Shown here: in pieces, positions 1 through 64,000 of the stretch
Numbering within the stretch: the first letter of the stretch is position 1
How the letters are laid out: each line of letters starts with the position of its first letter
DNA from: Candidatus Dormiibacterota bacterium
GTDB lineage: Bacteria; Chloroflexota; Dormibacteria; Aeolococcales; Aeolococcaceae
NCBI GenBank assembly: GCA_963718525.1
Contig: OY970355.1
Coordinates: 2,560,001 to 2,624,000 of the forward strand
Reading direction: 5' to 3'
Length of the DNA stretch: 64,000 nucleotides
Notes under the pieces: model-generated
What the model was told of the DNA's origin: nothing
The model's input: only the letters and a program-made list of their open reading frames with translations
The model's database searches: none
Made by a program: the position numbers and the translations under genes

Positions 1-1
1 C

Positions 2-1771
2 TCACTCGAGCGAGAGCACGTACGGGTAGTGCTCCTGTCCTCCCGCCTGCAGCTCGAACTCGGTGCCCGGATGGGTCTCGCGCAGGCTCGCCACGAGCGT
101 ATCGGCCTCGTCGGCGCTGACCTCCTGGCCGCGGTACACCGTGACCAGCTCCGGCTTCTTCGTCTCCGCGTTGAGCACCGCTTCAATGACAGCGCGGTAC
201 TCGCTCCCCACCTGCGTGATGACGTCGTCGACGACGGTGATCACGTCCCCCACCTTGATGTCGTGTCCGTTGACCTTGGTGTCGCGGACTGCGCGGGTCA
301 CCTCAACGGCTCGCACCGTGGCGATCGCGGTGAGCATCCGGTCGCAATTCTCGTCGAGGCTCGCGGATGGGTCGAAGGCGAGCAGCGCGGTGATTCCCTG
401 GGGAAGATTCCTTGTCGGGACCACGCGCACCTCGCATCCTTCGGCGAGGGGATCGACCTGCTCGGCGGTGAGAATCACGTTGACATTGTTGGGAAGGAGA
501 ATCACGTGCTCGGCGTTGACAGCAAGCACGCCGTTGAGCAGGTCCTCGATCGACGGGTTCATGGTCTGGCCGCCGCTCACGATGCTGTCCGCGCCCAGGC
601 TCCCCATGATGTCGCGGAATCCGTCACCGGGTGCGACGCTGGCGACCCCGATCGGCTTGGGAGGAGCCTGAGGATGCTCGTCCGGGGGCGTCCCAACTGC
701 GTCAGCCTCTGCCTCTCTGGCATCCGCACGCTCCAGCACGTCGTGATGCTGTGTGGACATGTCGTCGACCTTGAGCTTGCTCATAGGCCCGCGGGAGGAC
801 GCGGCGGCGATCAGCCCGGCCGGGTCGCCGGTGTGGATATGGACGCGTACGAGGTCCGGGTCGCCGACCACCAGGGCGGATTCCCCCAGTGCTGAGAGCT
901 CGGCACGGATCGAGTCGACGTCGAGCCCGGGACCGGTGATCAGAAACTCGGTGCAGTACCCCCAGCCCTGTTCGCGCGGGGCAACCGCCGCGGCGCCACG
1001 GCGCGGCACCACCGAACCCGTCGCCTCGAGGTCGCCAGGGTTCGGGGGGAGACGCAGCGCGGGCTCGCCTGATCGGCGGACAAGCGCCGGAGCCTGTGCG
1101 GCCGACTGCGTGTCGCCGACGGCACGCGCGAAGCCTTCGAGGATCACCGCGAGACCGAAGCCGCCGGCATCGACCACGTTCGCCTCGCGGAGCACCTGCA
1201 GTTGATCTGTGGTGCGCTCGACGGCCGCGTGCGCCTCGGTGACCACGTGATCGAGCACCACCCTGATGTCGTCGGTGGTCGTCGACGCAGCAGCCGCGGC
1301 TGCCGCCGCGTCACGGACGACGGTGAGGATGGTGCCCTCGGTCGGCTTCATGACCGCGCGGTACGCGACGGCTGACGCCTCGGTCATCGCCTGAGCGACA
1401 CCGCCAGCGTCGAGACGCGAGCGTTGGGAGGATCCCTGGGCGAAGCCGCGGAGGATCTGCGAGAGGATGACGCCGCTGTTGCCGCGGGCGCCCATCAGCG
1501 AGCCGTGCGCGGCGGCGGCGAGCACCGAGTCCGCAGCCTCTGGGCTCGGCGCGTCACGCGCCTCCTCCACCGCTGACCGGAGTGTCAGGTACATGTTCGA
1601 CCCGGTGTCACCGTCCGGCACCGGGAAGACATTGAGGTCGTTGATCTCCTGCTGGTTCGCCTCAAGCCACGAGAGCGCGGCCGTCAGGCCCGCGAGGACC
1701 TGCTGACCACCGATCTCGCGGAGCGGTTCGCGGAGCACTGCGAGCTCCGGCGCGGGCTTAGTGGCGGACAC
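2..1771 (-). CDS. fakA: DAK2-domain fatty acid kinase catalytic subunit (FakA/YloV family)
   Basis: Motifs LNVFPVPDGDTGSNM, GARGNSGVILSQ, VVDAGG, YCTEF, GGQTMNPS and C-terminal GGQxHYP. Likely GTG start at 1771 overlapping the asp23 stop. Confidence 0.93.
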   Translation of the reverse strand: MSATKPAPELAVLREPLREIGGQQVLAGLTAALSWLEANQQEINDLNVFPVPDGDTGSNMYLTLRSAVEEARDAPSPEAADSVLAAAAHGSLMGARGNSGVILSQILRGFAQGSSQRSRLDAGGVAQAMTEASAVAYRAVMKPTEGTILTVVRDAAAAAAAASTTTDDIRVVLDHVVTEAHAAVERTTDQLQVLREANVVDAGGFGLAVILEGFARAVGDTQSAAQAPALVRRSGEPALRLPPNPGDLEATGSVVPRRGAAAVAPREQGWGYCTEFLITGPGLDVDSIRAELSALGESALVVGDPDLVRVHIHTGDPAGLIAAASSRGPMSKLKVDDMSTQHHDVLERADAREAEADAVGTPPDEHPQAPPKPIGVASVAPGDGFRDIMGSLGADSIVSGGQTMNPSIEDLLNGVLAVNAEHVILLPNNVNVILTAEQVDPLAEGCEVRVVPTRNLPQGITALLAFDPSASLDENCDRMLTAIATVRAVEVTRAVRDTKVNGHDIKVGDVITVVDDVITQVGSEYRAVIEAVLNAETKKPELVTVYRGQEVSADEADTLVASLRETHPGTEFELQAGGQEHYPYVLSLE

Positions 1772-2153
1772 CGTCGTTCTCCGCATGGATGCCCTGGACA
1801 TTCACGTTGACCGCCACCACCGGCAGTCCCAGGGTCTTCTCGACCGAGTAGCTGACGGCGCTCATCAGGTTGTGGGCCACCTCGCTGATCCGGGTTCCAT
1901 ATTCGACGATCACGTAGAGCTCGATCACGAGCCCGTCGGGCGTGACCTGGATCTCGACGCCCCGGTGGACGTTCTCCCGGTTCAGCCGCTCCGCGATCCC
2001 GTCGCGCAGACCGCGCGCCGCCATCCCCACGATGCCGTAGCACTCGTTGGCCGCGTGGCCGACGATCGACGCCACCACCCGGGGCGAGACTTCAATCCTG
2101 CCCAGGGAAGCGGTGCGCGACAGTGCGTCGGACGCGCGGACCTTGCCTTTCAC
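1758..2153 (-). CDS. Asp23/Gls24 family envelope stress protein (YloU-like)
   Basis: G-I-V...VIASI-type N-terminus, [33 protein letters not shown]. Canonical position between rpmB and fakA. GTG start with GGAG upstream. Confidence 0.9.
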
Positions 2154-2310
2154 GTATCTCCGTAAGCCCGATGGAGGGCCTGTGGTATCCTCGGCGACCG
2201 GCCACCTTCTCGTTTCCGGAGGCCAACGGGCGCCGCCGTGGCTGCGGCCGAATTCTAGTACGCCAGACCGGGCGCGTCTCAGATGCGCGTTCCGACCCAT
2301 GAGAGATCTG

Positions 2311-2502
2311 ATGTCCCAGCGCTGCGATATCTGCGGGAAGGGCCCAATGACCGGGAACAACGTGAGCCACTCCAAGGTGCACACCAAGCGTCGATTCCTG
2401 CCCAACCTCCATGTCACCCACCTTGCCGTCAAGGGCAAGGAAGTGAGAGCGAAGGTGTGCACCCGGTGCCTGCGCACTCAGGCCAAGGCGGCGCGTAGCT
2501 AG
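2311..2502 (+). CDS. rpmB: 50S ribosomal protein L28 (zinc-binding C+ form)
   Basis: [21 protein letters not shown]...TKRRFLPNL...VCTRCLRT. Confidence 0.97.
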
Positions 2503-2561
2503 CGTTTTCGGTGTGCGCAGTCAGGTACGATTGATCCGTTAGGAGCGTTTCGGAGGCAGGG

Positions 2562-5500
2562 GTGTTCAGGGCCAGAGGGGTTGTGCTCGGCGGTGCTTGC
2601 TTGGCGATGCTGGCCGGCAGCTACGGCGGTGCCATGGCGCCTCTCCCGGTGGCGGCCGCGGGCCCTGTGGTGAGCAGTGTGGCGCCGGCGGCCGGCTCTT
2701 CTGCGGGGGGGACGCCGATCGTGATCACCGGTACGGGGTTCACCAGCGCCACCGACGTCTTCTTCGGCGCAACCGACGTGATGTCCACAGCCACCTGCAC
2801 ATCCGCCGGGGGATGTTTCACCGTTGTCAACGACACGACGATCGACGCGACGTCACCTGCGGTGAGCGCAAGCACCGTCGATATCACGGTGAGCGCTGGT
2901 GGAGTGACCAGCGCTCCGGCTCCTCCGGGCGATCAGTTCAGCTTTTTCGACACTCCCACCGTCGCAACGGTCGCCACTCCGCAACCAGATGGGGCGACCG
3001 GCATCAGCGTCACCGGCACTAACTTCTCCACTCCCGGCTCTAGCCCCCTGACGAACGGGGTCAGCGAGGTGGACCTTGTGCCTTCCACCGGCCCGACGGT
3101 GCAGCTGACGACGCAGTGCTCGAGCAGCGTCGCGCCAGGCTGCTTCACCTTCGTCGGCGACACCAAGCTGACCATCAACCTTCCCACGTCAATGCCAGCG
3201 GGCCAGTACGACACCGAGGTCAAGACTCCGGGAGGCACCTCGGCAACGTCGACCAACGATGTCCTACTCGTGCAACAACCCACGCCAACCGTTACATCTG
3301 TATCTCCCAATACCGGTTCCACGGCCGGTGGGCCGCCGACGGTCACGATCCTCGGCACGGACTTCAGCGGATCCGGTTTCGACACAACTGGCGTGTCATT
3401 CCGGGGAGTTGCCGCGGTCTTCACTCCGATCAACGCAACGTCGATGACCGCGACACCACCAGCCGGCAGCGGGCAGGTGGACATCAAGGTCACAACGCAA
3501 TCGACGGACGGGACCTCGACGCAGACCAGCCCGACGTCCGTCGCGGACACGTACGTGTATGCGCCGGTTCCCACAGTGACGAATGTTGGACCGGGAACGG
3601 GACCCACCGTGGGCGGCAACACCGTCACCCTCACCGGCACGGACTTCATGTCGAATAACTCAACTGGCGCGAACTTCACCACCACCAAGGTCACCGTTGA
3701 CTCCACCGGCATCACCACGACGTGCTCGGGGCCGCCAAGCAGTCCGTGCTTCACGGTGACAGACGGGACTCACATCAGCGTCCAGGACTTCCCTCCGCAC
3801 GCCGCCGGTGTCGTTGACATCACCGTGACGACGCCGGGGGGAACGAGCGCAACGGGCAGTGGCGATCAGTACATTTACGCGCTCGTCCCCGCCGTGACGA
3901 GCGTCACCCCGGGTGCCGGGCCGCCCGCGGGCGGCAACACCGTGGTCGTCACGGGCACCGGGTTGTTGGGCGCGACCCATGTGTTCGTCGGCGGGAGTGA
4001 TGTCTCCACTACGCCGTGCGTGGGGACGCCGCTGGCATCACCCTGCTTCACCGTGAACAACGACGCGCAGATCGCCGTCCAGGATCTCCCTGCGCACGGA
4101 GCGATGACTGTTGACGTCACCGTGCAAACCCCCGTGGGGACCAGTGCGAAGTCCGCAGCCGATCAGTACGTGTATGCATCCGCTCCCACCGTCACCGCCG
4201 TGGCTCCATCGTTCGGGCTACTTGCGGGCGGGAACTCAGTCACCATCACCGGGACGGGATTCGACCCGGGAGGTGTCGGTGCATCGAATATCACCGTCGG
4301 CGGTGCCGGCATAACGGTGACGCCATGCGGGAACTCACCGACAGCACCGTGCTTCACGGTGGTCGGCAACACCCAGGTCAACATCCAGGATCTCCCGCCG
4401 GGCTCGGCCGGACCCGTTGACATCACCGTGACCACGGTTGGCGGGACGAGCGCGACCTCAGGCGCCGACAAGTACACCTACTTCGCGCCACCGACGGTCA
4501 CCAGCGTCGCGCCCTCGAGCGGTCCCATCGCGGGAGGCAACACGGTTGTGGTGACTGGCACCGACTTCCAGTCCGGTGGTCAATTCACCACCACCAGCGT
4601 GCAGGTTGGTCCTCAGACCATCACCGCAATGCCGTGCGGAGGATCACCGACAGCACCGTGCTTCACGGTGAACAGCGCCATGCAGATCAGCATCAAGGAC
4701 CTTCCTGCGCAAGGGGCCGGCACGGTTGACATCAGGGTGATAACACCGGAAGGCACCAGCCCGATTTCGCAACCCGCCGACCAGTACACGTACGCGGTTC
4801 TTCCCACAGTCACGAATGTCAGCCCAGGCGCCGGGCCGCCGGCTGGCGGCAACACCGTGGTCGTTGCCGGCACCGGGTTGTCGGGCGCGACCGATGTGTT
4901 CGTCGGCGGGAATCATGTCTCCATCACGCCGTGCGTAGGGACGCCGACGTCACCGTGCTTCACGGTGAGCGGCTCGACCCAGATCACTCTTGAGGATCTT
5001 CCTTCGCATGTAGCCGCGACGGTTGACATCACCGTGCAGACCCCCGGGGGGACCACCGCGATCTCCACGGCAGACCAGTACGTGTACGCAGCCGCTCCCA
5101 CTCTCACCGGTGTATCGCCATCGTTCGGTCCGCTTGTGGGCGGGAACACGGTCACCCTGACCGGCACGGGATTCGACCCAGCCGGTGTCGGTGCCAGTGC
5201 GGTAGTCGTCGGCATCACCAACATCACGACAGCGCCATGCCCAGGACCGCCGACCTCGCCGTGCTTCACAGTGAACGGCGACACGCAGATCACCATCCAG
5301 GATCTTCCGCCTGGGTCGGCCGGGATCGTTGACATCACAGTGACCACAGTCGGTGGCACGAGTGCAACGTCCAGCGCCGACAAGTACACATACCTGTCTC
5401 CACCGACCGTCGCCAAGATCGCGCCGACGACCGGCCCAATAGGTGGAGGCACGACGGTTGTGGTGACCGGCACCGGCTTCGAGTCAACCGGGCAATTCAC

Positions 5501-8500
5501 CACCAACAGCGTGCAGGTTGGTGCAGTTCACGTGATCACGACGGCGCCTTGCGGGACCTCACCGACAGCACCGTGCTTCACGGTGGGCAGCCCCACCCAG
5601 ATCACGATCGAGGACATTCCCCCGAACGCCGTCGCCACGGTCGACATCACGGTGACCACGCCGGAGGGCACGAGCGCCACGAGCGCCAGCGATCAGTACA
5701 CGTACGGAGTGCTACCGGCGGTGACGAAGGTCAGCCCTGGTGCCGGGCCGCCCGCGGGTGGCAATACCGTGGTTATCGCGGGCAGCGGGTTCACTGGCGC
5801 CACCGATGTATTCGTCGGCTCCAAGGACGTCAACGCCTCACCGTGTCCCGGTCCGCCGGTCTCAGCGTGCTTCACGGTGAACAACGACGCCCAGGTCACG
5901 ATCCAGGATATGCCCAGTAACGTGGCCGGGATATATGACATCACAGTGAAGACGCCCGTCGGGCCCAGCGCGACCTCCACAGCCGACCAGTACTTGTACG
6001 CGTTCACACCCACGGTCACGGGTCTCGCCCCATCGTTCGGCCCGCTCGCGGGCGGCTACACGGTCAACGTCATCGGGACGGGCTTCGACCCAGCAGGTGT
6101 GGCCGCAACCGAAGTATTTGTTGGCACTTTGGGGATCACCGCGACGCCGTGCAGCGGATCGCCGACGGCACCGTGCTTCACGGTGGTCAGCGATACACAG
6201 GTCACCATCATGGATCTTCCGCCGGGCTCCGCCGGGAGTTTCGACGTCACTGTGACCACCGTCGGCGGCACGAGCGCGGCCACACCCGCGGACAAATTCA
6301 CGTACATGGCGCCCCCGGCGGTGACCAACGTCGCGCCGCTGACCGGTCCCACCGGAGGCGGCAACACGCTGGTGGTCACCGGCACCGGCTTCGAGTCAAC
6401 CGGGCAATTCACCACCAGCAGCGTGCAGGTTGGTCCTCACATCATCACGACGACGCCGTGCGTGGTCTCACCGACAGCGCCGTGCTTCACGGTGAACAGC
6501 TCCACCCAGATCACGGTGCAGGACATTCCTCCGCATGCCGCCGGCAGTGTCGACATCGTTGCGACAACTCCCGAAGGCGCGAGCCCGATTTCACAGCCCG
6601 CGGACCAGTACACGTACGAGCTGATCCCCTCCGTCAACGGCATCTCTCCGAATGCCGGTGTCGTCGCCGGAGGTAACTCGGTCATCATCACGGGGACGTT
6701 GTTCTCGGACGCGTTCCAGGTGTCCGTCGGGAGCACGAGCATCACCACCGCGCCCTGCGCCGTACCACCGACGGCGCCGTGCTTCACGGTGAACAGCGCG
6801 ACGCAGATCACGGTCGGCGATTTCCCGGCCGGTTCGGCCTCCACGGTCAACATCACCGTGACGGCGCCCGGGGGCACGAGCCCCACCTCCGCAGCCGATG
6901 TCTATGCCTATGCTCCGATTCCGACGATCACGAAGGTATCACCAAATCACGGCTCGGTCAGCGGCGGTGCGTCGGTGACCCTGACCGGAACGGGGTTCGA
7001 ACCGTCGGGCACGAACCACAACTTCACCACCACCGCGGTCAGCATTGTCGGGGTCGCGGTGATCACCACGAGCCCGTGCCCGGGAGCACCGACCGGCCCC
7101 TGCTACAACGTGAACTCCTCGACCCAGATCTTCATCGAGGACTTCCCGGCACACGCAGTGGGGTCGGTGGACGTCACAGCGACCACCCTCGGCGGCACAA
7201 GCCCAACGTCCAATGCCGACAGGTACTTCTACGGTGCGACCTTCCCCACGGTGACGCTCGTCTCACAGAAATACGGAGCTGAGAAGGGAGGCGCACTGCT
7301 GGCGATCACCGGCACCAACTTCTCCAGCACGAGCGGGATCTCGGTCTCCGATGTCTTCTTCGGAACAACGGATGTCCTCGCGAGCAACGCATTTCCGTGC
7401 GTCGGCACGACGACGGGGTGCTTCAACGTCGTGAGCCCGACTCAGATCAGCGTGTACACCCCGGTGGCGAGCGTCGCGGGCACGGTCGACATCACTGTGA
7501 CGACCACCGTCGGCACCAGCGGCGCCAGCACGGCCGACCAGTACACGTATCTCGCCCCCAGCGCGTATACCGCCTTGGCGCCCTTCGTGATCTGCGATAC
7601 ACGGGCGTCAACAACGCCTGACGAGTGCACCGGCAAGACGCTTGGCAAGGGCGGGAGGCTCACCGCGCAGATCACCGGCGTTGCCGGGCCGAACCTTCAA
7701 GTGGTGCAGTCAGGAGCCCAGGCCGTGGTCGTCAACGTGACTGCCATCAACCACAGCACCACCAGCACCTACGTCACTGCATTTCCCGGCGGCTCAGTGC
7801 CGATCGCGTCGACGGTGAATCTCGACGCGGCGGCGGTGCAGTCCAACCTCGCGGTCGTTCAACTGACGTCCGGCGGGGCGATCACCCTATACAACGCGGT
7901 CGGAAGCGTCGACGTGATTGTCGCCGTTGAGGGCTTCTATGCGGCGCCGCCGGGTTCGGGCCCGATTCCGGGCGAGTATCACACCATTGCGCCGATTCGG
8001 ATGTGCGACACACGCGCCAAGCAAGGCACCGCGTGTGCGGGCGCGACCAACAACCCGATTCTGGCGAACACGTGGCGGAAGGTAGCCCTCAGCGGCACGG
8101 GTTCGCTTCCGGCCACGGGAGCGGCTGCGGCGGTCTTCAACCTCACAGCTACGCAGGGCACTCTGGGAACGTATCTCGCCGTCGCACCACCCACCAGTAG
8201 CGATCAGTGCCCAACTGGAGCACCGCACGTGTCGAATCTCAATCCCAAGGCTGGGGATACGCTGCCCATTCGAGTCGTCTCAGCACTCGGACCGGCCAAC
8301 GACGTCTGTGTCTACAACGCCGTGGGCAGCATCGAGATCATCATCGACGTGGACGGCTGGTTCGGCACAGGCAGCGAGTCGTCGACCGGGGCGCTCTTCT
8401 ACTCCGTGCCGCCGACGCGAATCTGCGACACACGTTCGGGCACGGGAACTCGGTGCTCGGGCAAGTCCCTCGGCTCGGGCTTCACCGAGGTCGTCCAGGT

Positions 8501-8786
8501 CGCCGGTGTGACGCCGGTACCGGCCTTTGCGGGCGCTCAGCCGGTCGCGATGGTGGCGAACCTCACCGGCGTCGCGGGGACGCAGTCGACATATCTCGAG
8601 CTCTACGCGAGCGACGCGCATAAACCCGTTGCGTCCGATCTCAACCCGGTCGCGCACGACGTCATTGCCAACCTGGTGATGGTGGGGCTCGCACAGGCCG
8701 CCGGGGCCACCCAGGGCGACGTCAACCTCTACAATGGCCTCGGGACCATCAATGCCATCGTCGACGTCTCCGGCTGGTACCAGTAG
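2562..8786 (+). CDS. Large secreted surface protein with about 16 IPT/TIG-like domains and three C-terminal PxRxxDTR repeats
   Basis: Signal peptide (ending AAA). Repeats of the form PTVTxVxPxxGPxAGGNTVxxTGTGF...VDITVTTPGGTS...DQYTY. C-terminal (Y/F)xxxxPxxxCDTR...VVNVTA units. Confidence 0.88.
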   Translation: MFRARGVVLGGACLAMLAGSYGGAMAPLPVAAAGPVVSSVAPAAGSSAGGTPIVITGTGFTSATDVFFGATDVMSTATCTSAGGCFTVVNDTTIDATSPAVSASTVDITVSAGGVTSAPAPPGDQFSFFDTPTVATVATPQPDGATGISVTGTNFSTPGSSPLTNGVSEVDLVPSTGPTVQLTTQCSSSVAPGCFTFVGDTKLTINLPTSMPAGQYDTEVKTPGGTSATSTNDVLLVQQPTPTVTSVSPNTGSTAGGPPTVTILGTDFSGSGFDTTGVSFRGVAAVFTPINATSMTATPPAGSGQVDIKVTTQSTDGTSTQTSPTSVADTYVYAPVPTVTNVGPGTGPTVGGNTVTLTGTDFMSNNSTGANFTTTKVTVDSTGITTTCSGPPSSPCFTVTDGTHISVQDFPPHAAGVVDITVTTPGGTSATGSGDQYIYALVPAVTSVTPGAGPPAGGNTVVVTGTGLLGATHVFVGGSDVSTTPCVGTPLASPCFTVNNDAQIAVQDLPAHGAMTVDVTVQTPVGTSAKSAADQYVYASAPTVTAVAPSFGLLAGGNSVTITGTGFDPGGVGASNITVGGAGITVTPCGNSPTAPCFTVVGNTQVNIQDLPPGSAGPVDITVTTVGGTSATSGADKYTYFAPPTVTSVAPSSGPIAGGNTVVVTGTDFQSGGQFTTTSVQVGPQTITAMPCGGSPTAPCFTVNSAMQISIKDLPAQGAGTVDIRVITPEGTSPISQPADQYTYAVLPTVTNVSPGAGPPAGGNTVVVAGTGLSGATDVFVGGNHVSITPCVGTPTSPCFTVSGSTQITLEDLPSHVAATVDITVQTPGGTTAISTADQYVYAAAPTLTGVSPSFGPLVGGNTVTLTGTGFDPAGVGASAVVVGITNITTAPCPGPPTSPCFTVNGDTQITIQDLPPGSAGIVDITVTTVGGTSATSSADKYTYLSPPTVAKIAPTTGPIGGGTTVVVTGTGFESTGQFTTNSVQVGAVHVITTAPCGTSPTAPCFTVGSPTQITIEDIPPNAVATVDITVTTPEGTSATSASDQYTYGVLPAVTKVSPGAGPPAGGNTVVIAGSGFTGATDVFVGSKDVNASPCPGPPVSACFTVNNDAQVTIQDMPSNVAGIYDITVKTPVGPSATSTADQYLYAFTPTVTGLAPSFGPLAGGYTVNVIGTGFDPAGVAATEVFVGTLGITATPCSGSPTAPCFTVVSDTQVTIMDLPPGSAGSFDVTVTTVGGTSAATPADKFTYMAPPAVTNVAPLTGPTGGGNTLVVTGTGFESTGQFTTSSVQVGPHIITTTPCVVSPTAPCFTVNSSTQITVQDIPPHAAGSVDIVATTPEGASPISQPADQYTYELIPSVNGISPNAGVVAGGNSVIITGTLFSDAFQVSVGSTSITTAPCAVPPTAPCFTVNSATQITVGDFPAGSASTVNITVTAPGGTSPTSAADVYAYAPIPTITKVSPNHGSVSGGASVTLTGTGFEPSGTNHNFTTTAVSIVGVAVITTSPCPGAPTGPCYNVNSSTQIFIEDFPAHAVGSVDVTATTLGGTSPTSNADRYFYGATFPTVTLVSQKYGAEKGGALLAITGTNFSSTSGISVSDVFFGTTDVLASNAFPCVGTTTGCFNVVSPTQISVYTPVASVAGTVDITVTTTVGTSGASTADQYTYLAPSAYTALAPFVICDTRASTTPDECTGKTLGKGGRLTAQITGVAGPNLQVVQSGAQAVVVNVTAINHSTTSTYVTAFPGGSVPIASTVNLDAAAVQSNLAVVQLTSGGAITLYNAVGSVDVIVAVEGFYAAPPGSGPIPGEYHTIAPIRMCDTRAKQGTACAGATNNPILANTWRKVALSGTGSLPATGAAAAVFNLTATQGTLGTYLAVAPPTSSDQCPTGAPHVSNLNPKAGDTLPIRVVSALGPANDVCVYNAVGSIEIIIDVDGWFGTGSESSTGALFYSVPPTRICDTRSGTGTRCSGKSLGSGFTEVVQVAGVTPVPAFAGAQPVAMVANLTGVAGTQSTYLELYASDAHKPVASDLNPVAHDVIANLVMVGLAQAAGATQGDVNLYNGLGTINAIVDVSGWYQ
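3895..6620 (+). repeat. Three-domain (A-B-C) super-repeat present three times, period about 910 bp, inside the IPT gene
   Basis: Domain starts cycle PGAGPPAGGNTV / PSFGxLxGGxxV / PxxGPxxGGxT near 3900, 4190, 4500; 4810, 5100, 5410; 5720, 6015, 6320. Confidence 0.8.
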
Positions 8787-9691
8787 GCAGAACCGGCGGG
8801 CGGCGCGTGGCCAGGTTCGCCACGGATCGCGGCGGCGAGGATATCCAGACCGTGGAGGACCCGCGGTCCGGGGCGGCTGAAGTACGCCGAGCCGTCCACT
8901 GCGAAAACCCTGCCGGAGCGCGCGGCCGGAAGGTCGTCGAATCCCGGACGTGATCCGACCTCGGGCGCCAGCTGGAGAGTTCTCGCGAGATCGTACCCGC
9001 AGGGCATCAGAATCATGACCTCCGGTTGGGCGTCGACCACCTCGTCCCAGGAGACGTAGCGCGACGGCGCGCCCTCCTCCCCGAGGACGTCGAGCCCGCC
9101 CGCGATCCGCACCATCTCCGGCACCCAGTGGCCATCGACCATGAGCGGGTCCGTCCACTCGATGCACACGACCCGTGGACGCGGCTCCGGGGTGTGATTG
9201 GCACCGACCTCCGCGACCCGACGGCGCATCGACGCGGCGACGCCCGCCGCACCGTCCACGTCCCCGGTGGCCACGCCGACCTCCTCCACCGAGGCACAGA
9301 TCTCCTCGATCGAGCGCGGTTCGAGGGAGAGCACCAACGCATCGCCGGGCAGGCGGCGCACCGCCCGCCTGACCTCGCCATATGCGACCGCACAGACATC
9401 GCACAGCTCCTGAGTGACGATGAGGTCGGGTTCGAGCCGTGCCAGCGCCGCCTCGTCGAGCCGGTAGATGCTCGATCCGGCGTGACGCGCAGCGTGAATG
9501 TGGCGATCGATGTCGCTCGGCGCCGTTCCCTCGGTGACGAGCACGCTTGACGTGACCGCCGGGAGATCGCGAGCGGCGCCGGGATGATCGCACTCATGAG
9601 TGACGCCGACGACGCGGTCACCCGCCCCGATGGCGAAGAGGATCTCGGTGGCGCTTGGAAGTAGTGAGGCGACGCGCGACGCCGCGCTCAT
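8729..9691 (-). CDS. BtuF-like cobalamin/metal-chelate ABC substrate-binding family protein (no signal peptide)
   Basis: RVASLLPSATEIL, VGVTHECDHP, PDLIVTQELCDVCAV, EWTDP...GHWVPE, FSRPGPR. 3' end overlaps the convergent IPT gene by 58 bp. Confidence 0.85.
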   Translation of the reverse strand: MSAASRVASLLPSATEILFAIGAGDRVVGVTHECDHPGAARDLPAVTSSVLVTEGTAPSDIDRHIHAARHAGSSIYRLDEAALARLEPDLIVTQELCDVCAVAYGEVRRAVRRLPGDALVLSLEPRSIEEICASVEEVGVATGDVDGAAGVAASMRRRVAEVGANHTPEPRPRVVCIEWTDPLMVDGHWVPEMVRIAGGLDVLGEEGAPSRYVSWDEVVDAQPEVMILMPCGYDLARTLQLAPEVGSRPGFDDLPAARSGRVFAVDGSAYFSRPGPRVLHGLDILAAAIRGEPGHAPPAGSAYWYQPETSTMALMVPRPL

Positions 9692-10245
9692 GATGCCGCG
9701 CGGTGCTCCGCCGTCCGCGGCTGCCGCAGCTCGCGAAGCAGCGACACCATCTCGACAGCAGTGACCGCTGCCTCCGCACCCTTGTTCCCATGCTTGCCGC
9801 CGGCTCGATCCGTCGCCTGTTCGACGGTGTCGACCGTCAGCACGCCGAAGGTTGCGGGGACGCCGGTTGTGGCGTGCACCGACGCGATTCCCTGGGCGGC
9901 CTCACCCGCGACGTACTCGAAGTGCGCGGTGTCGCCGCGAATCACCGCGCCGAGGCAGACCACCGCGTCGACAGCGCCCGACTGGGCAAGCTCGCGTGCC
10001 GCAATCGGAATCTCGAACGCGCCGGGAACCCATACGACGTCGATGTCACCTGCGCCGACCCCGTGATGCCGCAGCGCCTCGACTGCGCCGTCGAGGAGTT
10101 GCATGGAGATGATGTTGTTGAAGCGCGATACCACGATGCCAAGGCGCATTCCGGTGGCGTCGAGACTGCCGGTGTGGACGCGCGCGCCCGGGGTGGGTTC
10201 GCCGGCCGCGCCGCCCTCGGCGTCATAGCGTGTCGATGGCATCAT
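9688..10245 (-). CDS. ribH: 6,7-dimethyl-8-ribityllumazine synthase
   Basis: IVVSRFN, WVPGAFEIP, LGAVIRGDTAHFEYV, FGVLT, GNKGAEAA. Confidence 0.96.
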   Translation of the reverse strand: MMPSTRYDAEGGAAGEPTPGARVHTGSLDATGMRLGIVVSRFNNIISMQLLDGAVEALRHHGVGAGDIDVVWVPGAFEIPIAARELAQSGAVDAVVCLGAVIRGDTAHFEYVAGEAAQGIASVHATTGVPATFGVLTVDTVEQATDRAGGKHGNKGAEAAVTAVEMVSLLRELRQPRTAEHRAAS

Positions 10246-11446
10246 CGAGATCCAGGCTGTGGCCGAGCTTCTCCTGCTTGACGCGAAGATAGCGCTCGTT
10301 GTGCGCGTTCGCCGGGATCACCAGCGGGATCTGGTCGGTGACCTCGAGACCGTAGCCGCTCAGGCCGTAATACTTCCTCGGGTTGTTGGTGAGCACGACC
10401 ATGCGCTTGACGCCGATGTCGGACAGGATCTGCGTGCCGATGCCGTAGTCCCGCTTGTCGATCGGCAGTCCGAGGCTCAGGTTCGCCTCCACCGTGTCGA
10501 GGCCGCGATCCTGCAGCGCGTAGGCGCGCAGCTTGTCCATGAGGCCGATGCCGCGGCCCTCTTGGCGCAGGTACACGAGGACCCCGCGCCCCGCGTCGGC
10601 GATCATCGCCATCGCCTTGTGCAGCTGCGCCCGGCAGTCACAGCGCTGCGAGCCGAAGACGTCGCCGGTGAGGCACTCGCTGTGCACCCGCACGAGGACG
10701 GGGTCATCGCCGCGCACGTCACCCCAGACCAGCGCGACGTGGGTGACGTGGGTGATCACGTCCTCGTACGCGTGCGCAACGACGGTCCCATACTCGGTCG
10801 GCAGCGTTGTCGTCGCGCCTCGTTCGACGAGCCGCTCGTCGCGGCGGCGGTACGCGATGATGTCGTCGACGGTCACGATCTTGATGTCGTGTTCCGCGGC
10901 GAACACATCGAGGTCGGGACGCCGGGCCATGCGGCCGTCGGCGCGCATCACCTCGCAGATGACGCCCGCCGGAAAGCGTCCCGCGAGCTTGCAGAGATCG
11001 ACAATTGCCTCGGTCTGGCCCGCACGTTCGAGCACGCCACCGACCGCCGCTCGGAGCGGAAACGTGTGACCCGGCTTGGCGAAGTCGCCCGGCTTCGCGT
11101 GTTCGTCGCAGAGCAGCCGGATCGTGGTGGCGCGATCGAACGCGCTGATGCCGGTGGTAACGCCGTGCCCGATCGCCTCGATCGTCACGGTGAATGCGGT
11201 CCCGAAGCGCGAGGTGTTGTCATCGACCATCGCCGCGACCCCGAGCTCGTCGAGACGCCACCCCTCGACCGGCACGCAGATGAGCCCGCGTCCATGCGTC
11301 GCCATGAAGTTGACCGCCTCGGGAGTGATGCGGTCGGCCGCGATCGCGAGGTCGCCTTCGTTCTCGCGGTCCTCGTCGTCGACGATGATCACGAACTTCC
11401 CCGCGCGGATATCCGCGATCGCATCCTCGACGCTCATCGCCGTCAT
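10223..11446 (-). CDS. ribBA: Bifunctional DHBP synthase / GTP cyclohydrolase II
   Basis: DDEDRENEGDL, RGLIC, RVHSECLTGD, RCDC, QEGRGIGL, TNNP. Confidence 0.96.
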   Translation of the reverse strand: MTAMSVEDAIADIRAGKFVIIVDDEDRENEGDLAIAADRITPEAVNFMATHGRGLICVPVEGWRLDELGVAAMVDDNTSRFGTAFTVTIEAIGHGVTTGISAFDRATTIRLLCDEHAKPGDFAKPGHTFPLRAAVGGVLERAGQTEAIVDLCKLAGRFPAGVICEVMRADGRMARRPDLDVFAAEHDIKIVTVDDIIAYRRRDERLVERGATTTLPTEYGTVVAHAYEDVITHVTHVALVWGDVRGDDPVLVRVHSECLTGDVFGSQRCDCRAQLHKAMAMIADAGRGVLVYLRQEGRGIGLMDKLRAYALQDRGLDTVEANLSLGLPIDKRDYGIGTQILSDIGVKRMVVLTNNPRKYYGLSGYGLEVTDQIPLVIPANAHNERYLRVKQEKLGHSLDLDDAIDTL

Positions 11447-12060
11447 CCTTCGTGCGCCGCGGTCGCAAGGACCACGCCGCGCTCCCGTGCCGACAGCGTG
11501 CGTGCAACATAACGCGCGATCAGATCGACCTCGATGTTCACCCGGGATGCTACTCGCCAGGCGCCGGCGACCGTCGCAGCGAGGGTGACCGGAATGAGCG
11601 ATACCGTGAACGCCGAGGTGAAGACGTCGACCACGGTGAGGCTGATGCCATCGACCCCGATGCAGCCTTTCTCAGCGATGAGCTCGATCAGGTCATCGGG
11701 CGTGGCGATGGTGACCCAGCGAGCATTGGCGTCCTCTCGGAGGGCGGTGATGGCCCCGGTGGCGTCGACGTGACCCGAGACCATGTGGCCACCGACCCGG
11801 TCGCCGAATCTGAGCGCCCGTTCGAGGTTGACCGTGGCGCCGCCGCTCAGGTCCCCGAGCGTGGTGCGATGCCGGGTCTCGGGCATGACATCGGCCTCGA
11901 AACCATCAGCGGACACCGAGGCAACCGTGAGGCACGCTCCGTTGACGGCAATGCTTTCACCGATCTGAAGATTGGCGAACGGGGTCCGCGGCGTGATCTC
12001 GATCCGCCCGGGCTGCCGCGACCGTAGCGTGCCGAGCGTTTCGACGATCCCACTGAACAC
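11443..12060 (-). CDS. ribE: Riboflavin synthase (alpha chain)
   Basis: (M)FSGIVE N-terminus, SIAVNGACLT, VNLERAL, GGHMVSGHVD, DGISLTV. GAGGAG RBS upstream. Confidence 0.95.
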   Translation of the reverse strand: MFSGIVETLGTLRSRQPGRIEITPRTPFANLQIGESIAVNGACLTVASVSADGFEADVMPETRHRTTLGDLSGGATVNLERALRFGDRVGGHMVSGHVDATGAITALREDANARWVTIATPDDLIELIAEKGCIGVDGISLTVVDVFTSAFTVSLIPVTLAATVAGAWRVASRVNIEVDLIARYVARTLSARERGVVLATAAHEG

Positions 12061-12079
12061 TCTGCGTGACTCCTCGATC

Positions 12080-13183
12080 TCAGCGTACACAGTATCCGGT
12101 CACCACGAGATCCGGGCCTTGTCTCGCTACCGACACGTCCCGGAGCAGCGGTGCCGCCGCGAGGCTCGGAACCCCGGTTCCCCCCACGGCGCCAGGTGAC
12201 GCGCTGCCACCGATGATCCGCGGCGCCAGCATGGCGACGACCTTGTCCACGATGGCTGCGTCGAAGGCGGATCCGAGCACGCCGGCGCCGCCCTCAATGA
12301 GCACGCTGATCACGTCACGGGATCCAAGCATCGCCATCAGCGCTCCGAGGTCGACACCACCCCGCCCCTCGTCGATCACCTCGACGTGAACCCCCGAGGC
12401 GCGCAACCGCGCGACCCGTTCTGGTCTAGCTCGGGCGGTGGTCGCGACCAGAGCGGTTCCTTCCTGCGGTTGCAGTACTCGCGCGTCCACAGGAATCCGG
12501 AGCGCGCTGTCGACGACGACACGCAGCGGGGACCGGCCGCCCTCGAAGCGTGTGGTCAGCGTCGGGTCGTCGGCCAGCACGGTGCTGATCCCCACGAGGA
12601 TCGCGTCGTGGCTGTGGCGGAGCCGGTGCGCCATCGCGCGTGACTCCGCCGATGTGATCCATTGCGATTCGCCTCCGGCTGTCGCGATCCTGCCGTCGAG
12701 GGAGGCGGCGAATTTGGCGGTGACAAAGGGGAGTCCGGTGGTCACGTGCTTGACATAGAACTCGTTGAGCCGCTCTGCGTCACTCTCGCGGGTGCCGACG
12801 TCGACGCCGATTCCAGCCGCGCGCAATGCCGCGATGCCTCGACCTGCAACCACCGGGTTGGGGTCGGTCATGGCAACAACAACGCGGCGGGGTTGCGCCG
12901 CGATCAGCGCGTCGACACATGGCGGCGTTCGACCCTGATGTGCGCAGGGCTCGAGTGTGACGTAGACGTCGGCACCCGAAGCTGCGTCTCCGACCATCCT
13001 GAGGGCCTCCACCTCAGCGTGTGGCTCGCCCGCCTTTCTGTGAAACCCGGTGGCGAGCACCTCCTCGCCCCGTGCAATGACACACCCGACCATGGGATTG
13101 GGGCTGGTGGCGAAGTCGGCGGATCTCGCTGCCGCAAGGGCAGCGTCCATCAGCGCCTCGTCGGCGCTGGAAGCGCCGGTCAC
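12080..13183 (-). CDS. ribD: Bifunctional pyrimidine deaminase / reductase
   Basis: [42 protein letters not shown]. Confidence 0.96.
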
Positions 13184-14286
13184 GCTCGCGCCGGCACCCG
13201 GGGCGGCGAGAGTGTGCCATCGGGACGGAGGAGCCTGCGAGCTTCAAGGTCCGCGCGGAGCTGACCGCAGGCTGCGTCCGCATCGCCGCCCCGAGTGTCC
13301 CGAACGGTGACCCGAGCGCCCCGGAGCACGCCGAGGAAACGACGCGCGACGGCAGGCTCGGGCGGCCCCCACGAGCTCCCATCGATCCGGTTCATCGGGA
13401 TGACGTTGATGTGCGCCTGGGCACGCCGCGCCAGGTCACGAAGACCCTCGGCCTGCTCGATGGAATCATTGACCCCGCCGATCAGGCACCACTCGAAGCT
13501 GACGCGCCGCCCGCTCTGCTCCGCGTATCGCGATGCCGCGTCGAGCACCATCCCGAGTGGATACGTCCTGTTGATGGGCACCAGTCGATCGCGAAGCGCG
13601 TCCGTCGCCGCGTGCAGCGACACGGCGAGGGTCACCGGCATGCGTGATGCGGCGACCTGCACGATCCCTGGGACGACCCCGCTCGTTGAGACGGTGATCC
13701 GTCGCGCGCTCAACCCCGCGTCGCCGGTGAGCACACGCAGCGACTCGAGCGTGGCGGCAACGTTGGCGAGGGGCTCCCCCATCCCCATGTACACGATGTG
13801 GGTGACTGGACCCAGTCCGCGCCGGTGCAACGCGCTCGAGGCAGCCCGAACCTGGTCGACGATCTCGGCCGGCGTGCAGTTGCGCCGAAGCCCCATGTGC
13901 CCGGTGGCGCAGAACGGACAGCCCACTGCGCATCCCACCTGACTGCTGACGCAGACGGTCGAGCGCCGGCGGGAATCCGATCGCGCTGGGGTCTCCATGG
14001 CGACCGTCTCGATGGTCTGTCCGTCCGCGAGGCGGCAGAGCAGCTTGATCGTGTTCCCGGCGTCCGCGACCACCTCACTGTCGATCGCCACTGTCGAAAA
14101 AGCGAATTCGGACGCCAGATCGTGACGCAGGGTCGCCGGGAGCTGGCGCATCGCTTCGAAGTCGTCCACGTACGGCTGCCAGATGGCGGCCTGAATCTGC
14201 CGGGCACGCCAGGCGGGCTCTCCCAGGTGGGCAAGCGCGTCCACCACCGCAGACTCGCCGGCGGTGCTCAGGGCTCGATTGGGCAT
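13180..14286 (-). CDS. rlmN: 23S rRNA m2A2503 / tRNA methyltransferase (radical SAM)
   Basis: [42 protein letters not shown]. Confidence 0.93.
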
Positions 14287-14341
14287 CGTTCCATGGTACG
14301 GGCGAGCACGTCGGCGGCCGACGACCCCGTAGGCTGCCCGC

Positions 14342-14557
14342 ATGAACGGGGTGCTCGCCGCTTTCATCGGTGTGCCTGCGACCGCGCTCGTCGCCGGTGG
14401 GCTCGGCATCATCGGGCTGGCGATCTACGCTCGTGTAATCGGCACCCGCCGAGGCAGGCGTCCCATCCACTGGGGACACGTGGCGCTCGGGACGGCCATG
14501 TTCGCTGCGGGTGTCGTCCTCCTCTGGGTCGAGGTGCTCACGTTCGGTGCGGGCTGA
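14342..14557 (+). CDS. Small two-TM membrane protein
   Basis: 71 aa with two hydrophobic segments; fills the gap between rlmN and folE. Confidence 0.6.
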   Translation: MNGVLAAFIGVPATALVAGGLGIIGLAIYARVIGTRRGRRPIHWGHVALGTAMFAAGVVLLWVEVLTFGAG

Positions 14558-14563
14558 GCTTTC

Positions 14564-15139
14564 CTAGCGGTGTCCGATCAGGCTGAGGAACTCGTTGCGC
14601 GACTTATCGTCCTCGCGGAAGCAGCCGGTCAGCGACGATGTCACTGCCGAGCTGTTCTGCTTCTCCACCCCGCGCATGGCCATGCACAGGTGCGTCGCTT
14701 CGATCACCACGCCAACCCCCTGCGGCTCGACAACCGTCTGCAGCGCGTCGGCGATCTCGGTGGTGAGGCGTTCCTGCACCTGCAGGCGGCGGGCGAACAT
14801 ATCCACGATTCGCGGGATCTTGCTGAGCCCGAGGATGCGTCCATCGGGAACGTACGCGACGTGCGCTTTGCCGAAGAACGGCAGCAGGTGATGCTCGCAG
14901 AGGCTGTAGACCTCGATATCTCTGACCACCACCATCTCGGAGTACGGCTCCTCGAAGATCGCGCCGTTGACGAGACCATCCAGGGTGAGGGCATAGCCGC
15001 TCAGGAGAAAACGGAGGCTGCGGGCGACCCTCGAGGGTGTCTGCACCAGACCTGCGCGGGTCGGATCCTCGCCGATCGCGTCGAGGATCGACCGCATCAG
15101 TGGGGCGATCGGGTCGGGGCTTGCAGAGTTTGCGGTCAC
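14564..15139 (-). CDS. folE: GTP cyclohydrolase I
   Basis: TPx[40 protein letters not shown]. Confidence 0.96.
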
Positions 15140-15149
15140 AACCGGAGGA

Positions 15150-15749
15150 TCATGACTTTCGCGGTTGGGATGACGCCTCAGCCGGGGGACTCGGGGTCGG
15201 TGCTGCAGGGGCTTGCGGAGTTGCTGGGACGTCTATGGTCGCGGCCCCGACGGTCACCAGGAGGTCCCAGGAATTGCGGAGCGCACCGACGAGGAGGACC
15301 ACCGATATCCCGACGAGCCAGCTGAAACCGGCCCGATATTGGCCGCTCACGAGGATTGCGCCCCCCGAAATGACGGCAGCAAAGCTCAACGTGGTCACGC
15401 CGAATCGGAGCATGAGGTGCGGGAAGCTGAGCGCGCGGTGGCTGCTCCGGATGCCGGCCAGAAGCGGGCGAACGAGGAGCACGAATCCGAAGATGCCGAC
15501 GCCGGTGACATCCCAGCCTGTCGAGGATGGATCGTTCGCCTCGGGAATCACCATGAAGAGGCTGAGCACCAGCGTGACACCCAGACCGGTGAGCGTGACC
15601 CGCGCGAGCGCTTTGACATCCTCGTGGGTGACCACGATTCGGAGGTGGAGGGACAGACCGACGAACAGGAGCCCGACAAGGCTGGCCGCAGCCGTTCCGG
15701 TGATCGAATAGAAGTCGTGCCAGCTCTGGAGCGTGGTCTGGAAATCCAT
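15150..15749 (-). CDS. Conserved multi-TM membrane protein
   Basis: [25 protein letters not shown]-terminus, about five TM segments, NSWDLL near the C-terminus. Confidence 0.7.
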
Positions 15750-15806
15750 GTGCGGGGAGTTTGACCTGCGCGTCCGGCGGTGTGGGACCTATCGTGACGG
15801 CGGCAG

Positions 15807-16463
15807 TCAGGCCGTCGGTGGCGGCGGCGGGACTGGCATCGTCGAATCGAGCGCGGCGAGATCCGCCCTCAATCCCTCGGTCATCGCCTCGACGGTGCCG
15901 CGGTAGTGCGCGATTGCCAGGTCCAGGCGGAAATCGAACCAGTCCGACAGCGCTGCTCCGTAGTGGATGCATGTCGGTTTCTGGCGGTTCGACACTGAAA
16001 AGACCGTCTGTCCAGCCGCGTCGTCGTGCTGGAAGCCGACGAGCTTGTCGTACAGACACTCTCGGGTCTGCTTGCCCCCCTGGAACACCATGCGCTTGTT
16101 GGTGATAAACGCGGTGCCCACGTCGATCGCGGTCGGCGTCGGCGCACCCTGCTGGAAATGCCCTCGTGAACTGCCCACCCGGTACCTGATGGAGCGTCCA
16201 TGGATGCTCGCGACGGGTATGGAAAAGCCCTGGGATCGGCCCTTCCATTCACCGGCTCCGCGCCGATCCTCGACGAGTGCGACATTGGTGACCGCGGCGA
16301 ACACCGCCTCCCCGGGTTTGAGCAAGATGTCCGTGGATGTGTCGCCGGCGTAGGTATTCGCCAGGTTCAGGAGGGTCGCGTACGCGTCGCGCTGCGTCTG
16401 CCATGCGGCCAGGTTCGTCTGATACTCCTGGTACGCCTTCTTCTCTTGATGGTGTCTGAACAC
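15807..16463 (-). CDS. Hypothetical protein (possible PH-like domain)
   Basis: GxSxGFSI...RYRVGSSRG...DVGTAFITNKRMVF pattern and coding-like composition. Confidence 0.65.
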   Translation of the reverse strand: MFRHHQEKKAYQEYQTNLAAWQTQRDAYATLLNLANTYAGDTSTDILLKPGEAVFAAVTNVALVEDRRGAGEWKGRSQGFSIPVASIHGRSIRYRVGSSRGHFQQGAPTPTAIDVGTAFITNKRMVFQGGKQTRECLYDKLVGFQHDDAAGQTVFSVSNRQKPTCIHYGAALSDWFDFRLDLAIAHYRGTVEAMTEGLRADLAALDSTMPVPPPPPTA

Positions 16464-16737
16464 GTTGCGACCCTTGGTGCGACTGGCCGAACCGATGTGG
16501 AAGGGGGTTTCGACAGGAGCGCTCGCGTCATCGAAGCACCCGATCTAGGTCACCGGGCACCGCGAGGATCATAACGAAGGTCGATCGGAACTCCCACTCA
16601 CCGAACCCACTCCTCACCGCCGCGTGCAGACGCTCACGGCTCTGCAATTGATCCAGGTCTCCGGTCTCTCGCCGTCGACGGGTCTGCGGGTTCAGTACAG
16701 GCGCCACCGTGGTTCAACACCGCGGATTTGGCTGAGT

Positions 16738-16968
16738 TCAGGTGGCGACGGTGTCGCGTGGCATGGCTGCAAGGCCCGCGGTGAGCACGGCGATGGAAAC
16801 CATGATCAGCGGCCAGTACGCGCCAATCGTCGTTTCGAGGTCCTGTGCAGCCTCGTGCGGTCCGCGAGCCAGGCCGATGAGGACTGCGATCGAGACGGCG
16901 GCAATGAGCAGGATCGTCACGGCGATGACGAATGAAAAGAACACCCGGCTGATGACTCGTCGCGTCAC
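16738..16968 (-). CDS. Small two-TM membrane protein
   Basis: 76 aa with two strongly hydrophobic segments. Confidence 0.5.
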   Translation of the reverse strand: MTRRVISRVFFSFVIAVTILLIAAVSIAVLIGLARGPHEAAQDLETTIGAYWPLIMVSIAVLTAGLAAMPRDTVAT

Positions 16969-17049
16969 GACCGCTGAGGTTACACCACCTGTCTGGGCGT
17001 TGCAGGTCGCCTGGCGTGACTTCCGACCCCGAGCCCGGGACCCAAAACT

Positions 17050-17157
17050 AGACCCTTATCTGCCCCTTCAAGGAGTCATTTCGGGGTCATTCCAGGGCAC
17101 TCCTGACCACCACGTATCAAGTAGGCCCGGTCAGGTGGTGCCGAGGAAGGGACTCGA
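17050..17157. repeat. att-like copy of the tRNA-Leu 3' end (22 bp, 17136-17157) with an 85-bp flank homologous to 22010-22099
   Basis: TGGTGCCGAGGAAGGGACTCGA is identical to the tRNA end. The flank GACCCTTATC...CCCCTTCAAGG...GTCATTTC.GGGTCATTCCAGGGC.CTCCTGACCACC matches the sequence beside the tRNA. Confidence 0.88.
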
Positions 17158-17425
17158 CGATGCGGACTGCACGAGGGTGCACGGCCATGCTCGTGAATAC
17201 GACGCGGCAATCGTTCGCACGCATTTGACTGCATCGGAGTGCATAGGGGTGCACTGGTGTTGGGGTCACGGTTGGGGTCAGCTGAGCTCAGCATCCTTGC
17301 GCCGCAAAACCGCGTCGTCCGTTGATGCGTCAGCATGGGTCCGAGCCTGAACGCCGCGAAAGTCCTGCCTTAATGTCGGTAAGGGGGCTGACTCGGCGCC
17401 GAGTTAGGCCGATACGGTTACCCCG

Positions 17426-18119
17426 TTACTGACCGACGGTTTGCGCCAGCAGTGTGCGGCGATTGCTCGTCCTGGTCTTGATGAAGATCGACTTGAGGTG
17501 GTCTTGCACCGTGTTCTCGGACAGGTGCATCTCCTGAGCGACACGTCGCGTGTCGGCGCCCGCGATGAGATGGGCGAACAGCTCCATCTCGCGAGCGCTG
17601 AGGGCATACGCCCGCCCAAACAGGCTCATCCGCTCCGTCGGCGTCGCTGCCTCGATCGTGACGGCGATGTCCTGCCCGGCCGTCGGAGCCGGCGTCACGA
17701 TGCGGGCTGCACGGAGCGTGAGCCAGATCCCGGCCGAGAGGTGGACGCGGGCCGTCGGCTGGTGGTCGTCGACGCCGGCCTCGACGGCTAGCAACTGCGC
17801 GCCAACGTTGTAGGCGCCCGCCGGGATCGGCCGGCGATCCGGGTCGGGTGGTACCAGCAGCTTCAGGTACTCCTCGGTCTCGACGGTCTGCGCGCGAACC
17901 TCGAGATCCGGCGACAGCACGAGCACCACCGGTCCCGACCGACGGGTCGAGGCCGGTCCAGCGATTGACCGGGGTCAGATATTTGAGCCGGATAAGGCGC
18001 GGGAGCTCGGGTAGGCAGGGCACATCCGCGAGCGGAGCCGATCCGACCTCTGTTTCCGGTTCCGTGAGGAGCCAGGCATATGCGTCGAACCCGACGGCGC
18101 GGCGGATCTCGTCGAGCAC
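17426..18119 (-). pseudogene. LuxR-type HTH regulator with N-terminal sensor domain, broken by a frameshift and apparent internal deletion near 17935
   Basis: N-part LDEIRRAVGFDAYAWLLTEPET...RWT is in one frame. C-part VLVLSPDL...LSAREMELF...HLSENTVQDHLKSIF is in another. Confidence 0.75.
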
Positions 18120-18436
18120 GGCGAGCCGGAGCGAATTGGCATCCCCGGTTGTACGCCCACCATGTCGCGCCCGAAGGTCCCCGGCCGGTCCTCACAGACT
18201 GCCACCCCAGGGCAGGACGACGCACTGCGAAGCCGGCCGAAGTCTGTCCGCTAGCGGACCGAACCTCGTGATCCCGCGAACGTACAGTGTGGTCTGCAAC
18301 GGGGCGGCGCGAAAGGGCGAGCACCCCGACCCTCGAGGCCGGTCCTGCGAGCGGTTTAGTCGGTCGAGGCAATCGTCCGAACTCTCGTCGGCATTCCTCG
18401 AGACATTCAGGATGGCGACCTTAGGGAGTGTTCACC

Positions 18437-19576
18437 ATGGACAAGGGTTTCCGTGTGTTCCTTGGCAGCCTGAGCGCTGCGACCCTCCTCGTGCTCGCGA
18501 CCATCCCGGCTGGCGCGGCAGGGAAGCTGCCCTGGACCCCGATCGCCGCTGACGGCACCTCGGTGTATGAATGGGGGCAGCCGGTCGCGCCGGGTGGCCC
18601 GGGGCTCGTGCCCACCGCGGTGCAGGCGGCCGCGCCCCAGATCGACGCCGGCAACAAGGGTGACGTTCTCGTCGACACCGGCGACCACGTTTGGGCCTGG
18701 GGTGGGACGTCGATGGTGCTCAGAGAGGAGCCGGGTGTTGAGGATGTAGTCGGCCGGCCCGTGGATGGCAACGGCAGCTTCTCCGTCATCGAGGCGCCAG
18801 GGCTCGATTCGTCCTGCCCCGCGTCGACGACGGTGGTCAATTGGTCGCCGCGCAAAGCGCCATTCGTGGTCTTGGGGCTCAACTGCCGCAACGTCGTCCA
18901 ACTCGCGAAAGCGGCGTCGTACTCAATAGCGCTCGCCGAGGATGGTGAGGTCTACGTTTGGGGCGGGAGCGACACCGGAGGGCTCGGGCTTGGGCCCACG
19001 ATCACCAAGGAGCTCAATCCGACCCTCAACCCATACCTCAGCGCGCTCACCGGCGGGACCGCGACGGGCGTCGAGATCACCGCGGGGATGAGCGGCGGGG
19101 GCCTTCTCGTCAACGGCCGTGCGTACGCCTGGGGCGGCGACAATCACGGGCAGTGCGGCTGCGGCTCGACCGCGAGTGTTATCCCGTACCCGACCGCGGT
19201 CAGCCAGGGAGGCGTTGCCTTCACCTGGATCGACGAGGGCGGCGACCTCTCCGGCAACGGACACTTCTTGGCCGAGGACACGAACGGCCAGATATGGGCC
19301 TGGGGGGACAACAAGCAGGGGCAGCTCGGCGACGGGGCAAAGGTCGACTCGAACGTCCCGGTCGAGGTGCTCGGCCTCCCCGGAGATATCGTCGACTTGC
19401 GCGCCGGCGGGCAGCACTCGATGGCGCTCGACGCCGCGGGTGACGTCTATACCTGGGGATCGAACAGATACGGGCAGCTCGGGGATGGAACCACAATCAA
19501 TGCGACCTTGCCCGAGCTGGTGATGACGGGCGCGAGCATGATCTCGGCAGGTGCGCAGCACTCGATCGCGCAATAG
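18437..19576 (+). CDS. Secreted RCC1/BLIP-II-like beta-propeller repeat protein
   Basis: Signal peptide; repeats GxVYxWGxNxxGQLGDG and AGxxHSxA. Confidence 0.85.
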   Translation: MDKGFRVFLGSLSAATLLVLATIPAGAAGKLPWTPIAADGTSVYEWGQPVAPGGPGLVPTAVQAAAPQIDAGNKGDVLVDTGDHVWAWGGTSMVLREEPGVEDVVGRPVDGNGSFSVIEAPGLDSSCPASTTVVNWSPRKAPFVVLGLNCRNVVQLAKAASYSIALAEDGEVYVWGGSDTGGLGLGPTITKELNPTLNPYLSALTGGTATGVEITAGMSGGGLLVNGRAYAWGGDNHGQCGCGSTASVIPYPTAVSQGGVAFTWIDEGGDLSGNGHFLAEDTNGQIWAWGDNKQGQLGDGAKVDSNVPVEVLGLPGDIVDLRAGGQHSMALDAAGDVYTWGSNRYGQLGDGTTINATLPELVMTGASMISAGAQHSIAQ

Positions 19577-19699
19577 TCAGGCGTTCGCGCCACCACTGAA
19601 GAAGCGGACCGCGCCATCGCTGCCGGTTCTTCCGTCACCACGTGCGCGGCTGGAGCCATCCCTCATCCTCGAGCGGACGCACATTTTCACAAAGGCGGC

Positions 19700-19845
19700 T
19701 TACTGCCAAGACGTCAAGGTAATCAGCCTGGACGGCAATGTCTTCACCCGCCCGGATGGGCGCACCCTCGCCGTGCCAACCGTTTACAACCGCTGGCGCC
19801 GGATGCTGGAAGGGGCCCTGGACGCCATGCTCCGCGCCCTTGAAG
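19700..19845 (+). pseudogene. Tyrosine integrase remnant, paralog of 21140-21800
   Basis: VISLDGNVFTRPDGRTLAVPTVYNRWRRML aligns to VVSLDGRVFARPDGRTLAVQAVYNGWHRLL, then jumps to LDAMLR (compare LDALLR). The HxxR/Y region is deleted. Confidence 0.8.
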
Positions 19846-19901
19846 TGGTCAGGTCGGTGGTCAAAACTGAGGTGCAAGGGCCGAAATCGAATACAGATGA
19901 G

Positions 19902-19929
19902 TGGTGCCGAGGAAGGGACTCGAACCCTT
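19902..19929. repeat. att-like 28-bp copy of the tRNA-Leu 3' end
   Basis: TGGTGCCGAGGAAGGGACTCGAACCCTT is identical to 22100-22127. Confidence 0.92.
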
Positions 19930-20267
19930 CCCATTCGCTCCGATTTCGTATTCAAAACAGCGGGATTCAGACGGTTTTGACCCCTTATCTGACCCCTTCA
20001 GGCGCCGAAACCTGTTTACGGGTTGTGCCGGATGATGTCGTGGTTGCAGTGACGGCGCAGCACGATATGAGGTGGCCCCGCGGACACCGAATATCTACTG
20101 CCACCGTCACCTGGTACGCCTCGAGCGTTACGAGGACCCTCTCGGCCGCCGATCGCTTCTCCAGGAGCAGCACGGCAACGTGGAGTGCTATCAACGGAGC
20201 CAGTGCCGATGCCGCCGGTGTCGAGCCGCGAACACCGACTATCTCCGGCAACTCCGAGAGCGGCAAC

Positions 20268-20298
20268 GAAAGAAGCCCCCGGCGCGAGGCCAGGGGCT
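20268..20298 (-). terminator. Rho-independent terminator downstream of 20335-21006
   Basis: GCCCCTGG-7 nt-CCGGGGGC hairpin followed by TTCTTTC on the minus strand. Confidence 0.65.
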
Positions 20299-20334
20299 CC
20301 AGTCATGACCTGTTAACCGCAGACGTCTGCGACA

Positions 20335-21006
20335 TTAGCATCCAAGGTAATCCTCGAGGGTATAGACGTGGCCCGAGGTTATATAGATGTAACCGTCGTA
20401 ATCTACATACCGGGTGTGTGCCGCGCCGCCCCCGCCAGGATGTCCCCAGCCATCGCTGAGCACTAAACCGCAGACGTCATTGGAATGAAAGTTGAGATCT
20501 ATGATCGGGCTAACAAAGTTTCCCGAACTTGCGGTGCCTGGGGGGCCGCCGCCTGTATTCAAGTAGCTCCAGCCGCCGCGGTCCGTCGGCGGGTCGAAAT
20601 AAGACATCCAAGCATATTGGTACGTGAAGTACTGATCCTGATATGTGGTATCAGTGAACCACGCCTGGAGGCTAAGTGAGACATCAGGGTTATTTGGCCC
20701 GTCCCTCAGCAGCGTGCCATTGACGGTATACCAGGAAATCTCCACCTCCGTATCGCCATAGTGGTGATTCGCCCACGCCGTGCAACCCACGGAGCCGGCT
20801 CCGCGTATCGACCAAATGCTGAGTGTCTCATTGACCCAGTCATGGTCGTTGGCGAGATAAACAACGTTACCCAAAGGATCTTGAAAGACGGAGTAGTAGC
20901 AAGGGTTCGAAGCGCGTGCGACCTTCGTACCCCCGAACCCTACTGCCGACACGACGGCGAGTAGCGCCGCCACGCCAAGTATGAGCGGCTTGCGCATCTG
21001 TTCCAC
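20335..21006 (-). CDS. Secreted hypothetical protein, lower GC and Tyr/Trp-rich
   Basis: Signal peptide (KPLILGVAALLAVVSA...ARA), GGAGG RBS, downstream terminator. Confidence 0.7.
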   Translation of the reverse strand: MEQMRKPLILGVAALLAVVSAVGFGGTKVARASNPCYYSVFQDPLGNVVYLANDHDWVNETLSIWSIRGAGSVGCTAWANHHYGDTEVEISWYTVNGTLLRDGPNNPDVSLSLQAWFTDTTYQDQYFTYQYAWMSYFDPPTDRGGWSYLNTGGGPPGTASSGNFVSPIIDLNFHSNDVCGLVLSDGWGHPGGGGAAHTRYVDYDGYIYITSGHVYTLEDYLGC

Positions 21007-21139
21007 CTCCAGGGTGGGCCCTCCCGCGGGGGCCCTCGCATGCAGCCTACGCGTCCTGTCAGCACATTCCTAGAGCCGTTTGGCTTAGGTCATCATGTCA
21101 TACGGGCTAGATTGACTCCTCGTTAGAAGACCCCGAACG

Positions 21140-21800
21140 GTGGATCGCGCTGCATGGGGCGACGTTGTTGGTCGCCTGACTGCAGCCGTCGAAGGCGACG
21201 AGTTGTGGGTGCTCATGCTCACCACGGGGTTGCGCCAGGGTGAGCTGCTCGCACTCCGGTGGCGGGATATCGACCTTGACGCTGGCCGTCTCGCGGTCAC
21301 TGCCAACTCGGTGCGGGTAACGAAGCGCGCCCGGGACCTGCTCGCCATAAAGAGCTCTGAGCCGATGCGCGGCGCGCCGAAGACTCAGCGCAGCCGGCGC
21401 GTGGTCGAGATGCCTTCGCTCGCCGTCGAGGCCCTGCAGCGCCATCGCGAAGACACCACAGTCGTCAGCCTCGACGGCCGGGTCTTCGCGCGGCCGGACG
21501 GACGCACCCTTGCGGTCCAGGCGGTCTACAACGGCTGGCATCGGCTCCTCGCGCCGCGCTGGCGTCCCGCTCGTCCGCCCCCATGACGCGCGTCACACCA
21601 CGGCAACGCTAATGCTCGGCCAGGGCGTCCACCCGAAGCTCGTTTCAGAGATGCTCGGCCAGGGCGTCCACCCGAAGCTCGTTTCAGAGATGCTCGGCCA
21701 CGCGACGGTCGCGATCACGCTCGACCTCTACAGCCATGCCACCGCGGCCATGCATCGCGAGGCGGCGACCACGCTCGACGCCCTCCTCCGGAACACTCCC
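21140..21800 (+). pseudogene. Phage/ICE-type tyrosine integrase catalytic domain: 5'-truncated, frameshifted near 21553, with a 39-bp tandem duplication
   Basis: TTGLRQGELLALRWRDID and PKT are in one frame. RPHDARHT...LGH...ITLDLYSH is in another. MLGQGVHPKLVSE is duplicated (21612-21689). Confidence 0.9.
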
Positions 21801-22099
21801 GGCCGACGCTTGTGGGTTTCCACCCGACCGTCTGGTATTGGGTGCTGGTGGGCGTCGGGGGGTCGCCATTGCTGTGCTGGCCGCTGGCCGCCCGGCGAGC
21901 CGGCGAGCCGCTGCGGCAGCGTGGAAGCGCGACCGGACCCTTCGCATTTCAATCTACGCCCTGCCCTTCCTTGTCCTGGCGATTGTGGCCTACCGACTCG
22001 TCTACGGTTGACCCCTTATCGACCCCTTCAAGGGGGTCATTTCAGGGTCATTCCAGGGCGCTCCTGACCACCGATTCGTATTCAAAAGGCCCGGTTTGA

Positions 22100-22186
22100 T
22101 GGTGCCGAGGAAGGGACTCGAACCCTTACAAGGTTGCCCTCACTAGCCCCTCAAGCTAGCGTGTCTACCAATTCCACCACCTCGGC
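22100..22186 (-). tRNA. tRNA-Leu(GAG)
   Basis: GCCGAGGTGGTGGAATTGGTAGACACGCTAGCTT-GAG-GGGCTAG...GGTTCGAGTCCCTTCCTCGGCACCA; long variable arm; CCA encoded. Confidence 0.96.
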
Positions 22187-22318
22187 ACGGGCGACCGGAC
22201 GCCCCTGGGGCGCCGACGGCCCAGCCATTCTACAGGCGTTCGGGCGTGCCACCCCACCCGGCTGAATTCGAGTCGCCTCGTGTGGCATGCTGAGCGAAGC
22301 AGCTCTGTGAGGATGGCC

Positions 22319-22750
22319 ATGCCACACGACTTCCACGCGATACTGGGGCAGGTGTCGCGTCGACTGCTCGGAATCGAGCGGCAGCTACGGACCGCGCATG
22401 GGGGGAATCGCGCGTACACCTGGGGTCTTCCCGCAGCGGCGCTGCTGCTTTGCTTCACGATCCTGGTCGTCGCTGGAACGCTGAGCGGGGCCTCGGCGGC
22501 CGAGTTTCTCCCCATCGCAATCTTCGAGGGGCTGGTCATCGCTGGATTGTTCGTCGCCTGCATGATGCCGGCCGCCACGCCCCCTGACGATCGGGGCGAC
22601 CGCGGTCCCGACCCCGAACCCCCGGCGACGCCACCGCCCACCGACCCGACCGTTTGGGTGCGGCTGCTCGCGGAGTCGAACCTCCCCTCGCCAGACGCCG
22701 GCAACATCGAGGAGCACACCCGTCGCGAGTTGACCGGCGCGCCACGCTGA
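22319..22750 (+). CDS. Two-TM membrane protein with Pro/Asp-rich tail
   Basis: Two hydrophobic helices followed by DDRGDRGPDPEPP. Confidence 0.6.
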   Translation: MPHDFHAILGQVSRRLLGIERQLRTAHGGNRAYTWGLPAAALLLCFTILVVAGTLSGASAAEFLPIAIFEGLVIAGLFVACMMPAATPPDDRGDRGPDPEPPATPPPTDPTVWVRLLAESNLPSPDAGNIEEHTRRELTGAPR

Positions 22751-22940
22751 ACCACGCCGCCGCGCGTGACGGTGCCGCGTTCGTGCTGCTTCGCCGGTCG
22801 ACTGCGACAGGTACTGCGGCGATCGGGCGATACTGGCCACCGATCGCTGGCTGCGATCGTCGTGCTCACCGCCGGGTTGTCGGCGGTCCGTCGAAGCAGC
22901 GCCGGCACCTAAGTCCCGGGCACACGGATGCGGCGCTGCG

Positions 22941-23498
22941 TCATGCGGTGCCGAGTCGTCGCCAGACGGTGAGGGCGGGTGTGGCGCCCGGGAAGGGCTC
23001 CAATGCACGAACCGGCACCGTAGCGACCCTGCTGAACGTTTCATTCAATTCGTGCAGCCGCGTCGTGCGATGGCCGCCATCTCCAATCAACGCAACGATA
23101 TCTCCGCCGTAATAGCTCAGACAGTCCCCCAGGCTCGAGAACAGCGGAGGCCAGCAGAGAAAGAGCGATCGGTCGGCAAACTCGGTCAGGAGCGTCTGAT
23201 CCCCGGCGATGACGTCGGTCCACGTCTGAGCTGTCGCGTGATAGCGGTTGACGCGGGCACCGCCGGGCGGCGCCTGGTCGATGGCGATGACGTCGACGCC
23301 AAGAGCTCGGAGTCGAGACGCCCAGTACCCGGTGCCCGCTCCGATTTCGACCAGCGGAGCGACGCCGGCAAGGATCCCCAGCGAGCGATTGTCGGGAACG
23401 ACGTACGAGTAGCGCTGAGCGAGGCTGGCGACAGCCGCCTCCGGGTGGGCACCTTCCATGGCAGCCCCGAGCAGTGAGCCGAGGTCATCGAGGCGCAC
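22941..23498 (-). CDS. SAM-dependent methyltransferase-like protein
   Basis: LVEIGAGTGYWA, VIAID, LFLCWPP. Confidence 0.75.
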   Translation of the reverse strand: MRLDDLGSLLGAAMEGAHPEAAVASLAQRYSYVVPDNRSLGILAGVAPLVEIGAGTGYWASRLRALGVDVIAIDQAPPGGARVNRYHATAQTWTDVIAGDQTLLTEFADRSLFLCWPPLFSSLGDCLSYYGGDIVALIGDGGHRTTRLHELNETFSRVATVPVRALEPFPGATPALTVWRRLGTA

Positions 23499-23757
23499 CG
23501 GCGAATCGTCCTCCTATGTCCTGACCAGACGAGCCGTATCCCACTTCAGGTCCCGCGCGACTTAGTCGCAGAGATTCCGCGCCACAGCGGCCCCGCCGCA
23601 GCAGGACGTATCGGGCCGTTTTCCGCGCTCGGTGCCACAGCGCGACACACGGTCGCAGCGCAGATCCACGGCTATTGCGGTTGGCGGAACGCGCGGTGAG
23701 CGAATATCCTCGGGTGGCGCTCCAGCTCGGCAGGCTCCGCGAACGCTAGGGCTGACC

Positions 23758-24525
23758 TCAGTTATCGGGTGGCGGGCTCGGGCCGGGGCTCGACGATGGA
23801 CTGCTGCCGCCATCGTCTCCCCCGCCACCACCGCCATCATCGCCCCCTCCACCGCCGTCGGACGGCGACGGGTCCGGACTCTTCGTGGAGGAGCCTGGAC
23901 GCGTCGTGCGCTCTGCGGGATCAGATGCTTCGGGGGTGTGCGTGTGGTCGTCCGTCGGCTCTGGTGGCGCGGCCGCCGGTGGGGACGGCGGGCTCGCCGG
24001 CTGGAGCCCGGACTCCTCGGTGAGCAGGGCCGCCGCATCGAGGCGGTACCGTGGCCAGAGCGGCGACGACGGGTTGCCGGATAGCTCGGCGAAGGCGACA
24101 CCGAGCTCATTCGCGGCGTCCGCAATGCTCTGGGCTGGATTGATCCGATCTCTCGCTTCGGCCATGCTCTGCTCCGCAAACTCGAGGTGCAGCGCCGTGT
24201 CATCGGCACCCGGAAGCTTGAGCATCACGCTCTGACGGGCAGCGCGAACCAGGAACAGCGCTGACCCTGGGGGTGCGTTCCACCCGGCGGCTGCGACGCC
24301 TGCCGCAGCCATGACAGTGGCGGCCGAAGCGATCAGCCCAGCGTGGCTGAATCGCCGGCGAAAGCTGAGGAACCCTCCGGTGAGCGGACGTCGCGAGGCA
24401 ATGATGATGGCATCGAGCATCGCGTCGTGCGCTCGCTCCCGCGCGTGCCTGCGTGGGGCTCGCCGGCTGCTCTGGCGCCACGCATCGAGGGAAAAAGAGA
24501 GCTGTGGGTCGATCCACTCGTTCAT
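23758..24525 (-). CDS. Putative anti-sigma factor (single TM, DUF5667-like)
   Basis: ATGA-coupled to the ECF sigma. TM followed by A-PG-S-LF-VR; Pro/Gly/Ser-rich tail. Confidence 0.65.
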   Translation of the reverse strand: MNEWIDPQLSFSLDAWRQSSRRAPRRHARERAHDAMLDAIIIASRRPLTGGFLSFRRRFSHAGLIASAATVMAAAGVAAAGWNAPPGSALFLVRAARQSVMLKLPGADDTALHLEFAEQSMAEARDRINPAQSIADAANELGVAFAELSGNPSSPLWPRYRLDAAALLTEESGLQPASPPSPPAAAPPEPTDDHTHTPEASDPAERTTRPGSSTKSPDPSPSDGGGGGDDGGGGGGDDGGSSPSSSPGPSPPPDN

Positions 24526-25106
24526 GCCGCTCTCGTCGGGGTCAACGCACGTCTCACGGCGTCGAGTGCCCGGTGTTGCAAGGACTTCACCGCACCGACG
24601 CTCCGCGTGGTGGTGGCGGCCACCTCCTCGAGCGACTGATCGAGAACGAATCGGCGAATGAGGACGTCGCGCTGGTCCTCGGTGAGATGCACCATGGCAT
24701 TGCGAACCCGACGGGCTTCGATGTTCATCTCGGCGATTGCGCCCGGATCGAGATCCACCGGACGTGGCTCAAACGCCACGCCACGCGCGCGGATTCCCCT
24801 GCGGATGTGATCGACGGCCTTGTTTCTGCAGATGTGCAGGAACCAGGCCTGCACCGCGGGCTCCCGCGGATCCCGGAGGGTTTTGATCGACGTCACGGCC
24901 GCCACAAACACTTCCTGTGTCACATCCTCGGCAGCTGTCAGATCACCAAGGCGAGCGAGCGCGTACGCATGCACATCGGCGTAGAAACGCTCGAAGAGAG
25001 CGCTCCAGCCGTGTGCCTCGCCACGCTGCGCGGCCGCTACCGCCTGGGCAAGGCGGTCGGTGTCTGCCAGGTTCGCGCCGCCCCTGTGGGTTTCATCGAA
25101 TATCAA
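24522..25106 (-). CDS. ECF RNA polymerase sigma factor
   Basis: AEDVTQEVF, AWFLHICRNKAVDHIR, LTEDQRDVLIRRF...SLEEVA...GAVKSLQHRAL. Confidence 0.92.
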   Translation of the reverse strand: MIFDETHRGGANLADTDRLAQAVAAAQRGEAHGWSALFERFYADVHAYALARLGDLTAAEDVTQEVFVAAVTSIKTLRDPREPAVQAWFLHICRNKAVDHIRRGIRARGVAFEPRPVDLDPGAIAEMNIEARRVRNAMVHLTEDQRDVLIRRFVLDQSLEEVAATTTRSVGAVKSLQHRALDAVRRALTPTRAA

Positions 25107-25225
25107 GTCGGATGCCGTGGCCTCCGGGATACGGGTGGGCGGCGTTCACGGACTGGAGCCGGCCGCGCAACTCGGCGATGAGCGTCAAACTCGGGTCCAA
25201 GGCCGATCGCGATTCGCGTCGGCGG

Positions 25226-26110
25226 TCAGGTACCGCAGGTGGCGTCGCCATTGATCGTGATGGTGTGTCCTGCGCCTCCCGCGCCGGTCTGGGTCAGCGT
25301 TGCGGTGTTCCAGTGGACGTGGCCGTTGCCGAGCGTGTACAGACCGGCTGCCGACGACGTGAAGAAGAAGCCGGTCGACGCGGTCGAGATGGAACCGAAA
25401 TACACCTCACCATTGCCGCCTCCGATCTCGACCGACGCCGGCGATGCGCCGACGTTCGTCAGCCCGTTGATGAGCGCAAACGTGGCGCCCGCGGGACAGC
25501 TGACGAGCATTGAGGTCAGGGGACCGTTGATTGCACCGGCGGTGCTGGACCCGTTGATCGTGATGGTCCCGGCGCCGGGTGTTTTGTCACCGCAGGACAC
25601 GGATCCGGAGATCGCAGTGATCGAGCCGATCGTGCCCTTCTTCTGGCCGGCGGGGGTGGTGTCGGCGAGCTGGGCGTTGAACTGTGCGCCCTTCTTCGCG
25701 TCGAAGTTGGTCACCCCGGGCCCGGCGAAATTCCGCTGGGTATACGTGGCTCCCGACCCTGCGCCGATACGGACGAACACCTCGCTCGACGTGAGCGTGA
25801 TGTAACCCCCCATCGACCCATCGGCCGTGGCGACCTGCAGCGTGATCTCCGGACCGTTGAGCGACGGAAAGGAGCAGGTCACCGCTGTCGGGGCAACGGT
25901 GGCCACGAGCTGGACTGCCCCGGAGTCCGTGAAGTGCCCACCGGCTGGTGGCTGCGGTGTCGGCGTCGGGGTGGGCGTAGGGGGCGCAGCGCTCGAGGCT
26001 GGCCCAGCGCCACCGCATGCGGTCAGCGTCAGCGCCGCGCCGGCGAGGACGAGCAATGCAAGCCATCCCGTGGCCGGGGACCCGGAACGCTGAGTGCGCA
26101 AGAGCTCCAT
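25226..26110 (-). CDS. Lipoprotein with PT linker and beta-rich domains
   Basis: Lipobox LTAC followed by PTPTPTPT. Confidence 0.8.
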   Translation of the reverse strand: MELLRTQRSGSPATGWLALLVLAGAALTLTACGGAGPASSAAPPTPTPTPTPQPPAGGHFTDSGAVQLVATVAPTAVTCSFPSLNGPEITLQVATADGSMGGYITLTSSEVFVRIGAGSGATYTQRNFAGPGVTNFDAKKGAQFNAQLADTTPAGQKKGTIGSITAISGSVSCGDKTPGAGTITINGSSTAGAINGPLTSMLVSCPAGATFALINGLTNVGASPASVEIGGGNGEVYFGSISTASTGFFFTSSAAGLYTLGNGHVHWNTATLTQTGAGGAGHTITINGDATCGT

Positions 26111-26175
26111 GGCCCGGCATGATCCCTTGTCGCGAGGTCAGACGTCCGAATATCGACAGAACGTTCGCAGTGACG

Positions 26176-27285
26176 TCACATGGCGTCAGGCTGTGGTCGT
26201 TTCCGCCGGGAGCCGGCGCGCCAGGCCGCGAGGAGATCCTGCTGGGAGTGGACACCGAACTTCTGGAAGATCGCGCTCAGGTGGTTCCGCACCGTGCTCT
26301 GGCTGAGGTACATCTCGGCGGCGATGATGGCGACCCGCTCGCCCTGAGCAAGGCGAGACGCGATCTCCCACTGCCGCGGCGAGAGTTCCGCGCTGGGCGG
26401 GACCCCGAACACGCCGGCCCTCTCGACCAACGGCGCCATGACGCCTGTTGCCTCGATCTGCGACGCGAGACGACGGAGGTGGCCGGCGAGCTGGCTCGCA
26501 GCAGTGGAGTCCGGGACTCGGGGGTCTGTGGCGGCCGCGGCGATGAAGGAGAACGGCAGCGCCCCGTCGCCTTCAAGCACGGTGATGACTGCACGGACGG
26601 CTCGCCATCCGCGTTCCTGGCGCAGGCGGACACGAACATCGCTAGCGGGCTCGGTGGTGGCTCGAGCGAATGCCAGAAGCAGCGCGGCGAGGTCATCACG
26701 ATGGACGAGCTCGAGGATGGAACACCCGAGGAATTCGGCTGGGGGTCGGCCGAGGACCGCACCCGCGTTCGTGCTGATATTGGCGACCCGCCATCGGTCG
26801 TCGAGCGTGACCTGCGCGGCTTCAGCGTAGGCAGCCCTGTGGTTTCTGGGCGGCGACGTCATGACGTCCTCTCCGATCGACGGTGATTTGCCGGGTGCGG
26901 GCTCAAACGCGATCCACAGTCCGAGGTCTGGCCCCGAGCTCGAGCGGATCGCCCAGCCGCTTACCAGCAACTCGACCATCGATCCGTCCGGCCCGTGGAA
27001 ACGGCGCCGGCCATCGATCCCATCGAGCACCCGTTCGCGGACCAGGCGGAACGCCTCGGTCGCCTCGCGCGGGCGCTCCGTGACCGAGAGGTAGCTCGGA
27101 TCGGGACCGTGCTCAGGCGTGGCACACAACAGTTCTTCGGCGCGCTGTGACGTCTCAACCAGGCGATGGGTCGCCAGCTCGACCAACCCAACCGCCAGCG
27201 GGCTGGTACGCACCGCCTCCCGCCACATCGCAATCCAGCGACTCTGGCGATCGCCCCCCTCCCAGGTCCGGGAGATCCGCTCCAT
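26176..27285 (-). CDS. PAS-domain LuxR-family transcriptional regulator
   Basis: PAS-like segment (LGRPPAEFLGCSILELVHRDD); C-terminal LSPRQWEI...MYLSQSTVRNHLSAIFQKFGV. Confidence 0.85.
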   Translation of the reverse strand: MERISRTWEGGDRQSRWIAMWREAVRTSPLAVGLVELATHRLVETSQRAEELLCATPEHGPDPSYLSVTERPREATEAFRLVRERVLDGIDGRRRFHGPDGSMVELLVSGWAIRSSSGPDLGLWIAFEPAPGKSPSIGEDVMTSPPRNHRAAYAEAAQVTLDDRWRVANISTNAGAVLGRPPAEFLGCSILELVHRDDLAALLLAFARATTEPASDVRVRLRQERGWRAVRAVITVLEGDGALPFSFIAAAATDPRVPDSTAASQLAGHLRRLASQIEATGVMAPLVERAGVFGVPPSAELSPRQWEIASRLAQGERVAIIAAEMYLSQSTVRNHLSAIFQKFGVHSQQDLLAAWRAGSRRKRPQPDAM

Positions 27286-27328
27286 TGCTGTTGGTCGTCC
27301 TACCTGGTAACTTCGGTCACACACGCTG

Positions 27329-27340
27329 TGTCAATTGACA
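27329..27340. promoter_or_regulatory. Palindrome TGTCAATTGACA between divergent regulators
   Basis: Perfect 12-bp palindrome that gives TTGACA on both strands. Confidence 0.45.
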
Positions 27341-27399
27341 GCGTCCTATGACAGAATAACAGGATCGGCGCGGTCGGTGAAAGGCACCTTGAGCGGAGA

Positions 27400-28158
27400 A
27401 TGGGATACATGGCCTCGTCGCGGATTGCAGAGAATTTGAAGTCGGCGCGAGAGCGCATGGGCTGGAGCCGCGAGGCGCTCGCGTACCACTCCGGGCTCAG
27501 CTGGTCGGCAATTGCCCAGATCGAATCCGGCCGGCGACAGGAGATTCGCGTCAGCAGCCTGGTGGCGCTGGCCAGTGCCCTGGGAGTGAGCGTCGACTAT
27601 CTCGTCGGCGGTGCGGCCACCGTGTCGCCTAGGCTCCTCGGCCACAAGGCGTTCATCTACAGCTCGGACGACGAGTTCCTCGCTTCGGCGGTACCGTTTC
27701 TCGCCGAGGGCATCGAGCGCTCCGAGGCCGTGCTGGCCGTCCCAGCTGCATGGCAGCTCGACTTGCTTCGTGACGCGTTGGGGGACGCCGCGCACCACGT
27801 CGAGTTCCTGGAATCGGCGGAGTGGTATGAGTCGCTTCGCGGAGCCTCGCGCGGTTACCTGGATTTCGTCCGCGATCGATTCGTCAATGGGGCTTCGTGG
27901 ATCCGAATTCTCGGAGAGGCGACGTGGCTCGGGCGAGCCGAAGCCCCGGCGGCCGAGTGGTTTCGCTATGAGTCGATGATCAACATCTCGTTGGCCTCAG
28001 CGCCGGCCACGATCGTCTGCACGTACGACGCGCGATCTCTGTCCGACGACGTGCTCATGGATGCGCGTCGCACGCACCCGGAAGTTCTCGCCGCCGACCA
28101 GGTTGCGACGAGCCTGGAGTACCAACCGCCCGAGGACTTCATACTGACCCTGGGATGA
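27400..28158 (+). CDS. XRE-family HTH fused to a MEDS-like sensor domain
   Basis: LKSARERMGWSREALA...IAQIESG HTH; H-A-F-Y...FLAEGI, RILGE, W-RYES, VCTYD, THP MEDS motifs. Confidence 0.85.
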   Translation: MGYMASSRIAENLKSARERMGWSREALAYHSGLSWSAIAQIESGRRQEIRVSSLVALASALGVSVDYLVGGAATVSPRLLGHKAFIYSSDDEFLASAVPFLAEGIERSEAVLAVPAAWQLDLLRDALGDAAHHVEFLESAEWYESLRGASRGYLDFVRDRFVNGASWIRILGEATWLGRAEAPAAEWFRYESMINISLASAPATIVCTYDARSLSDDVLMDARRTHPEVLAADQVATSLEYQPPEDFILTLG

Positions 28159-28162
28159 CGTA

Positions 28163-28813
28163 GTGTGCTTCTCCGCCGAGGCCGATCTGGTCACGGGGGT
28201 CGTGGTGGGTGCTATCGGTGTCGATGCCCTTCGTCACGTCCGCAAACGCCACCAACTGGCGCTCGCAGCCACGCCGCTCCTCCTTGCGGTCCACGAGGTC
28301 GACGAGTTGTTCGTGTGGTGGGGACTCCACGGTCAGGTGTCCTACCAGGTCGAGCATGCGGCCATCTACGTCTTTCTGGCCGTAGCGTTCCTGCTGCCTT
28401 TCTGGGTGCCGTTCGCGATGCTCGGCGTGGAGACAAGGATCCATCGCCGCCGCCTGATGCAAGCGTTTCTCGTTGTGGGCACGATCACATCGGTGACGCT
28501 GCTCGTTGCGGTGGTCCGGGGTCCGGTTGGCGCAAGTATCGACGGGTCACATGTCGCCTATTCGGCAGACATCAGTTACGCGGACATTCTCGTTGTGCTC
28601 TACGTTATCGCCACGTGCGGCTCCTGCCTCGCGGCGAGCAATCGCTGGCTCGTCGTTCTCGGGCTCGCAAACCTCAGCGCCGTGATTGCGCTTGGATGGA
28701 TCACGTTCACCGGGTTCACGTCTCTGTGGTGCGCATGGGCGGCGCTGACGTCGATCGCGATCGTGCTCTATCTGCGCCGCTTCTCGACTGTCCAAGGGCT
28801 GGCTCCAACCTGA
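28163..28813 (+). CDS. Membrane protein of the MCFSAxAD type (DUF6629-like)
   Basis: MCFSAEADL N-terminus, H-E...VW, FTSLWCAWAA; about 6-7 TM segments. Confidence 0.75.
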   Translation: MCFSAEADLVTGVVVGAIGVDALRHVRKRHQLALAATPLLLAVHEVDELFVWWGLHGQVSYQVEHAAIYVFLAVAFLLPFWVPFAMLGVETRIHRRRLMQAFLVVGTITSVTLLVAVVRGPVGASIDGSHVAYSADISYADILVVLYVIATCGSCLAASNRWLVVLGLANLSAVIALGWITFTGFTSLWCAWAALTSIAIVLYLRRFSTVQGLAPT

Positions 28814-28858
28814 CCGGGCAACCCGTGCACTGTGCTACCGATCCTGGACACATACCTG

Positions 28859-29002
28859 CTCAGATTCGACTACAAACCACGCCTTTAGCGGGGAAACAAG
28901 AGAGAGATACCCGGCAAGCATCCCGGACCTGGCGCCGTGCTATGTCACCTTCGCGTTCTCGAGCGTCGCGAGCGTAATAGGGTGAGTTATCTACTCTGTT
29001 TC
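28859..29002. repeat. 5S-end att-like junction, copy 1 (core 28904-28917)
   Basis: GAGATACCCGGCAA core; CTCAGATTCGA about 45 bp before; TATCTACTCTGTTT 84 bp after the core start. Confidence 0.85.
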
Positions 29003-29254
29003 TGGACCGCCAAATCGGGGCCGACCAAGGGTCCGGTGACCACCTCACTATCGGTCGGTGCTGGGGTCGCTGGGAGCGGTGCGCATTTTGTTGGCCGGTG
29101 GGCCCTTCCGCTGGCGGGCGGTCGGTGAGGGTGCGTCGGGTCGCCGGGGACAGAGGTGCGATCTGCGGTCCAACGCTCCGGACCTAGGTCGACACGCGTC
29201 TCGACGCTCCGCATGAGCTGACGTCGAAGGAGACGTTCGACGCCTTTGCGCAGA

Positions 29255-29283
29255 TGTAACCATTGAGCACGGTTGCCGTTGAA
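29255..29283 (+). promoter_or_regulatory. Putative ECF-sigma promoter TGTAAC-N16-CGTTGAA
   Basis: Same motif occurs at 31581-31610; both precede ATGAAACTCACAACCATC. Confidence 0.55.
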
Positions 29284-29481
29284 GGGACGAAGGCAGACAT
29301 GAAACTCACAACCATCGTCCGACAGCAAGACGATCCGATGATTGCATCTTCGCCATCAGCCGGTCGCCCCGTCTCTCTTTCCCCCCAGATGGCGGGACCT
29401 TTGACAGTAGGAGAGGTGGCCACTGGCCCTGTTACGCAGTTACGGACAAGACGTAGGCTGCGATCTGGAGGTACAGGTGAG

Positions 29482-30777
29482 ATGCAACCCAGAAACCGAA
29501 GCCACCGTCATGGGTTGATCGCCACTTTGCCCCTGGCCTTACTTCTAGCCGCCTGTGGGGCCGGCGCATCGCCGAGCTCCCCTTCCCGCTCCACCCCGAC
29601 ACCCACTCCGGCCCCGGCGCCCAGCGTGCCTGCGACCACTCCGACGCCCAGTCCCACCCCGTCGGCATCTGTCGTTGCAAGTCCACTCGCCGTGGTCGGA
29701 TCCGAAAACGCCGGTATCGGGCCTTACACGCTCGGATTGGTGAACGCCAAGGGGGAAGTGGTGGCCACCGTGACTGCCAACACCCCTTCCGATTACCACT
29801 CGGTAGGTGGTGATCCTGGCATTACCAGTACCTCGGACAGCCGCCTGTACTACGAAGACGGGAACACCAACATTGACTACCTGACCGCGACGGGCCAGCA
29901 CGGGGTCGCTTTCACTATCAGCAGACCGACCGGCGCAGAAGTGGCGTTTGCGGTCAGCCCTGACGACACCCGGGTCGCAGTGGCAGTGCTGACCAATTGG
30001 GAGGACGCAACCGGCAACGGAGGTGAACCGCCTTACAGCTCGCACATGTATCTAATGGCTATGGGTGGTGGAATTCAGCAGACTCTGTTTGACGGGACGG
30101 GCTCGAGTAGCACCGCTCCCTTGACCTGGCCGGTAGGTTGGGATGGAGACAACCTGGTGGTGGCCCAGACCCTTCCGGGCGACTTCACCGGCTATTACCC
30201 CGGGACCGGTCCCTGCGCCATGGGAACGGATTGCAGCTCCCAGTTGCGGGTTTTCAACCCAGCCACCAGAACCTTAGGGCCTCCCCTCTGCGCCGAGGAA
30301 GCCGGAGTGATAACCATCGGAAGTCCGACCGCAGCCGGGATAGCCTGCATGCCTATCGGCACAGCCGGCGACCCCGCCAAGAAACTGGAATCAGTTTCCT
30401 GGTCGGGGGTGATCACCTCCTTCGGTACCAACATTCCGGGAAGTTGCCTGTTATCGCCACACGGAGCCGTCATCGCTTGTCCTTCAGACCTTGTCGAGGA
30501 CGCAACCGGGCAGCACACCATTCGGGCCCAAGCCTTCCGCGCCAGCGGGGTGGTGCAGAGGATCCCCAATCCTCTCGACTTCCAACTCATCGGTTGGATC
30601 GACGGGAATGACGTCGTGGTCACCACGGGTGGCAGCATTGCCCTGGGTGGCGAATTTGGCGGGCTGGCGGTGGAAAACATCGTGACCGGCAAGCGGATTC
30701 CCGTTTCGCTTGCGACAAGTCCCAATCCCTACAGTGTCCGGTGGCAGTTCTTAGGGGCGATCCCGGGAGCGCTATGA
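29482..30777 (+). CDS. Lipoprotein with a probable beta-propeller (WD40/TolB-like) domain
   Basis: Lipobox LAAC, PT-rich linker, FAVSPDDTRVAV, PVGWDG and LIGWID repeats. Confidence 0.8.
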   Translation: MQPRNRSHRHGLIATLPLALLLAACGAGASPSSPSRSTPTPTPAPAPSVPATTPTPSPTPSASVVASPLAVVGSENAGIGPYTLGLVNAKGEVVATVTANTPSDYHSVGGDPGITSTSDSRLYYEDGNTNIDYLTATGQHGVAFTISRPTGAEVAFAVSPDDTRVAVAVLTNWEDATGNGGEPPYSSHMYLMAMGGGIQQTLFDGTGSSSTAPLTWPVGWDGDNLVVAQTLPGDFTGYYPGTGPCAMGTDCSSQLRVFNPATRTLGPPLCAEEAGVITIGSPTAAGIACMPIGTAGDPAKKLESVSWSGVITSFGTNIPGSCLLSPHGAVIACPSDLVEDATGQHTIRAQAFRASGVVQRIPNPLDFQLIGWIDGNDVVVTTGGSIALGGEFGGLAVENIVTGKRIPVSLATSPNPYSVRWQFLGAIPGAL

Positions 30778-30963
30778 CCACCAAGGGGTCTCACGGAGCC
30801 GTGCGATAGGAGGACTGCCGCGCTCTGCGGGGGCGAGCTGGGCCATGAGCTTGACCAACTCCGCCGTCGGTGAGCCCGTCTCGCGCAGGACGTCATCGAA
30901 AGCGGTCGCCGCAAGGAAACATGCGTCCCATGCGGCAGCGTCATCACGCTCCGCGGCCCGATC

Positions 30964-31109
30964 CTCAGTTCCGAACACAAACAGCGCGAAATCGGAGGGG
31001 AAACAAAAAGGGAGATACCCGGCAAGCATCCGGGACTTAGCGCCATGCTAGCGTGTCCTCGGATCTCACGCGCCATGAGCGAGCGAGTCCGAACTATCTG
31101 CTCAGTTTG
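30964..31109. repeat. 5S-end att-like junction, copy 2 (core 31012-31025)
   Basis: Core, CTCAGTTCCGAACACAAAC upstream, TATCTGCTCAGTTT at +83. Confidence 0.85.
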
Positions 31110-31127
31110 GAGCTCAGGAGGCGAGCC

Positions 31128-31451
31128 TTGACTGAACCAGGGAACGTGTCCGAGCGATGGTATGACGCCAATGACATCGGCGGCCGAGCCGCCTTCTTCC
31201 GTGACCTCATAGCGATCTTTCGCAAGGACCACCCGCGCGAACCGCACTGGGAAAACCGTCAACGCCTCTGGCAGCTCATCGAGAAACACGGAGGAAGCCT
31301 GGACGGCCGCCCAACCTGGCTGCGCATCGTCTCCGAGATGATCGATAAGGATACGGTTGAGGTTAGGCAAACTCAGGAGGACGGCGCCTACAAACTCTTC
31401 AACTTCACAGCGGCGGAAACACGCGACCTGAGAGTCGGGCCGGCTCAGTAA
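31128..31451 (+). CDS. Hypothetical protein (about 107 aa)
   Basis: AGGAGG RBS before a TTG start, immediately inside the conserved element end. Confidence 0.55.
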   Translation: MTEPGNVSERWYDANDIGGRAAFFRDLIAIFRKDHPREPHWENRQRLWQLIEKHGGSLDGRPTWLRIVSEMIDKDTVEVRQTQEDGAYKLFNFTAAETRDLRVGPAQ

Positions 31452-31580
31452 CGCCGGGAAGGCAGCGCGAGAGCGGAGCTCGAGCACCGAACGTCTCCAG
31501 CGATGTGGCGATACGCGCGTCGTCACGCCGGCTGAGCTCGTCGATCACCGGTATGAGCACGTGCGACGCATTTGGTCGGA

Positions 31581-31610
31581 TGTAACCGTTCATGACGTGT
31601 TCCCGTTGAA
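31581..31610 (+). promoter_or_regulatory. Putative ECF-sigma promoter TGTAAC-N17-CGTTGAA
   Basis: Paralog of 29255-29283. Confidence 0.55.
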
Positions 31611-31625
31611 TGGGTGAAGGTCGAC

Positions 31626-32048
31626 ATGAAACTCACAACCATCATCAGCGCTGCGATCGCCGCCGCTGGCCTCGCCGCCTGTGGGTCGACAGCCACGCCG
31701 ACTGCGCGGCCAACCGTCACCCCGACAGTAGCGCCGACGACCGCCCCGACTGCTACACCTACTCCGGCGCCATCGCCCGTCCCGACACCTACACCTAAGC
31801 CTCAGCTAAGCGTCTACGTGACGACTACGTGTGGTGTGGCTGGCACGGCTCAGGGTGGAAGCGTCACGTTTCATGGAGTGAAGCCCGGAGAGTGGATGGG
31901 CTGGGGTTCTGATCCCGAAATCATGAAGTTCCCCACCGTTACATATGGGCCAGTGACCGTTGGACGTTGGTCGTGGAGTGTTTGGGATGATTCGAAGGTC
32001 GAGTTCGTCGCGCACGGCGCGTTCACCATCCCGGCTTGCCCGGGGTAG
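31626..32048 (+). CDS. Small lipoprotein with PT-rich linker
   Basis: MKLTTIISAAIAAAGLAAC lipobox. Confidence 0.8.
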   Translation: MKLTTIISAAIAAAGLAACGSTATPTARPTVTPTVAPTTAPTATPTPAPSPVPTPTPKPQLSVYVTTTCGVAGTAQGGSVTFHGVKPGEWMGWGSDPEIMKFPTVTYGPVTVGRWSWSVWDDSKVEFVAHGAFTIPACPG

Positions 32049-32239
32049 GCGTTACAGCGACTGCATCTGACAACTTGAAAACCGGCTAGGTCGCGGCCCT
32101 GCCTGCGGCTATCGAAGTCTGAGCAGCCCGACCTAGGGTTGAGCGCGTCGCCTGCTACGCGTTGATCGACCTCATCAGCCGCGTAGGCACATTATCGACG
32201 CTCCGAGCGCTGTGCTAGCAGGCCCGGAACGCGTATCCA

Positions 32240-32325
32240 CTCAGTTTCGAACACGGAGGCGGATCCGAGAAGCGAAAAACAAGAAAGAGATACCCGGCAA
32301 CGACCCGGACGCGTACGCCGTGGTA
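32240..32325. repeat. 5S-end att-like junction, copy 3 (core 32287-32300; identity to 5S extends through CGACC)
   Basis: AGAGATACCCGGCAACGACC; CTCAGTTTCGAACAC at -47. Confidence 0.85.
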
Positions 32326-32374
32326 ATGCTAAGCGAGGACTACGAGACGCACTGTGAATGAACCCGGCTTGGGC

Positions 32375-32980
32375 TCATCTGCCGATAGCAAGGGCGAGAA
32401 GGGTATTGACCGCAGTCTCGAACGGGCGGGTACTCCGTTGCACCTGGGCGAGTAGAAGTCCGCCTTGGAGCGTGGCGAGGAGCGTAGTCGCGAGGTCGTC
32501 CGGGTCGATCCCCGACGGGAGCTTCCCGTCGGCATGAAGGGATCTGAGTCCATCGCCGATGGCGGCTGCCCACTGATCGAACCCTGCCGCTATGAGCACT
32601 CGGGCCTCGGGGTCACACTCTGCCAGTTGACCACCGAGCGAGCCTAGGGGGCAGCCCCCCTTTGCTTTGGTGCGCTTCGCTTCGGTGATCACCATCTTCC
32701 GCCAGGCTTCGACTCCGTTCGCGCTGCGGAGCAACCGCCCCTGGTTATTGACGATGGCGTCGGCCTGGTAATCGATGACCGCCTGCACGAGTTCGTTCTT
32801 GTCGGGAAAGTAGTGGTACATCTGAGAGCCGCTGACTTCCGCCGCCACCTTGACGTCTTCCAAGGTGGTGCTCGCCACCCCGCGCTCATGGATCAGGGCG
32901 GCGGCCTCCTCCACTATTCGTGCCCGGGTGCGTGCTCCCTTGGGGGTGAGCCTCGGCCGGTCACTCATCTCGTTGACCAT
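32375..32980 (-). CDS. TetR/AcrR-family regulator
   Basis: TRARIVEEAAALIHERGVASTTLEDV...SQMYHYFPDKNEL; GGCPLGSL. Confidence 0.92.
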   Translation of the reverse strand: MVNEMSDRPRLTPKGARTRARIVEEAAALIHERGVASTTLEDVKVAAEVSGSQMYHYFPDKNELVQAVIDYQADAIVNNQGRLLRSANGVEAWRKMVITEAKRTKAKGGCPLGSLGGQLAECDPEARVLIAAGFDQWAAAIGDGLRSLHADGKLPSGIDPDDLATTLLATLQGGLLLAQVQRSTRPFETAVNTLLALAIGR

Positions 32981-33001
32981 GCACCAATGTTAGCAGGATT
33001 T

Positions 33002-33050
33002 TGAGTTTGACAACCCAGTCCGGACCTGTCAGAGTGGGTCGCACAACCCA
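33002..33050. promoter_or_regulatory. Two probable TetR operators overlapping a TTGACA -35
   Basis: TGAGTTTGACAACCCA and TGGGTCGCACAACCCA (TGRGT-N6-ACCCA inverted repeats) lie between the divergent tetR and SDR genes. Confidence 0.6.
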
Positions 33051-33076
33051 TTTTTTAGCGACAGGAGGCACATCGC

Positions 33077-33826
33077 ATGACCGACCTCAAGGGCAAGACC
33101 GCTCTGGTTACGGGCTCGACGAGCGGTATCGGCAAGGCGACGGCCATCGCCTTGGCCGCCCGCGGCGCTCACGTACTGGTGGTCGGGCGCAACGAACAAC
33201 GAGCCAAAGACGTGGTGGCCGAGATCGAAGGCAGCGGAGGCAGCGCAACGTTCCGGCTCACCACGTTGAGCGATCTGAAATCAGCCCACGAGCTGGCCGA
33301 ATGGGCCATTGAGGCAGGCGACGGTCATGTCGACATCCTCATCAACAACGCTGGCGTCGCCTTGCTCGGACCAAGCAACGCAGCCACCGAAGCAGACTTC
33401 GACGAGAGCTTTGCAGTCAACGTCAAGGTTCCGTTCTTCCTCGTCGCGTCACTGGCGCCAGCCATGGCCGAACGCGGATGGGGTTCGATCGTCAACGTCT
33501 CCACGATGGTCGCCAGCTTCGGACAGGCAGGCATGGCTCTGTATGGCGCCAGCCGAGCGGCTCTCGAACTGTTGACGAAGGCCTGGGCTGCCGAATACGG
33601 CCCGGGTGGTGTTCGGGTCAACGCCGTTGCCCCCGGCCCGACACGGACCCGCACGATGGAAGCAGTCCCTGAAGAGATGGTGAATCAGCTCGCAGCACAA
33701 GCACCAGCAGGTCGCGTAGCTCAGCCCGAGGAACTTGCTGCGGCGATCGTCTTCCTCGCCAGTGATGATGCCAGCTTCGTCCACGGCGTCACTCTTGCAG
33801 TCGATGGAGGCCGAGTAGCGACGTAA
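33077..33826 (+). CDS. SDR-family oxidoreductase
   Basis: TGSTSGIG, NNAG, YGASR (YxxxK with K to R), VNAVAPG, VDGG. Confidence 0.93.
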   Translation: MTDLKGKTALVTGSTSGIGKATAIALAARGAHVLVVGRNEQRAKDVVAEIEGSGGSATFRLTTLSDLKSAHELAEWAIEAGDGHVDILINNAGVALLGPSNAATEADFDESFAVNVKVPFFLVASLAPAMAERGWGSIVNVSTMVASFGQAGMALYGASRAALELLTKAWAAEYGPGGVRVNAVAPGPTRTRTMEAVPEEMVNQLAAQAPAGRVAQPEELAAAIVFLASDDASFVHGVTLAVDGGRVAT

Positions 33827-33896
33827 CGCTTGTCGGCGCGACGTTCAAGTGCGAAGACATAGAACAGATCGCAACCAACAACTGAGGAGTATCCAC

Positions 33897-34217
33897 ATGA
33901 GCGCATACGTAATTGTCGAATTCACGGTCAAGGACCCGGATGTTTATCGTGAGAAATACAGCCGCAACGCTGGACAGACGGCCAAAGAGCACGGAGGCGA
34001 GGCTCTCGCCAACAGTAACTGGGAGATCCTGCATGGCGATGGCTCGCTCACCTCAGGGGCACTCATGCGGTTTCCGGACCATAAGGCGGCCGTCAGTTGG
34101 TACAACTCGCCTGAATATCAGCAGCTGATCGATGTCCGAGGTGTCGCGATGGATGCCCGTTTCAGCTTGCTCGACGGCCTCCCTACGCGCACAGAAGAGG
34201 ACAGCACATCCCAATGA
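33897..34217 (+). CDS. DUF1330 family protein
   Basis: MSAYVIV...Y...HGG...FPD...WYNSPEYQ. Confidence 0.85.
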   Translation: MSAYVIVEFTVKDPDVYREKYSRNAGQTAKEHGGEALANSNWEILHGDGSLTSGALMRFPDHKAAVSWYNSPEYQQLIDVRGVAMDARFSLLDGLPTRTEEDSTSQ

Positions 34218-34309
34218 GCGCACTTCCAGGAAAGACGGTACTCATCACCAGCGCCAACGCCGGGATCGGCAACGATGTGGCCCGGCAACTGGCGTTTCGT
34301 ATCACTTAA
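34214..34309 (+). pseudogene. Truncated SDR N-terminus (31 aa)
   Basis: MSALPGKTVLITSANAGIGNDVARQLA, a Rossmann start. ATGA-coupled to DUF1330 and cut off just before junction 4. Confidence 0.7.
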
Positions 34310-34336
34310 TGACGCTTTTTGCGCAATCCTGCCCCG

Positions 34337-34474
34337 ACTGTTTTTGCACAAACGCCCAGCTTGGAAAACAAGAGAGAGATACCCGGCAAGCATCCACGCC
34401 TATGCGCTGTGCTTGTGCGACGAGACAATCTCAGACGCGGCGAGCGCGGAGGGCGCAGTTATCTGCTCTGTTTC
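34337..34474. repeat. 5S-end att-like junction, copy 4 (core 34376-34389)
   Basis: AAACAAGAGAGAGATACCCGGCAAGCATCC is identical to copy 1. TATCTGCTCTGTTT at +84, directly upstream of the recombinase. Confidence 0.87.
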
Positions 34475-34495
34475 AATCCGTCACCGAGGACCGTC

Positions 34496-35371
34496 ATGGC
34501 AACGCCAGCAGCCCCGGCCGTTTCCCGGCAATCTGAGCGCCGGCTCGCCGTCTCTCTCGACGTGGTGCGCGAGTACCAGGCCGCGAGCAAGGCTCCGGCC
34601 ACCACGCGGGCTTATGCCTCCGACTGGCGGCGCTTCACCGCCTGGTGCGACGACAGGGGCCTGTCGCCGCTCCCTGCTACTCCGGAGACCGTGAGTCACT
34701 ATCTCGCCGACGCGGCCGAGAACGGCTACCGGGCGGCGACCATCACCCGCTGGGCGGCTGCGATCAGCCAAGCGCACCAGGCGGCGGGACACGCGACCCC
34801 GACCGCTGCGCTCGAGGTGCGGGCTTGCCTACGTGGCATCCGCCGTACCCTCGGCACCGTGGGCCGCCAGGCCGCGCCGATCACCCCGGTCACCCTGCGA
34901 CGGATGCTCCGCCACGTCAGTCGGCGCAATGGTGAGCTGCGGGTCCTCCGCGACCGCGCGCTGCTCCTGGTGGGCTTCGCCTCCGGGCTGCGCCGCTCCG
35001 AGCTGGTCGGGCTGGACGTCGAGGACGTCGAGGAGACGGCCGAGGGTCTGATCCTCAACATTCGCCGCAGCAAGACCGACCAGGAGGGACAGGGACGCCG
35101 TATCGGCGTCTGCCACGGGCGCCACCACGAGACGGACCCGGTTGCCGCCCTGCGGGTCTGGCTCGCCGCCTCGGCAACTGACGCGGGGCCTATCGAGCGG
35201 TACAGCGGTCACTCTCTCCGGGCCGGCATGGCGACATCTGCCGCTGGAGCCGGTGCGAGCGAGGCCGCCATCACGGCGCAGGGCGGATGGCAGTCCGTAC
35301 AGATGGCTCGGCGTTACGTGCGGGACGGGCAGATCTTCCGCGTCGCCTCAGCGCTCGGACTGGGGCTGTAG
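34496..35371 (+). CDS. Cre-like tyrosine recombinase (SAM-like N-domain), probably with an internal deletion
   Basis: TTRAYASDWRRF, RDRALLLVGFASGLRRSEL (R), RRSKTDQ (K), GHSLRAG (HxxR), GGW (W), MARRY (Y). The segment normally found between GP(I/L)F and YSGHS looks about 30 aa short. Confidence 0.85.
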   Translation: MATPAAPAVSRQSERRLAVSLDVVREYQAASKAPATTRAYASDWRRFTAWCDDRGLSPLPATPETVSHYLADAAENGYRAATITRWAAAISQAHQAAGHATPTAALEVRACLRGIRRTLGTVGRQAAPITPVTLRRMLRHVSRRNGELRVLRDRALLLVGFASGLRRSELVGLDVEDVEETAEGLILNIRRSKTDQEGQGRRIGVCHGRHHETDPVAALRVWLAASATDAGPIERYSGHSLRAGMATSAAGAGASEAAITAQGGWQSVQMARRYVRDGQIFRVASALGLGL

Positions 35372-35440
35372 GCTTTCGGAGGGCCCATGAGGCGGGTGCT
35401 TCTACACCGCAGTCCCACGTCGTGCGAAGCCAACATCATG

Positions 35441-35812
35441 CTAGGGCAGCGGAGGTGGGGCGGGGATCTGCGCTGTGGCCTGAGCAAAGTCGTACCCGCA
35501 GGAACGGCAAACGGTGAGCCCCTTCTTCACGTCATTGCCACAACGCGGGCACTGACGGTGCCGCGGCCTGCTCATCAGCCATATCAAGCCCAGAACCACG
35601 AAACCGATGAACCAGATGAGAACGATCAGCGTGACGCCAATCCCGGCGCCAACCGCCGTCCCGGCTTGACAACCAGACAGTGCCCCGTCAGTCAGCCCCG
35701 CGCAGTTGTCGCTGGTGCTGGCGATTCCGGCGATCAGCCAGATGACGATAAGGACGTTGAATATGGCGAGCGCCCAGGTAGCCTTGCGCCAGTGGGGAAC
35801 CAGTCGACCCAT
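35441..35812 (-). CDS. Two-TM membrane protein with C-terminal zinc ribbon
   Basis: Two TMs, then CPRCG...VCRSCGYDF; GGAGG RBS. Confidence 0.75.
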   Translation of the reverse strand: MGRLVPHWRKATWALAIFNVLIVIWLIAGIASTSDNCAGLTDGALSGCQAGTAVGAGIGVTLIVLIWFIGFVVLGLIWLMSRPRHRQCPRCGNDVKKGLTVCRSCGYDFAQATAQIPAPPPLP

Positions 35813-35928
35813 TTTGACTTCACCTCCCTGGGATCAACGTCCCATCGGGACCGCACGATACGCACTGCCACGTCGAGCGTCAACGCGGTTGGCACTCGCC
35901 TGGCTCGTGGCAGACCACCCGTCACAAG

Positions 35929-35959
35929 AGAGGCCCTTGACGCGCTACCAAGGGCCTCT
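35929..35959. terminator. Perfect 11-bp hairpin (terminator-like)
   Basis: AGAGGCCCTTG-N9-CAAGGGCCTCT. Confidence 0.5.
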
Positions 35960-36114
35960 TAGGAAGGGATGAATTGCGGGATTCAGTGCATGGGCCATAG
36001 CCCTGCGGGCGACTGGCGGGTCGTTCAACGCCAGGGCTAACAGGGATGTTCTTGCCTTTCGCCCGGCCCCGAGCTACCAACATAGGTCGTATTGACGAGC
36101 CCTAGCGCGGGCGA

Positions 36115-36645
36115 TCAGCCCGAGAGACCCAGCTCGCCGCTGAGGGATGCATCGGCCGCCGTCAAGGCGCTCTGCGCGGGAGTCACCGTGTTGAAAATTG
36201 CGTTGTAGTTGCTGATGTTGTCTGTGTTCGCCGCAAGCGTGCCCATCACGTTTTCAAGCGCCGCGTCCGCGCTGAGAACGGCCTGAACATCTGCAGCGTC
36301 AGCTGGCGGGAACGTTATTGCTTGAACAGCGGTATCAAATGTTTGGCGCGCGCTGATCTGGGCATTGATGGCCGCAGCGGCTCCAGTCGGATCCGTAGAG
36401 GCCTTGTTCTGCTCCGCGATCTGTGCGTTGACAGCCGTGACCATTGCGTTGAAGGCAGTTGAATACGCGCTCGCAGCCACTAGCTCAGCGGCGGCCGCTG
36501 ACGCCGAGCTGTTCGCGGCAGCTCCGCCCGCGGAGCTTGCCGACGAGATGGCCGAGGGCGGCGATCCGCCGCACGCGACGATAACCACGGTTGCGGCCGA
36601 CGCGACGAACCCCACGATGACCCAGCGTTTCACAGTCGTCGCCAT
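36115..36645 (-). CDS. Ala-rich helical lipoprotein
   Basis: Lipobox IVAC; GGAGG RBS. Confidence 0.75.
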   Translation of the reverse strand: MATTVKRWVIVGFVASAATVVIVACGGSPPSAISSASSAGGAAANSSASAAAAELVAASAYSTAFNAMVTAVNAQIAEQNKASTDPTGAAAAINAQISARQTFDTAVQAITFPPADAADVQAVLSADAALENVMGTLAANTDNISNYNAIFNTVTPAQSALTAADASLSGELGLSG

Positions 36646-37033
36646 CGTCGTTACCTCCAATCCCCTATCGACCGAATTCCCGTCGAGACGGCGACGACGA
36701 CCGTCGTTCTTGAGGATCGCCCCGCCGATCGAGAAGCGCCTGGATTGCCTTCATGTGTCTGTTCGGCATCCTACGAACCGGCCAGGTCTAATCATTGCCC
36801 GCGATCTTGATGTGACACACCCTGGGTCACTCGCCTGCGCCCTCCGTCCCCTAGGGAGCGATCGCCGCCGCGAGAAACCACCCGATGCCGACCGCTGTCA
36901 TCCCGACACCGCTGCGCTGCTTCATGGCTTGGCTACCTTCCTTGAAGTCTCAGCCAACCGAACGAGCCCCGGTGCCGGCGCCGAACTGACCCTGGTTGGA
37001 GAGCGCTCCACGTCGCTTTTCGGATCCCGGCAA

Positions 37034-37843
37034 TTAGCTCTCGGCGAACCAATAGTCTAGAAAATCCGTGTTCGATGGGCCTCCCTCACCGACTGGACCC
37101 GGAGCAGCAAGATTGTACGTCCCCGACTGATTGATCATGTTGATGCCGGTGTACGAGAAGAAACCGATCCCCAACTTCTTGCCGCCCGCCGTCGCGTACG
37201 CGGAGGAGAATCCAATCTGCTCCTGGGCCGTCGTGTTAGACCACTCAGCCAGATTGCCGATCGAGCCGCCATACGTGGGCGCTTCACCGATCCACTCGGC
37301 AGAACTTCGTGTGCAGGTCAGCCCTGAGGCACAAGTCTGAGTAGTAGAAAACGAATGCCTGTGCGCCGTAGTCGTGTCGTTGACGACAATTTTGAACTTT
37401 CCACTTGCGTAGGTGACGCTTGCCGTGATGGAGTCGCCGGGGAACACGCCATAGGCGATCTGAATGTCGTTGGTCGGATACATCTCCCACCAAGCGTAGT
37501 AAGAGGGACTCGTGCCCGAGCAGTACGCATAAGTACCGCCCTGCTCGACTGTATTATCGCTGAAGCCATCCAGGCCAACCCAGAATGCATGGGACTCGTT
37601 GACGGTCCCGAGGCACGTCGCCTTGGGCACCTTCCACTTCGCCGTGACGAACGTGAATCGCTTTGCCGAGGCGGAGGCGGCGGCAAAACCCGACCAGTTG
37701 TAGCTGGTCACCCCTCCCGGCCCACCCTCGCTTCCGGGGATGTTCGCACCACTCCGGGCAGTTGGAACTGATGGTGCGGCGGCGAGTGTAAGGCTGGCGA
37801 GAGCCACGGCCAAGCCGAGCGTTCCGGGGATGATCCGTTTCAT
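37034..37843 (-). CDS. Secreted G1-family glutamic endopeptidase
   Basis: Signal peptide; SYNWSG, WVGLDG, EQGG (catalytic Q), WWEMYP, SAEWIGE (catalytic E). Confidence 0.9.
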   Translation of the reverse strand: MKRIIPGTLGLAVALASLTLAAAPSVPTARSGANIPGSEGGPGGVTSYNWSGFAAASASAKRFTFVTAKWKVPKATCLGTVNESHAFWVGLDGFSDNTVEQGGTYAYCSGTSPSYYAWWEMYPTNDIQIAYGVFPGDSITASVTYASGKFKIVVNDTTTAHRHSFSTTQTCASGLTCTRSSAEWIGEAPTYGGSIGNLAEWSNTTAQEQIGFSSAYATAGGKKLGIGFFSYTGINMINQSGTYNLAAPGPVGEGGPSNTDFLDYWFAES

Positions 37844-38119
37844 GTGCCTCCTAAGCTGGTCGTACTCGCACCGACTTGCTCTGAAGAGACTGGGTGACCG
37901 TTGCGAGCAACCAGAATCCCTCCCGACTGCGCCGATTATGCGGGATCGCGTTAGCGGTTGGCGCATCCCGACCGCATGAGCGCCACCACGAGCAGACCTT
38001 TCTTGATCATTACCCCAACCCAGGTAGCTCGGTGCGCCTCAGTTAGCGATGCCGTTCAACGGGTCTTTGGTGATGGACAGTTCCCCGGGCGGCTGCCGCG
38101 GATTGGGCGGCGTGACTCT

Positions 38120-38580
38120 TCACAACGGCCAACGGCGGGCAGTAGTAGCCCTGAATTTCGTCGTCCCAGCGGACACCTCCGCAAATGCGCGATCGTCGGC
38201 CTCCTCGGCCCTCGCTCTGAGGACGAAGTAGGCTCGCCAACGCATATGGGGCGGTTTCCCCGGGAAGGGCACGAGGAGACTGGCGGATCCTCCCATCCGC
38301 AGCCGAATGGCCTGAGCACGTGTGATGGCTCGATCCCCAGCCGTAGCCCGCTGAGATGCATAGACGAGACGGTGGCAGTTGCGGCAGCGGAGAGTTCCCG
38401 CGAGCTGGTACAGACGGATCGCACGGCAGCCGCACCCCGGGCAGAGCCACCAGGCACGCTCGCCCCCGAAGGGGCACGGCGTGTACGAGATCTCCACCGC
38501 GCCCTCCCGTTCGGCGTAGCGGCGATGGTGCCACAGGCGAATATCCAGGACGGGGCAACTTTCGACAGTTAATGGCGTCC
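38120..38580 (-). CDS. MGE-associated zinc-finger hypothetical protein, probably 5'-truncated
   Basis: TPCPFGGERAWWLCPGC...LY...RCRNCHRLVYASQ and KPxxMRWRxY, a pattern I associate with phage satellites and ICEs. Confidence 0.65.
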
Positions 38581-39094
38581 CGTACCTGGGCCACTGACCC
38601 GATCCTAAGCCGCCCCTTTCACCGAAATCTTCTGAGTTTCGACGCGAGCCCGGATTTGCTCGAGGAGCCGCAGACGAGACATCGATGGTGCTCGGGGCCA
38701 TCGCCAGGGACCACGCTATTGCTCCCTACCTGAGCGATAAGTGAGCGCTATCGGGCGGGATGAGCCACGCCAACGGGAGCCTTGGTTGGGCGACCAAACT
38801 ATGTCGCGACACTACAACAGATGTGTAGCACCATTGCCAGAAGCTCCGCGGCGCGGCTCATGCGGTTCTGCCGTCCATCGGGTCCGCCGCCAGGGGTCAG
38901 CGTCCATAGGGACTGGCGCCCATCGACGGTTCCAGCAAGGGTCGGACCAGACAACCAGACACCCTTAAGTGACCACTTGTCTGTCTGGTTGGTCAACTGC
39001 GCCCCAGAGGGGGCTACTGCCCCCCGCTCTCTGAGGCTCCGCGCCAGGTCGTGTCGTGTCTGTCTGCCAGACATGTCTGGTGCCGTTTTCGTAT

Positions 39095-39880
39095 TCACGC
39101 GACACCCCCGAGCCCTATTTGTCTGGTACGTGTCTGGTTAGCGTCGTCGAAGGCCGCGAGCGCCCATTTGGTGGGCTCGGTGCCGGGTACGGGGACGAAC
39201 AGCCGGCCAGACATCCTTTTGAGGGTTGTCCGGACGGTTTCGGTGTTCGCGTCGAGGTGATCGGCGATGTCTGCGACGGTGCGGGGCGACGTCTTCAGGA
39301 GTGCGCGAATGCGGGCTTTGAGCGGCATGGCGCCGGCCAGGTCGGGAATGCTGGCGATGTCGGCTCGCGTGATCGTCGTCTTGGGCTCGAACTCGAAGTG
39401 CAACGCGAACGGCTGGGCCTTGGTGCCGTCGTTGCTCTTCTTGCTGGTGAGCGCAAGGTCGAGCCGCGGTGATCCCGGCTCCTGGGACGCCTTGACGAAC
39501 CAGGTCAACCGGGCCGAGTTGTGCCAGAAGGTCGAGCCGAATGGTCGGTCCTCGTCGCCACCTCTGTTGATGTGGGCGAGCAGACAACTCCCCACCTCGA
39601 GGCGGGACAGAGCTTGGAAGAAGTCGAGGCAGACGCCGGCGCCTTCGGGAGGACCGGCACAGGCGAGCGCGACGGAGTCGAGGAAGATATACCGGATCTC
39701 GTGCTCGTGGATGATGCGTTGCAACCGTTCCACCTGGGCGCTCAGCGGTCCCTCGCTCGCGCAGGGGACGTACAGCACCGAGGGCAGCGGAGCACCGTCC
39801 CCACACAGGGCGCCCATGCGCCGGCGGTGGGGGGCGGCTCGCCACTCGAAGTCCAGATATGCGGTCTTCAACCGTTGCGA
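39095..39880 (-). pseudogene. AAA_25/RepA-like SF4 helicase C-terminal part plus HTH, lacking Walker A
   Basis: AYLDFE, Walker B IFLDS, LLAH, FGSTFWHNSAR, KSN; C-terminal HTH. The 5' end abuts the 5S junction. Confidence 0.7.
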
Positions 39881-39930
39881 GAGGGGCAGACCCAAAGGCC
39901 TCACGTTGAGGCGAGATACAAAAGAGAGAT

Positions 39931-40047
39931 ACCCGGCAACGACCTACTCTCCCACCCCGTTGCCAGGGCAGTACCATCGGCGCTGGTGGGCTTAACTGCT
40001 GTGTTCGGGATGGGAACAGGTGTTTCCCCACCGCTATGATCACCGGA
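39931..40047 (-). rRNA. rrf: 5S rRNA
   Basis: CATAGCGGTGGGGAAACACCTGTTCCCATCCCGAACACAGCAGTTAAG...GCCGATGGTACT...GGGAGAGTAGGTCGTTGCCGG; flanked by complementary GAGAGATA / TATCTCTC. Confidence 0.97.
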
Positions 40048-40542
40048 TATCTCTCTCATGACGAGTGAGAACGCGAGTCTGGTCCACGGAAGCGGCGTCG
40101 CGCCGTCCGTCGGAGAATCCTAGTGCGCTACTTCGAGCGCTCTTGCCAGGCGTTGCACTTTCCTGCGGCGCCACCCTTGGCGCCATCCCACTAGTCGCTG
40201 AAAAGTGGGATAGGAGGTCAAGCCCTCGACCGATTAGTACCGCTCAGCTCAAAGAGTCACCTCTCTTACACCCGCGGCCTATCAACCAGATGGTCTCTCT
40301 GGGGTCTTACCCGGTTATCCGGTGGGAGATCTTATCTTGGAGTGGGCTTCGCACTTAGATGCTTTCAGCGCTTATCCCATCCGGACATGGCTACCCAGCG
40401 ATGCTCTTGGCAGAACAACTGGTGCACTAGCGGTCCGTCCAACCCGGTCCTCTCGTACTAAGGTCAGCTCTCCTCAAATCTCCTGCGCCCACAGCGGATA
40501 CGATCCGAACTGTCTCACGACGTTCTAAACCCAGCTCGCGTA

Positions 40543-40579
<37 letters not shown>

Positions 40580-40583
40580 ACTC

Positions 40584-40625
<42 letters not shown>

Positions 40626-40655
40626 TGCCGTCGATGTGAACTCTTGGGCAAGATC

Positions 40656-40692
<37 letters not shown>

Positions 40693-40849
40693 GACGGCCT
40701 TTCCATTCAGAGCCGTCGGATCACTATGCCCGACTTTCGTCCCTGCTCGGCTTGTCGGCCTCACAGTCAAGCTCCCTTACGCCATTACACGCCAAGGCCT
40801 GATTTCCATCCAGGCTGAGGGAACCTTTGGGCGCCTCCGTTACCGTTTG

Positions 40850-40882
<33 letters not shown>

Positions 40883-41161
40883 CCACGGTCCCGACACCGG
40901 ATAACGGCGCCGGTTAGAAATAAAATCCAGCAAGGCTGGTATTCCAAGGTTGACTCCACCGAACCTAGCGGCCCGACTTCACAGTCTCCCAGCTATCCTC
41001 TACATGCTGGACCCCATTTCAGTGGCAAGTTATAGTAAAGCTCCACGGGGTCTTTCCGTCCTGCTGCGGGTAACCTGTATCTTCACAGGTACTTCAGTTT
41101 CGCCGAGTACGTGGCCGAGACAGCGCCCATCTCGTTACGCCATTCGTGCGGGTCGGAACTT

Positions 41162-41919
<758 letters not shown>

Positions 41920-43355
41920 ATTTCAGAGCTTGCACCCCTCCACTTAACCTTCCGGCACCGGGCAGGCGTCAGCCCCTATACGTCAGCTTACGCTTTAGCA
42001 GAGACCTGTGTTTTTAGTAAACAGTCGGATGGGCCTTTTCTCTGCGGCCCTCGTCAGCTCACCGAGTAAATCGGATCACCGCCAAGGGCTCCCCTTCTCC
42101 CGAAGTTACGGGGACATTTTGCCGAGTTCCTTAGCCACGTTTCCCTCGATCGCCTTGGAATCCTCTTCCCACCTACCTGTGTCGGTCTGCGGTACGGGCG
42201 CCGTGGTTCTCGCTAGAGGCTTTTCTTGGAGGCATGGAACCGGCCCCATCGACACGAAGTGTCTTGGGATCCTTCTCGGAGTTAATGTCAAGCGGATTTG
42301 CCTACTTGACCTCCTACAAGGCTCCGTCGGGGACAACCGTCGCCCCGTCAGGCCTATCCTTCCCCGTTCCCCCATTGCTGATAACGAACCAGCGGCGGTG
42401 TTGGAATGTTGACCAACTGTCCATCGCCTACGCCTTTCGGCCTCGGCTTAGGTCCCGACTGACCCTGGGTCGATTAACGTAGCCCAGGAAACCTTAGGTT
42501 TACGGCGAACACGTTTCTCACGCGTTTCTCGCTACTTGTGCCGGCATTCTCACTTCTGTCCGCTCCACCCGTCCTTACGGTCAGGCTTCGCAGCAAACAG
42601 AACGCTCCTCTACCACGACCTTCCTGTGAAGGAAGGCCATCCACGGCTTCGGTTGCAAGCTTGAGCCCCGATCATTGTCGGCGCCACGACATTCGACCAG
42701 TGAGCTGTTACGCACTCTTTAAATGGTGGCTGCCTCTAAGCCCACATCCTGGTTGTCTGGACACCGTGACATCCTTTTCCACTTAGCTTGCGATTTGGGA
42801 CCTTAGCCGGTGGTCTGGGCTGTTTCCCTTTCGACGATGAAGCTTAGCCCCCACCGTCTCACTGCCGCCGGAAAGTTTGTTGCCATTCGGAGTTTGGTTG
42901 GGTTTGGTAACGAGGTGATCGCCCCTAGCCCATTCAGTGCTCTACCGGCCACAAACCCATCGACGACGCTGCACCTAAATGCATTTCGAGGAGAACCAGC
43001 TATATCCGAGTTCGATTGGCATTTCACCGCTATCCACAGTTCATCCGCCGCATTTTCAACTGGGGTCGGTTCGGGCTTCCACGCGGTCTTACCCGCGCTT
43101 CACCCTGACCATGGATAGGTCACTCGGTTTCGGGTCTACTCCATGCGACTACCACCACCATTACAGTGGTCACGCCCTATTCAAACTCGCTTTCGCTACG
43201 GCTCCGGGTGTCAACCCCTTAACCTCGCCACATGGAAGTAACTCGCCGGCTCATTCTACAAAAGGCACGCAATCAGGCATTCCCACTAGGGGCATAGCCC
43301 TCTCACGGCTTGTAAGCACACGGTTTCAGGTACTTTTAACTCCCCGTCTGGGGTG

Positions 43356-43401
<46 letters not shown>

Positions 43402-44134
43402 AGTATTCAGGCTTGGACGATGGTCCGCCCAGATTCCCACAGAATTCCACGTGTTCCGTGGTACTTGGGAGCTCTCAAAGGAGGTCGTGTGCCTTTCGCG
43501 TACGGGGCTGTCACCCTCTGCGGCCGGCTTTTCCAATGCCGTTCGGCTAGACAACGACTTTGTAACTCCTTGTCCCCTCGGCAGAAGGAACGCTGAGGTC
43601 CCGCGACCCCGAGACGGAAACGCCTGCCGGCTATCACGCCGTCTCGGTTTAGCCTCACCCCTTTTCGCTCGCCACTACTCAGGGGATGACATCTTTTCCT
43701 GCGGATACTTAGATGTTTCAGTTCTCCGCGTGCCCTCTACCCGGTCTATATATTCAACCGGGAGTACCTGGACATTCCTCCAGGTGGGTTGCCCCATTCG
43801 GAAATCCCCGGATCGAGTGCTTGCTAGCAGCTACCCGAGGCTTATCGCAACAACGCTACGTCCTTCATCGGCTCTTGGTGCCAAGGCATCCACCGTGTGC
43901 CCTTGGTAGCTTGACCTTTCCTATCGTCACTGTTCAATGACTGCAGGAGGCCTGGTGACGACGCTGCGTCACCACGACACGTGTTTCGCCTGGCTTGTTG
44001 TTTGTTATTGAGGATTCTCACTTGAACGCTGGACGACGGAAACCGTCCAGTGTTCTCGCAGACTCGCTATTCTCGTGTCAACGTGCAAACGACCGACCTT
44101 GAGGCCGGCTGTCGAGCGGAGGGGTCGTTGCCCG

Positions 44135-44207
44135 TGGAGATGGCCGGGCTCGAACCGGCGACCCCCTGCTTGCAAAGCAGGTGCTCTTCCAGCTGAGCTA
44201 CATCCCC
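44135..44207 (-). tRNA. tRNA-Ala(TGC), CCA not encoded
   Basis: GGGGATGTAGCTCAGCTGGAAGAGCACCTGCTT-TGC-AAGCAGG...GTTCGAGCCCGGCCATCTCCA. Confidence 0.96.
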
Positions 44208-44222
44208 GGACGGATACGAGCG

Positions 44223-44296
44223 TGGGCCTTTGTGGATTCGAACCACAGACCTCACGGTTATCAGCCGTGCGCTCTCACCAACTGAGCTAAAGGCCC
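44223..44296 (-). tRNA. tRNA-Ile(GAT), CCA not encoded
   Basis: GGGCCTTTAGCTCAGTTGGTGAGAGCGCACGGCT-GAT-AACCGTG...GTTCGAATCCACAAAGGCCCA. Confidence 0.96.
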
Positions 44297-44607
44297 GTGT
44301 GGGCCCGGCGCAGCCGGTCCCCTTGACCGCTGAAGCGTGGAGCGACATCCGCGAGGCGACGTGGTTGCCTCGGGCGCCTGGAGCACCGCGCTCCTGACGC
44401 GCATTTATTTCTGCAGATTCCCACTGCCTGCTGGCCGGCCTCCCCGCCACGCTTGCGCGTGGTGGATCGCGCCACATTACATCCCGGTATTCTTCGCGAT
44501 TGCTCGCTACTCTTCGCGGTTCTTCATGACGCGTTGCTGCACGGCTTGAGTTGACTGGTCCGTGCCGTGATGCGCATTGCTGCGCGTACGCACTCGGGCC
44601 ACTCCCT

Positions 44608-46116
<1,509 letters not shown>

Positions 46117-46321
46117 AATACGTCTGTGTCCCGGATAACCCGGGTCGTAGACATGCTTTGACGAGGCCTACGCCGGTCCGTGCGCTATCGCACGAGACCC
46201 AAGGCCGTCGCGGAAAGTCGTCTCCACTCTTCAAGTGTCAAGGTTCATGGCGCGCCAAGTCCAACATGGAATCCCTGGCAACGCGGCCGTCGGGAGCAAC
46301 CCCCGTACGGGCAACCCGCAG

Positions 46322-46350
46322 AGTTTACCGATCTCGAGGGCTCAGGTCAA
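46322..46350 (-). promoter_or_regulatory. sigma-A promoter of the rrn operon
   Basis: TTGACC-N17-TAAACT about 200 bp upstream of the 16S. Confidence 0.8.
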
Positions 46351-46405
46351 GTCGAGCCGAGCCGCGGTAGTGCCTCAGCTTGAATCCGCCCGCCAGGCGG
46401 GTCAG

Positions 46406-46633
46406 TCAATCGGGAGGTCGAGGCGCCTCACGGCGGGCTCTTAAAGCCATGGGAACCGCAAAAAGAATTGCCAGCAGTGTCCAGAAGATCACAAGGGACC
46501 CCACCGCCAGGAAGACATCGCGAACGGCGGACCAGGGATCAGATGGCACAAACCCGAGAAGCAAGAGCACCACGCCGGCCGCGAGCATCCACCATCGGCG
46601 CTTGATTACCCAGGGCACGCCCGATTCTCGCAT
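46406..46633 (-). CDS. Small two-TM membrane protein
   Basis: KRRWWMLAAGVVLLLLG...VFLAVGSLVIFWTLLAILFAVP. Confidence 0.55.
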   Translation of the reverse strand: MRESGVPWVIKRRWWMLAAGVVLLLLGFVPSDPWSAVRDVFLAVGSLVIFWTLLAILFAVPMALRARREAPRPPD

Positions 46634-47054
46634 GGATCGGGCGGCTACTTGGTGCGGCCCAACATGAGCCCGCTCCCCGATCCACCGATCCCGGCAGCGG
46701 CTGCGGGTGAGCTCACCGCTAGTTTCGAAAGAAGTCTCCAGGGCGGGCGGCTCTTGGCTCCTCACGCGCATCCGAGGGGAACTGAGCCTCATACCCGTGG
46801 CTTGAGCGGACCGCATCCGGAACAGCCCCGGCCGCAAGACCGCCCAGTGACCACCCCGGCCGGCTCGCACGCTCATCGTGGACAGAGAAGAACGGTTTCG
46901 ACCCCGCCAGCCGATCCAGCCACGTCGCGGCTTCAGTTTTCATGACCTTGCTCTACAAACGTATACGCCCTGCCCTCGGCATACGCAAGCGCCACCTCAA
47001 CGCGTGCTTGCGGACAGACGGGAGGCTCCCCGGCGTGGGACTGTCACCTGCACT

Positions 47055-47240
47055 GTGCTCGTGTGTCCCAATTGCGGTGCCGATCGCTTGATCCCGATGA
47101 CCTTTCCGCTATACCAGCGCGAGGCGGGATCGAAGGTGCAGCTCCGGCGACCGTTGGCCAAGTGCTCGGACTGCGGTCAGCGGATCTTCGCAAAGGTCAT
47201 CACCCGCCGGCGCATCCGCAAATCCGCCCGCCCGACCTGA
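47055..47240 (+). CDS. Small zinc-ribbon protein
   Basis: CPNC...CSDC with a basic tail; start uncertain. Confidence 0.55.
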   Translation: MLVCPNCGADRLIPMTFPLYQREAGSKVQLRRPLAKCSDCGQRIFAKVITRRRIRKSARPT

Positions 47241-47249
47241 GCCGCTGCC

Positions 47250-47849
47250 TCAAAGAGCGCGGCGTCCCGCGAAGGCGCGGGCCATGGTCAGCTCATCCGC
47301 GTATTCGAGATCGGATCCCGCAGGCAGCCCATGCGCCGGCCGAGACACGGTGACACCGAGCGTCGCGAGCCGCTCGGCGACGTAATACGCGGTGGCCTCG
47401 CCCTCGACGTCGGGATCGGTGGCGATCACCACCTCGCGAATCTCGCCCTCGGCGACGCGGGCTTCCAGCTCGCGAATCCGGAGCTCGTCGGGCCCGACCC
47501 CGTCCATCGGCGACAGCGCGCCGCCGAGGACGTGATAGAGCCCGTGAAACTCGCCGCTGCGCTCGACAGCGAGCACATCGAGGGCCTCCTCAACAACACA
47601 TAACAACGATCCATCGCGCTTCGCATCGGTGCAAATGGCGCAGAGCGGGCCGTCGGCGATGAAGAAGCACCGCGAACACGGGCGGACGCGGGTGTGCAGG
47701 TCGGTGAGCGCGCCTGCCAGCCGCTGCGACATGTCCGCCGACGCCCTGAGGCAGTAGAAGGTCAGCCGCTGGGCGGTTTTCGGGCCGATACCGGGAAGCC
47801 GTCCGAACTCGGCGGCGAGCCGCTCCACAGCCTCAGGAACGAGTGGCAC
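47250..47849 (-). CDS. recR: Recombination mediator RecR
   Basis: LPGIGPKTAQRL, C4 zinc finger, YHVLGGALSPMDG, EGEATA, LEYADE. Confidence 0.97.
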   Translation of the reverse strand: MPLVPEAVERLAAEFGRLPGIGPKTAQRLTFYCLRASADMSQRLAGALTDLHTRVRPCSRCFFIADGPLCAICTDAKRDGSLLCVVEEALDVLAVERSGEFHGLYHVLGGALSPMDGVGPDELRIRELEARVAEGEIREVVIATDPDVEGEATAYYVAERLATLGVTVSRPAHGLPAGSDLEYADELTMARAFAGRRAL

Positions 47850-47882
47850 GTCCCTCCTCCGTCATGCCGCGCCAGGTCCTGG

Positions 47883-48194
47883 TCAGAGGAGGCCGGGAGG
47901 GAGACCCAACCCCGCGGTCAACTGCGACATGTTCGCGGCCGCGGCCTCGCGTGACTTGTCGAGCGCGTCGTTGATTGCGGCGAGGATCAGATCGGCAAGC
48001 AGCTCGGCACCCTCTTCGAGCGCCTCGGGCTCGATCGCGACCGACAGCACCTTCTGGTGCCCGTCGGCGGTGATCGACACGACACCGCCGCCGGCGGTAC
48101 CGGTGACGGTCACGTCGTTGAGCTCCTCCTGCATCTTGGCCATACGGGCCTGGACCTGCTGGAGCTGCTTCATCATCTGCTGCTGGTTCTTCAT
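47883..48194 (-). CDS. ybaB: YbaB/EbfC nucleoid-associated protein
   Basis: MMKQLQQVQ...AGGGVV...DLILAAINDAL; lies between dnaX and recR. Confidence 0.93.
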   Translation of the reverse strand: MKNQQQMMKQLQQVQARMAKMQEELNDVTVTGTAGGGVVSITADGHQKVLSVAIEPEALEEGAELLADLILAAINDALDKSREAAAANMSQLTAGLGLPPGLL

Positions 48195-48215
48195 CTCGGA
48201 CCTCGTTGGGGCAGT

Positions 48216-49958
48216 CTACGCACCGTTGACCGATCGCGGCGTCCCGAGCCTCGTATCGTCGTGGAGGCGCGTCGCCGTGATCCGGCTGCCGGCAAAGGTA
48301 TCGAGCACTGCCTGGGTGATGTCACTGACCGCGCCGGACGCACCGCGCGGCCGCTCGTCGCCGGTGAACTCGGTCAGCACCTCGATCGGCCGGCCGGCGA
48401 TCGAGGACAGCGCATCGGCGATCACCCGGCGCTTGTCGGCATCGCTGATCTGCTCGTGGTGGAAGCGGCCGTTGGTCCCGATGGTCACGCGGGTCGCGTC
48501 TGCGGCGACAGGCTTGCAGTCCCGGAGCACCCCGGCGAGCCCCTTGTTGGCGCGCGCCACGGCCTCGATGGCAACCGGCCATTCCGCGAGCCAGCCGTCG
48601 ACGGTGGTGAGGTCGCGGCGCCCGATCGCCTCGACAACATCCTCCGGTCCGACGGAGCTGGGGATGACGGTCGGCGTCCCGTCGGGCATCGCCTCCGGCG
48701 TGACTTCGGCGGCGGCATGAGGACGGTCCGATGCCGCTGCCGTCCGGGGTGGAGGTTGCTCCGTGACACCTTGTGGCGGCGGCGTCCCCCCGGCAGGAGG
48801 TACGGCCGCGGTCGCACCGCGCTCGAGGGCCGCGACGCGCAGCGCCAGGGCTGTGATCCCCGCATCCTCGCCGTCGGCAGCCGGCGGGCGCAGTGCGCGA
48901 AGCAGGCACACCTCGACGAGCAGCCGGGCGTCGACCGACTGGCGCAGATTCATCTCGGCCTCGGCGACGAGTTCGAGGAGACGCAGCCAGAGTCCCGCGG
49001 GCGCGATTGCCGCGAGATCGGCGACCAACGAAACTTCGTCAGGACCGACTGGCGCGCCCTCAGGGTAGCCGAGAGCGACCAGCTCTGCGGCACGCGCGAG
49101 GCGCGCCACGTCGCGAAAGAGCTGACGGGGATCGGCACCGGCGTCGAATGCGGCCGCCGCCGCGCGCAGGGTGCCCGCCGGGTCCGCGCCCGCGAGCGAC
49201 GTGACCAGCGCATGGAGGGTCGACGGGTCGGTGAGGCCGAGTGAGCGCCGCGCCACCGTGACGGTGACCGGCCGTTCGCCGGCGCCGAGCGCCTGCTCGA
49301 GGAGCACCAGGGCGTCTCTCAGGCTGCCCTGCGCGGCGGTCGCCAGCAGCGCCAGGGCATCAGCATCGACACTCTCACCCTCTTTTCCCGCAACGTCGGC
49401 AAGCAGCTGCTCGATGGCCGGCACTGGGACCCGCCGGAAGTCGAAGCGCTGCACTCGCGACCGGATCGTCTCCGGCACCTTGTGCGGCTCCGTGGTCGCC
49501 AGCACGAAGAGGACGTGCGGGGGTGGCTCTTCCAGCGTCTTGAGGAAGGCGTTCCACGCGTCGGTGGTGAGCATGTGCGCCTCGTCGATGATGTAGACCT
49601 TGCGACGCAGCACAGCCGGCAGATAGCCCACGCGCTCACGAAGCTCGCGCATATCGTCGATGCTCCGGTTGCTCGCTGCGTCGATCTCGAGCACGTCCAC
49701 CGCGGCGCCGCTGAGGATCTCGACGCAGGGTGGGCACACGTTGTCGGGCTCGCCATCGACGGGGGCATCGCAGTTGACGGCGCGGGCAAGGATGCGCGCG
49801 GTGGACGTCTTGCCGGTACCACGGACCCCCGTGAACAGGTAACCGTGGGCGAGCTCGCCGGATCGCACCTCGTTGAGGAGGGTCCGCGCGACGACCTCCT
49901 GCCCCACGAGGTCGGCGAAGCGTTGCGGGCGATAGCGGCGATAGAGGGCGAGGCTCAC
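48216..49958 (-). CDS. dnaX: DNA polymerase III subunit gamma/tau
   Basis: ALYRRYRPQRF, GVRGTGKTS, EIDAASN, IIDEAHML, LKTLEEPP, TIRSRVQ. Confidence 0.96.
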   Translation of the reverse strand: MSLALYRRYRPQRFADLVGQEVVARTLLNEVRSGELAHGYLFTGVRGTGKTSTARILARAVNCDAPVDGEPDNVCPPCVEILSGAAVDVLEIDAASNRSIDDMRELRERVGYLPAVLRRKVYIIDEAHMLTTDAWNAFLKTLEEPPPHVLFVLATTEPHKVPETIRSRVQRFDFRRVPVPAIEQLLADVAGKEGESVDADALALLATAAQGSLRDALVLLEQALGAGERPVTVTVARRSLGLTDPSTLHALVTSLAGADPAGTLRAAAAAFDAGADPRQLFRDVARLARAAELVALGYPEGAPVGPDEVSLVADLAAIAPAGLWLRLLELVAEAEMNLRQSVDARLLVEVCLLRALRPPAADGEDAGITALALRVAALERGATAAVPPAGGTPPPQGVTEQPPPRTAAASDRPHAAAEVTPEAMPDGTPTVIPSSVGPEDVVEAIGRRDLTTVDGWLAEWPVAIEAVARANKGLAGVLRDCKPVAADATRVTIGTNGRFHHEQISDADKRRVIADALSSIAGRPIEVLTEFTGDERPRGASGAVSDITQAVLDTFAGSRITATRLHDDTRLGTPRSVNGA

Positions 49959-50092
49959 GGCGAGGCACCCGACCGAACGGCGATCCGGCGGCGGTTCAAG
50001 ACGCGCGACTCCTTCACGATGGTCACCCGAAGCGGGCGGCATTGTCGCAATGACGGCGGCGCCCGTGACGGCGGGCCGCTGGAATGTCGGGC

Positions 50093-50362
50093 AGTCGCGC
50101 ACCCCATGTCGTTGGCACGCCACCAGCGCTCACCCGTACGACCGGCTCAGACCAGGTGTCCCCACGGCACCCCCGGGGAACCGCTTACCGCTGCTTCCTT
50201 CCGGACCTGACGGGGTTCACGGGCCCGAGCTGCGCGGGACCCAGTCGTCAACGCCGGCGCGTCCGGAGCAGACCCAATGACGCGCCCCCTCGATGGGGAA
50301 TTCAGCCCCGCTATAGCGGATTGCGGGTACAGGGCACCGCTAACGCCCCGCCTAGCGCGACC
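50093..50362 (-). ncRNA. ffs: Large (Alu-domain-containing) bacterial SRP RNA
   Basis: S-domain TCAGGTCCGGAAGGAAGCAGC; 5' Alu-like GCTAGGCGGGGCGTTAGCGGTGCCCTGTACCCGCAATCCGCTATAGCGGG; terminal GTCGCGC/GCGCGAC stem; upstream of dnaX as in Bacillus. Confidence 0.9.
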
Positions 50363-50366
50363 ACGG

Positions 50367-51623
50367 TCATTGTACCGGCACCGGGGAGGCTGCCGGGTCG
50401 GCTGCAGACACCTCGGCGGACGCTGGACCGCGCTTCGGCCAGCGCAGCGAGATGCGCGTTCCTGCGTCCACCCCGGTTTCGACGTGGACGGTGGCGCCGT
50501 GCGCCTGGACCACTCGCTTGACCAGCGCGAGACCCATGCCGGTGCCCCCGAAGCGGCGGGTGGCGGTGTTGTCGACCTGGTAGAAGCGCTCGAAGATGCG
50601 GGAGACATCGGCGGCGGGGATACCGATGCCCTTGTCGACGACCTCGATCAGCACGGTGTCCGAATCCGCGAGCGCACCGCGCACCGCGACCTGCCCTCGT
50701 CCATCGCTGAACTTCACGGCGTTGTCGATGAGCGCGCGCAGCACCTGGCCGAGGCGATCGGGGTCGGCATACAGCGTCAACCCGGGATCAACCTCGATGC
50801 CGGCCGGCACCGGCAGCCCGCCCTTGTGACGTTCGCCAACGACGCCGATCGCGGCGCGGACCGCGTCCTCCAGGGGCACATCCGCCAGTGCAAGCACCAG
50901 CGCCTCGCCGTCACCGACAGAGAAATCGATGATGGTCTCGACGATGCCGTCGAGGTTCTTGGCGGCGACCTGGATATCACGCAGCGCGTCGAGCTTCGGT
51001 GCGTCCTCCCAGGTTGCCCAGCACATCTCCATCAGGTCGCTGAGCCCGAGAATCGCGGTCAGCGGCGTGCGCAGCTCGTGCTGCACGGTCGAGAGGAAAT
51101 CGGTCTTCATGGTGTCGAGGTCGCGCAGGCGGCGCACCGATTCCTTCTCCAGGTCGTAGAGCCGCGCGTTCTCCATGGCGACCACCGCGTTGTTGGCAAG
51201 AATGGCTAGAACGCCTTCGACGCCGGTATCCGCGTCCGACGCGCCAGCCGGCGACATCACCGCCAGCGCACCGACCACCTCGTGCTCGTAGGACATCGGC
51301 AGCACCAGGAGCGTCCCCTGGCCCTCGATCACCCGCCTGACGCGCTGGCCGGCGATCACCTCGGGAAGTGTCTCCCACCCAGCGAACGCGTCGGGTACCT
51401 GAAGATGAGGGTCGACGACGGTCACGTCGAGGTGATCGCCGGCGCGCAACGCCATCGCCGCTGTGGCGCCCTCTCCGGCGATCGATGCCGCCGTGCAGAC
51501 GACCTCGCGCCGCAGTTCCGGCACGCCGCCGGTGGTGCTGGTCAGGGCGCGGGCAACTGCGCCCACCCGATCCACGGCCCCGTCAACCGGAATGTGCGCG
51601 TCTGGACCAGCGGCGTCCTTCAC
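50367..51623 (-). CDS. GAF-domain sensor histidine kinase (orphan)
   Basis: ENARLY, HELRTPL, LIDNAVKFS, DKGIGI, FERFYQ, GTGMGL. Confidence 0.92.
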   Translation of the reverse strand: MKDAAGPDAHIPVDGAVDRVGAVARALTSTTGGVPELRREVVCTAASIAGEGATAAMALRAGDHLDVTVVDPHLQVPDAFAGWETLPEVIAGQRVRRVIEGQGTLLVLPMSYEHEVVGALAVMSPAGASDADTGVEGVLAILANNAVVAMENARLYDLEKESVRRLRDLDTMKTDFLSTVQHELRTPLTAILGLSDLMEMCWATWEDAPKLDALRDIQVAAKNLDGIVETIIDFSVGDGEALVLALADVPLEDAVRAAIGVVGERHKGGLPVPAGIEVDPGLTLYADPDRLGQVLRALIDNAVKFSDGRGQVAVRGALADSDTVLIEVVDKGIGIPAADVSRIFERFYQVDNTATRRFGGTGMGLALVKRVVQAHGATVHVETGVDAGTRISLRWPKRGPASAEVSAADPAASPVPVQ

Positions 51624-51666
51624 CCCTCGATCATACGGATGGCGTCCTCGGTCTCCCGACGACGGT

Positions 51667-52293
51667 TCAGTGACGACCACCCCACAGACGGGCCGACAGC
51701 TTGGGCTCCTCGCCCCGAGCGATACGGCGGATGTTCGGAGCGTGACGCACGATCACGAGCGCGGATGCAAGTGCCGTGAACACGAACGGCACGGCGTCGC
51801 GGCGGCGGCTGCTCTCGAGACCTGCCCCAAGCGTGGCAGTTCCGGCTGCCGTGAGTGAACCGACAGACATGGTTCGGCTCACGGTGAGCGCGCCGATACC
51901 GCCAACCGTCGCCCAGGCAGCGGCCTCACGCGACACCATCAGCAGGCCACCGAAGGCAGTTGCGACTGCCTTGCCGCCGCGGAAGCGGGCGAAGATCGGC
52001 CACGAATGTCCGACGCACGCGGCGAGCCCGGCCGCGGCCTGCGCCTCCGGGTCGGCGCCGAGACCGCGCGCAAGGCCGACGGCCGCTGCGCCTTTGGCCA
52101 CATCCAGGGCGAACGTGATCGCGCCCGCCCTGGCGCCGAGCGTCCGGAGCACGTTGGCAGTGCCCATGTTGCCGCTGCCGAAGTCGCGAACGTCCAGTCC
52201 GCCGACGGCTCTGCCGACGATCAGTCCAAACGGCACCGATCCGATCAGGTACCCGGCGGCGCAGCTCGCCGTGGCAGCCGCTTTGCCAGCCAT
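51667..52293 (-). CDS. plsY: Glycerol-3-phosphate acyltransferase PlsY
   Basis: YLIGSVP, GSGNMGTANVLR, DVAKG, GHSWPIF...GGKAVAT, RH..NI.R...GEE. Confidence 0.93.
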   Translation of the reverse strand: MAGKAAATASCAAGYLIGSVPFGLIVGRAVGGLDVRDFGSGNMGTANVLRTLGARAGAITFALDVAKGAAAVGLARGLGADPEAQAAAGLAACVGHSWPIFARFRGGKAVATAFGGLLMVSREAAAWATVGGIGALTVSRTMSVGSLTAAGTATLGAGLESSRRRDAVPFVFTALASALVIVRHAPNIRRIARGEEPKLSARLWGGRH

Positions 52294-52305
52294 TGGGCGT
52301 CGAGT

Positions 52306-53454
52306 TTAACCCCGCACCACGTCAGGGGCCAGCAGCGCGACCCCGGCAGACGGCCGGATCTCGAACGTCTCGCCTCCCCCGCATGCCCCCGCCATCGCCT
52401 GCCGGCAGGCATCGGTGGCGCTCCGGTCGACGAGCGCGACAACGGTCCCGCCGAATCCCGCGCCCACGAGACGGGCTCCGGCACACCCAGGGACAGTCCG
52501 TGCAGCGCCCGCCACCGCGTCCAGGGTGGGAGTGCTCACCTCGTGCAGCTCGCGGAGCGATCGGTGGCTCGCCGACATCAGGCTGCCGAGCGCGCTGAGG
52601 TCCGCCCCTCGCAGCGTTCCAGCCGCCTCAACGGCGCGGACACTCTCTCCCAGCACGTGTCGGAGCCGCCGCGTGACGTTGGGCGGGAGTTCGGCCCCAT
52701 CAATTGCAGCCTCGGTCAGCTCCTGGCACGAGTCGACATGCAGCGCGGCAAGGCCCTGCTCTGTCTCGTCGCGCCGGCGCCGGTATTCGGCGGCACCGAC
52801 GTCGTGGTGGGTCCCCGTGTCGCAGCCCACGATCACGGCGTCCGGCCACGGCCATGGAACCTCGGATTCGGCGCCGGTGCGGCAGTCGAGCAGCAGCGCA
52901 CCCCCATCGGGGGCGTCCACGATTGCTCGCTGATCGAGTGGCCCGCAGGGGATGCCGAGCACATCACGCTCGGCGGAGAGCGCGACAGCGGCAAGCTCGC
53001 GAGGTGTCATCGCGGAACCCGTCAGCCGGAGGATCGCCGTCGTCATCGCCACCATGAGCGCCGCCGACGACGCGAGCCCTGCCCCGGCCGGAAGCGTCGC
53101 CGCGACGCCGACCTCGACTGGAGGTACATCGATCCCGCGAGACCGCAGGGCAACGACCGGGGCGAGCACCCGATCGGCCATATCGCCCAACGGTTCCGCG
53201 CTCGTACGGATCACCACGCTGCCGCGGCTCGCGACCAGGTACCGTGCGGCGTCGCTCCGACGCACAGCGACAGCAATCCCCAGATCCACACCGATGCAGA
53301 GCACGAACCCCCCGGCGTAGTCGACGTGCTCCCCAACCAGCGTGCAACGACCGGGTGCCCAGGCGGTCGCTGCGACCGGCCCGCGGCCGCCGGCCTCATG
53401 CAGTGCCGCGAGCGCCGCTGCCGAAGTCAGCCTGCTCGAGTCACCGATCGTCAT
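52306..53454 (-). CDS. galK: Galactokinase family (GHMP) sugar kinase
   Basis: APGRCTLVGEHVDY, PAGAGLASSAA, CGPLDQ, GARLVGAGFGG. Confidence 0.85.
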   Translation of the reverse strand: MTIGDSSRLTSAAALAALHEAGGRGPVAATAWAPGRCTLVGEHVDYAGGFVLCIGVDLGIAVAVRRSDAARYLVASRGSVVIRTSAEPLGDMADRVLAPVVALRSRGIDVPPVEVGVAATLPAGAGLASSAALMVAMTTAILRLTGSAMTPRELAAVALSAERDVLGIPCGPLDQRAIVDAPDGGALLLDCRTGAESEVPWPWPDAVIVGCDTGTHHDVGAAEYRRRRDETEQGLAALHVDSCQELTEAAIDGAELPPNVTRRLRHVLGESVRAVEAAGTLRGADLSALGSLMSASHRSLRELHEVSTPTLDAVAGAARTVPGCAGARLVGAGFGGTVVALVDRSATDACRQAMAGACGGGETFEIRPSAGVALLAPDVVRG

Positions 53455-54311
53455 ACACGTGATGGAACGGATACCACTGCTCGGGATGAGCACGGATCGC
53501 CGGCTCGACACTGGTGGCGATGCGGGCGATCACCGCAGCATCGTCGCCCGAGGCGTCGACGGGGGGATGGATCTCCAGCACCCATCCCCGCCCGTCTCGC
53601 CGGCACGTCACCGGGAGGATCGGTGCGCCGGTTGACGCCGCCAGGCGCGCGGGAACCGCGCTGCAGCGCACGGGGCCGCCGCAGAACGGCACGACGACGG
53701 TCGGTCCGGCTTCGGGCACGTCGAGCATCAGGGCGACGGTCCTCCCCTTTCGCAGCGCGCGAAATAGCCCTCGCGCGGACTGCCGCACCGTGAAAATCTC
53801 GAGGCCCTTGCGCTGCCGCGAGAGTGCCACCATCTCTGTGATCCCCGGCGACACGACCGGAGCCATCACGGTGCTGAGGTGGAGGCCGAGGCCAAGCGAG
53901 GCGCTCGCGGCCATGTCCCAATTGCCGAAGTGGGGAAGCACCACCATCGAGCCGCGGCCGCCGACGTCCAGGTGCTCTGCGCCATGCACTCGAAACAGCT
54001 CGAGCACCTGCCACGAGTTCGAGCGGGTCGGCCCACACCGAGTCCACGACCATGCGCACGTACTCCTGGTAGGAACGTCGCGCAAGCGCCACAGCCGCGG
54101 CATGGTCGAGGTGAGGCTGCAGGCGGTGATGGTTCGCGGCCGCGCGCACGCGATCCTCACTGCTCAGACGCGCATACCAGGCCGCTCCGACGACGGCGGC
54201 CGCCGGCCCGCGCATCGGCCCGAGCGCGCGGACCGCTCTGGTGAGGGCGCTGAGCGCGACGGCGGGGATGTCCCTGCCGGCTCCTGCCGGTCGTGCTTCC
54301 GGCGCTGTCAG
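53441..54311 (-). pseudogene. LpxL/PatA-like lysophospholipid acyltransferase with a frameshift near 54015
   Basis: N-part (...ARRSYQEYVRMVVD) and C-part (GAEHL...PHFGNWD...ALMLD...HPEQWY) are in different frames. Confidence 0.75.
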
Positions 54312-55795
54312 CGCAGTGTTCCGGCTCCCGCTGTCGCCACCGCGAGCAGCGGCTGGATCAGCACCACCAGCACCACGCCCGCAAGGCAGGCCGTACCGGC
54401 AACGATGCGAGACAAGACGGGTGTCGCCCCGAGCGTGAAGGGGACCGCATCCCCGGCATCCGCGTACAGCGACGCGATGAACCGCACCGCCGCGATCAAC
54501 GTCAACAGGCCGGCGGCGATCGCGACCACTGCCAGCCACCCATAGTGCGTGTCCGCTGCGCTCGAGATGAGCAGGATTCGCGACAGAAATCCCGCGAGCG
54601 GGGGCACGCCGGCGAGTGTCCCCACCGCGACGGTGAGCAGGAGCGCCGCGGGGGCCGATCGATGCGCCAGGCCGCGCAGATCGTCGAGCCCATCACCGAT
54701 TCCCGCGACCTGCAGCATCGCAAGCACGCCGAACGCCGCCAGCATCGCGATCACCGTGATGCCCAACCCGCTGAGGAAAGCGGTCACCCCATACGCCGGC
54801 AGCCCACGTGACCCGGTCGAGAACGCCAGCAGTCCAAGCAGGAGCATCGCCGTCTGCGTGCTGATCAGCTGACCGACAAGGCGGGCGACCGAGGTCTCAC
54901 GCAGCGAGCTCAGCGAGGAATACCCGAGCGCGACCGCCGCGACAATGGGTACGAGCCATCGCCAGACACCGACCCCGGGTCCGAAGCCCGAGATGGTCAC
55001 GCGCGCCAGCGCCGCCCCGCCGCCGATCAGGCTCATCGCGATGACGAATCCCGCCGCTGCCGCGGGCACATTGGTGGCAACACGCCCCACCCATTGCCGC
55101 AGCGGGAAGACGCCGAAGGTGCCGCAGAGTCCCAGAACGACGAGCGCGACACCGAGCGCCACTGCCCCAGGAGCTGCGTGCGCGGCGGCGGCGACAGCGG
55201 CGAGATTCGTACTTCGCGTGGTGCCGTAGAGGATCGCGAGTCCGTACACCACGGCGGCGAGCCCGACACTGCCTTCGATGAGGTGCTCGAAGGACGACAC
55301 CGCGCCGCGCGGGTTGGTCTTCACGAGCGCTCCGAGCGATACGAGACAGATCAGCAGCAGCGCGAGTGCAACGAACAGCGTGGTCATCTCGCGTTCGGCG
55401 CCGATCGCCTCAACCGCGGCGGTCGCAATCAGCAGGAGGCCATAGAACGCGCCCGTCCGCGCAGGGATGGTGCGCACGGCCGAGTCACTGATCAAACACG
55501 TGGTGAGCGCTGCGACGCAGGCCAGGATCGCGATGTACAGAGCAAAGCTGTCGACCACGAACCCGCCGTTCCACACCGTGATCGCAACCCCCGAACGCAC
55601 GTGGCGAAGTCCGAGCAGGACCAGGGCGCATGCTGCGAGCGACCCCACCAGTCCGATGCATGCGATCCAGCGGTGGATGTCCGGACGCAACCCTGGCCGG
55701 AGCACCGCGACGAGCGCAGAGATCGCAGCTGTCCCAACCAGCATCGCCTCGGGAAGGAGCGCGAGCGTCAGCGCGTGCGCGAAATCAGCGGGCAT
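54308..55795 (-). CDS. nuoN: Divergent NuoN-like antiporter-type subunit
   Basis: LLPE, D-F, YGLAILYGTT, GLAHRS, LAGVPPLAGF, about 14 TM. Key Glu/Lys absent (see findings). Confidence 0.8.
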   Translation of the reverse strand: MPADFAHALTLALLPEAMLVGTAAISALVAVLRPGLRPDIHRWIACIGLVGSLAACALVLLGLRHVRSGVAITVWNGGFVVDSFALYIAILACVAALTTCLISDSAVRTIPARTGAFYGLLLIATAAVEAIGAEREMTTLFVALALLLICLVSLGALVKTNPRGAVSSFEHLIEGSVGLAAVVYGLAILYGTTRSTNLAAVAAAAHAAPGAVALGVALVVLGLCGTFGVFPLRQWVGRVATNVPAAAAGFVIAMSLIGGGAALARVTISGFGPGVGVWRWLVPIVAAVALGYSSLSSLRETSVARLVGQLISTQTAMLLLGLLAFSTGSRGLPAYGVTAFLSGLGITVIAMLAAFGVLAMLQVAGIGDGLDDLRGLAHRSAPAALLLTVAVGTLAGVPPLAGFLSRILLISSAADTHYGWLAVVAIAAGLLTLIAAVRFIASLYADAGDAVPFTLGATPVLSRIVAGTACLAGVVLVVLIQPLLAVATAGAGTLR

Positions 55796-55798
55796 GCG

Positions 55799-57289
55799 CT
55801 AAGCCCCGGTGATCCGGGTGGTGATCTCGAGCACGCCGTTGGCGATCACCGGGATCACCGCCCCCGCGCGGAGTCCGAAGAGCAGCACAGCCGCGACCAG
55901 CGGGATGAGGACGGTCAGATCGAGGAGAGTGACATCACGCACGCGGGCGAACTGGTCGCGCACGGGCCCGAAGAAGACGCGATTCGCGACCCAGAGCAGA
56001 CCGCCGGTGATGACGATCACGCTGGCCATCACCAGCACAGTTGCGATCCGGTGCTCCGGGAACGAGCCGGCGAAGACCATGAAATCGCCGGTGAATCCCG
56101 CAAGGAATGGAATGCCGATGACGCTCGCTGCAGCAACCAGCCAGAACCCCGCAAGGCGCGGCGCCTGCGTGACCAACCCACCCATGGCTCGAATGCTCGT
56201 CGTCCGGGTTCGCTCCTCGATCGCGCCGCTCACCAGCGTGAGCATCGCCGACCCGAGACCCTGGCCGCAGAGGAGCAGGACGGCCCCGACCAGCGCCACC
56301 GACGTCTGCGCGCCGATTGCCAGGAGCACGAGCGACATCTGGGCGACATTCATGTATCCGATGAACCGGCGCAACTCGTCCTGCCGCAGCGCGCCGACGC
56401 TGCCCCAGAACGCGCCCACCACCGCAAGGCCCGTGATCGCGAACCCGTAGTAGTGCGCCGCCGCTGGGAAGACGACGAGGCTGATTCGCATCATCCCGTA
56501 GGCGCCGAGCAGCAGCATCGTCCCGGAAAGGATGGTCGCGACGCCGGCGCTCGCCTTGGTCTGCGCCTCGAGCATCCATGTATGCACTGGAAAGATGGCC
56601 ATCGCGATCGCGAACGCGGTGAAGCTCAGCCAGAACCCGACCGTTTCCGCCGTGACGGAGAACGTGGTCAGGTCGGCGGTCATGTCCGAAGACTGAGCAC
56701 CGGCTTCCACGACGATGATCACGACGGTTGCGATGATCAGCGCGAGCGACACCGCCTGGAAGCCCGCGAACCATGCCGCGGCGCGACGAGCACCCTCGCC
56801 GCCCCAGATCCGGATGAGCAGGTACATCGGGACCAGCAACATGGCCCAGAAGGCGACGAACAGAACGAAGTCCGAGGAGCACAGGACGCCGTTGACCGCG
56901 GTCTCGACGAGCAGCACGAGGATGACGTACAGACGCACCCGCTCGTGAATCTTCCAGGAATGGAACATCGCGCACCCGAAGATCGTCGTCACCACCACGA
57001 GCAGCGGGAGGCTGATGCCGTCGGCGACAAGGTCATAGTGGGCTTGGAACAGGAAGTTCCAGAACCAGGTGTGATTCTCCTGGTATGCGGATGCCAGGCC
57101 ACCACCCTGGCCGAGCCCGATCTGCCCCAGTATCGCGAAGAACGTCGTCACGAAGAAGCTGACGCCCGCACCGGCCAGGGCGACCGTCCTCACCCGTGCG
57201 CGTTCCTCGTCATTGCGCTCCGGGAGGAAGAGTGCGATCACCGCGAAGAGCAGTGGCGACCAGACGATGGTCGACAGGATCACGCTCAT
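55799..57289 (-). CDS. nuoM: Divergent NuoM-like antiporter-type subunit
   Basis: DGISL, PMYLLI.IWG, FPVHTW, GAYG, ERTRT...MGGL, GIPFLAGF, RVFFG. Confidence 0.85.
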   Translation of the reverse strand: MSVILSTIVWSPLLFAVIALFLPERNDEERARVRTVALAGAGVSFFVTTFFAILGQIGLGQGGGLASAYQENHTWFWNFLFQAHYDLVADGISLPLLVVVTTIFGCAMFHSWKIHERVRLYVILVLLVETAVNGVLCSSDFVLFVAFWAMLLVPMYLLIRIWGGEGARRAAAWFAGFQAVSLALIIATVVIIVVEAGAQSSDMTADLTTFSVTAETVGFWLSFTAFAIAMAIFPVHTWMLEAQTKASAGVATILSGTMLLLGAYGMMRISLVVFPAAAHYYGFAITGLAVVGAFWGSVGALRQDELRRFIGYMNVAQMSLVLLAIGAQTSVALVGAVLLLCGQGLGSAMLTLVSGAIEERTRTTSIRAMGGLVTQAPRLAGFWLVAAASVIGIPFLAGFTGDFMVFAGSFPEHRIATVLVMASVIVITGGLLWVANRVFFGPVRDQFARVRDVTLLDLTVLIPLVAAVLLFGLRAGAVIPVIANGVLEITTRITGA

Positions 57290-59316
57290 ACCAGGCGCAC
57301 CCAGAGGTGGCCTGTCGCGGCAAGCACCGAAAGCAGCGCGAGAATCCCGACGACAACAACAGCGCCGGCGAGGTACCGCGAGAACCGGATGCTCCGAATA
57401 GCCCCGAGTCCCAACGCGGCGTAGTCGACGCTCTCGCCCACCGATGCTTCGACGGGCGCGATGACCTGCTCGTCGAAGTCGGACACGCGGCCGGCCACGG
57501 CGAGCAGGGGCGGCGCCGCGATCTCCGTCAGTCGCTCGACGTAGAAGCCCTGCGCCGCAATGCGTATCGGCCATGCCGCGCGAACCGGCAACGGCACATC
57601 CCGGCGGGCCGGGCCGAACAGGAGGTATGCCACGCCGAAACCGCCTGCAGCGACAAGCAGGGCGAGGAGTGCCGCGATTCCATCCAGGCCGATCGACTGA
57701 TGGTGGCTCGCATAGAAGACGAAGCGCATGTACGTGAGGCCGGCGATGCGGGCACTGCCGATCGTGAACGGTTGCAGGCCGGGCAGGCCGACGAGCACCG
57801 CGACAACGGCAGCGATCAGGACGAGCCGCAGCGGCCGCCGGAGTGCGCCTTCAACCTCCGCAACCCGATCATGCTGGAATCCCCGGCGGCGACTCACCTC
57901 GCCGGTGGTCACGGTCAGGAGGAGCCGTGCCGCGAGCACCGCGACGAGCACGCCCGCGACCGCGGTGACGATGACGATGACCACGCGCTCGAGGACGCTG
58001 AAGACCCCACCGGCCGGGTCAACGCCGTTCAGCCCGGACGACAGGGCGTAGTAGCAGCTCAGGCCGACGCCGCCGGCAAGCAGCGCCCACGCGCCAAGGG
58101 CGACGCTGGTCGTGCGCAATTTCACCCACGCGCCGCCCATCTCTCCGATGTCGTCGGTGCGATAGACGCGGACGAGGTTGGCGACAGCGAGGAACAGCAG
58201 TGTCGACGTGAATATCGAGGTGAATGCGATGAACACGCCCGGGCTGTAGCCTCCCACGCCCAGCGTAACCACTGCCAGGCTGAGTTCCGAGGCGACGGCG
58301 CACACGGCGATGCGCGTGATGCTGCGCTGCGCGATCCCAGTCGCTGCAGTAACAACAGCGCTGAGGCCGCCCACCAGGGCGAAGACGGGAAGGGCCCGAG
58401 GGGTGTGGGCGACGACGGGGTAGATGCGTGCAACCAGGTAGAGACCAAGTGGCGCGACCGTGGCGCCGGCGAGGGCCAGAACCGGAATCGCCGACGATGC
58501 GGCGTCGCGCAGCCAGACGGTGAAGGGAAATTGAGCGCTGCGCACCGTGGCGGCGACGAGGAACACGATGCCCATCACGAGCAGGGCGCGCGGTCCAGTG
58601 CTGGCCACGCCGTGGTGCAGCGCGGCGATGACTCCCTGTGAGATCACGCTGAAGGAAAATGGATCCGCGATCGACTGTCCGGCCGGTGCGGCCAGCAACG
58701 ACGAGAAGACCCCGAACTTGATCCAGGTGAACAGGACTCCCAGGGTCAGCGCGATGTCACTCGCGGTCAGGATGATGGCGGCGCGCAGTGCGCGGCGCGC
58801 GATATCGGCGCGCTGCCATGCCAGCGTGAGCAGCACGTAGAGGACCGCTGTGGCTCCAACCCACATGATCAGCGAGTCGAAGAGGTTCGGGCTGAGCACG
58901 AAACCGGTCGTGCAGAAGGCGAGCACAGACGACCCGCAGAAGAAGCGCCGGTACCCCTGCTCGCCGCGCATCGCGGTGACCGAGTAGATCTGGATCACGA
59001 GGGTCGCGAACACGATCGCCGCGGCGAAGCTTGCCGAGAGAGAGTCGACGTGCACGCCGACCTGTGCCTGGAACTGCGTCGCAAACGTCGCGCCCTCCGG
59101 CGGGGTCATCGTGAAGAAGGTCAGCAGCGAGTCGAACGGTGCTGCAGTCGCGTGGGTCAGGCGGACGCCGAGCACGATGGCGGCCACGACGAACGACGCG
59201 CCGCTGAACACGACGCAGAGCTGCGCGGCGCGCCGCTGCGTCTCCACACCGAGGGAGGCGAGCGCACCGAGCAGCGGGAGAAAGGGAATCGCCCACGCCG
59301 CGTTGTAGATGCCCAC
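57286..59316 (-). CDS. nuoL: Divergent NuoL-like antiporter-type subunit
   Basis: PFLPLLGA, VDSLS, IYS..M, RFF, SAQFPF.VWL.DA, GLYLVARIYP, D..EMGG, FY.E lateral helix. Confidence 0.85.
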   Translation of the reverse strand: MGIYNAAWAIPFLPLLGALASLGVETQRRAAQLCVVFSGASFVVAAIVLGVRLTHATAAPFDSLLTFFTMTPPEGATFATQFQAQVGVHVDSLSASFAAAIVFATLVIQIYSVTAMRGEQGYRRFFCGSSVLAFCTTGFVLSPNLFDSLIMWVGATAVLYVLLTLAWQRADIARRALRAAIILTASDIALTLGVLFTWIKFGVFSSLLAAPAGQSIADPFSFSVISQGVIAALHHGVASTGPRALLVMGIVFLVAATVRSAQFPFTVWLRDAASSAIPVLALAGATVAPLGLYLVARIYPVVAHTPRALPVFALVGGLSAVVTAATGIAQRSITRIAVCAVASELSLAVVTLGVGGYSPGVFIAFTSIFTSTLLFLAVANLVRVYRTDDIGEMGGAWVKLRTTSVALGAWALLAGGVGLSCYYALSSGLNGVDPAGGVFSVLERVVIVIVTAVAGVLVAVLAARLLLTVTTGEVSRRRGFQHDRVAEVEGALRRPLRLVLIAAVVAVLVGLPGLQPFTIGSARIAGLTYMRFVFYASHHQSIGLDGIAALLALLVAAGGFGVAYLLFGPARRDVPLPVRAAWPIRIAAQGFYVERLTEIAAPPLLAVAGRVSDFDEQVIAPVEASVGESVDYAALGLGAIRSIRFSRYLAGAVVVVGILALLSVLAATGHLWVRLV

Positions 59317-59321
59317 CCGCG

Positions 59322-59636
59322 CTATGCCTCGACGTCGCCGAGGGCGTCGATATCGGCTCGCCCGGTCCGGCGCCAGAGCAGCACGATCAGAGCGAACCCG
59401 AGGCTGCAGACACAGGTCGCCACGACGATGGCGATCGCGGCGAGCGCGTCGCCAAAGGCGACCGGGGGCGCCTGGATTGCATGGGTGAAGCCGACGATGG
59501 CGATCACGGGTGCGGCAAAGAGGAGTCCGATTCCCATCACGACTCCAAGCGGATGGCGGCGAGCGAGCACCCCATACACGCCGATGGCGAAGACGACAGC
59601 GCTCAACAGCGCGAAGCCCTCCGGACCAGCGCTCAT
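59322..59636 (-). CDS. nuoK: Divergent NuoK-like subunit
   Basis: LSAVVFAIGVYGVLARR, three TMs, G.ALIVLLWRR...DID.L. Confidence 0.8.
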   Translation of the reverse strand: MSAGPEGFALLSAVVFAIGVYGVLARRHPLGVVMGIGLLFAAPVIAIVGFTHAIQAPPVAFGDALAAIAIVVATCVCSLGFALIVLLWRRTGRADIDALGDVEA

Positions 59637-60250
59637 GAGTCGCTCCTTGACGGGCGTCGCCTGCCCTGCTCGCGGTCCTCACGGCGCCTGCGCGCAAGCT
59701 CTTCGCGCTGCCGGCGCAGCTGGAGGTACTGGTCAAGCGTCTGCTCGTCGGTGCTCCGGCGTCCGATGACCAACCCCATAGCCGCGGTGATGATCACGAC
59801 AACCGCACTGATTGCCAGTGCGTAGGGTGCGCGGTAATGGAGCACCGTGATCAGCGCCGCGCTCTGGGTGAGGAGCGGAGAGTAACCCGAGAAGCCCGGG
59901 TACCAACCCGATCCGACGGCGGCCAGCGTCGCGATCAGCACCGCGGCGATACCCACGGCGATTGGTGCGGCGATCCAGAAGCGTTCAGGTCCAGCCGGCA
60001 CTGCGAGCAGCCCACGATAAGCGTCGCGCCGGAGCACCATTGTCACGACCACGGCGGCGACAGCCGGCACGACGAGTTGCACGACCGCGAGCGCATAGGC
60101 CCCTGAGATGAGCTCGAGGACACCCATGAGGACGATCACCGCCCCGCCCGCGTACCCGGCATGGCGCAGCGAAGGAAGCCCAACTGCGGCCCCGGCGGCA
60201 AGCACGATGAGCACGGCGACGGCATAGAACGCGATTGCGTTGGGGGTCAT
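59633..60250 (-). CDS. nuoJ: Divergent NuoJ-like subunit
   Basis: Five TMs, A..LAVVQ, Y..PY...S..; position upstream of nuoK. Confidence 0.7.
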   Translation of the reverse strand: MTPNAIAFYAVAVLIVLAAGAAVGLPSLRHAGYAGGAVIVLMGVLELISGAYALAVVQLVVPAVAAVVVTMVLRRDAYRGLLAVPAGPERFWIAAPIAVGIAAVLIATLAAVGSGWYPGFSGYSPLLTQSAALITVLHYRAPYALAISAVVVIITAAMGLVIGRRSTDEQTLDQYLQLRRQREELARRRREDREQGRRRPSRSDS

Positions 60251-60283
60251 AGGGTCGCGGGCGGCATTGTAGTCAGCGCGGGC

Positions 60284-60694
60284 TCAGACCGAATCGTCGT
60301 CTTCAAGCCGCGACGCCCGCGTCGGCGCCGCAATACGGACCGTGCCAGGGATGCGCTCGAAGATGAGCACCAGGCTGAGACCGACAGCCGCGATCAGCAG
60401 CCCGACGATCGCGACCGGCGTTACCCGGATGCCAATCAGCGGCAGGGACACCCCGGCGTCCCACGGTCCGGGTGTCGACGTCGAAGCCGCGGCTCCATAG
60501 CGCGCCACCGCGGAGGGGCTCGGAAACACTCGCTGCCCGACGACGCCCGCGACGAATGCCAGGCTGCCAAGGGTGCAGATGAAATAGAGCCAGTTGCCGC
60601 TGTGACGCGCTGCCACCGTGGACGTGGTCACCGCCAGGCAGCCGGCGAGCACCGCGACGATGCCGATCACGACCTGCTCGGGGGTCGGGGGCAA
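60284..60694 (-). CDS. Three-TM membrane protein
   Basis: Three hydrophobic segments; lies between mnmA and nuoJ. Confidence 0.65.
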   Translation of the reverse strand: MPPTPEQVVIGIVAVLAGCLAVTTSTVAARHSGNWLYFICTLGSLAFVAGVVGQRVFPSPSAVARYGAAASTSTPGPWDAGVSLPLIGIRVTPVAIVGLLIAAVGLSLVLIFERIPGTVRIAAPTRASRLEDDDSV

Positions 60695-60706
60695 CGCCGG
60701 CGCGCC

Positions 60707-61831
60707 TCAGGCGGCCCGGCGGACCAACCCGCCTCCGAGGACCTCGTCGCCGCGATAGAGCACCATCGATTGTCCCGGCGCAGCCTGGTCGACCGGGGCA
60801 TCGAACCTGACGCGCACGCCGGTGGCGTCGGTCGCCTCGATCGTCGCTGCGTGCGGCTCGCCGTGGGCCCGAAGCTGTGCATTGCATCGGGTCCCCTGTG
60901 CTGGGCCGCGACCCGAGACCCAGTGGAACGAGGACGCCTCGACAAGGCTGGAGCGCAGCGCTTCGCGTGGTCCGACGACCAGGGTGTTCGCGGCCGGGCG
61001 GAGTTCGATGACAAAACGCGGTGCCGCGTCGGGCCGCGACGGCGCAATCCCCAGGCCGGCACGCTGCCCCACGGTGAAGAACGGAAGGCCCTCGTGCTGC
61101 CCGAGCACCATGCCGTCGAGGTCGGTGATGGCGCCGGCTGAGAAACGTCCGGCGAGCCGTTGGCGCAGCTCGGACCTCATGTCAGTCTCGACGAAGCACA
61201 GATCCTGCAACTCGGGCTTGGCTGCCGTGACCAGCCCGAGAGCGGCCGCTTCCGCCCGGACGCTCGCCTTGGATTCGTCACCCCCGAGCGCGAACACAGC
61301 GCCATGCAACTGGTGTTGGTCGAGCCGGTGGAGCACGTACGCCTGGTCGCGGCGGAGGTCGCGTGCCCGGTGCAGTGTCGTCAGCGATCCCCTCCGGCCG
61401 GTGCGTGCGTAGTGGCCGGTGGCGAGATGGGTCGCCCCTGCGGCCCGAGCCCGCTCGAGCAGCACGCCGAACTTGATGCGCTGATTGCATCTCACGCAGG
61501 GGTTGGGGGTGAGGCCCTGCGCATAGCCGTCCTCGAAGTCAGCCACGACCTCTCTCTCGAAGTCCCGCTCGAGATTCCATACGTAGTGCGGGAGCGACAG
61601 CGCTGCCGCCACGCGGCGGGCGTCATCCACCGCATCGATCGAGCAGCACCCACGGTCGCGGACGCTTTCGCGGCTTCCCGGCCACATCGCAAGGGTGATG
61701 CCGAACGCGTGCAGACCGGTTGCCGCGACGCGGGCAGCAGCAACGCTCGAGTCCACTCCTCCCGACATCGCCACGGCGATCACCGACGATCGCGGCAGGA
61801 GATCCAGCGGACGGTCAGCGGCGACCGCCAC
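60707..61831 (-). CDS. mnmA: tRNA-specific 2-thiouridylase MnmA
   Basis: AMSGGVDSS, GCC, PNPCVRCN..IKF, ATGHY, DQ.Y, QDLCF, TVGQR.G, PGQ. Confidence 0.93.
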   Translation of the reverse strand: MAVAADRPLDLLPRSSVIAVAMSGGVDSSVAAARVAATGLHAFGITLAMWPGSRESVRDRGCCSIDAVDDARRVAAALSLPHYVWNLERDFEREVVADFEDGYAQGLTPNPCVRCNQRIKFGVLLERARAAGATHLATGHYARTGRRGSLTTLHRARDLRRDQAYVLHRLDQHQLHGAVFALGGDESKASVRAEAAALGLVTAAKPELQDLCFVETDMRSELRQRLAGRFSAGAITDLDGMVLGQHEGLPFFTVGQRAGLGIAPSRPDAAPRFVIELRPAANTLVVGPREALRSSLVEASSFHWVSGRGPAQGTRCNAQLRAHGEPHAATIEATDATGVRVRFDAPVDQAAPGQSMVLYRGDEVLGGGLVRRAA

Positions 61832-62102
61832 CTCCGGCAACGGCGGGGACGATCGATACCTCGTCGCGCTCGGCGATGGCGGTGTCGAGGCCCTGGGCGA
61901 AGCGGATATCGGAGTCATTGACATAGATGTTGATGAACTGCCGCAGGCTCCCGGAGTCGTCATACAGACGGTCGTGGAAGCCAGGATAGGTCGCATCGAG
62001 GTTGGTGAGCACCGCGCCGACGGTGTCACCCTCCACACTGACCTCGGCGCTGCCGCCGGTGAGCCTGCGAAGGGGTCCAGGAACGCGAACCGTGGTTGCC
62101 AT
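61815..62102 (-). CDS. MoaD/ThiS/CysO-family ubiquitin-like sulfur carrier
   Basis: TVRVPGPLR, FINIYVN..DIRF..GL.T, SIVPAVAGG followed by a GGRR extension. Confidence 0.88.
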   Translation of the reverse strand: MATTVRVPGPLRRLTGGSAEVSVEGDTVGAVLTNLDATYPGFHDRLYDDSGSLRQFINIYVNDSDIRFAQGLDTAIAERDEVSIVPAVAGGGGRR

Positions 62103-62124
62103 TGAGGGCCGAGTATACGGAGGG

Positions 62125-62493
62125 TCAGCGCCTTGGCCGCTTTGCCGTGTCACGTGCCGTGGAAATCGAACGCTCACCCGCAGGCCGAAGGCGTCCCGCG
62201 GCGCGAAGCTCGTCAATGCGACGGAGGTTGGCATCCGTCCAGTTGCTCTTCGAGCGCCGGGGGGTGAAGCGGAGCATGTAGGTCGCCTCGTCGACCCGCC
62301 GGATGACGCTGTCGATCCAGCCGTTGCACAGCGCCTCGTCGACCGCATCCGAATACGAGATCCCCGGTCGTTCGAATCCCTTCTTCCAGAATCCCACCCA
62401 CAGTTCGGACGCTGTCGGGTTCGTCTCGAACCACGCCGAGAGATCCTCCGGCGCCAGAAAGAACTCCGGACGCGAAGGGACGGTTGGGGTCAC
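62125..62493 (-). CDS. YdeI-like protein (N-terminal part only)
   Basis: W...KK...Y..AVDEALC.GWIDS...RFTPRR..S.W. Lacks the usual C-terminal OmdA domain. Confidence 0.75.
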   Translation of the reverse strand: MTPTVPSRPEFFLAPEDLSAWFETNPTASELWVGFWKKGFERPGISYSDAVDEALCNGWIDSVIRRVDEATYMLRFTPRRSKSNWTDANLRRIDELRAAGRLRPAGERSISTARDTAKRPRR

Positions 62494-63200
62494 GGCTCGG
62501 GTTCGAGATCGACGACGAGCGGGCTCTTGTCAACGCGGGTCCGGGCTCCGGCGACGAGGTCGTCGAAGACGAGTTGCGACCACGACTCCATGCTCAGGTA
62601 GTGGCGCCGCATTGCTTCCAGGGAGAGCGACTCCCCCTCGAGCTTCTCGAGCTCGCGCACTTCGACGATGCCGTCGGCCGGTTCCACGAGGAACACGAGC
62701 CCGAGGTGCACCCGCGACACGGGGCTCGAGTCATCGTTGAGCATCGCCACGAGGCTGGCGCGCGCCGGCGTCGCACAGCGGATCTCCTCGGCCCACTCGC
62801 GGCGGAGTCCGCCGACGACAGGATCCTCACGTTCCCCGTCTCCGGGATTGACGTGACCGCCGATCCCGAGGGAGTACAGGTGATGGAGACGCTTCTCACT
62901 CGATCGGCGCAAACGGCGGGTCAGCAGATACGTGTCGGCCTGCGGGTGATGGACGACGCAATAGGGAATGATCTGCTGGAGGGCGGGATCATCCTCGATC
63001 TCGGCCCGAGGTCTGTATTCGGAGGTTGCATGGACGGTTCGCAGGACACGCTCCAGCCCACGCGCGATCAGCCCGTGCCAGGCGCCGTCCGGAAAGATGG
63101 TCGAGCGCGGCACGCAGAGGACATCCTCCGCCTCGTGCGCACGGCTCCGCCGCGACCCGACGGCACGCGTTCCAGCCACGGTTCTCGGCACCGAGCGCAT
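62490..63200 (-). CDS. NUDIX-family phosphoesterase
   Basis: E.DP...QIIPY, E.RLH..YSLGIGGH, REWAEE, V..VHLG, MESWS. Confidence 0.82.
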   Translation of the reverse strand: MRSVPRTVAGTRAVGSRRSRAHEAEDVLCVPRSTIFPDGAWHGLIARGLERVLRTVHATSEYRPRAEIEDDPALQQIIPYCVVHHPQADTYLLTRRLRRSSEKRLHHLYSLGIGGHVNPGDGEREDPVVGGLRREWAEEIRCATPARASLVAMLNDDSSPVSRVHLGLVFLVEPADGIVEVRELEKLEGESLSLEAMRRHYLSMESWSQLVFDDLVAGARTRVDKSPLVVDLEPEP

Positions 63201-63213
63201 TCTTTCACCCGCG

Positions 63214-64000
63214 ATGCCTGAGTTGCCCGAGGTCGAATCCCTCTGCAGGTCTTTCGACGCCCGGCTCCGCGGCCGGATCGTCGAGCGGATGAGCGTGCGA
63301 TCCGTGGCGGTGCTCAAGACGTTCGACCCGCCGGCGTCCGCGCTCGATGGGCTGGCGTTCGACGGCTGCGTCCGCCGAGGGAAGTTCATCGATCTGGTCG
63401 TTCCCCCACTCCACCTCGTGGTGCATCTCGCGCGCGGTGGCTGGATCAGGCTTCGCGACACACCCACGAATGCCCGGCCCGCGCTTCGCGGTCCGCTCGC
63501 AGTGATCGTCACCCTTGCGGACGGCGGCAGCCTCGAGATCACCGAGCACGGCACTGACAAGCGCCTGGCGGTGTCGGTGGTGCGCGATCCGACAGATGTG
63601 CCCGGGATCGCCCGACTCGGGATCGACGCGCTCGACCCTGCGCTGACCCCGACGGCGCTCGGTGAGATCCTCCACCACCAGCACGGAACTCTCAAGAGCG
63701 TTCTCGCCGACCAAGCGGTGATCGCCGGGATCGGGAACGCGTACTCCGACGAGATTCTCCACGCGGCACAGCTCTCGCCCTTCCGCCACGCCGATGCCCT
63801 TGGTGGCCAGGAGCTGGAGCGCCTCGCGGGTGCCATGGGAGACGTGCTCAACGCGGCGGTCGCGGCTTCGGTGGACACGGATCCCACCCTGCTCAAGGAT
63901 GGAAAGCGGCAGTCGATGCGCGTCCACGGCCGCACGGGGCTGCCGTGCCCCGTCTGCGGCGACACCGTCCGTGAGGTGTCGCTGGCGTCGCGATCGTTTC
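63214..64000 (+). CDS. Fpg/Nei family DNA glycosylase (runs off the window end)
   Basis: MPELPEVE, RRGKF, HLARGGW, IAGIGNAYSDEILH, C-terminal CPVC. Absent from the ORF track because there is no stop within the window. Confidence 0.9.
   Translation, partial: MPELPEVESLCRSFDARLRGRIVERMSVRSVAVLKTFDPPASALDGLAFDGCVRRGKFIDLVVPPLHLVVHLARGGWIRLRDTPTNARPALRGPLAVIVTLADGGSLEITEHGTDKRLAVSVVRDPTDVPGIARLGIDALDPALTPTALGEILHHQHGTLKSVLADQAVIAGIGNAYSDEILHAAQLSPFRHADALGGQELERLAGAMGDVLNAAVAASVDTDPTLLKDGKRQSMRVHGRTGLPCPVCGDTVREVSLASRSF

What the first reader, a model, noticed from the sequence alone, without database searches (positions are those of the whole stretch)
28859..39945. Family of integrative elements that appears to target the 3' end of the 5S rRNA gene, stacked in tandem
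Seen: the 14-mer GAGATACCCGGCAA, which is the reverse complement of the 5S 3' end plus its processing-stem strand, occurs five times in direct orientation. Starts are 28904, 31012, 32287, 34376 and 39926 (the 5S itself), giving spacings of about 2.1, 1.3, 2.1 and 5.5 kb. The copies share flanks that are not rRNA: A-rich AAACAARA just before the core; CTCAGwTyCGA at -45/-48/-47 (copies 1-3); GCATCC..GCGCyRTGCT after the core and TATCTRCTCWGTTT at +84/+83/+84 (copies 1, 2, 4). In copy 4 this conserved end leads straight into a tyrosine recombinase. Each interval carries unrelated cargo. Established: tyrosine-integrase islands usually use tRNA or tmRNA 3' ends, duplicate them and can accrete in tandem. 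Inference: here 5S rRNA serves as attB, a target I do not know to be described for tandem islands. Shared ends around integrase-less units suggest non-autonomous cassettes mobilised in trans.
Basis: partly seen in the sequence, partly recalled or inferred. Interest (0 to 1): 0.88.

Follow-up and report, generated by a model that had tools for sequence, protein, structure and literature searches.

The report
Mobile islands stacked at 5S rRNA gene
Four mobile DNA units sit one behind another at the tail end of this soil bacterium's only 5S ribosomal RNA gene, which means this gene serves as a landing site for integrating elements in the way that transfer RNA genes usually do.

Summary
GAGATACCCGGCAA occurs five times in the 3.34-Mb genome, all in this window and in one orientation. 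The fifth copy spans the last 9 nt of the only 5S gene plus 5 nt of trailer.

- Relatives show empty and differently filled sites. The TetR-SDR-DUF1330 unit abuts 5S in three species. In the window a 5.55-kb integrase-bearing unit lies between that unit and 5S, flanked by a 17-bp perfect repeat.
- A roughly 100-bp conserved arm follows every non-5S copy. In 42 genomes of the genus, all placeable arms lie downstream of 5S.
- In two other genera the core carries that host's own 5S sequence variant.
- A second integrase lineage sits directly next to 5S in two genomes. It nests inside a clade whose other members sit next to tRNA genes.

The window's own integrase has an in-frame 37-residue deletion, so the array is probably frozen. 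Trans-mobilisation of the integrase-less units is plausible but not shown, and integrase remnants also point to decay. Nine literature searches found no bacterial 5S attB.

Verdict: a new variant (new target class) of tRNA-type integrative islands. Interest 0.62.

The parts
39931..40047 (-). 5S rRNA gene, the only one in the genome. Its 3' end is the attachment site (attB).
   Evidence: Rfam RF00001, 107.3 bits. One 5S match in the whole genome.
39926..39939 (+). Core copy 5: the last 9 nt of 5S plus 5 nt of trailer. The block shared with the other copies extends about 10 nt further left (ACAAAAGA).
34376..34389 (+). Core copy 4, the distal junction of unit D. With copy 5 it forms a 17-bp perfect direct repeat (22 bp with 1 mismatch).
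32287..32300 (+). Core copy 3, the distal junction of unit C. Here 19 nt are identical to 5S (core plus CGACC). A short diverged arm follows, to about 32329.
31012..31025 (+). Core copy 2, the distal junction of unit B.
28904..28917 (+). Core copy 1, the outermost junction. The DNA to its left (DUF6629 gene 28163-28813, then a hairpin and the CTCAGATTCGA motif) is taken as the original chromosomal flank.
28918..29003 (+). Conserved arm of unit A (the attP-type arm GCATCC..GCGCCGTGCTA..CTCG-N7-CGAGCG..TTATCTACTCTGTTT).
   Evidence: nhmmer 97.6 bits. Model R1, E 1.1e-25.
31026..31111 (+). Conserved arm of unit B.
   Evidence: nhmmer 87.6 bits. R1, E 4.4e-23.
34390..34475 (+). Conserved arm of unit D, ending 22 bp before the integrase start codon.
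   Evidence: nhmmer 89.4 bits. R1, E 1.1e-23.
28918..31011 (.). Unit A (2.1 kb). Its only long ORF is 29263-30777 (+), probable ATG at 29299. It has no Pfam, PHROG or NCBIfam hit. The language-model search points to beta-propeller-like hypothetical proteins of Ca. Dormibacterota and Chloroflexota (a lead only).
31026..32286 (.). Unit B (1.3 kb). It holds ORF 31053-31451 (+), 132 aa, and ORF 31614-32048 (+), which begins with a lipoprotein-like N-terminus. Related copies lie next to 5S in G020 (90%) and in G025 (79%).
32301..34375 (.). Unit C (2.1 kb): TetR regulator 32375-32980 (-), short-chain dehydrogenase 33077-33826 (+) and DUF1330 protein 33849-34217 (+). It is about 95% identical to units that directly abut 5S in G033, G012 and G019. 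A shorter part (1495 bp, 94%) lies about 640 bp from the 5S core in G010.
34390..39925 (.). Unit D (5.5 kb), the unit nearest 5S and inferred to be the newest. It is the only unit with an integrase. It also holds a peptidase A4 gene and an AAA_25 ATPase gene.
   Evidence: One short-read contig spans 34169-39948 with no gaps.
34496..35371 (+). Tyrosine recombinase ('type i', RRSKTDQ family), 291 aa. It has an in-frame 37-residue deletion between GPI and ERYSGHSLR. The catalytic R, K, H, R and Y residues are retained.
   Evidence: Pfam PF00589 and PF02899. Alignment with 7 homologues, all of which fill the gap. The 111-nt gap is also seen against L078.
37034..37966 (-). Peptidase A4 family gene, cargo of unit D.
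   Evidence: PF01828, E 1.4e-26.
39095..39904 (-). AAA_25-type ATPase of the kind common in phages and plasmids. It starts 22 bp from core copy 5.
   Evidence: PF13481, weak at E 9e-4. Atlas feature score 0.97, 225 of 256 features shared, with AAA_25 clusters.
29233..29319 (+). 88-bp stretch shared by units A and B (its partner is 31559-31646, 80.7% identical). It covers the upstream region and the first codons of an ORF.

Best explanation
The 3' end of the single 5S rRNA gene is an attachment site (attB) for integrative elements that use tyrosine integrases. It works like the 3' ends of tRNA and tmRNA genes in other bacteria.

**The site.** attB and attP share about 22-24 bp: the last 9-14 nt of 5S plus about 10-12 nt of trailer. 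Integration duplicates this block, leaves 5S intact, and places the element between 5S and its former downstream DNA. Each element carries a conserved arm of about 100 bp on one side of the core, presumably the protein-binding part of attP.

**The array.** Repeated integration at the intact 5S copy pushed older units outwards, giving A-B-C-D-5S. D is the newest unit and the only one that still has an integrase gene.

**Present state.** That integrase has since lost 37 residues, and no close copy of either 5S-linked integrase lineage exists elsewhere in the genome. The window's array is therefore most likely immobile now. A, B and C are either deletion remnants of autonomous elements or non-autonomous units that depend on an incoming integrase.

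**Shown.** The repeat structure, the polymorphism among relatives, confinement to the 5S flank, the core tracking the host's 5S variant, integrases next to the cores, and the deletion.

**Inferred.** The recombination itself, the order of insertion, which of the two integrase lineages reads the arm, and the loss of activity.
For: **1. Rarity and placement.** The five cores are the only copies in the genome, all in one orientation within 11 kb that ends in 5S. A profile of the arm finds only these sites in the genome.

**2. Polymorphism among relatives.**
- I fetched the 5S-downstream DNA from 30 loci of the genus (29 genomes). 7 have extra exact cores. 13 have at least one arm, always in the same orientation.
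- The distance from the conserved tRNA-Leu anchor genes to 5S ranges from about 1.5 kb to 13.7 kb.
- G007 and G012 are a clean empty and occupied pair.

**3. Insertion of D.** Unit C abuts 5S in G033, G012 and G019 at about 95% identity. In the window D lies between C and 5S, flanked by the repeat.

**4. Whole-genome scans.**
- In the genus there are 17 strong arms in 10 of 42 genomes. 16 lie downstream of 5S on the same contig. The seventeenth is in a genome with no assembled 5S.
- In the order, the window's family has arms in 19 of 106 genomes and the sister family in 0 of 44.
- In G082 and G107, from other genera, the arms again lie 4.7-13.6 kb downstream of 5S.

**5. Core follows the host.** G082's 5S reads GAGATATCCGGCAA, and so do 3 of 3 arm-linked cores there. 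G107's 5S reads GAGATACTCGGCAA, and so does its single arm-linked core.

**6. A second integrase lineage ('type ii').**
- It starts about 90 bp from the 5S core in G107 (intact) and in G034 (frameshifted).
- Of 29 loci with homologues, 22 have a tRNA gene in the same position, 2 have 5S and 5 have neither.
- The 5S-linked members group together (SH-aLRT 91) inside a 99%-supported clade that is otherwise tRNA-linked.

**7. The arm can carry a different core.** In G021 two arms are joined to a tRNA-Ile 3' fragment next to a tRNA-Ile gene.

**8. An intact relative of the window's integrase.** A metagenome contig (L078) encodes an integrase 79% identical (tblastn) to P0003, the window integrase's closest relative. 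It has the same core-arm-integrase order and carries restriction-type cargo.

**9. Independent assembly.** Short-read contigs bridge all five junctions.
Against: - No excised circle or empty-site joint was seen. Only contigs could be laid, and contigs drop rare forms.
- The window's integrase lacks 37 residues, so nothing here can be shown to be active.
- Only 2 placeable elements carry the window's integrase type next to an arm (the window and L078). In L078 no 5S lies within the 10 kb that I hold.
- None of the 118 more distant homologue loci is near an rRNA operon.
- Most units in relatives have no integrase at all. With the type-i profile, 29 of 30 loci gave no hit and one gave a weak hit. 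With type ii, only G034 gave a hit.
- Two unrelated integrase lineages occur with what looks like one arm family. This is not explained.
- Many 5S-adjacent flanks in relatives share a motif (CTCAGTTTCGAATAC plus a hairpin). I cannot tell whether it is native DNA or element DNA, so some sites that I call 'empty' may hold old remnants.
Confidence: 0.85

Rival explanations
1. This is a cassette platform rather than a row of decayed islands. Each small unit (0.5-2.2 kb, one to three genes) is a true non-autonomous cassette. Its roughly 110-bp arm, bracketed by the imperfect inverted repeat AAACAnGAGnAGATA ... TATCTnCTCnGTTT, is its own recombination site. An integrase supplied in trans inserts such cassettes at the 3' end of a stable RNA gene and shuffles them. 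That would be functionally like an integron, but anchored on 5S or tRNA.
For: - Most units are small and lack an integrase. Spacings of 513-2165 bp dominate.
- Arms are full length, with conserved blocks separated by variable spacers. This looks like constraint rather than neutral decay.
- Unit C is about 95% identical in four to five species whose neighbouring genes are 70-77% identical. Its depth in soil contigs is 100-790x against about 16x for its flanks.
- Unit C carries different arms in different genomes.
- The same arm occurs with a tRNA-Ile core in G021, in two units about 0.7 kb long.
Against: - Neither integrase is an integron integrase. The best score to TIGR02249 is 53 bits against a cut-off of 265.
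- The arms do not fold better than shuffles as single strands: z from +0.2 to -2.1 in 9 folds. They show no compensatory pair changes on the 5S-sense strand and 1 of 15 pairs on the other.
- Gene orientation within units is mixed, and unit C brings its own regulator.
- Frameshifted or truncated integrases lie beside cores in G034 and G082, so decay is a documented source of integrase-less units.
Confidence: 0.25
2. There is no site-specific recombination. The repeats are copies of the 5S trailer and terminator module, spread by homologous recombination or gene conversion. The region is simply a recombination hot spot next to the highly conserved rRNA operon.
For: - 5S and 23S are 98-100% identical across the genus and would give a strong homology anchor on one side.
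- Homology between unit C copies begins at 32350-32352, inside or after the arm and not at the core.
- A trailer motif plus hairpin recurs left of many cores.
Against: - Tyrosine integrases of two lineages sit directly beside the cores.
- One of these lineages belongs to a clade that is otherwise linked to tRNA 3' ends.
- The boundaries of D fall exactly in the shared 17-22 bp.
- The arm is not rRNA-operon sequence, and it also occurs fused to a tRNA-Ile fragment.
Confidence: 0.07
3. The arms are small RNA genes or 5S-like pseudogenes on the 5S strand that share the 5S 3' end and its processing signals.
For: Each arm ends in the 5S 3' terminus followed by a T-rich trailer. A short CCGGG/CCCGG hairpin is conserved.
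Against: - No Rfam family matches the arms.
- No compensatory changes were found in 16 predicted pairs on the 5S strand. The covariation term is about zero.
- Folding is no better than for shuffles.
Confidence: 0.03
4. The tandem array is an assembly artefact beside the rRNA operon.
For: rRNA flanks are often misassembled in metagenome-derived genomes.
Against: - The repeats are at most about 110 bp and only 75-87% alike.
- Independent short-read contigs from three runs cross every junction.
- Comparable arrays occur in other assemblies.
Confidence: 0.01

Closest known systems
Genomic islands, prophages and integrative elements that integrate into the 3' ends of tRNA and tmRNA genes with tyrosine integrases.
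   Same: - The element encodes a tyrosine integrase at one end.
- The attachment site overlaps the 3' end of a small stable RNA gene.
- The element carries a copy of that 3' end, so the gene stays intact.
- Direct repeats flank the element.
- Presence and absence vary among relatives.
- The type-ii integrase here belongs to a clade whose other members sit next to tRNA genes in the same geometry.
   Different: - The target is the 5S rRNA gene at the end of the only rRNA operon.
- Only 9-14 nt of the gene are in the shared block. The rest is trailer, so the element lies between 5S and the operon's former downstream DNA.
- I found no report of a bacterial 5S attB in nine full-text searches.
Tandem accretion arrays and CIMEs (cis-mobilisable elements flanked by att sites but lacking recombination genes, described for the ICESt1/ICESt3 family in Streptococcus thermophilus).
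   Same: - Several units stand in a row at one attB, separated by att-like repeats.
- Only one unit has an integrase.
- The integrase-less units keep att sequences and could leave together with a neighbour.
   Different: - There are no conjugation genes here.
- The units are very small.
- The conserved att arm is shared across at least five genera.
- Mobilisation has not been tested.
Integrons (IntI, attI, and attC-bounded gene cassettes)
   Same: - An array of small units with varied cargo, separated by a conserved recombination-site-like repeat of roughly 60-140 bp with inverted-repeat ends.
- Content varies strongly between close relatives.
   Different: - There is no IntI-type integrase.
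- The arms lack an attC-like stable single-strand fold.
- Gene orientation is mixed and unit C has its own regulator.
- The anchor is an RNA gene, not attI.
Eukaryotic elements specific for 5S rDNA. Sequence-specific non-LTR retrotransposons in zebrafish 5S repeats: PMC5340908, seen in a search listing only. Ty3-type targeting of Pol III genes: recalled.
   Same: The 5S gene region serves as a safe, conserved landing site.
   Different: These work by an entirely different mechanism (reverse transcription, or tethering to Pol III factors), in eukaryotes with many 5S copies.

Membership tests
Integrative islands of the tRNA/tmRNA type (tyrosine integrase, RNA-gene 3' end) | The element encodes a tyrosine recombinase at one end. 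| tested here: met
   - PF00589 and PF02899 match ORF 34496-35371, which starts 22 bp after the arm of unit D.
- Type-ii integrases lie next to 5S in G107 and G034.
Integrative islands of the tRNA/tmRNA type (tyrosine integrase, RNA-gene 3' end) | Direct repeats flank the element, duplicate the 3' end of the target RNA gene, and leave the gene intact. | tested here: met
   - A 17-bp perfect repeat (22 bp with 1 mismatch) flanks D.
- The 5S gene scores 107.3 bits over the full model.
Integrative islands of the tRNA/tmRNA type (tyrosine integrase, RNA-gene 3' end) | The target gene is a tRNA or tmRNA gene. | tested here: not met
   The target is 5S rRNA (RF00001). ARAGORN finds no tRNA or tmRNA gene at the junctions.
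Integrative islands of the tRNA/tmRNA type (tyrosine integrase, RNA-gene 3' end) | Relatives show presence or absence of the element with boundaries at the repeat. | tested here: met
   - G007 is empty and G012 is occupied.
- C abuts 5S in three species, whereas the window has C-D-5S.
Integrative islands of the tRNA/tmRNA type (tyrosine integrase, RNA-gene 3' end) | The element excises to a circle carrying attP and restores attB. | tested here: inconclusive
   Only contigs of four runs could be laid. None joined across a unit at the cores, but contigs drop rare forms.
Integrative islands of the tRNA/tmRNA type (tyrosine integrase, RNA-gene 3' end) | The integrase is intact. | tested here: not met
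   The window copy has an in-frame 37-residue deletion. All 7 aligned homologues fill that gap. The catalytic residues are retained.
Integron | An IntI-type integrase with its family-specific signature. | tested here: not met
   - NCBIfam TIGR02249 scores 53 bits against a cut-off of 265 for type ii.
- Type i gives no TIGR02249 hit. Its only model with 'integron' in the name (NF040815) scores 28-29 bits against a cut-off of 220.
Integron | attC sites that fold as stable imperfect hairpins in single-stranded form. | tested here: inconclusive
   - Terminal inverted repeats of about 14-16 nt are present.
- However, 9 single-strand DNA folds gave z from +0.19 to -2.09 against shuffles.
- At most 1 of 15 predicted pairs shows a compensatory change.
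Integron | Mostly promoterless single-gene cassettes in one orientation, read from a common promoter. | tested here: not met
   Orientation is mixed. Unit C holds a divergent TetR regulator plus two further genes.
Accretion array with CIME-like units | att-flanked units without recombination genes stand in tandem with an integrase-bearing element at one attB. | tested here: met
   Units A, B and C have a core plus arm but no integrase, by two profile searches. Unit D has one.
Accretion array with CIME-like units | The integrase-less units are mobilised by a neighbouring or incoming element. | not testable with these tools
   There is only indirect evidence: unit C is about 95% identical across species whose flanking genes are 70-77% identical.

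The most novel reading that the evidence does not exclude
In this family of uncultured soil bacteria, the 3' ends of stable RNA genes (5S rRNA, and tRNA-Ile in at least one genome) serve as anchors for an integron-like cassette system. Small integrase-less units each carry a conserved recombination site of about 110 bp with inverted-repeat ends. Tyrosine integrases supplied in trans, from two unrelated lineages, insert, stack and exchange these units between species. This would be a second, independently evolved way of building gene-cassette arrays.
Probability: 0.25. Interest if true: 0.85.

Novelty: new variant of a known kind. Interest (0 to 1): 0.62.

Why it matters
**A new class of target.** Integration into the 3' ends of tRNA and tmRNA genes is a textbook rule for genomic islands. 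As far as nine full-text searches could show, a bacterial 5S rRNA gene used in the same way has not been described. The case arose inside an integrase clade that otherwise uses tRNA genes. It therefore offers a natural example of how integrases retarget from one stable RNA gene to another.

**Consequences for annotation.** Island finders that look only at tRNA and tmRNA genes, or that mask rRNA flanks, would miss these elements.

**Consequences for the host.** The host has a single rRNA operon, and every insertion replaces the DNA just after 5S. This raises questions about read-through from the strongest promoters in the cell and about how much change to the 5S trailer the cell tolerates.

**Gene flow.** The arrays carry regulators, enzymes and, in a relative, restriction systems. 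One unit has clearly spread between species. The site is therefore a real route of gene flow in a poorly known soil lineage. Protein look-alikes point to Candidatus Dormibacterota, but this is only a lead.

Tried and rejected
**RNA-gene reading of the arms.**
- RNAalifold on 15 arms, both strands, gave no support (0 of 16 and 1 of 15 pairs with compensatory change).
- Single-strand folds were no better than shuffles.

**Terminator scan of 28500-40100.** It found 7 sites against 7.2 expected. I therefore make no claim that the units bring terminators, only that hairpins followed by T-rich runs lie left of several cores.

**Cargo annotation.**
- PHROGs on 10 cargo ORFs gave one weak hit to a family of unknown function.
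- NCBIfam gave nothing for the AAA_25 ORF or the ORF of unit A.

**Are distant homologues of the window's integrase linked to rRNA?**
- 0 of 118 loci contain 23S or 16S. One 40-nt match is spurious. The positive control found 30 of 30 loci of relatives.
- The last line printed by that script ('118 loci with tRNA') is a counting bug. Reading the rows, 18 of 118 loci hold any tRNA.
- A lone 5S in a distant phylum could escape this blastn test.
- Rfam on 20 of the 22 metagenome loci found no 5S and one tRNA. I left out L093 and L096 to stay under the size limit.

**Arm profile near other integrase homologues.** Only L078 has an arm, 1 of 118.

**Reads.**
- No contig joined across a unit at the cores.
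- Two weak joints (28950 to 34363, and 28763 to 33740) have sides of 20-21 nt, and I disregard them.
- No RNA runs were found, so expression is untested.

**Limits on sequence I could fetch.**
- The rest of the L078 contig could not be fetched, because more than half of that record is already held. Whether it ends in 5S is unknown.
- The core position of the arm in G143 reads N (withheld), so I did not use it.

**Other limits.**
- Literature: nine searches and seven papers checked by passages gave nothing relevant. Subscription journals and supplements were not visible.
- Structure prediction, complex prediction and the representative-protein search were not used.

Full report
**1.

GAGATACCCGGCAA has five exact matches in the window: 28904, 31012, 32287, 34376 and 39926, all on the + strand. 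None is added at one mismatch, and none of 100 shuffles gave any match. The window lies in a single-contig genome of 3,336,189 bp with 66.3% G+C. These five are the only copies in it.

Rfam finds one rRNA operon on the minus strand: 16S at 44609-46118, tRNA-Ile and tRNA-Ala, 23S at 40214-43916, and 5S at 39931-40047. It is the only 5S gene in the genome. Copy 5 is therefore the last 9 nt of 5S plus 5 nt of trailer.

**2. Anatomy of the array**

*The shared block.* The sequence common to all five copies is longer than 14 nt. About ten A-rich trailer bases (AAACAARAGA) lie to the left of every core.

*The arm.* To the right of copies 1, 2 and 4 lies a conserved arm of about 100 bp. It has fixed blocks (GCATCC, GCGCCGTGCTA, ATCTCG-N7-CGAGCG, TTATCTGCTCTGTTT) separated by variable spacers. 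Copy 3 has a short diverged arm and shares 19 nt with 5S.

*The four units.*
- A, 2.1 kb: one long ORF without a family assignment. The protein atlas points to beta-propeller-like hypothetical proteins (a lead only).
- B, 1.3 kb: two small ORFs.
- C, 2.1 kb: TetR regulator, short-chain dehydrogenase and DUF1330 protein.
- D, 5.5 kb: a tyrosine recombinase that starts 22 bp after the arm, a peptidase A4 gene, and an AAA_25 ATPase of the plasmid/phage kind that starts 22 bp from the 5S core.

A and B share an 88-bp stretch at 80.7% identity. G+C in the region is about 0.57-0.65, below the genome mean, except for the integrase gene at 0.70-0.735.

**3. The integrase is damaged**

Aligned with seven homologues, the 291-residue protein lacks 37 residues in frame, between the beta-hairpin lysine region and the HxxR motif. 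All seven homologues fill that gap. The catalytic R, K, H, R and Y remain. The same 111-nt gap shows against the nearest full-length relative at the DNA level. It is also present in a gap-free short-read contig. A genome-wide search finds no second copy of this family in the genome.

**4. Relatives show insertion at the core**

*The sample.* 5S was found in 30 of 42 genomes of the genus. I fetched up to 20 kb downstream of it at all 30 places outside the window's genome.

*Variable content.* A conserved anchor (tRNA-Leu and neighbouring genes) lies between about 1.5 kb (G016) and 13.7 kb (the window) from 5S. The DNA in between differs from genome to genome.

*Extra cores and arms.* Seven of the 30 loci have extra exact cores. 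Thirteen have at least one arm besides the 5S core, always in the same orientation relative to 5S.

*Empty and occupied.* G007 has a flank that runs straight into core plus 5S. G012 has the same flank (89% identical), then a core, a 2165-bp unit, a core and 5S.

*Unit C and the insertion of D.* Unit C is 95.4-95.6% identical over about 2 kb in G033, G012 and G019, where its right end abuts the 5S core. A 1495-bp part at 94.4% lies about 640 bp from the 5S core in G010. In the window the same right end abuts core 4, and unit D follows. D is thus a precise insertion between C and 5S. It is flanked by a 17-bp perfect repeat, or 22 bp with one mismatch.

*Evidence for recent transfer.* The neighbouring chromosomal genes of these species are only 70-77% identical to the window's. 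In soil contigs unit C has 100-790x depth against about 16x for its flanks. C has therefore moved between species recently.

**5. The repeat is tied to 5S, not scattered**

- A profile of the arm hits only the five sites in the genome. The next hits have E 0.67 and 0.76.
- A sequence-only covariance model (R1) run over the 42 whole genomes of the genus gave 17 strong matches (E at or below 3e-15) in 10 genomes. Sixteen lie downstream of 5S on the 5S contig. The seventeenth is in G009, where no 5S is assembled.
- Over 151 genomes of the order, the window's family has matches in 19 of 106 genomes, in five genera. The sister family has 0 of 44.
- In the two outside genera where 5S is assembled, the arms again lie downstream. 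G082 has three arms at 4.7, 6.1 and 13.5 kb. G107 has one at 8.1 kb.

**6. The core follows the host**

G082's 5S end reads GAGATATCCGGCAA, and all three arm-linked cores there read the same. G107's reads GAGATACTCGGCAA, and so does its arm-linked core. This is expected if one half of each junction core comes from the resident attB.

**7. A second integrase lineage links the system to tRNA islands**

In G107 an intact 309-residue XerC-like integrase starts about 90 bp from the 5S core and reads away from 5S. In G034 a frameshifted one sits in the same place. G082 has truncated remnants beside two cores.

Homologues occur in 31 of 117 genomes of the family at E at or below 1e-20. I examined 29 loci, leaving out one from an unpublished genome. 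Of these, 22 have a tRNA gene whose 3' end faces the integrase start, 2 have 5S in that position, and 5 have neither.

In a quick maximum-likelihood tree the 5S-linked sequences group together (SH-aLRT 91). They sit within a 99%-supported clade of integrases linked to tRNA-Gly, -Gln, -Thr, -Phe and -Arg. The tree used a short search and some rows are fragments, so it is indicative only.

**8. The arm can carry another core**

On a 3.3-kb contig of G021, two arms lack the 5S core. They are instead joined to the antisense 3' half of a tRNA-Ile, next to a tRNA-Ile gene in the same geometry. The arm thus behaves as a portable attP arm.

**9. The window's integrase type elsewhere**

The closest relatives are two metagenome proteins, at 83% and 68% identity. 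One of them lies on a contig that I could read (L078). There a core with the CTC variant and an arm lie upstream of an intact integrase, followed by an MmeI-like restriction-modification gene and an Mrr nuclease gene. No 5S lies in the 10 kb downstream that I hold.

More distant homologues (33-57% identical; Alicyclobacillus, Bryobacterales, a Dormibacterota MAG and others) are not near rRNA operons (0 of 118 loci). They also have no arm. The 5S link is therefore confined to a narrow subclade, and for this lineage it rests on two elements.

**10. What the arms are not**

- Rfam has no match.
- Consensus folding of 15 arms gives no covariation support on either strand.
- Single-strand folds are not clearly better than shuffles.
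- Neither integrase is of the integron type.
- The arm ends do form an imperfect 14-16-nt inverted repeat with the trailer-plus-core sequence. A related motif recurs about 50 bp left of many cores. I read these as protein-binding sites, without a test.

**11. Not an artefact**

Short-read contigs from three runs of one soil study cover the region at about 16x (8x in the third run). They cross each junction: 26000-28989, 28991-31325, 31913-32381, 34169-39948 and 38116-40373. No contig joined across a unit, so excision is neither shown nor excluded.

**12. Reading**

*Conclusion.* The simplest account is serial site-specific integration at a 5S attB. The newest unit lies next to 5S, followed by decay. 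The window's array is probably fixed now.

*Open points.*
- Are the many small integrase-less units mere remnants, or working non-autonomous cassettes?
- How can two unrelated integrase lineages be associated with one arm family?
- Is the trailer motif native DNA or element DNA?

*Novelty.* Nine full-text searches found no bacterial element described as integrating into a 5S rRNA gene. Subscription literature and supplements were not visible. I class it as a new variant of tRNA-type integrative islands, differing in the class of its target.

Noticed in passing
window 40214-43916 (-): The 23S rRNA gene spans 3703 nt against a 2925-position model, so it holds about 780 nt of extra sequence. Soil contigs of other community members skip 40052-40216, 40376-40443 and 40705-40813 and have loose ends at 40505, 40705, 40831 and 40892. 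This suggests lineage-specific insertions or intervening sequences.
   Followed up: no
L187 (G021:C170) 1660-2510 and 3197-3272: Two copies of the same attP-type arm are joined to an antisense tRNA-Ile 3' fragment instead of the 5S core. They stand 665 bp apart and lie next to a tRNA-Ile(GAT) gene. The contig is only 3.3 kb, so it is unknown whether this is the tRNA-Ile of the rRNA spacer.
   Followed up: partly
L078 2832-6613: The metagenome element with the intact relative of the window's integrase carries an MmeI-like restriction-modification enzyme (955 aa) and an Mrr-type nuclease (305 aa). This is defence-type cargo.
   Followed up: partly
G000:C1:1500956-1501723 (outside the window; L212): The window's genome has a distant (36% identical) member of the type-ii integrase family next to a tRNA-Arg(ACG) gene. 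It is probably a conventional tRNA-linked island.
   Followed up: no
window 32352: In all four laid runs, contigs that match unit C have a common different sequence to the left of 32352. The widespread form of unit C in these soils therefore has another left end than the window's copy.
   Followed up: no
L184 (G143:C199) about 7336-7358: The 23 bases where the core of an arm should lie read N (withheld), so this copy could not be typed.
   Followed up: no
window 50095-50360 (-): The genome has a large (Bacillus-type) signal recognition particle RNA, 185 bits. Even complete single-contig genomes of this genus are rated about 89-90% complete by marker genes. This fits a poorly sampled lineage. 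Protein look-alikes of unit A point to Ca. Dormibacterota.
   Followed up: no

What the first reader, a model, noticed from the sequence alone, without database searches (positions are those of the whole stretch)
54308..60250. Intact nuoJKLMN-like operon with the proton-pumping charged residues systematically removed
Seen: five full-length, closely spaced ORFs in complex I order with no nuoA-I next to them. By-eye comparison with canonical motifs (E. coli numbering) follows. NuoK: E36 'IELM' reads MGIGLL and E72 'AAE' reads VATCV. NuoL: E144 'WE' reads MWVG, K229 'GKSAQ' reads VRSAQ, 'IHAAT' reads LAGAT, K342 'HAFFKA' reads SIFTST, and K399 'FSKD' reads YYALS. NuoM: E144 'FWE' reads FWAM, K234 'VKxP' reads IAMAIFP, 'AHxEAP' reads AQTKAS, K265 'LLKxG' reads LLLGAYG, the later His positions read Q (VAQM, GQGL), and E407 is D. 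NuoN: E133 reads ALALL, K217 reads CGTFG, K247 reads MSLIG, and K395 is R. NuoJ: Y59 'QxxVYxGA' reads QLVVPAV. Established: these Glu/Lys/His residues form the hydrophilic axis needed for pumping in complex I and Mrp. Inference: concerted loss across five genes without stops or frameshifts argues for selection on a non-pumping membrane arm. It could be a swap-in decoupling or proton-sealing module, a scaffold, or a transporter of another substrate.
Basis: partly seen in the sequence, partly recalled or inferred. Interest (0 to 1): 0.85.

Follow-up and report, generated by a model that had tools for sequence, protein, structure and literature searches.

The report
Relic non-pumping complex I membrane arm
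Five intact genes are what remains of a second respiratory complex I after its electron-handling half was deleted; they have lost most proton-carrying residues yet are still kept by selection, so this membrane arm probably now does something other than pump protons.

Summary
The genome names as Candidatus Dormibacterota and has a separate 14-subunit nuo operon.

The new result is the origin. In related Dormibacteria (G123 and family f5) the same locus after mnmA holds a complete 11-subunit, NuoEFG-less cluster, nuoA-B-C-D-H-I-J-K-L-M-N, with all key residues intact. In most other lineages nuoA-I are gone and only J-N remain. The M tree needs at least two truncation events (AU p 0.0035). Residue loss is graded and lineage-specific, with recurrent Lys-to-Arg.

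In this genome 8 of 40 invariant D/E/K/H positions survive, against 131 of 246 other invariant positions. dN/dS is 0.05-0.42 (only one orphan-J pair exceeds 0.25), in the range of the flanking housekeeping genes.

Best reading: a stand-alone, non-pumping relic membrane arm kept for its structure. Its actual role is unknown, and a hybrid with the canonical enzyme is not excluded. I found no RNA evidence and no matching paper.

The parts
59633..60250 (-). NuoJ-like gene (205 aa). Y59 is replaced by Pro, and TM3 is 4 residues shorter in the 'YAGA' region.
   Evidence: NCBIfam gives a weak NuoJ match, E 6e-7. There is no Pfam hit. hhalign of the orphan J family against intact NuoJ gives 96.9%, E 1.5e-10. 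It is orthologous by position to J of the complete cluster in G123.
59322..59636 (-). NuoK-like gene (104 aa). E36 is replaced by Gly and E72 by Val.
   Evidence: Pfam Oxidored_q2, 54 bits. NCBIfam NuoK, 56 bits against a cut-off of 57. Alignment and family table.
57286..59316 (-). NuoL-like gene (676 aa, GTG start). It has lost E144, K229 (now R), H254, D303, H334, H338, K342 and K399. D178 is kept.
   Evidence: AlphaFold2 model: pLDDT 73.7, pTM 0.80. Foldseek top hits are NdhF, NuoL and ND5 with TM 0.7-0.8.
55799..57289 (-). NuoM-like gene (496 aa), the most conserved of the five. E144>A, K234>A, K265>L, H322>Q, H348>Q, E407>D.
   Evidence: Pfam 136 bits and TIGR01972 313 bits. Alignments. 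dN/dS 0.05-0.14. The tree places it in the clade of second-cluster M proteins.
54308..55795 (-). NuoN-like gene (495 aa). E133>A, K158>E, K217>T, K247>L, K395>R.
   Evidence: dN/dS 0.09-0.19.
60284..60694 (-). 136-aa membrane ORF of no known family ('up136'), 33 bases upstream of J. It is a conserved neighbour of mnmA and is not shown to be a subunit.
   Evidence: No Pfam or NCBIfam hit. Conserved in 10 of 10 same-genus loci. Also present upstream of the complete cluster in G123, which has its own nuoA, so it is not a degenerate NuoA.
60707..62038 (-). mnmA (tRNA 2-thiouridylase), the upstream flank marker. The second nuo cluster, complete or truncated, lies next to it in loci from all five families sampled.
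   Evidence: Pfam. Synteny.
53441..54160 (-). Lip_A_acyltrans-family acyltransferase, the downstream flank marker shared with the complete cluster of G123.
   Evidence: Pfam. Synteny.

Best explanation
SHOWN. The five genes are the surviving membrane arm (NuoJ2-K2-L2-M2-N2) of a second, 11-subunit complex I-like enzyme without NuoEFG. That enzyme is ancestral in the class Dormibacteria and sits after mnmA. In this lineage the genes for the quinone and redox half and the proximal membrane subunits (nuoA2, B2, C2, D2, H2, I2) were deleted. The remaining five stayed intact and under purifying selection, but lost most of the protonatable Glu/Lys/His network.

INFERRED. Without a redox module and without that network they cannot work as a redox-driven or Mrp-type proton pump. 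They most likely still assemble into a J-K-N-M-L arm that acts on its own as a structural membrane complex, a 'pseudo-pump'. Its value to the cell would lie in its shape and its contacts, for example as a scaffold or organiser for other membrane proteins, and not in ion transfer. Recurrent Lys-to-Arg replacements, and the retained Asp at L-D178, suggest that buried charges needed for folding are kept in a form that cannot shuttle protons. The actual cellular role is not known.
For: 1. Identity: Pfam, NCBIfam and hhalign matches to NuoJ, K, L, M and N. The L model has the NuoL/NdhF fold.

2. Origin. In G123 (same family, another genus) the locus mnmA - up136 - ndh-like - nuoA-B-C/D-H-I-J-K-L-M-N - acyltransferase is complete. 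In three f5 genomes mnmA is followed by nuoA-N without E, F or G. All of these keep every key residue.

3. Copy number. Our genome has no second copy of nuoA, B, D or H. A second full NuoH was found only in 10 of 11 f5 genomes and in G123, among 121 Dormibacteria genomes searched.

4. The M tree separates canonical M from a clade that holds intact and truncated second-cluster M (100/99). The truncated state needs 2 changes, and the AU test rejects a single truncated clade (p 0.0035). The gene upstream of J also differs: up136 in f1, an FNR-like gene in f3, polyprenyl synthase in f2.

5. Selection.
- The L-like gene is in 22 of 24 same-genus genomes. The 2 misses also lack mnmA, so the region is probably unassembled there.
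- Synteny holds in 10 of 10 fetched loci.
- dN/dS: J 0.11-0.42, K 0.08-0.20, L 0.14-0.24, M 0.05-0.14, N 0.09-0.19. Flanks: mnmA 0.16-0.22, galK 0.19-0.26.
- The cluster is also kept in the 1.9-2.0 Mb genomes of genus g7, with omega 0.06-0.12, and in family f4.

6. Loss of chemistry, not fold. 8 of 40 invariant D/E/K/H positions are kept, against 38 of 57 Gly/Pro and 131 of 246 of all other invariant positions.

7. The loss is graded and lineage-specific, with no new shared motif.

8. Constraint shifts. In intact pairs K is the best conserved subunit; in truncated pairs M is.
Against: - There is no expression or protein evidence: no RNA holder was listed.
- Assembly of the five proteins was not tested.
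- 'Scaffold' is an inference by exclusion, and no partner is identified.
- Every genome with a truncated arm also keeps a canonical nuoA-N, so a hybrid enzyme cannot be excluded.
- A crude hydropathy count did not show a general depletion of charged residues in hydrophobic segments. Other, non-canonical polar paths are therefore not excluded.
- Less degenerate truncated lineages (G263, G204, f3) keep 56-62% of the invariant protonatable positions and might still move ions.
- dN/dS is 2-3 times higher than for the canonical J, K, L and N.
- The AU test group was named after a quick tree had been seen, and it rests on one gene tree.
- dS is near saturation for the more distant pairs.
Confidence: 0.55

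Rival explanations
1. Swap-in hybrid. The orphan J-K-L-M-N replaces the canonical membrane arm on the canonical NuoA-I. This would give an NADH:quinone oxidoreductase that pumps few or no protons, a built-in decoupler or redox valve.
For: Every genome with a truncated arm that I checked has one canonical NuoH or nuo operon. A hybrid of nuo and nuo2 products has been proposed, without proof, for Streptomyces (PMC9239103, passage read). The arm keeps the complex I subunit set that contacts NuoH and NuoA (J, K, N).
Against: - J and K, which form the interface to NuoH and NuoA, are the parts that lost relative constraint. J reaches dN/dS 0.42, has no Pfam match and has a shortened TM3.
- The orphan J is only 25% identical to the canonical J.
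- An uncoupled NADH-oxidising role would be redundant with NDH-2. An NDH-2-like gene is present in many truncated lineages, with no anticorrelation: 92 of 121 genomes have one.
- Spero et al. 2015 report that complex I subunits are lost or transferred together and speak of pressure against hybrid enzymes (PMC4453560, passage read).
- I did not test binding.
Confidence: 0.2
2. Still a transporter. The module moves ions through non-canonical residues, or moves another substrate such as a lipid, polyprenyl compound or quinone, as an Mrp-like stand-alone machine.
For: Partly degenerate relatives keep much of the L and N network: G263 and G204 have N as E-K-K-x-K/R, and f3 has L as x-D-K/R-H-N-x-H/Q-K-K-D. 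Neighbours include envelope and isoprenoid genes, namely an acyltransferase here and polyprenyl synthase in f2. Hydrophobic segments still hold some D/E/K/H and more Arg.
Against: - In this genus only 8 of 40 invariant protonatable positions remain, and both NuoK glutamates are gone.
- No new residue is conserved across the truncated lineages; the only ones found are M R307, L W167 and L R386. A new shared chemistry is therefore unlikely.
- The neighbours differ between families.
- There are no MrpB, E, F or G-like genes in the tightly packed cluster.
Confidence: 0.12
3. Decaying leftovers with no function, not yet broken.
For: The residues essential for the ancestral function are gone. The genes evolve 2-3 times faster than the canonical paralogues. 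Some relatives show apparent frameshifts, such as J in L017 and L and N in L023.
Against: - dN/dS is 0.05-0.25 at dS 0.2-1.2, except for one orphan-J pair at 0.42, which is like mnmA and galK.
- ORFs are intact in four families at 24-45% identity.
- The genes are kept in reduced 1.9-2.0 Mb genomes.
- The same assemblies also show frameshifts in mnmA (L016, L022), so the frameshifts are probably assembly errors.
Confidence: 0.03

Closest known systems
11-subunit complex I-like enzyme (NuoEFG-less Nuo/NDH-1), as treated in PMC3144371 and PMC11238625. For both papers I saw only the search listing and the start of the abstract.
   Same: The orphan M lies inside the clade of M subunits of such clusters in Dormibacteria. 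The locus is orthologous to the complete A-B-C-D-H-I-J-K-L-M-N cluster of G123 and f5.
   Different: Here nuoA, B, C, D, H and I are absent from the locus and from the genome as second copies. The proton-relay residues are replaced.
Membrane arm (P-module) of canonical complex I: NuoJ, K, L, M, N of E. coli (for example 7z7s, 3rko), Thermus (4he8) and Mycobacterium (8e9g).
   Same: Same five subunit types in the same gene order. The L fold matches with TM 0.7-0.8. Gly/Pro and many structural positions are kept.
   Different: Identity is 22-29% to E. coli and 25-35% to the genome's own canonical copies. The TM5 Glu, TM7 Lys, central Lys/His, TM12 Lys/Glu, both NuoK Glu and NuoJ Tyr59 are lost. 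No redox partner is encoded alongside.
Streptomyces nuo2 cluster (SCO4599-4608).
   Same: It is a second, incomplete nuo cluster beside a canonical one, with unclear function (PMC9239103, passage read).
   Different: According to that passage nuo2 lacks NuoC, D, E, F, G and L, so it keeps A, B, H and I. I did not examine its residues. The Dormibacteria cluster keeps only J-N, including L.
Mrp (CPA3) multisubunit cation/proton antiporter.
   Same: It is a stand-alone membrane complex built from NuoL, NuoM/N and NuoK homologues. There are weak NCBIfam matches to MrpA, C and D.
   Different: The best matches are Nuo, not Mrp. There are no MrpB, E, F or G genes in the cluster. The Lys/Glu residues on which Mrp also depends (my recollection, not tested in any call) are absent.
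Orphan degenerate complex I arms noted earlier in this scan in other phyla: gut Alphaproteobacteria, Acidobacteria, Anaerolineales, a marine bacterium and Myxococcota. These are AI notes that I did not check.
   Same: The pattern is the same as described there: a membrane arm only, relay residues lost, genes under selection.
   Different: These are different, unrelated lineages and loci. The case here adds orthologous intact clusters at the same locus and a graded series of loss.

Membership tests
Complex I / Mrp antiporter-like subunits (Pfam PF00361 Proton_antipo_M) | Sequence match above the Pfam gathering score | tested here: met
   L 55.5, M 136 and N 58.4 bits against a cut-off of 21.5.
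Complex I / Mrp antiporter-like subunits (Pfam PF00361 Proton_antipo_M) | Charged TM5 Glu and TM7 Lys pair, central Lys/His, and TM12 Lys or Glu. The list of key residues is recalled knowledge; the positions were mapped by alignment. | tested here: not met
   All are replaced in L, M and N, with K229 and K395 becoming Arg. Overall 8 of 40 invariant D/E/K/H positions are kept.
NuoL / NdhF / ND5 | NuoL fold with the N-terminal domain (PF00662) and a C-terminal extension (lateral helix plus last TM) | tested here: inconclusive
   PF00662 scores 37 bits. The model has pTM 0.80 and full-length Foldseek matches to NuoL/NdhF with TM 0.7-0.8. Residues 590-676 have pLDDT below 50, so the lateral helix is predicted (H593-625) but not with confidence.
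NuoK (PF00420 Oxidored_q2) | Pfam match, and the two membrane glutamates E36 and E72 | tested here: not met
   The Pfam match is met at 54 bits. Both Glu are replaced, by G and V.
NuoJ | Family match and the TM3 motif with Tyr59 | tested here: not met
   No family in Pfam-A matched J at E <= 0.01. There is homology by hhalign, 96.9%. Y59 is replaced by P, and the TM3 motif has a 4-residue deletion.
NCBIfam NADH-quinone oxidoreductase subunit J/K/L/M/N equivalogs | Score above the curated equivalog cut-off | tested here: not met
   J 28.7 against 192; K 56 against 57; L 177 against 556; M 253 against 585; N 133 against 523. Only the subfamily model TIGR01972 (M) is passed, at 313 against 263.8.
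Respiratory complex I or the 11-subunit complex I-like enzyme, as a whole enzyme | Q-module and proximal membrane genes (nuoA, B, C, D, H, I) belonging to the same set | tested here: not met
   None lie in the locus. tblastn with the second-cluster A, B, D and H of G123 hits only the canonical operon at 1.995-2.003 Mb. There is one NuoH in the genome.
11-subunit complex I-like enzyme of Dormibacteria (descent) | Orthology of the remaining genes to that cluster | tested here: met
   The M tree clade has 100/99 support. The flanks mnmA and acyltransferase are shared.
Mrp antiporter | MrpB, E, F and G genes, and the MrpA C-terminal domain | tested here: not met
   The cluster holds only five genes with gaps of -4 to +5 bases. 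L is 676 aa and aligns end to end with NuoL models. I did not search the whole genome for mrp genes.

The most novel reading that the evidence does not exclude
The membrane arm of complex I has a cellular function of its own that needs neither a redox module nor proton transfer. Candidates are organising the membrane, organising respiratory supercomplexes, or handling a hydrophobic ligand. This would explain why it is retained intact after loss of the rest of the enzyme: at least twice independently within Dormibacteria and, if the scan's earlier unchecked notes hold, in several other phyla. Dormibacteria would then be a natural series, from intact to partly eroded to fully eroded, in which to find that function.
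Probability: 0.4. Interest if true: 0.8.

Novelty: new variant of a known kind. Interest (0 to 1): 0.66.

Why it matters
Complex I research treats NuoJ-N purely as the proton-pumping half of a redox machine. Here the same five subunits persist for a long evolutionary time without a redox partner and without the relay residues. They are still under selection, including in small genomes. That argues for an unrecognised, pump-independent role of this ancient module.

The case also offers practical tools. One bacterial class holds orthologous clusters in every state: complete with all residues, truncated with partial loss, and truncated with total loss. This shows which residues matter only for coupling and which matter for folding and assembly, for example the Lys-to-Arg replacements and the retained L-D178.

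There is also a warning for annotation. Source annotations call these proteins 'NADH-quinone oxidoreductase subunit L' and the like. Counting them as a second proton-pumping complex I would overstate respiratory capacity in metabolic reconstructions of Dormibacterota.

Tried and rejected
1. up136 as a degenerate NuoA, because it sits where nuoA would sit. Rejected: G123 has both an up136 homologue (51% identity) and its own nuoA2, and f5 has a 93-aa membrane ORF before nuoA2.

2. The degenerate arm as a substitute for NDH-2. G123's NDH-2-like ORF has no match in our genome at E <= 1e-5. But it is found in 92 of 121 Dormibacteria genomes, including many with truncated arms, and in 4 of 6 same-genus genomes. 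So there is no anticorrelation.

3. Expression. No RNA holder was listed. The one run labelled RNA-Seq is flagged 'probably DNA', and only contigs were laid. This says nothing about expression.

4. A crude count of D/E/K/H in hydropathy-predicted TM cores did not separate intact from degenerate proteins. Only Arg was higher in the degenerate ones.

5. The promoter and terminator scan of 53000-63000 found 0 promoter-like sites and 2 terminator-like sites, below the shuffle mean.

6. Absence in G004 and G008 (same genus) as evidence that the module is dispensable. Rejected: mnmA is missing from them as well, and the genomes are 86% and 79% complete.

7. Absence in family f4, suggested. Rejected: 5 of 5 f4 genomes have three weak PF00361 genes beside the three canonical ones. 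The 3 f4 loci fetched show a diverged L-M cluster in all three, with N found in two by tblastn and in all three with the family profiles; J and K were detected in two (G105, G240) and mnmA was seen next to it in two (G069, G240).

8. Literature searches found no description of a membrane-arm-only, residue-depleted nuo cluster. The searches were: 'Dormibacterota' + 'complex I'; 'nuoJKLMN'; antiporter-like subunits, paralogs and lost residues; 'Dormibacteraeota' + 'NADH dehydrogenase', 0 papers; nuoL/M/N with remnant and pseudogenes; 11-subunit, nuoEFG and Chloroflexi.

9. Complex prediction was not run. A pass for complex I-like pairs would reflect likeness to solved structures, and a failure would say nothing.

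10. Look-ups of the scan's earlier findings by place and by sequence returned nothing.


Full report
**1. What is there.** On the - strand of window 54308-60250 lie five complete ORFs separated by -4 to +5 bases:
- J-like, 59633-60250, 205 aa
- K-like, 59322-59636, 104 aa
- L-like, 57286-59316, GTG start, 676 aa
- M-like, 55799-57289, 496 aa
- N-like, 54308-55795, 495 aa

GC3 of 0.79-0.84 marks the frames of K, L and N, and of the ORFs just upstream, as coding in this 67% GC genome. The frames of J and M did not pass that filter.

Pfam recognises K (Oxidored_q2) and L, M and N (Proton_antipo_M; L also has Proton_antipo_N). It does not recognise J. NCBIfam gives NuoJ, K, L, M and N as the best families. 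All are far below the equivalog cut-offs, except that M passes the subfamily model TIGR01972. A profile of the orphan J family matches intact NuoJ over TM1-3 (hhalign 96.9%, E 1.5e-10), with a 4-residue deletion in the TM3 motif. An AlphaFold2 model of the L-like protein (pLDDT 73.7, pTM 0.80; C-terminal 90 residues of low confidence) matches NdhF, NuoL and ND5 chains over the full length at TM 0.7-0.8.

Flanking genes: upstream, a 136-aa membrane ORF of no family ('up136') and mnmA; downstream, a Lip_A_acyltrans-family acyltransferase, galK, a histidine kinase, dnaX, ybaB and recR.

**2. The residues.** I aligned each protein with the E. coli K-12 subunit (taken from NC_000913) and with the genome's own canonical subunit. 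The canonical copy keeps them all, with one exception described in section 10. A profile-to-PDB alignment confirms the L substitutions independently of MAFFT.

Which residues count as 'key' is recalled knowledge of complex I, so I added an unbiased count. I took the positions invariant in seven intact complexes: E. coli, two canonical Dormibacteria sets and four intact second clusters. The orphan set keeps 8 of 40 D/E/K/H positions. It keeps 29 of 63 other polar positions, 38 of 57 Gly/Pro and 64 of 126 hydrophobic positions. Protonatable against all others gives Fisher p 1.2e-4. The fold-determining residues are therefore kept and the proton chemistry is not. A cruder hydropathy-based count did not discriminate.

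**3. Whose genome, and the other complex I.** Homologues of the L-like protein carry source names such as 'Candidatus Dormibacteraeota' and 'Dormibacteria'. The genome is one 3.34 Mb contig. It has a canonical nuo operon about 0.6 Mb away, with a single NuoH. tblastn with second-cluster NuoA, B, D and H from a relative hits only that operon.

**4. Conservation and selection.**
- The L-like gene was found in 22 of 24 other genomes of the genus, at 67-90% identity. The two misses also lack mnmA and are 86% and 79% complete, so the region is probably unassembled there.
- In 10 of 10 fetched loci the order mnmA - up136 - J - K - L - M - N - acyltransferase is the same. galK follows in 8 of the 10: it gave only a 49-residue match in L020 and none in L021.
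- Pairwise dN/dS against the window (NG86): J 0.11-0.42, K 0.08-0.20, L 0.14-0.24, M 0.05-0.14, N 0.09-0.19. Flanks: mnmA 0.16-0.22, galK 0.19-0.26.
- The canonical J-N give 0.00-0.16 in 8 of the same genomes. The orphan genes therefore evolve faster than their canonical paralogues (M about equally) but are clearly under purifying selection.
- Apparent frameshifts in a few relatives occur in mnmA too, so they are probably assembly errors.

**5. Origin: a truncated second complex I.** I searched 251 genomes of the GTDB phylum with the M-like protein and fetched the loci.
- **Intact.** In G123 (same family, genus g6) the order is mnmA - up136 homologue - NDH-2-like ORF - nuoA-B-C/D-H-I-J-K-L-M-N - acyltransferase. 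In family f5 (G150 and G081) the loci read nuoA-B-C/D-H-I-J-K-L-M-N with no E, F or G; the locus fetched from G093 shows J-N only and ends at J. In G150 mnmA and a 93-aa membrane ORF lie just before nuoA; in G081 mnmA lies about 460 bases before it. This is the known 11-subunit complex I-like type. All these clusters keep every key residue (K: E,E; L: E-D-K-H-D-H-H-K-K-D; M: E-K-K-H-H-E; N: E-K-K-K-K; J: Y).
- **Truncated.** In the other f1 genera (g5, g7-g12), in f2, in f3 and in f4, nuoA-I are missing and only J-N remain next to mnmA.
- **NuoH copies.** A Pfam NuoH search of 121 Dormibacteria genomes found a second full-length NuoH (E about 1e-100 to 1e-105) only in 10 of 11 f5 genomes and in G123. 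Some other genomes have weak extra NuoH-like matches (E 1e-26 to 1e-40), which I did not examine.

The orphan cluster is therefore the remnant of a second, NuoEFG-less complex I whose redox and proximal half was deleted.

**6. Graded, lineage-specific erosion.** Truncated clusters differ in how much they have lost.
- G263 and G204 keep most of N and part of L.
- f3 keeps much of L and N but not NuoK E36 or M E144/E407.
- g8, g5, g12, g9, g7, f2, f4 and our genus have lost nearly everything.

The replacing residues differ between lineages. Across 18 truncated M, 17 L, 17 N and 13 K sequences, almost no position is conserved that is not also conserved in intact complexes; the only ones are M R307, L W167 and L R386.

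One pattern recurs, Lys to Arg. It is seen at L-K229 (our genus, g8, g5, g12, g7, f4, one f3), at M-K234 and K265 (f4, f2, g10, some f3, g7, g8, g5) and at N-K395 (our genus, g8, g10, g12, g9, f2). L-D178 is kept almost everywhere.

I read this as relaxed constraint on proton transfer, with retained constraint on buried charge for folding. It does not look like selection for a new chemistry. Consistent with that, K is the best conserved subunit in intact pairs, while M is in truncated pairs.

**7. Independent truncations.**
- A careful IQ-TREE of M from loci with known gene context separates canonical M (100/99) from a second-cluster clade (100/99).
- Inside that clade the order is f5 (intact), then f3 (truncated), then G123 (intact) plus all f1 and f2 truncated sequences.
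- The truncated state needs two changes in 200 of 200 bootstrap trees. The AU test rejects a single truncated clade (p 0.0035).
- The gene upstream of J differs: up136 in f1, an FNR-like gene in f3, polyprenyl synthase in f2.
- Caveats: this is one gene tree, the branches of degenerate sequences are long, and I had seen a quick tree before naming the group.

If this holds, the same five genes were retained at least twice after loss of A-I. That argues for a value of the arm on its own.

**8. Beyond this class.** An exhaustive phmmer search with the M-like protein found 19219 proteins at E <= 0.001. The best-scoring full-length representatives lack most key residues. One of them, P0122 (48% identity), keeps all six, like G123. 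Further down the list a few other degenerate NuoM-like proteins appear among otherwise canonical ones. The scan's earlier notes describe similar orphan, residue-depleted arms in other phyla. I did not check those notes, and they are leads only.

**9. How it most likely works.**
- *Shown:* descent from an 11-subunit complex, loss of A-I, loss of the relay residues, continued purifying selection, and a retained NuoL-type fold.
- *Inferred:* the five proteins still assemble as a J-K-N-M-L arm that cannot pump. Its benefit would be structural, as a stand-alone 'pseudo-pump' complex serving as scaffold or organiser. I put 0.55 on this.
- *Hybrid rival (0.2):* the arm sits on the canonical NuoA-I. 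Against it are the relaxed J and K interface subunits, the lack of anticorrelation with NDH-2, and the reported pressure against hybrid complex I (PMC4453560, passages). Nothing excludes it, and it has been suggested for Streptomyces nuo2 (PMC9239103, passage).
- *Residual transport (0.12):* this fits the less eroded lineages better than ours.
- *Decay without function (0.03):* this is contradicted by sections 4 to 7.

I have no expression data. No RNA holder was listed, and the laid runs were contigs, one of them probably DNA.

**10. Seen in passing.** The canonical NuoL of this genus has Ala where E. coli has E144 (motif GWALVAL), in our genome and in 8 of 8 relatives. In family f2 it is Ala or Ser in 5 of 5. 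One of those five, G027, is an unpublished genome. The 23S rRNA gene in the window spans 3703 bases against a 2925-position model.

**11. Novelty and limits.** My six literature searches found no description of such a cluster. Supplements could not be read.

I file this as a new variant of a known kind: a complex I-derived module in a state (arm only, relay-less, selected) that is not part of the described repertoire.

Tallies include genomes flagged as unpublished (G027, G032, G036, G213, G266, G307, G337, G345, G354, G355). No key locus of the argument comes from them; G027 serves only for a canonical-operon map and the NuoL motif.

Noticed in passing
Own genome C1:2004555-2006504 (outside the window); loci L030-L037, L024, L026-L029: The canonical NuoL of the 14-subunit operon lacks the TM5 glutamate (E. 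coli E144). It reads GWALVAL (Ala) in this genome and in 8 of 8 same-genus relatives, and Ala or Ser in 5 of 5 family f2 genomes. All other key L residues are kept. One of the f2 genomes, G027, is unpublished.
   Followed up: partly
window 40214-43916 (-): The 23S rRNA gene spans 3703 bases against a 2925-position Rfam model with a full-length match. It therefore carries about 780 extra bases (an insertion, intervening sequence or intron). It is part of an rRNA operon at 39931-46118, with two tRNAs in the spacer.
   Followed up: no
L052:1982-3439 (-) in G123: An NDH-2-like pyridine nucleotide-disulfide oxidoreductase lies between the up136 homologue and nuoA of the complete second cluster. It has no match in our genome at E <= 1e-5. 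It is found in 92 of 121 Dormibacteria genomes, in a patchy pattern.
   Followed up: partly
L044:977-2182, L049:1395-2174, L047:15661-16440; L025:3589-5547: In family f3 an FNR-like (ferredoxin-NADP reductase type) 259-aa gene lies between mnmA and the truncated J-N cluster. In family f2 a polyprenyl synthetase lies there instead. I could not tell whether either works with the arm.
   Followed up: no
Proteins P0144, P0145, P0163, P0182, P0185, P0200, P0208, P0244, P0246: Among the best 150 representatives of the exhaustive search there are further NuoM-like proteins, outside the Dormibacteria orphan clade, that lack several of the six key residues. Their context and origin are unknown, because the library has no names.
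   Followed up: no
Loci L016, L017, L018, L019, L022, L023: Split tblastn matches that look like frameshifts occur in J (L017), in L and N (L023), in mnmA (L016, L022), in the histidine kinase gene (L018) and in galK (L019) of some same-genus assemblies. They affect flanking housekeeping genes too, so they are probably assembly errors and not decay.
   Followed up: no
One search places such as G331:C1:364254-365156 and G316:C2:500898-501797: Some Dormibacteria genomes, including same-genus G331, have an extra weak NuoH-like match (E 1e-26 to 1e-40). It may belong to a hydrogenase-type or other complex I-like module. I did not examine it.
   Followed up: no
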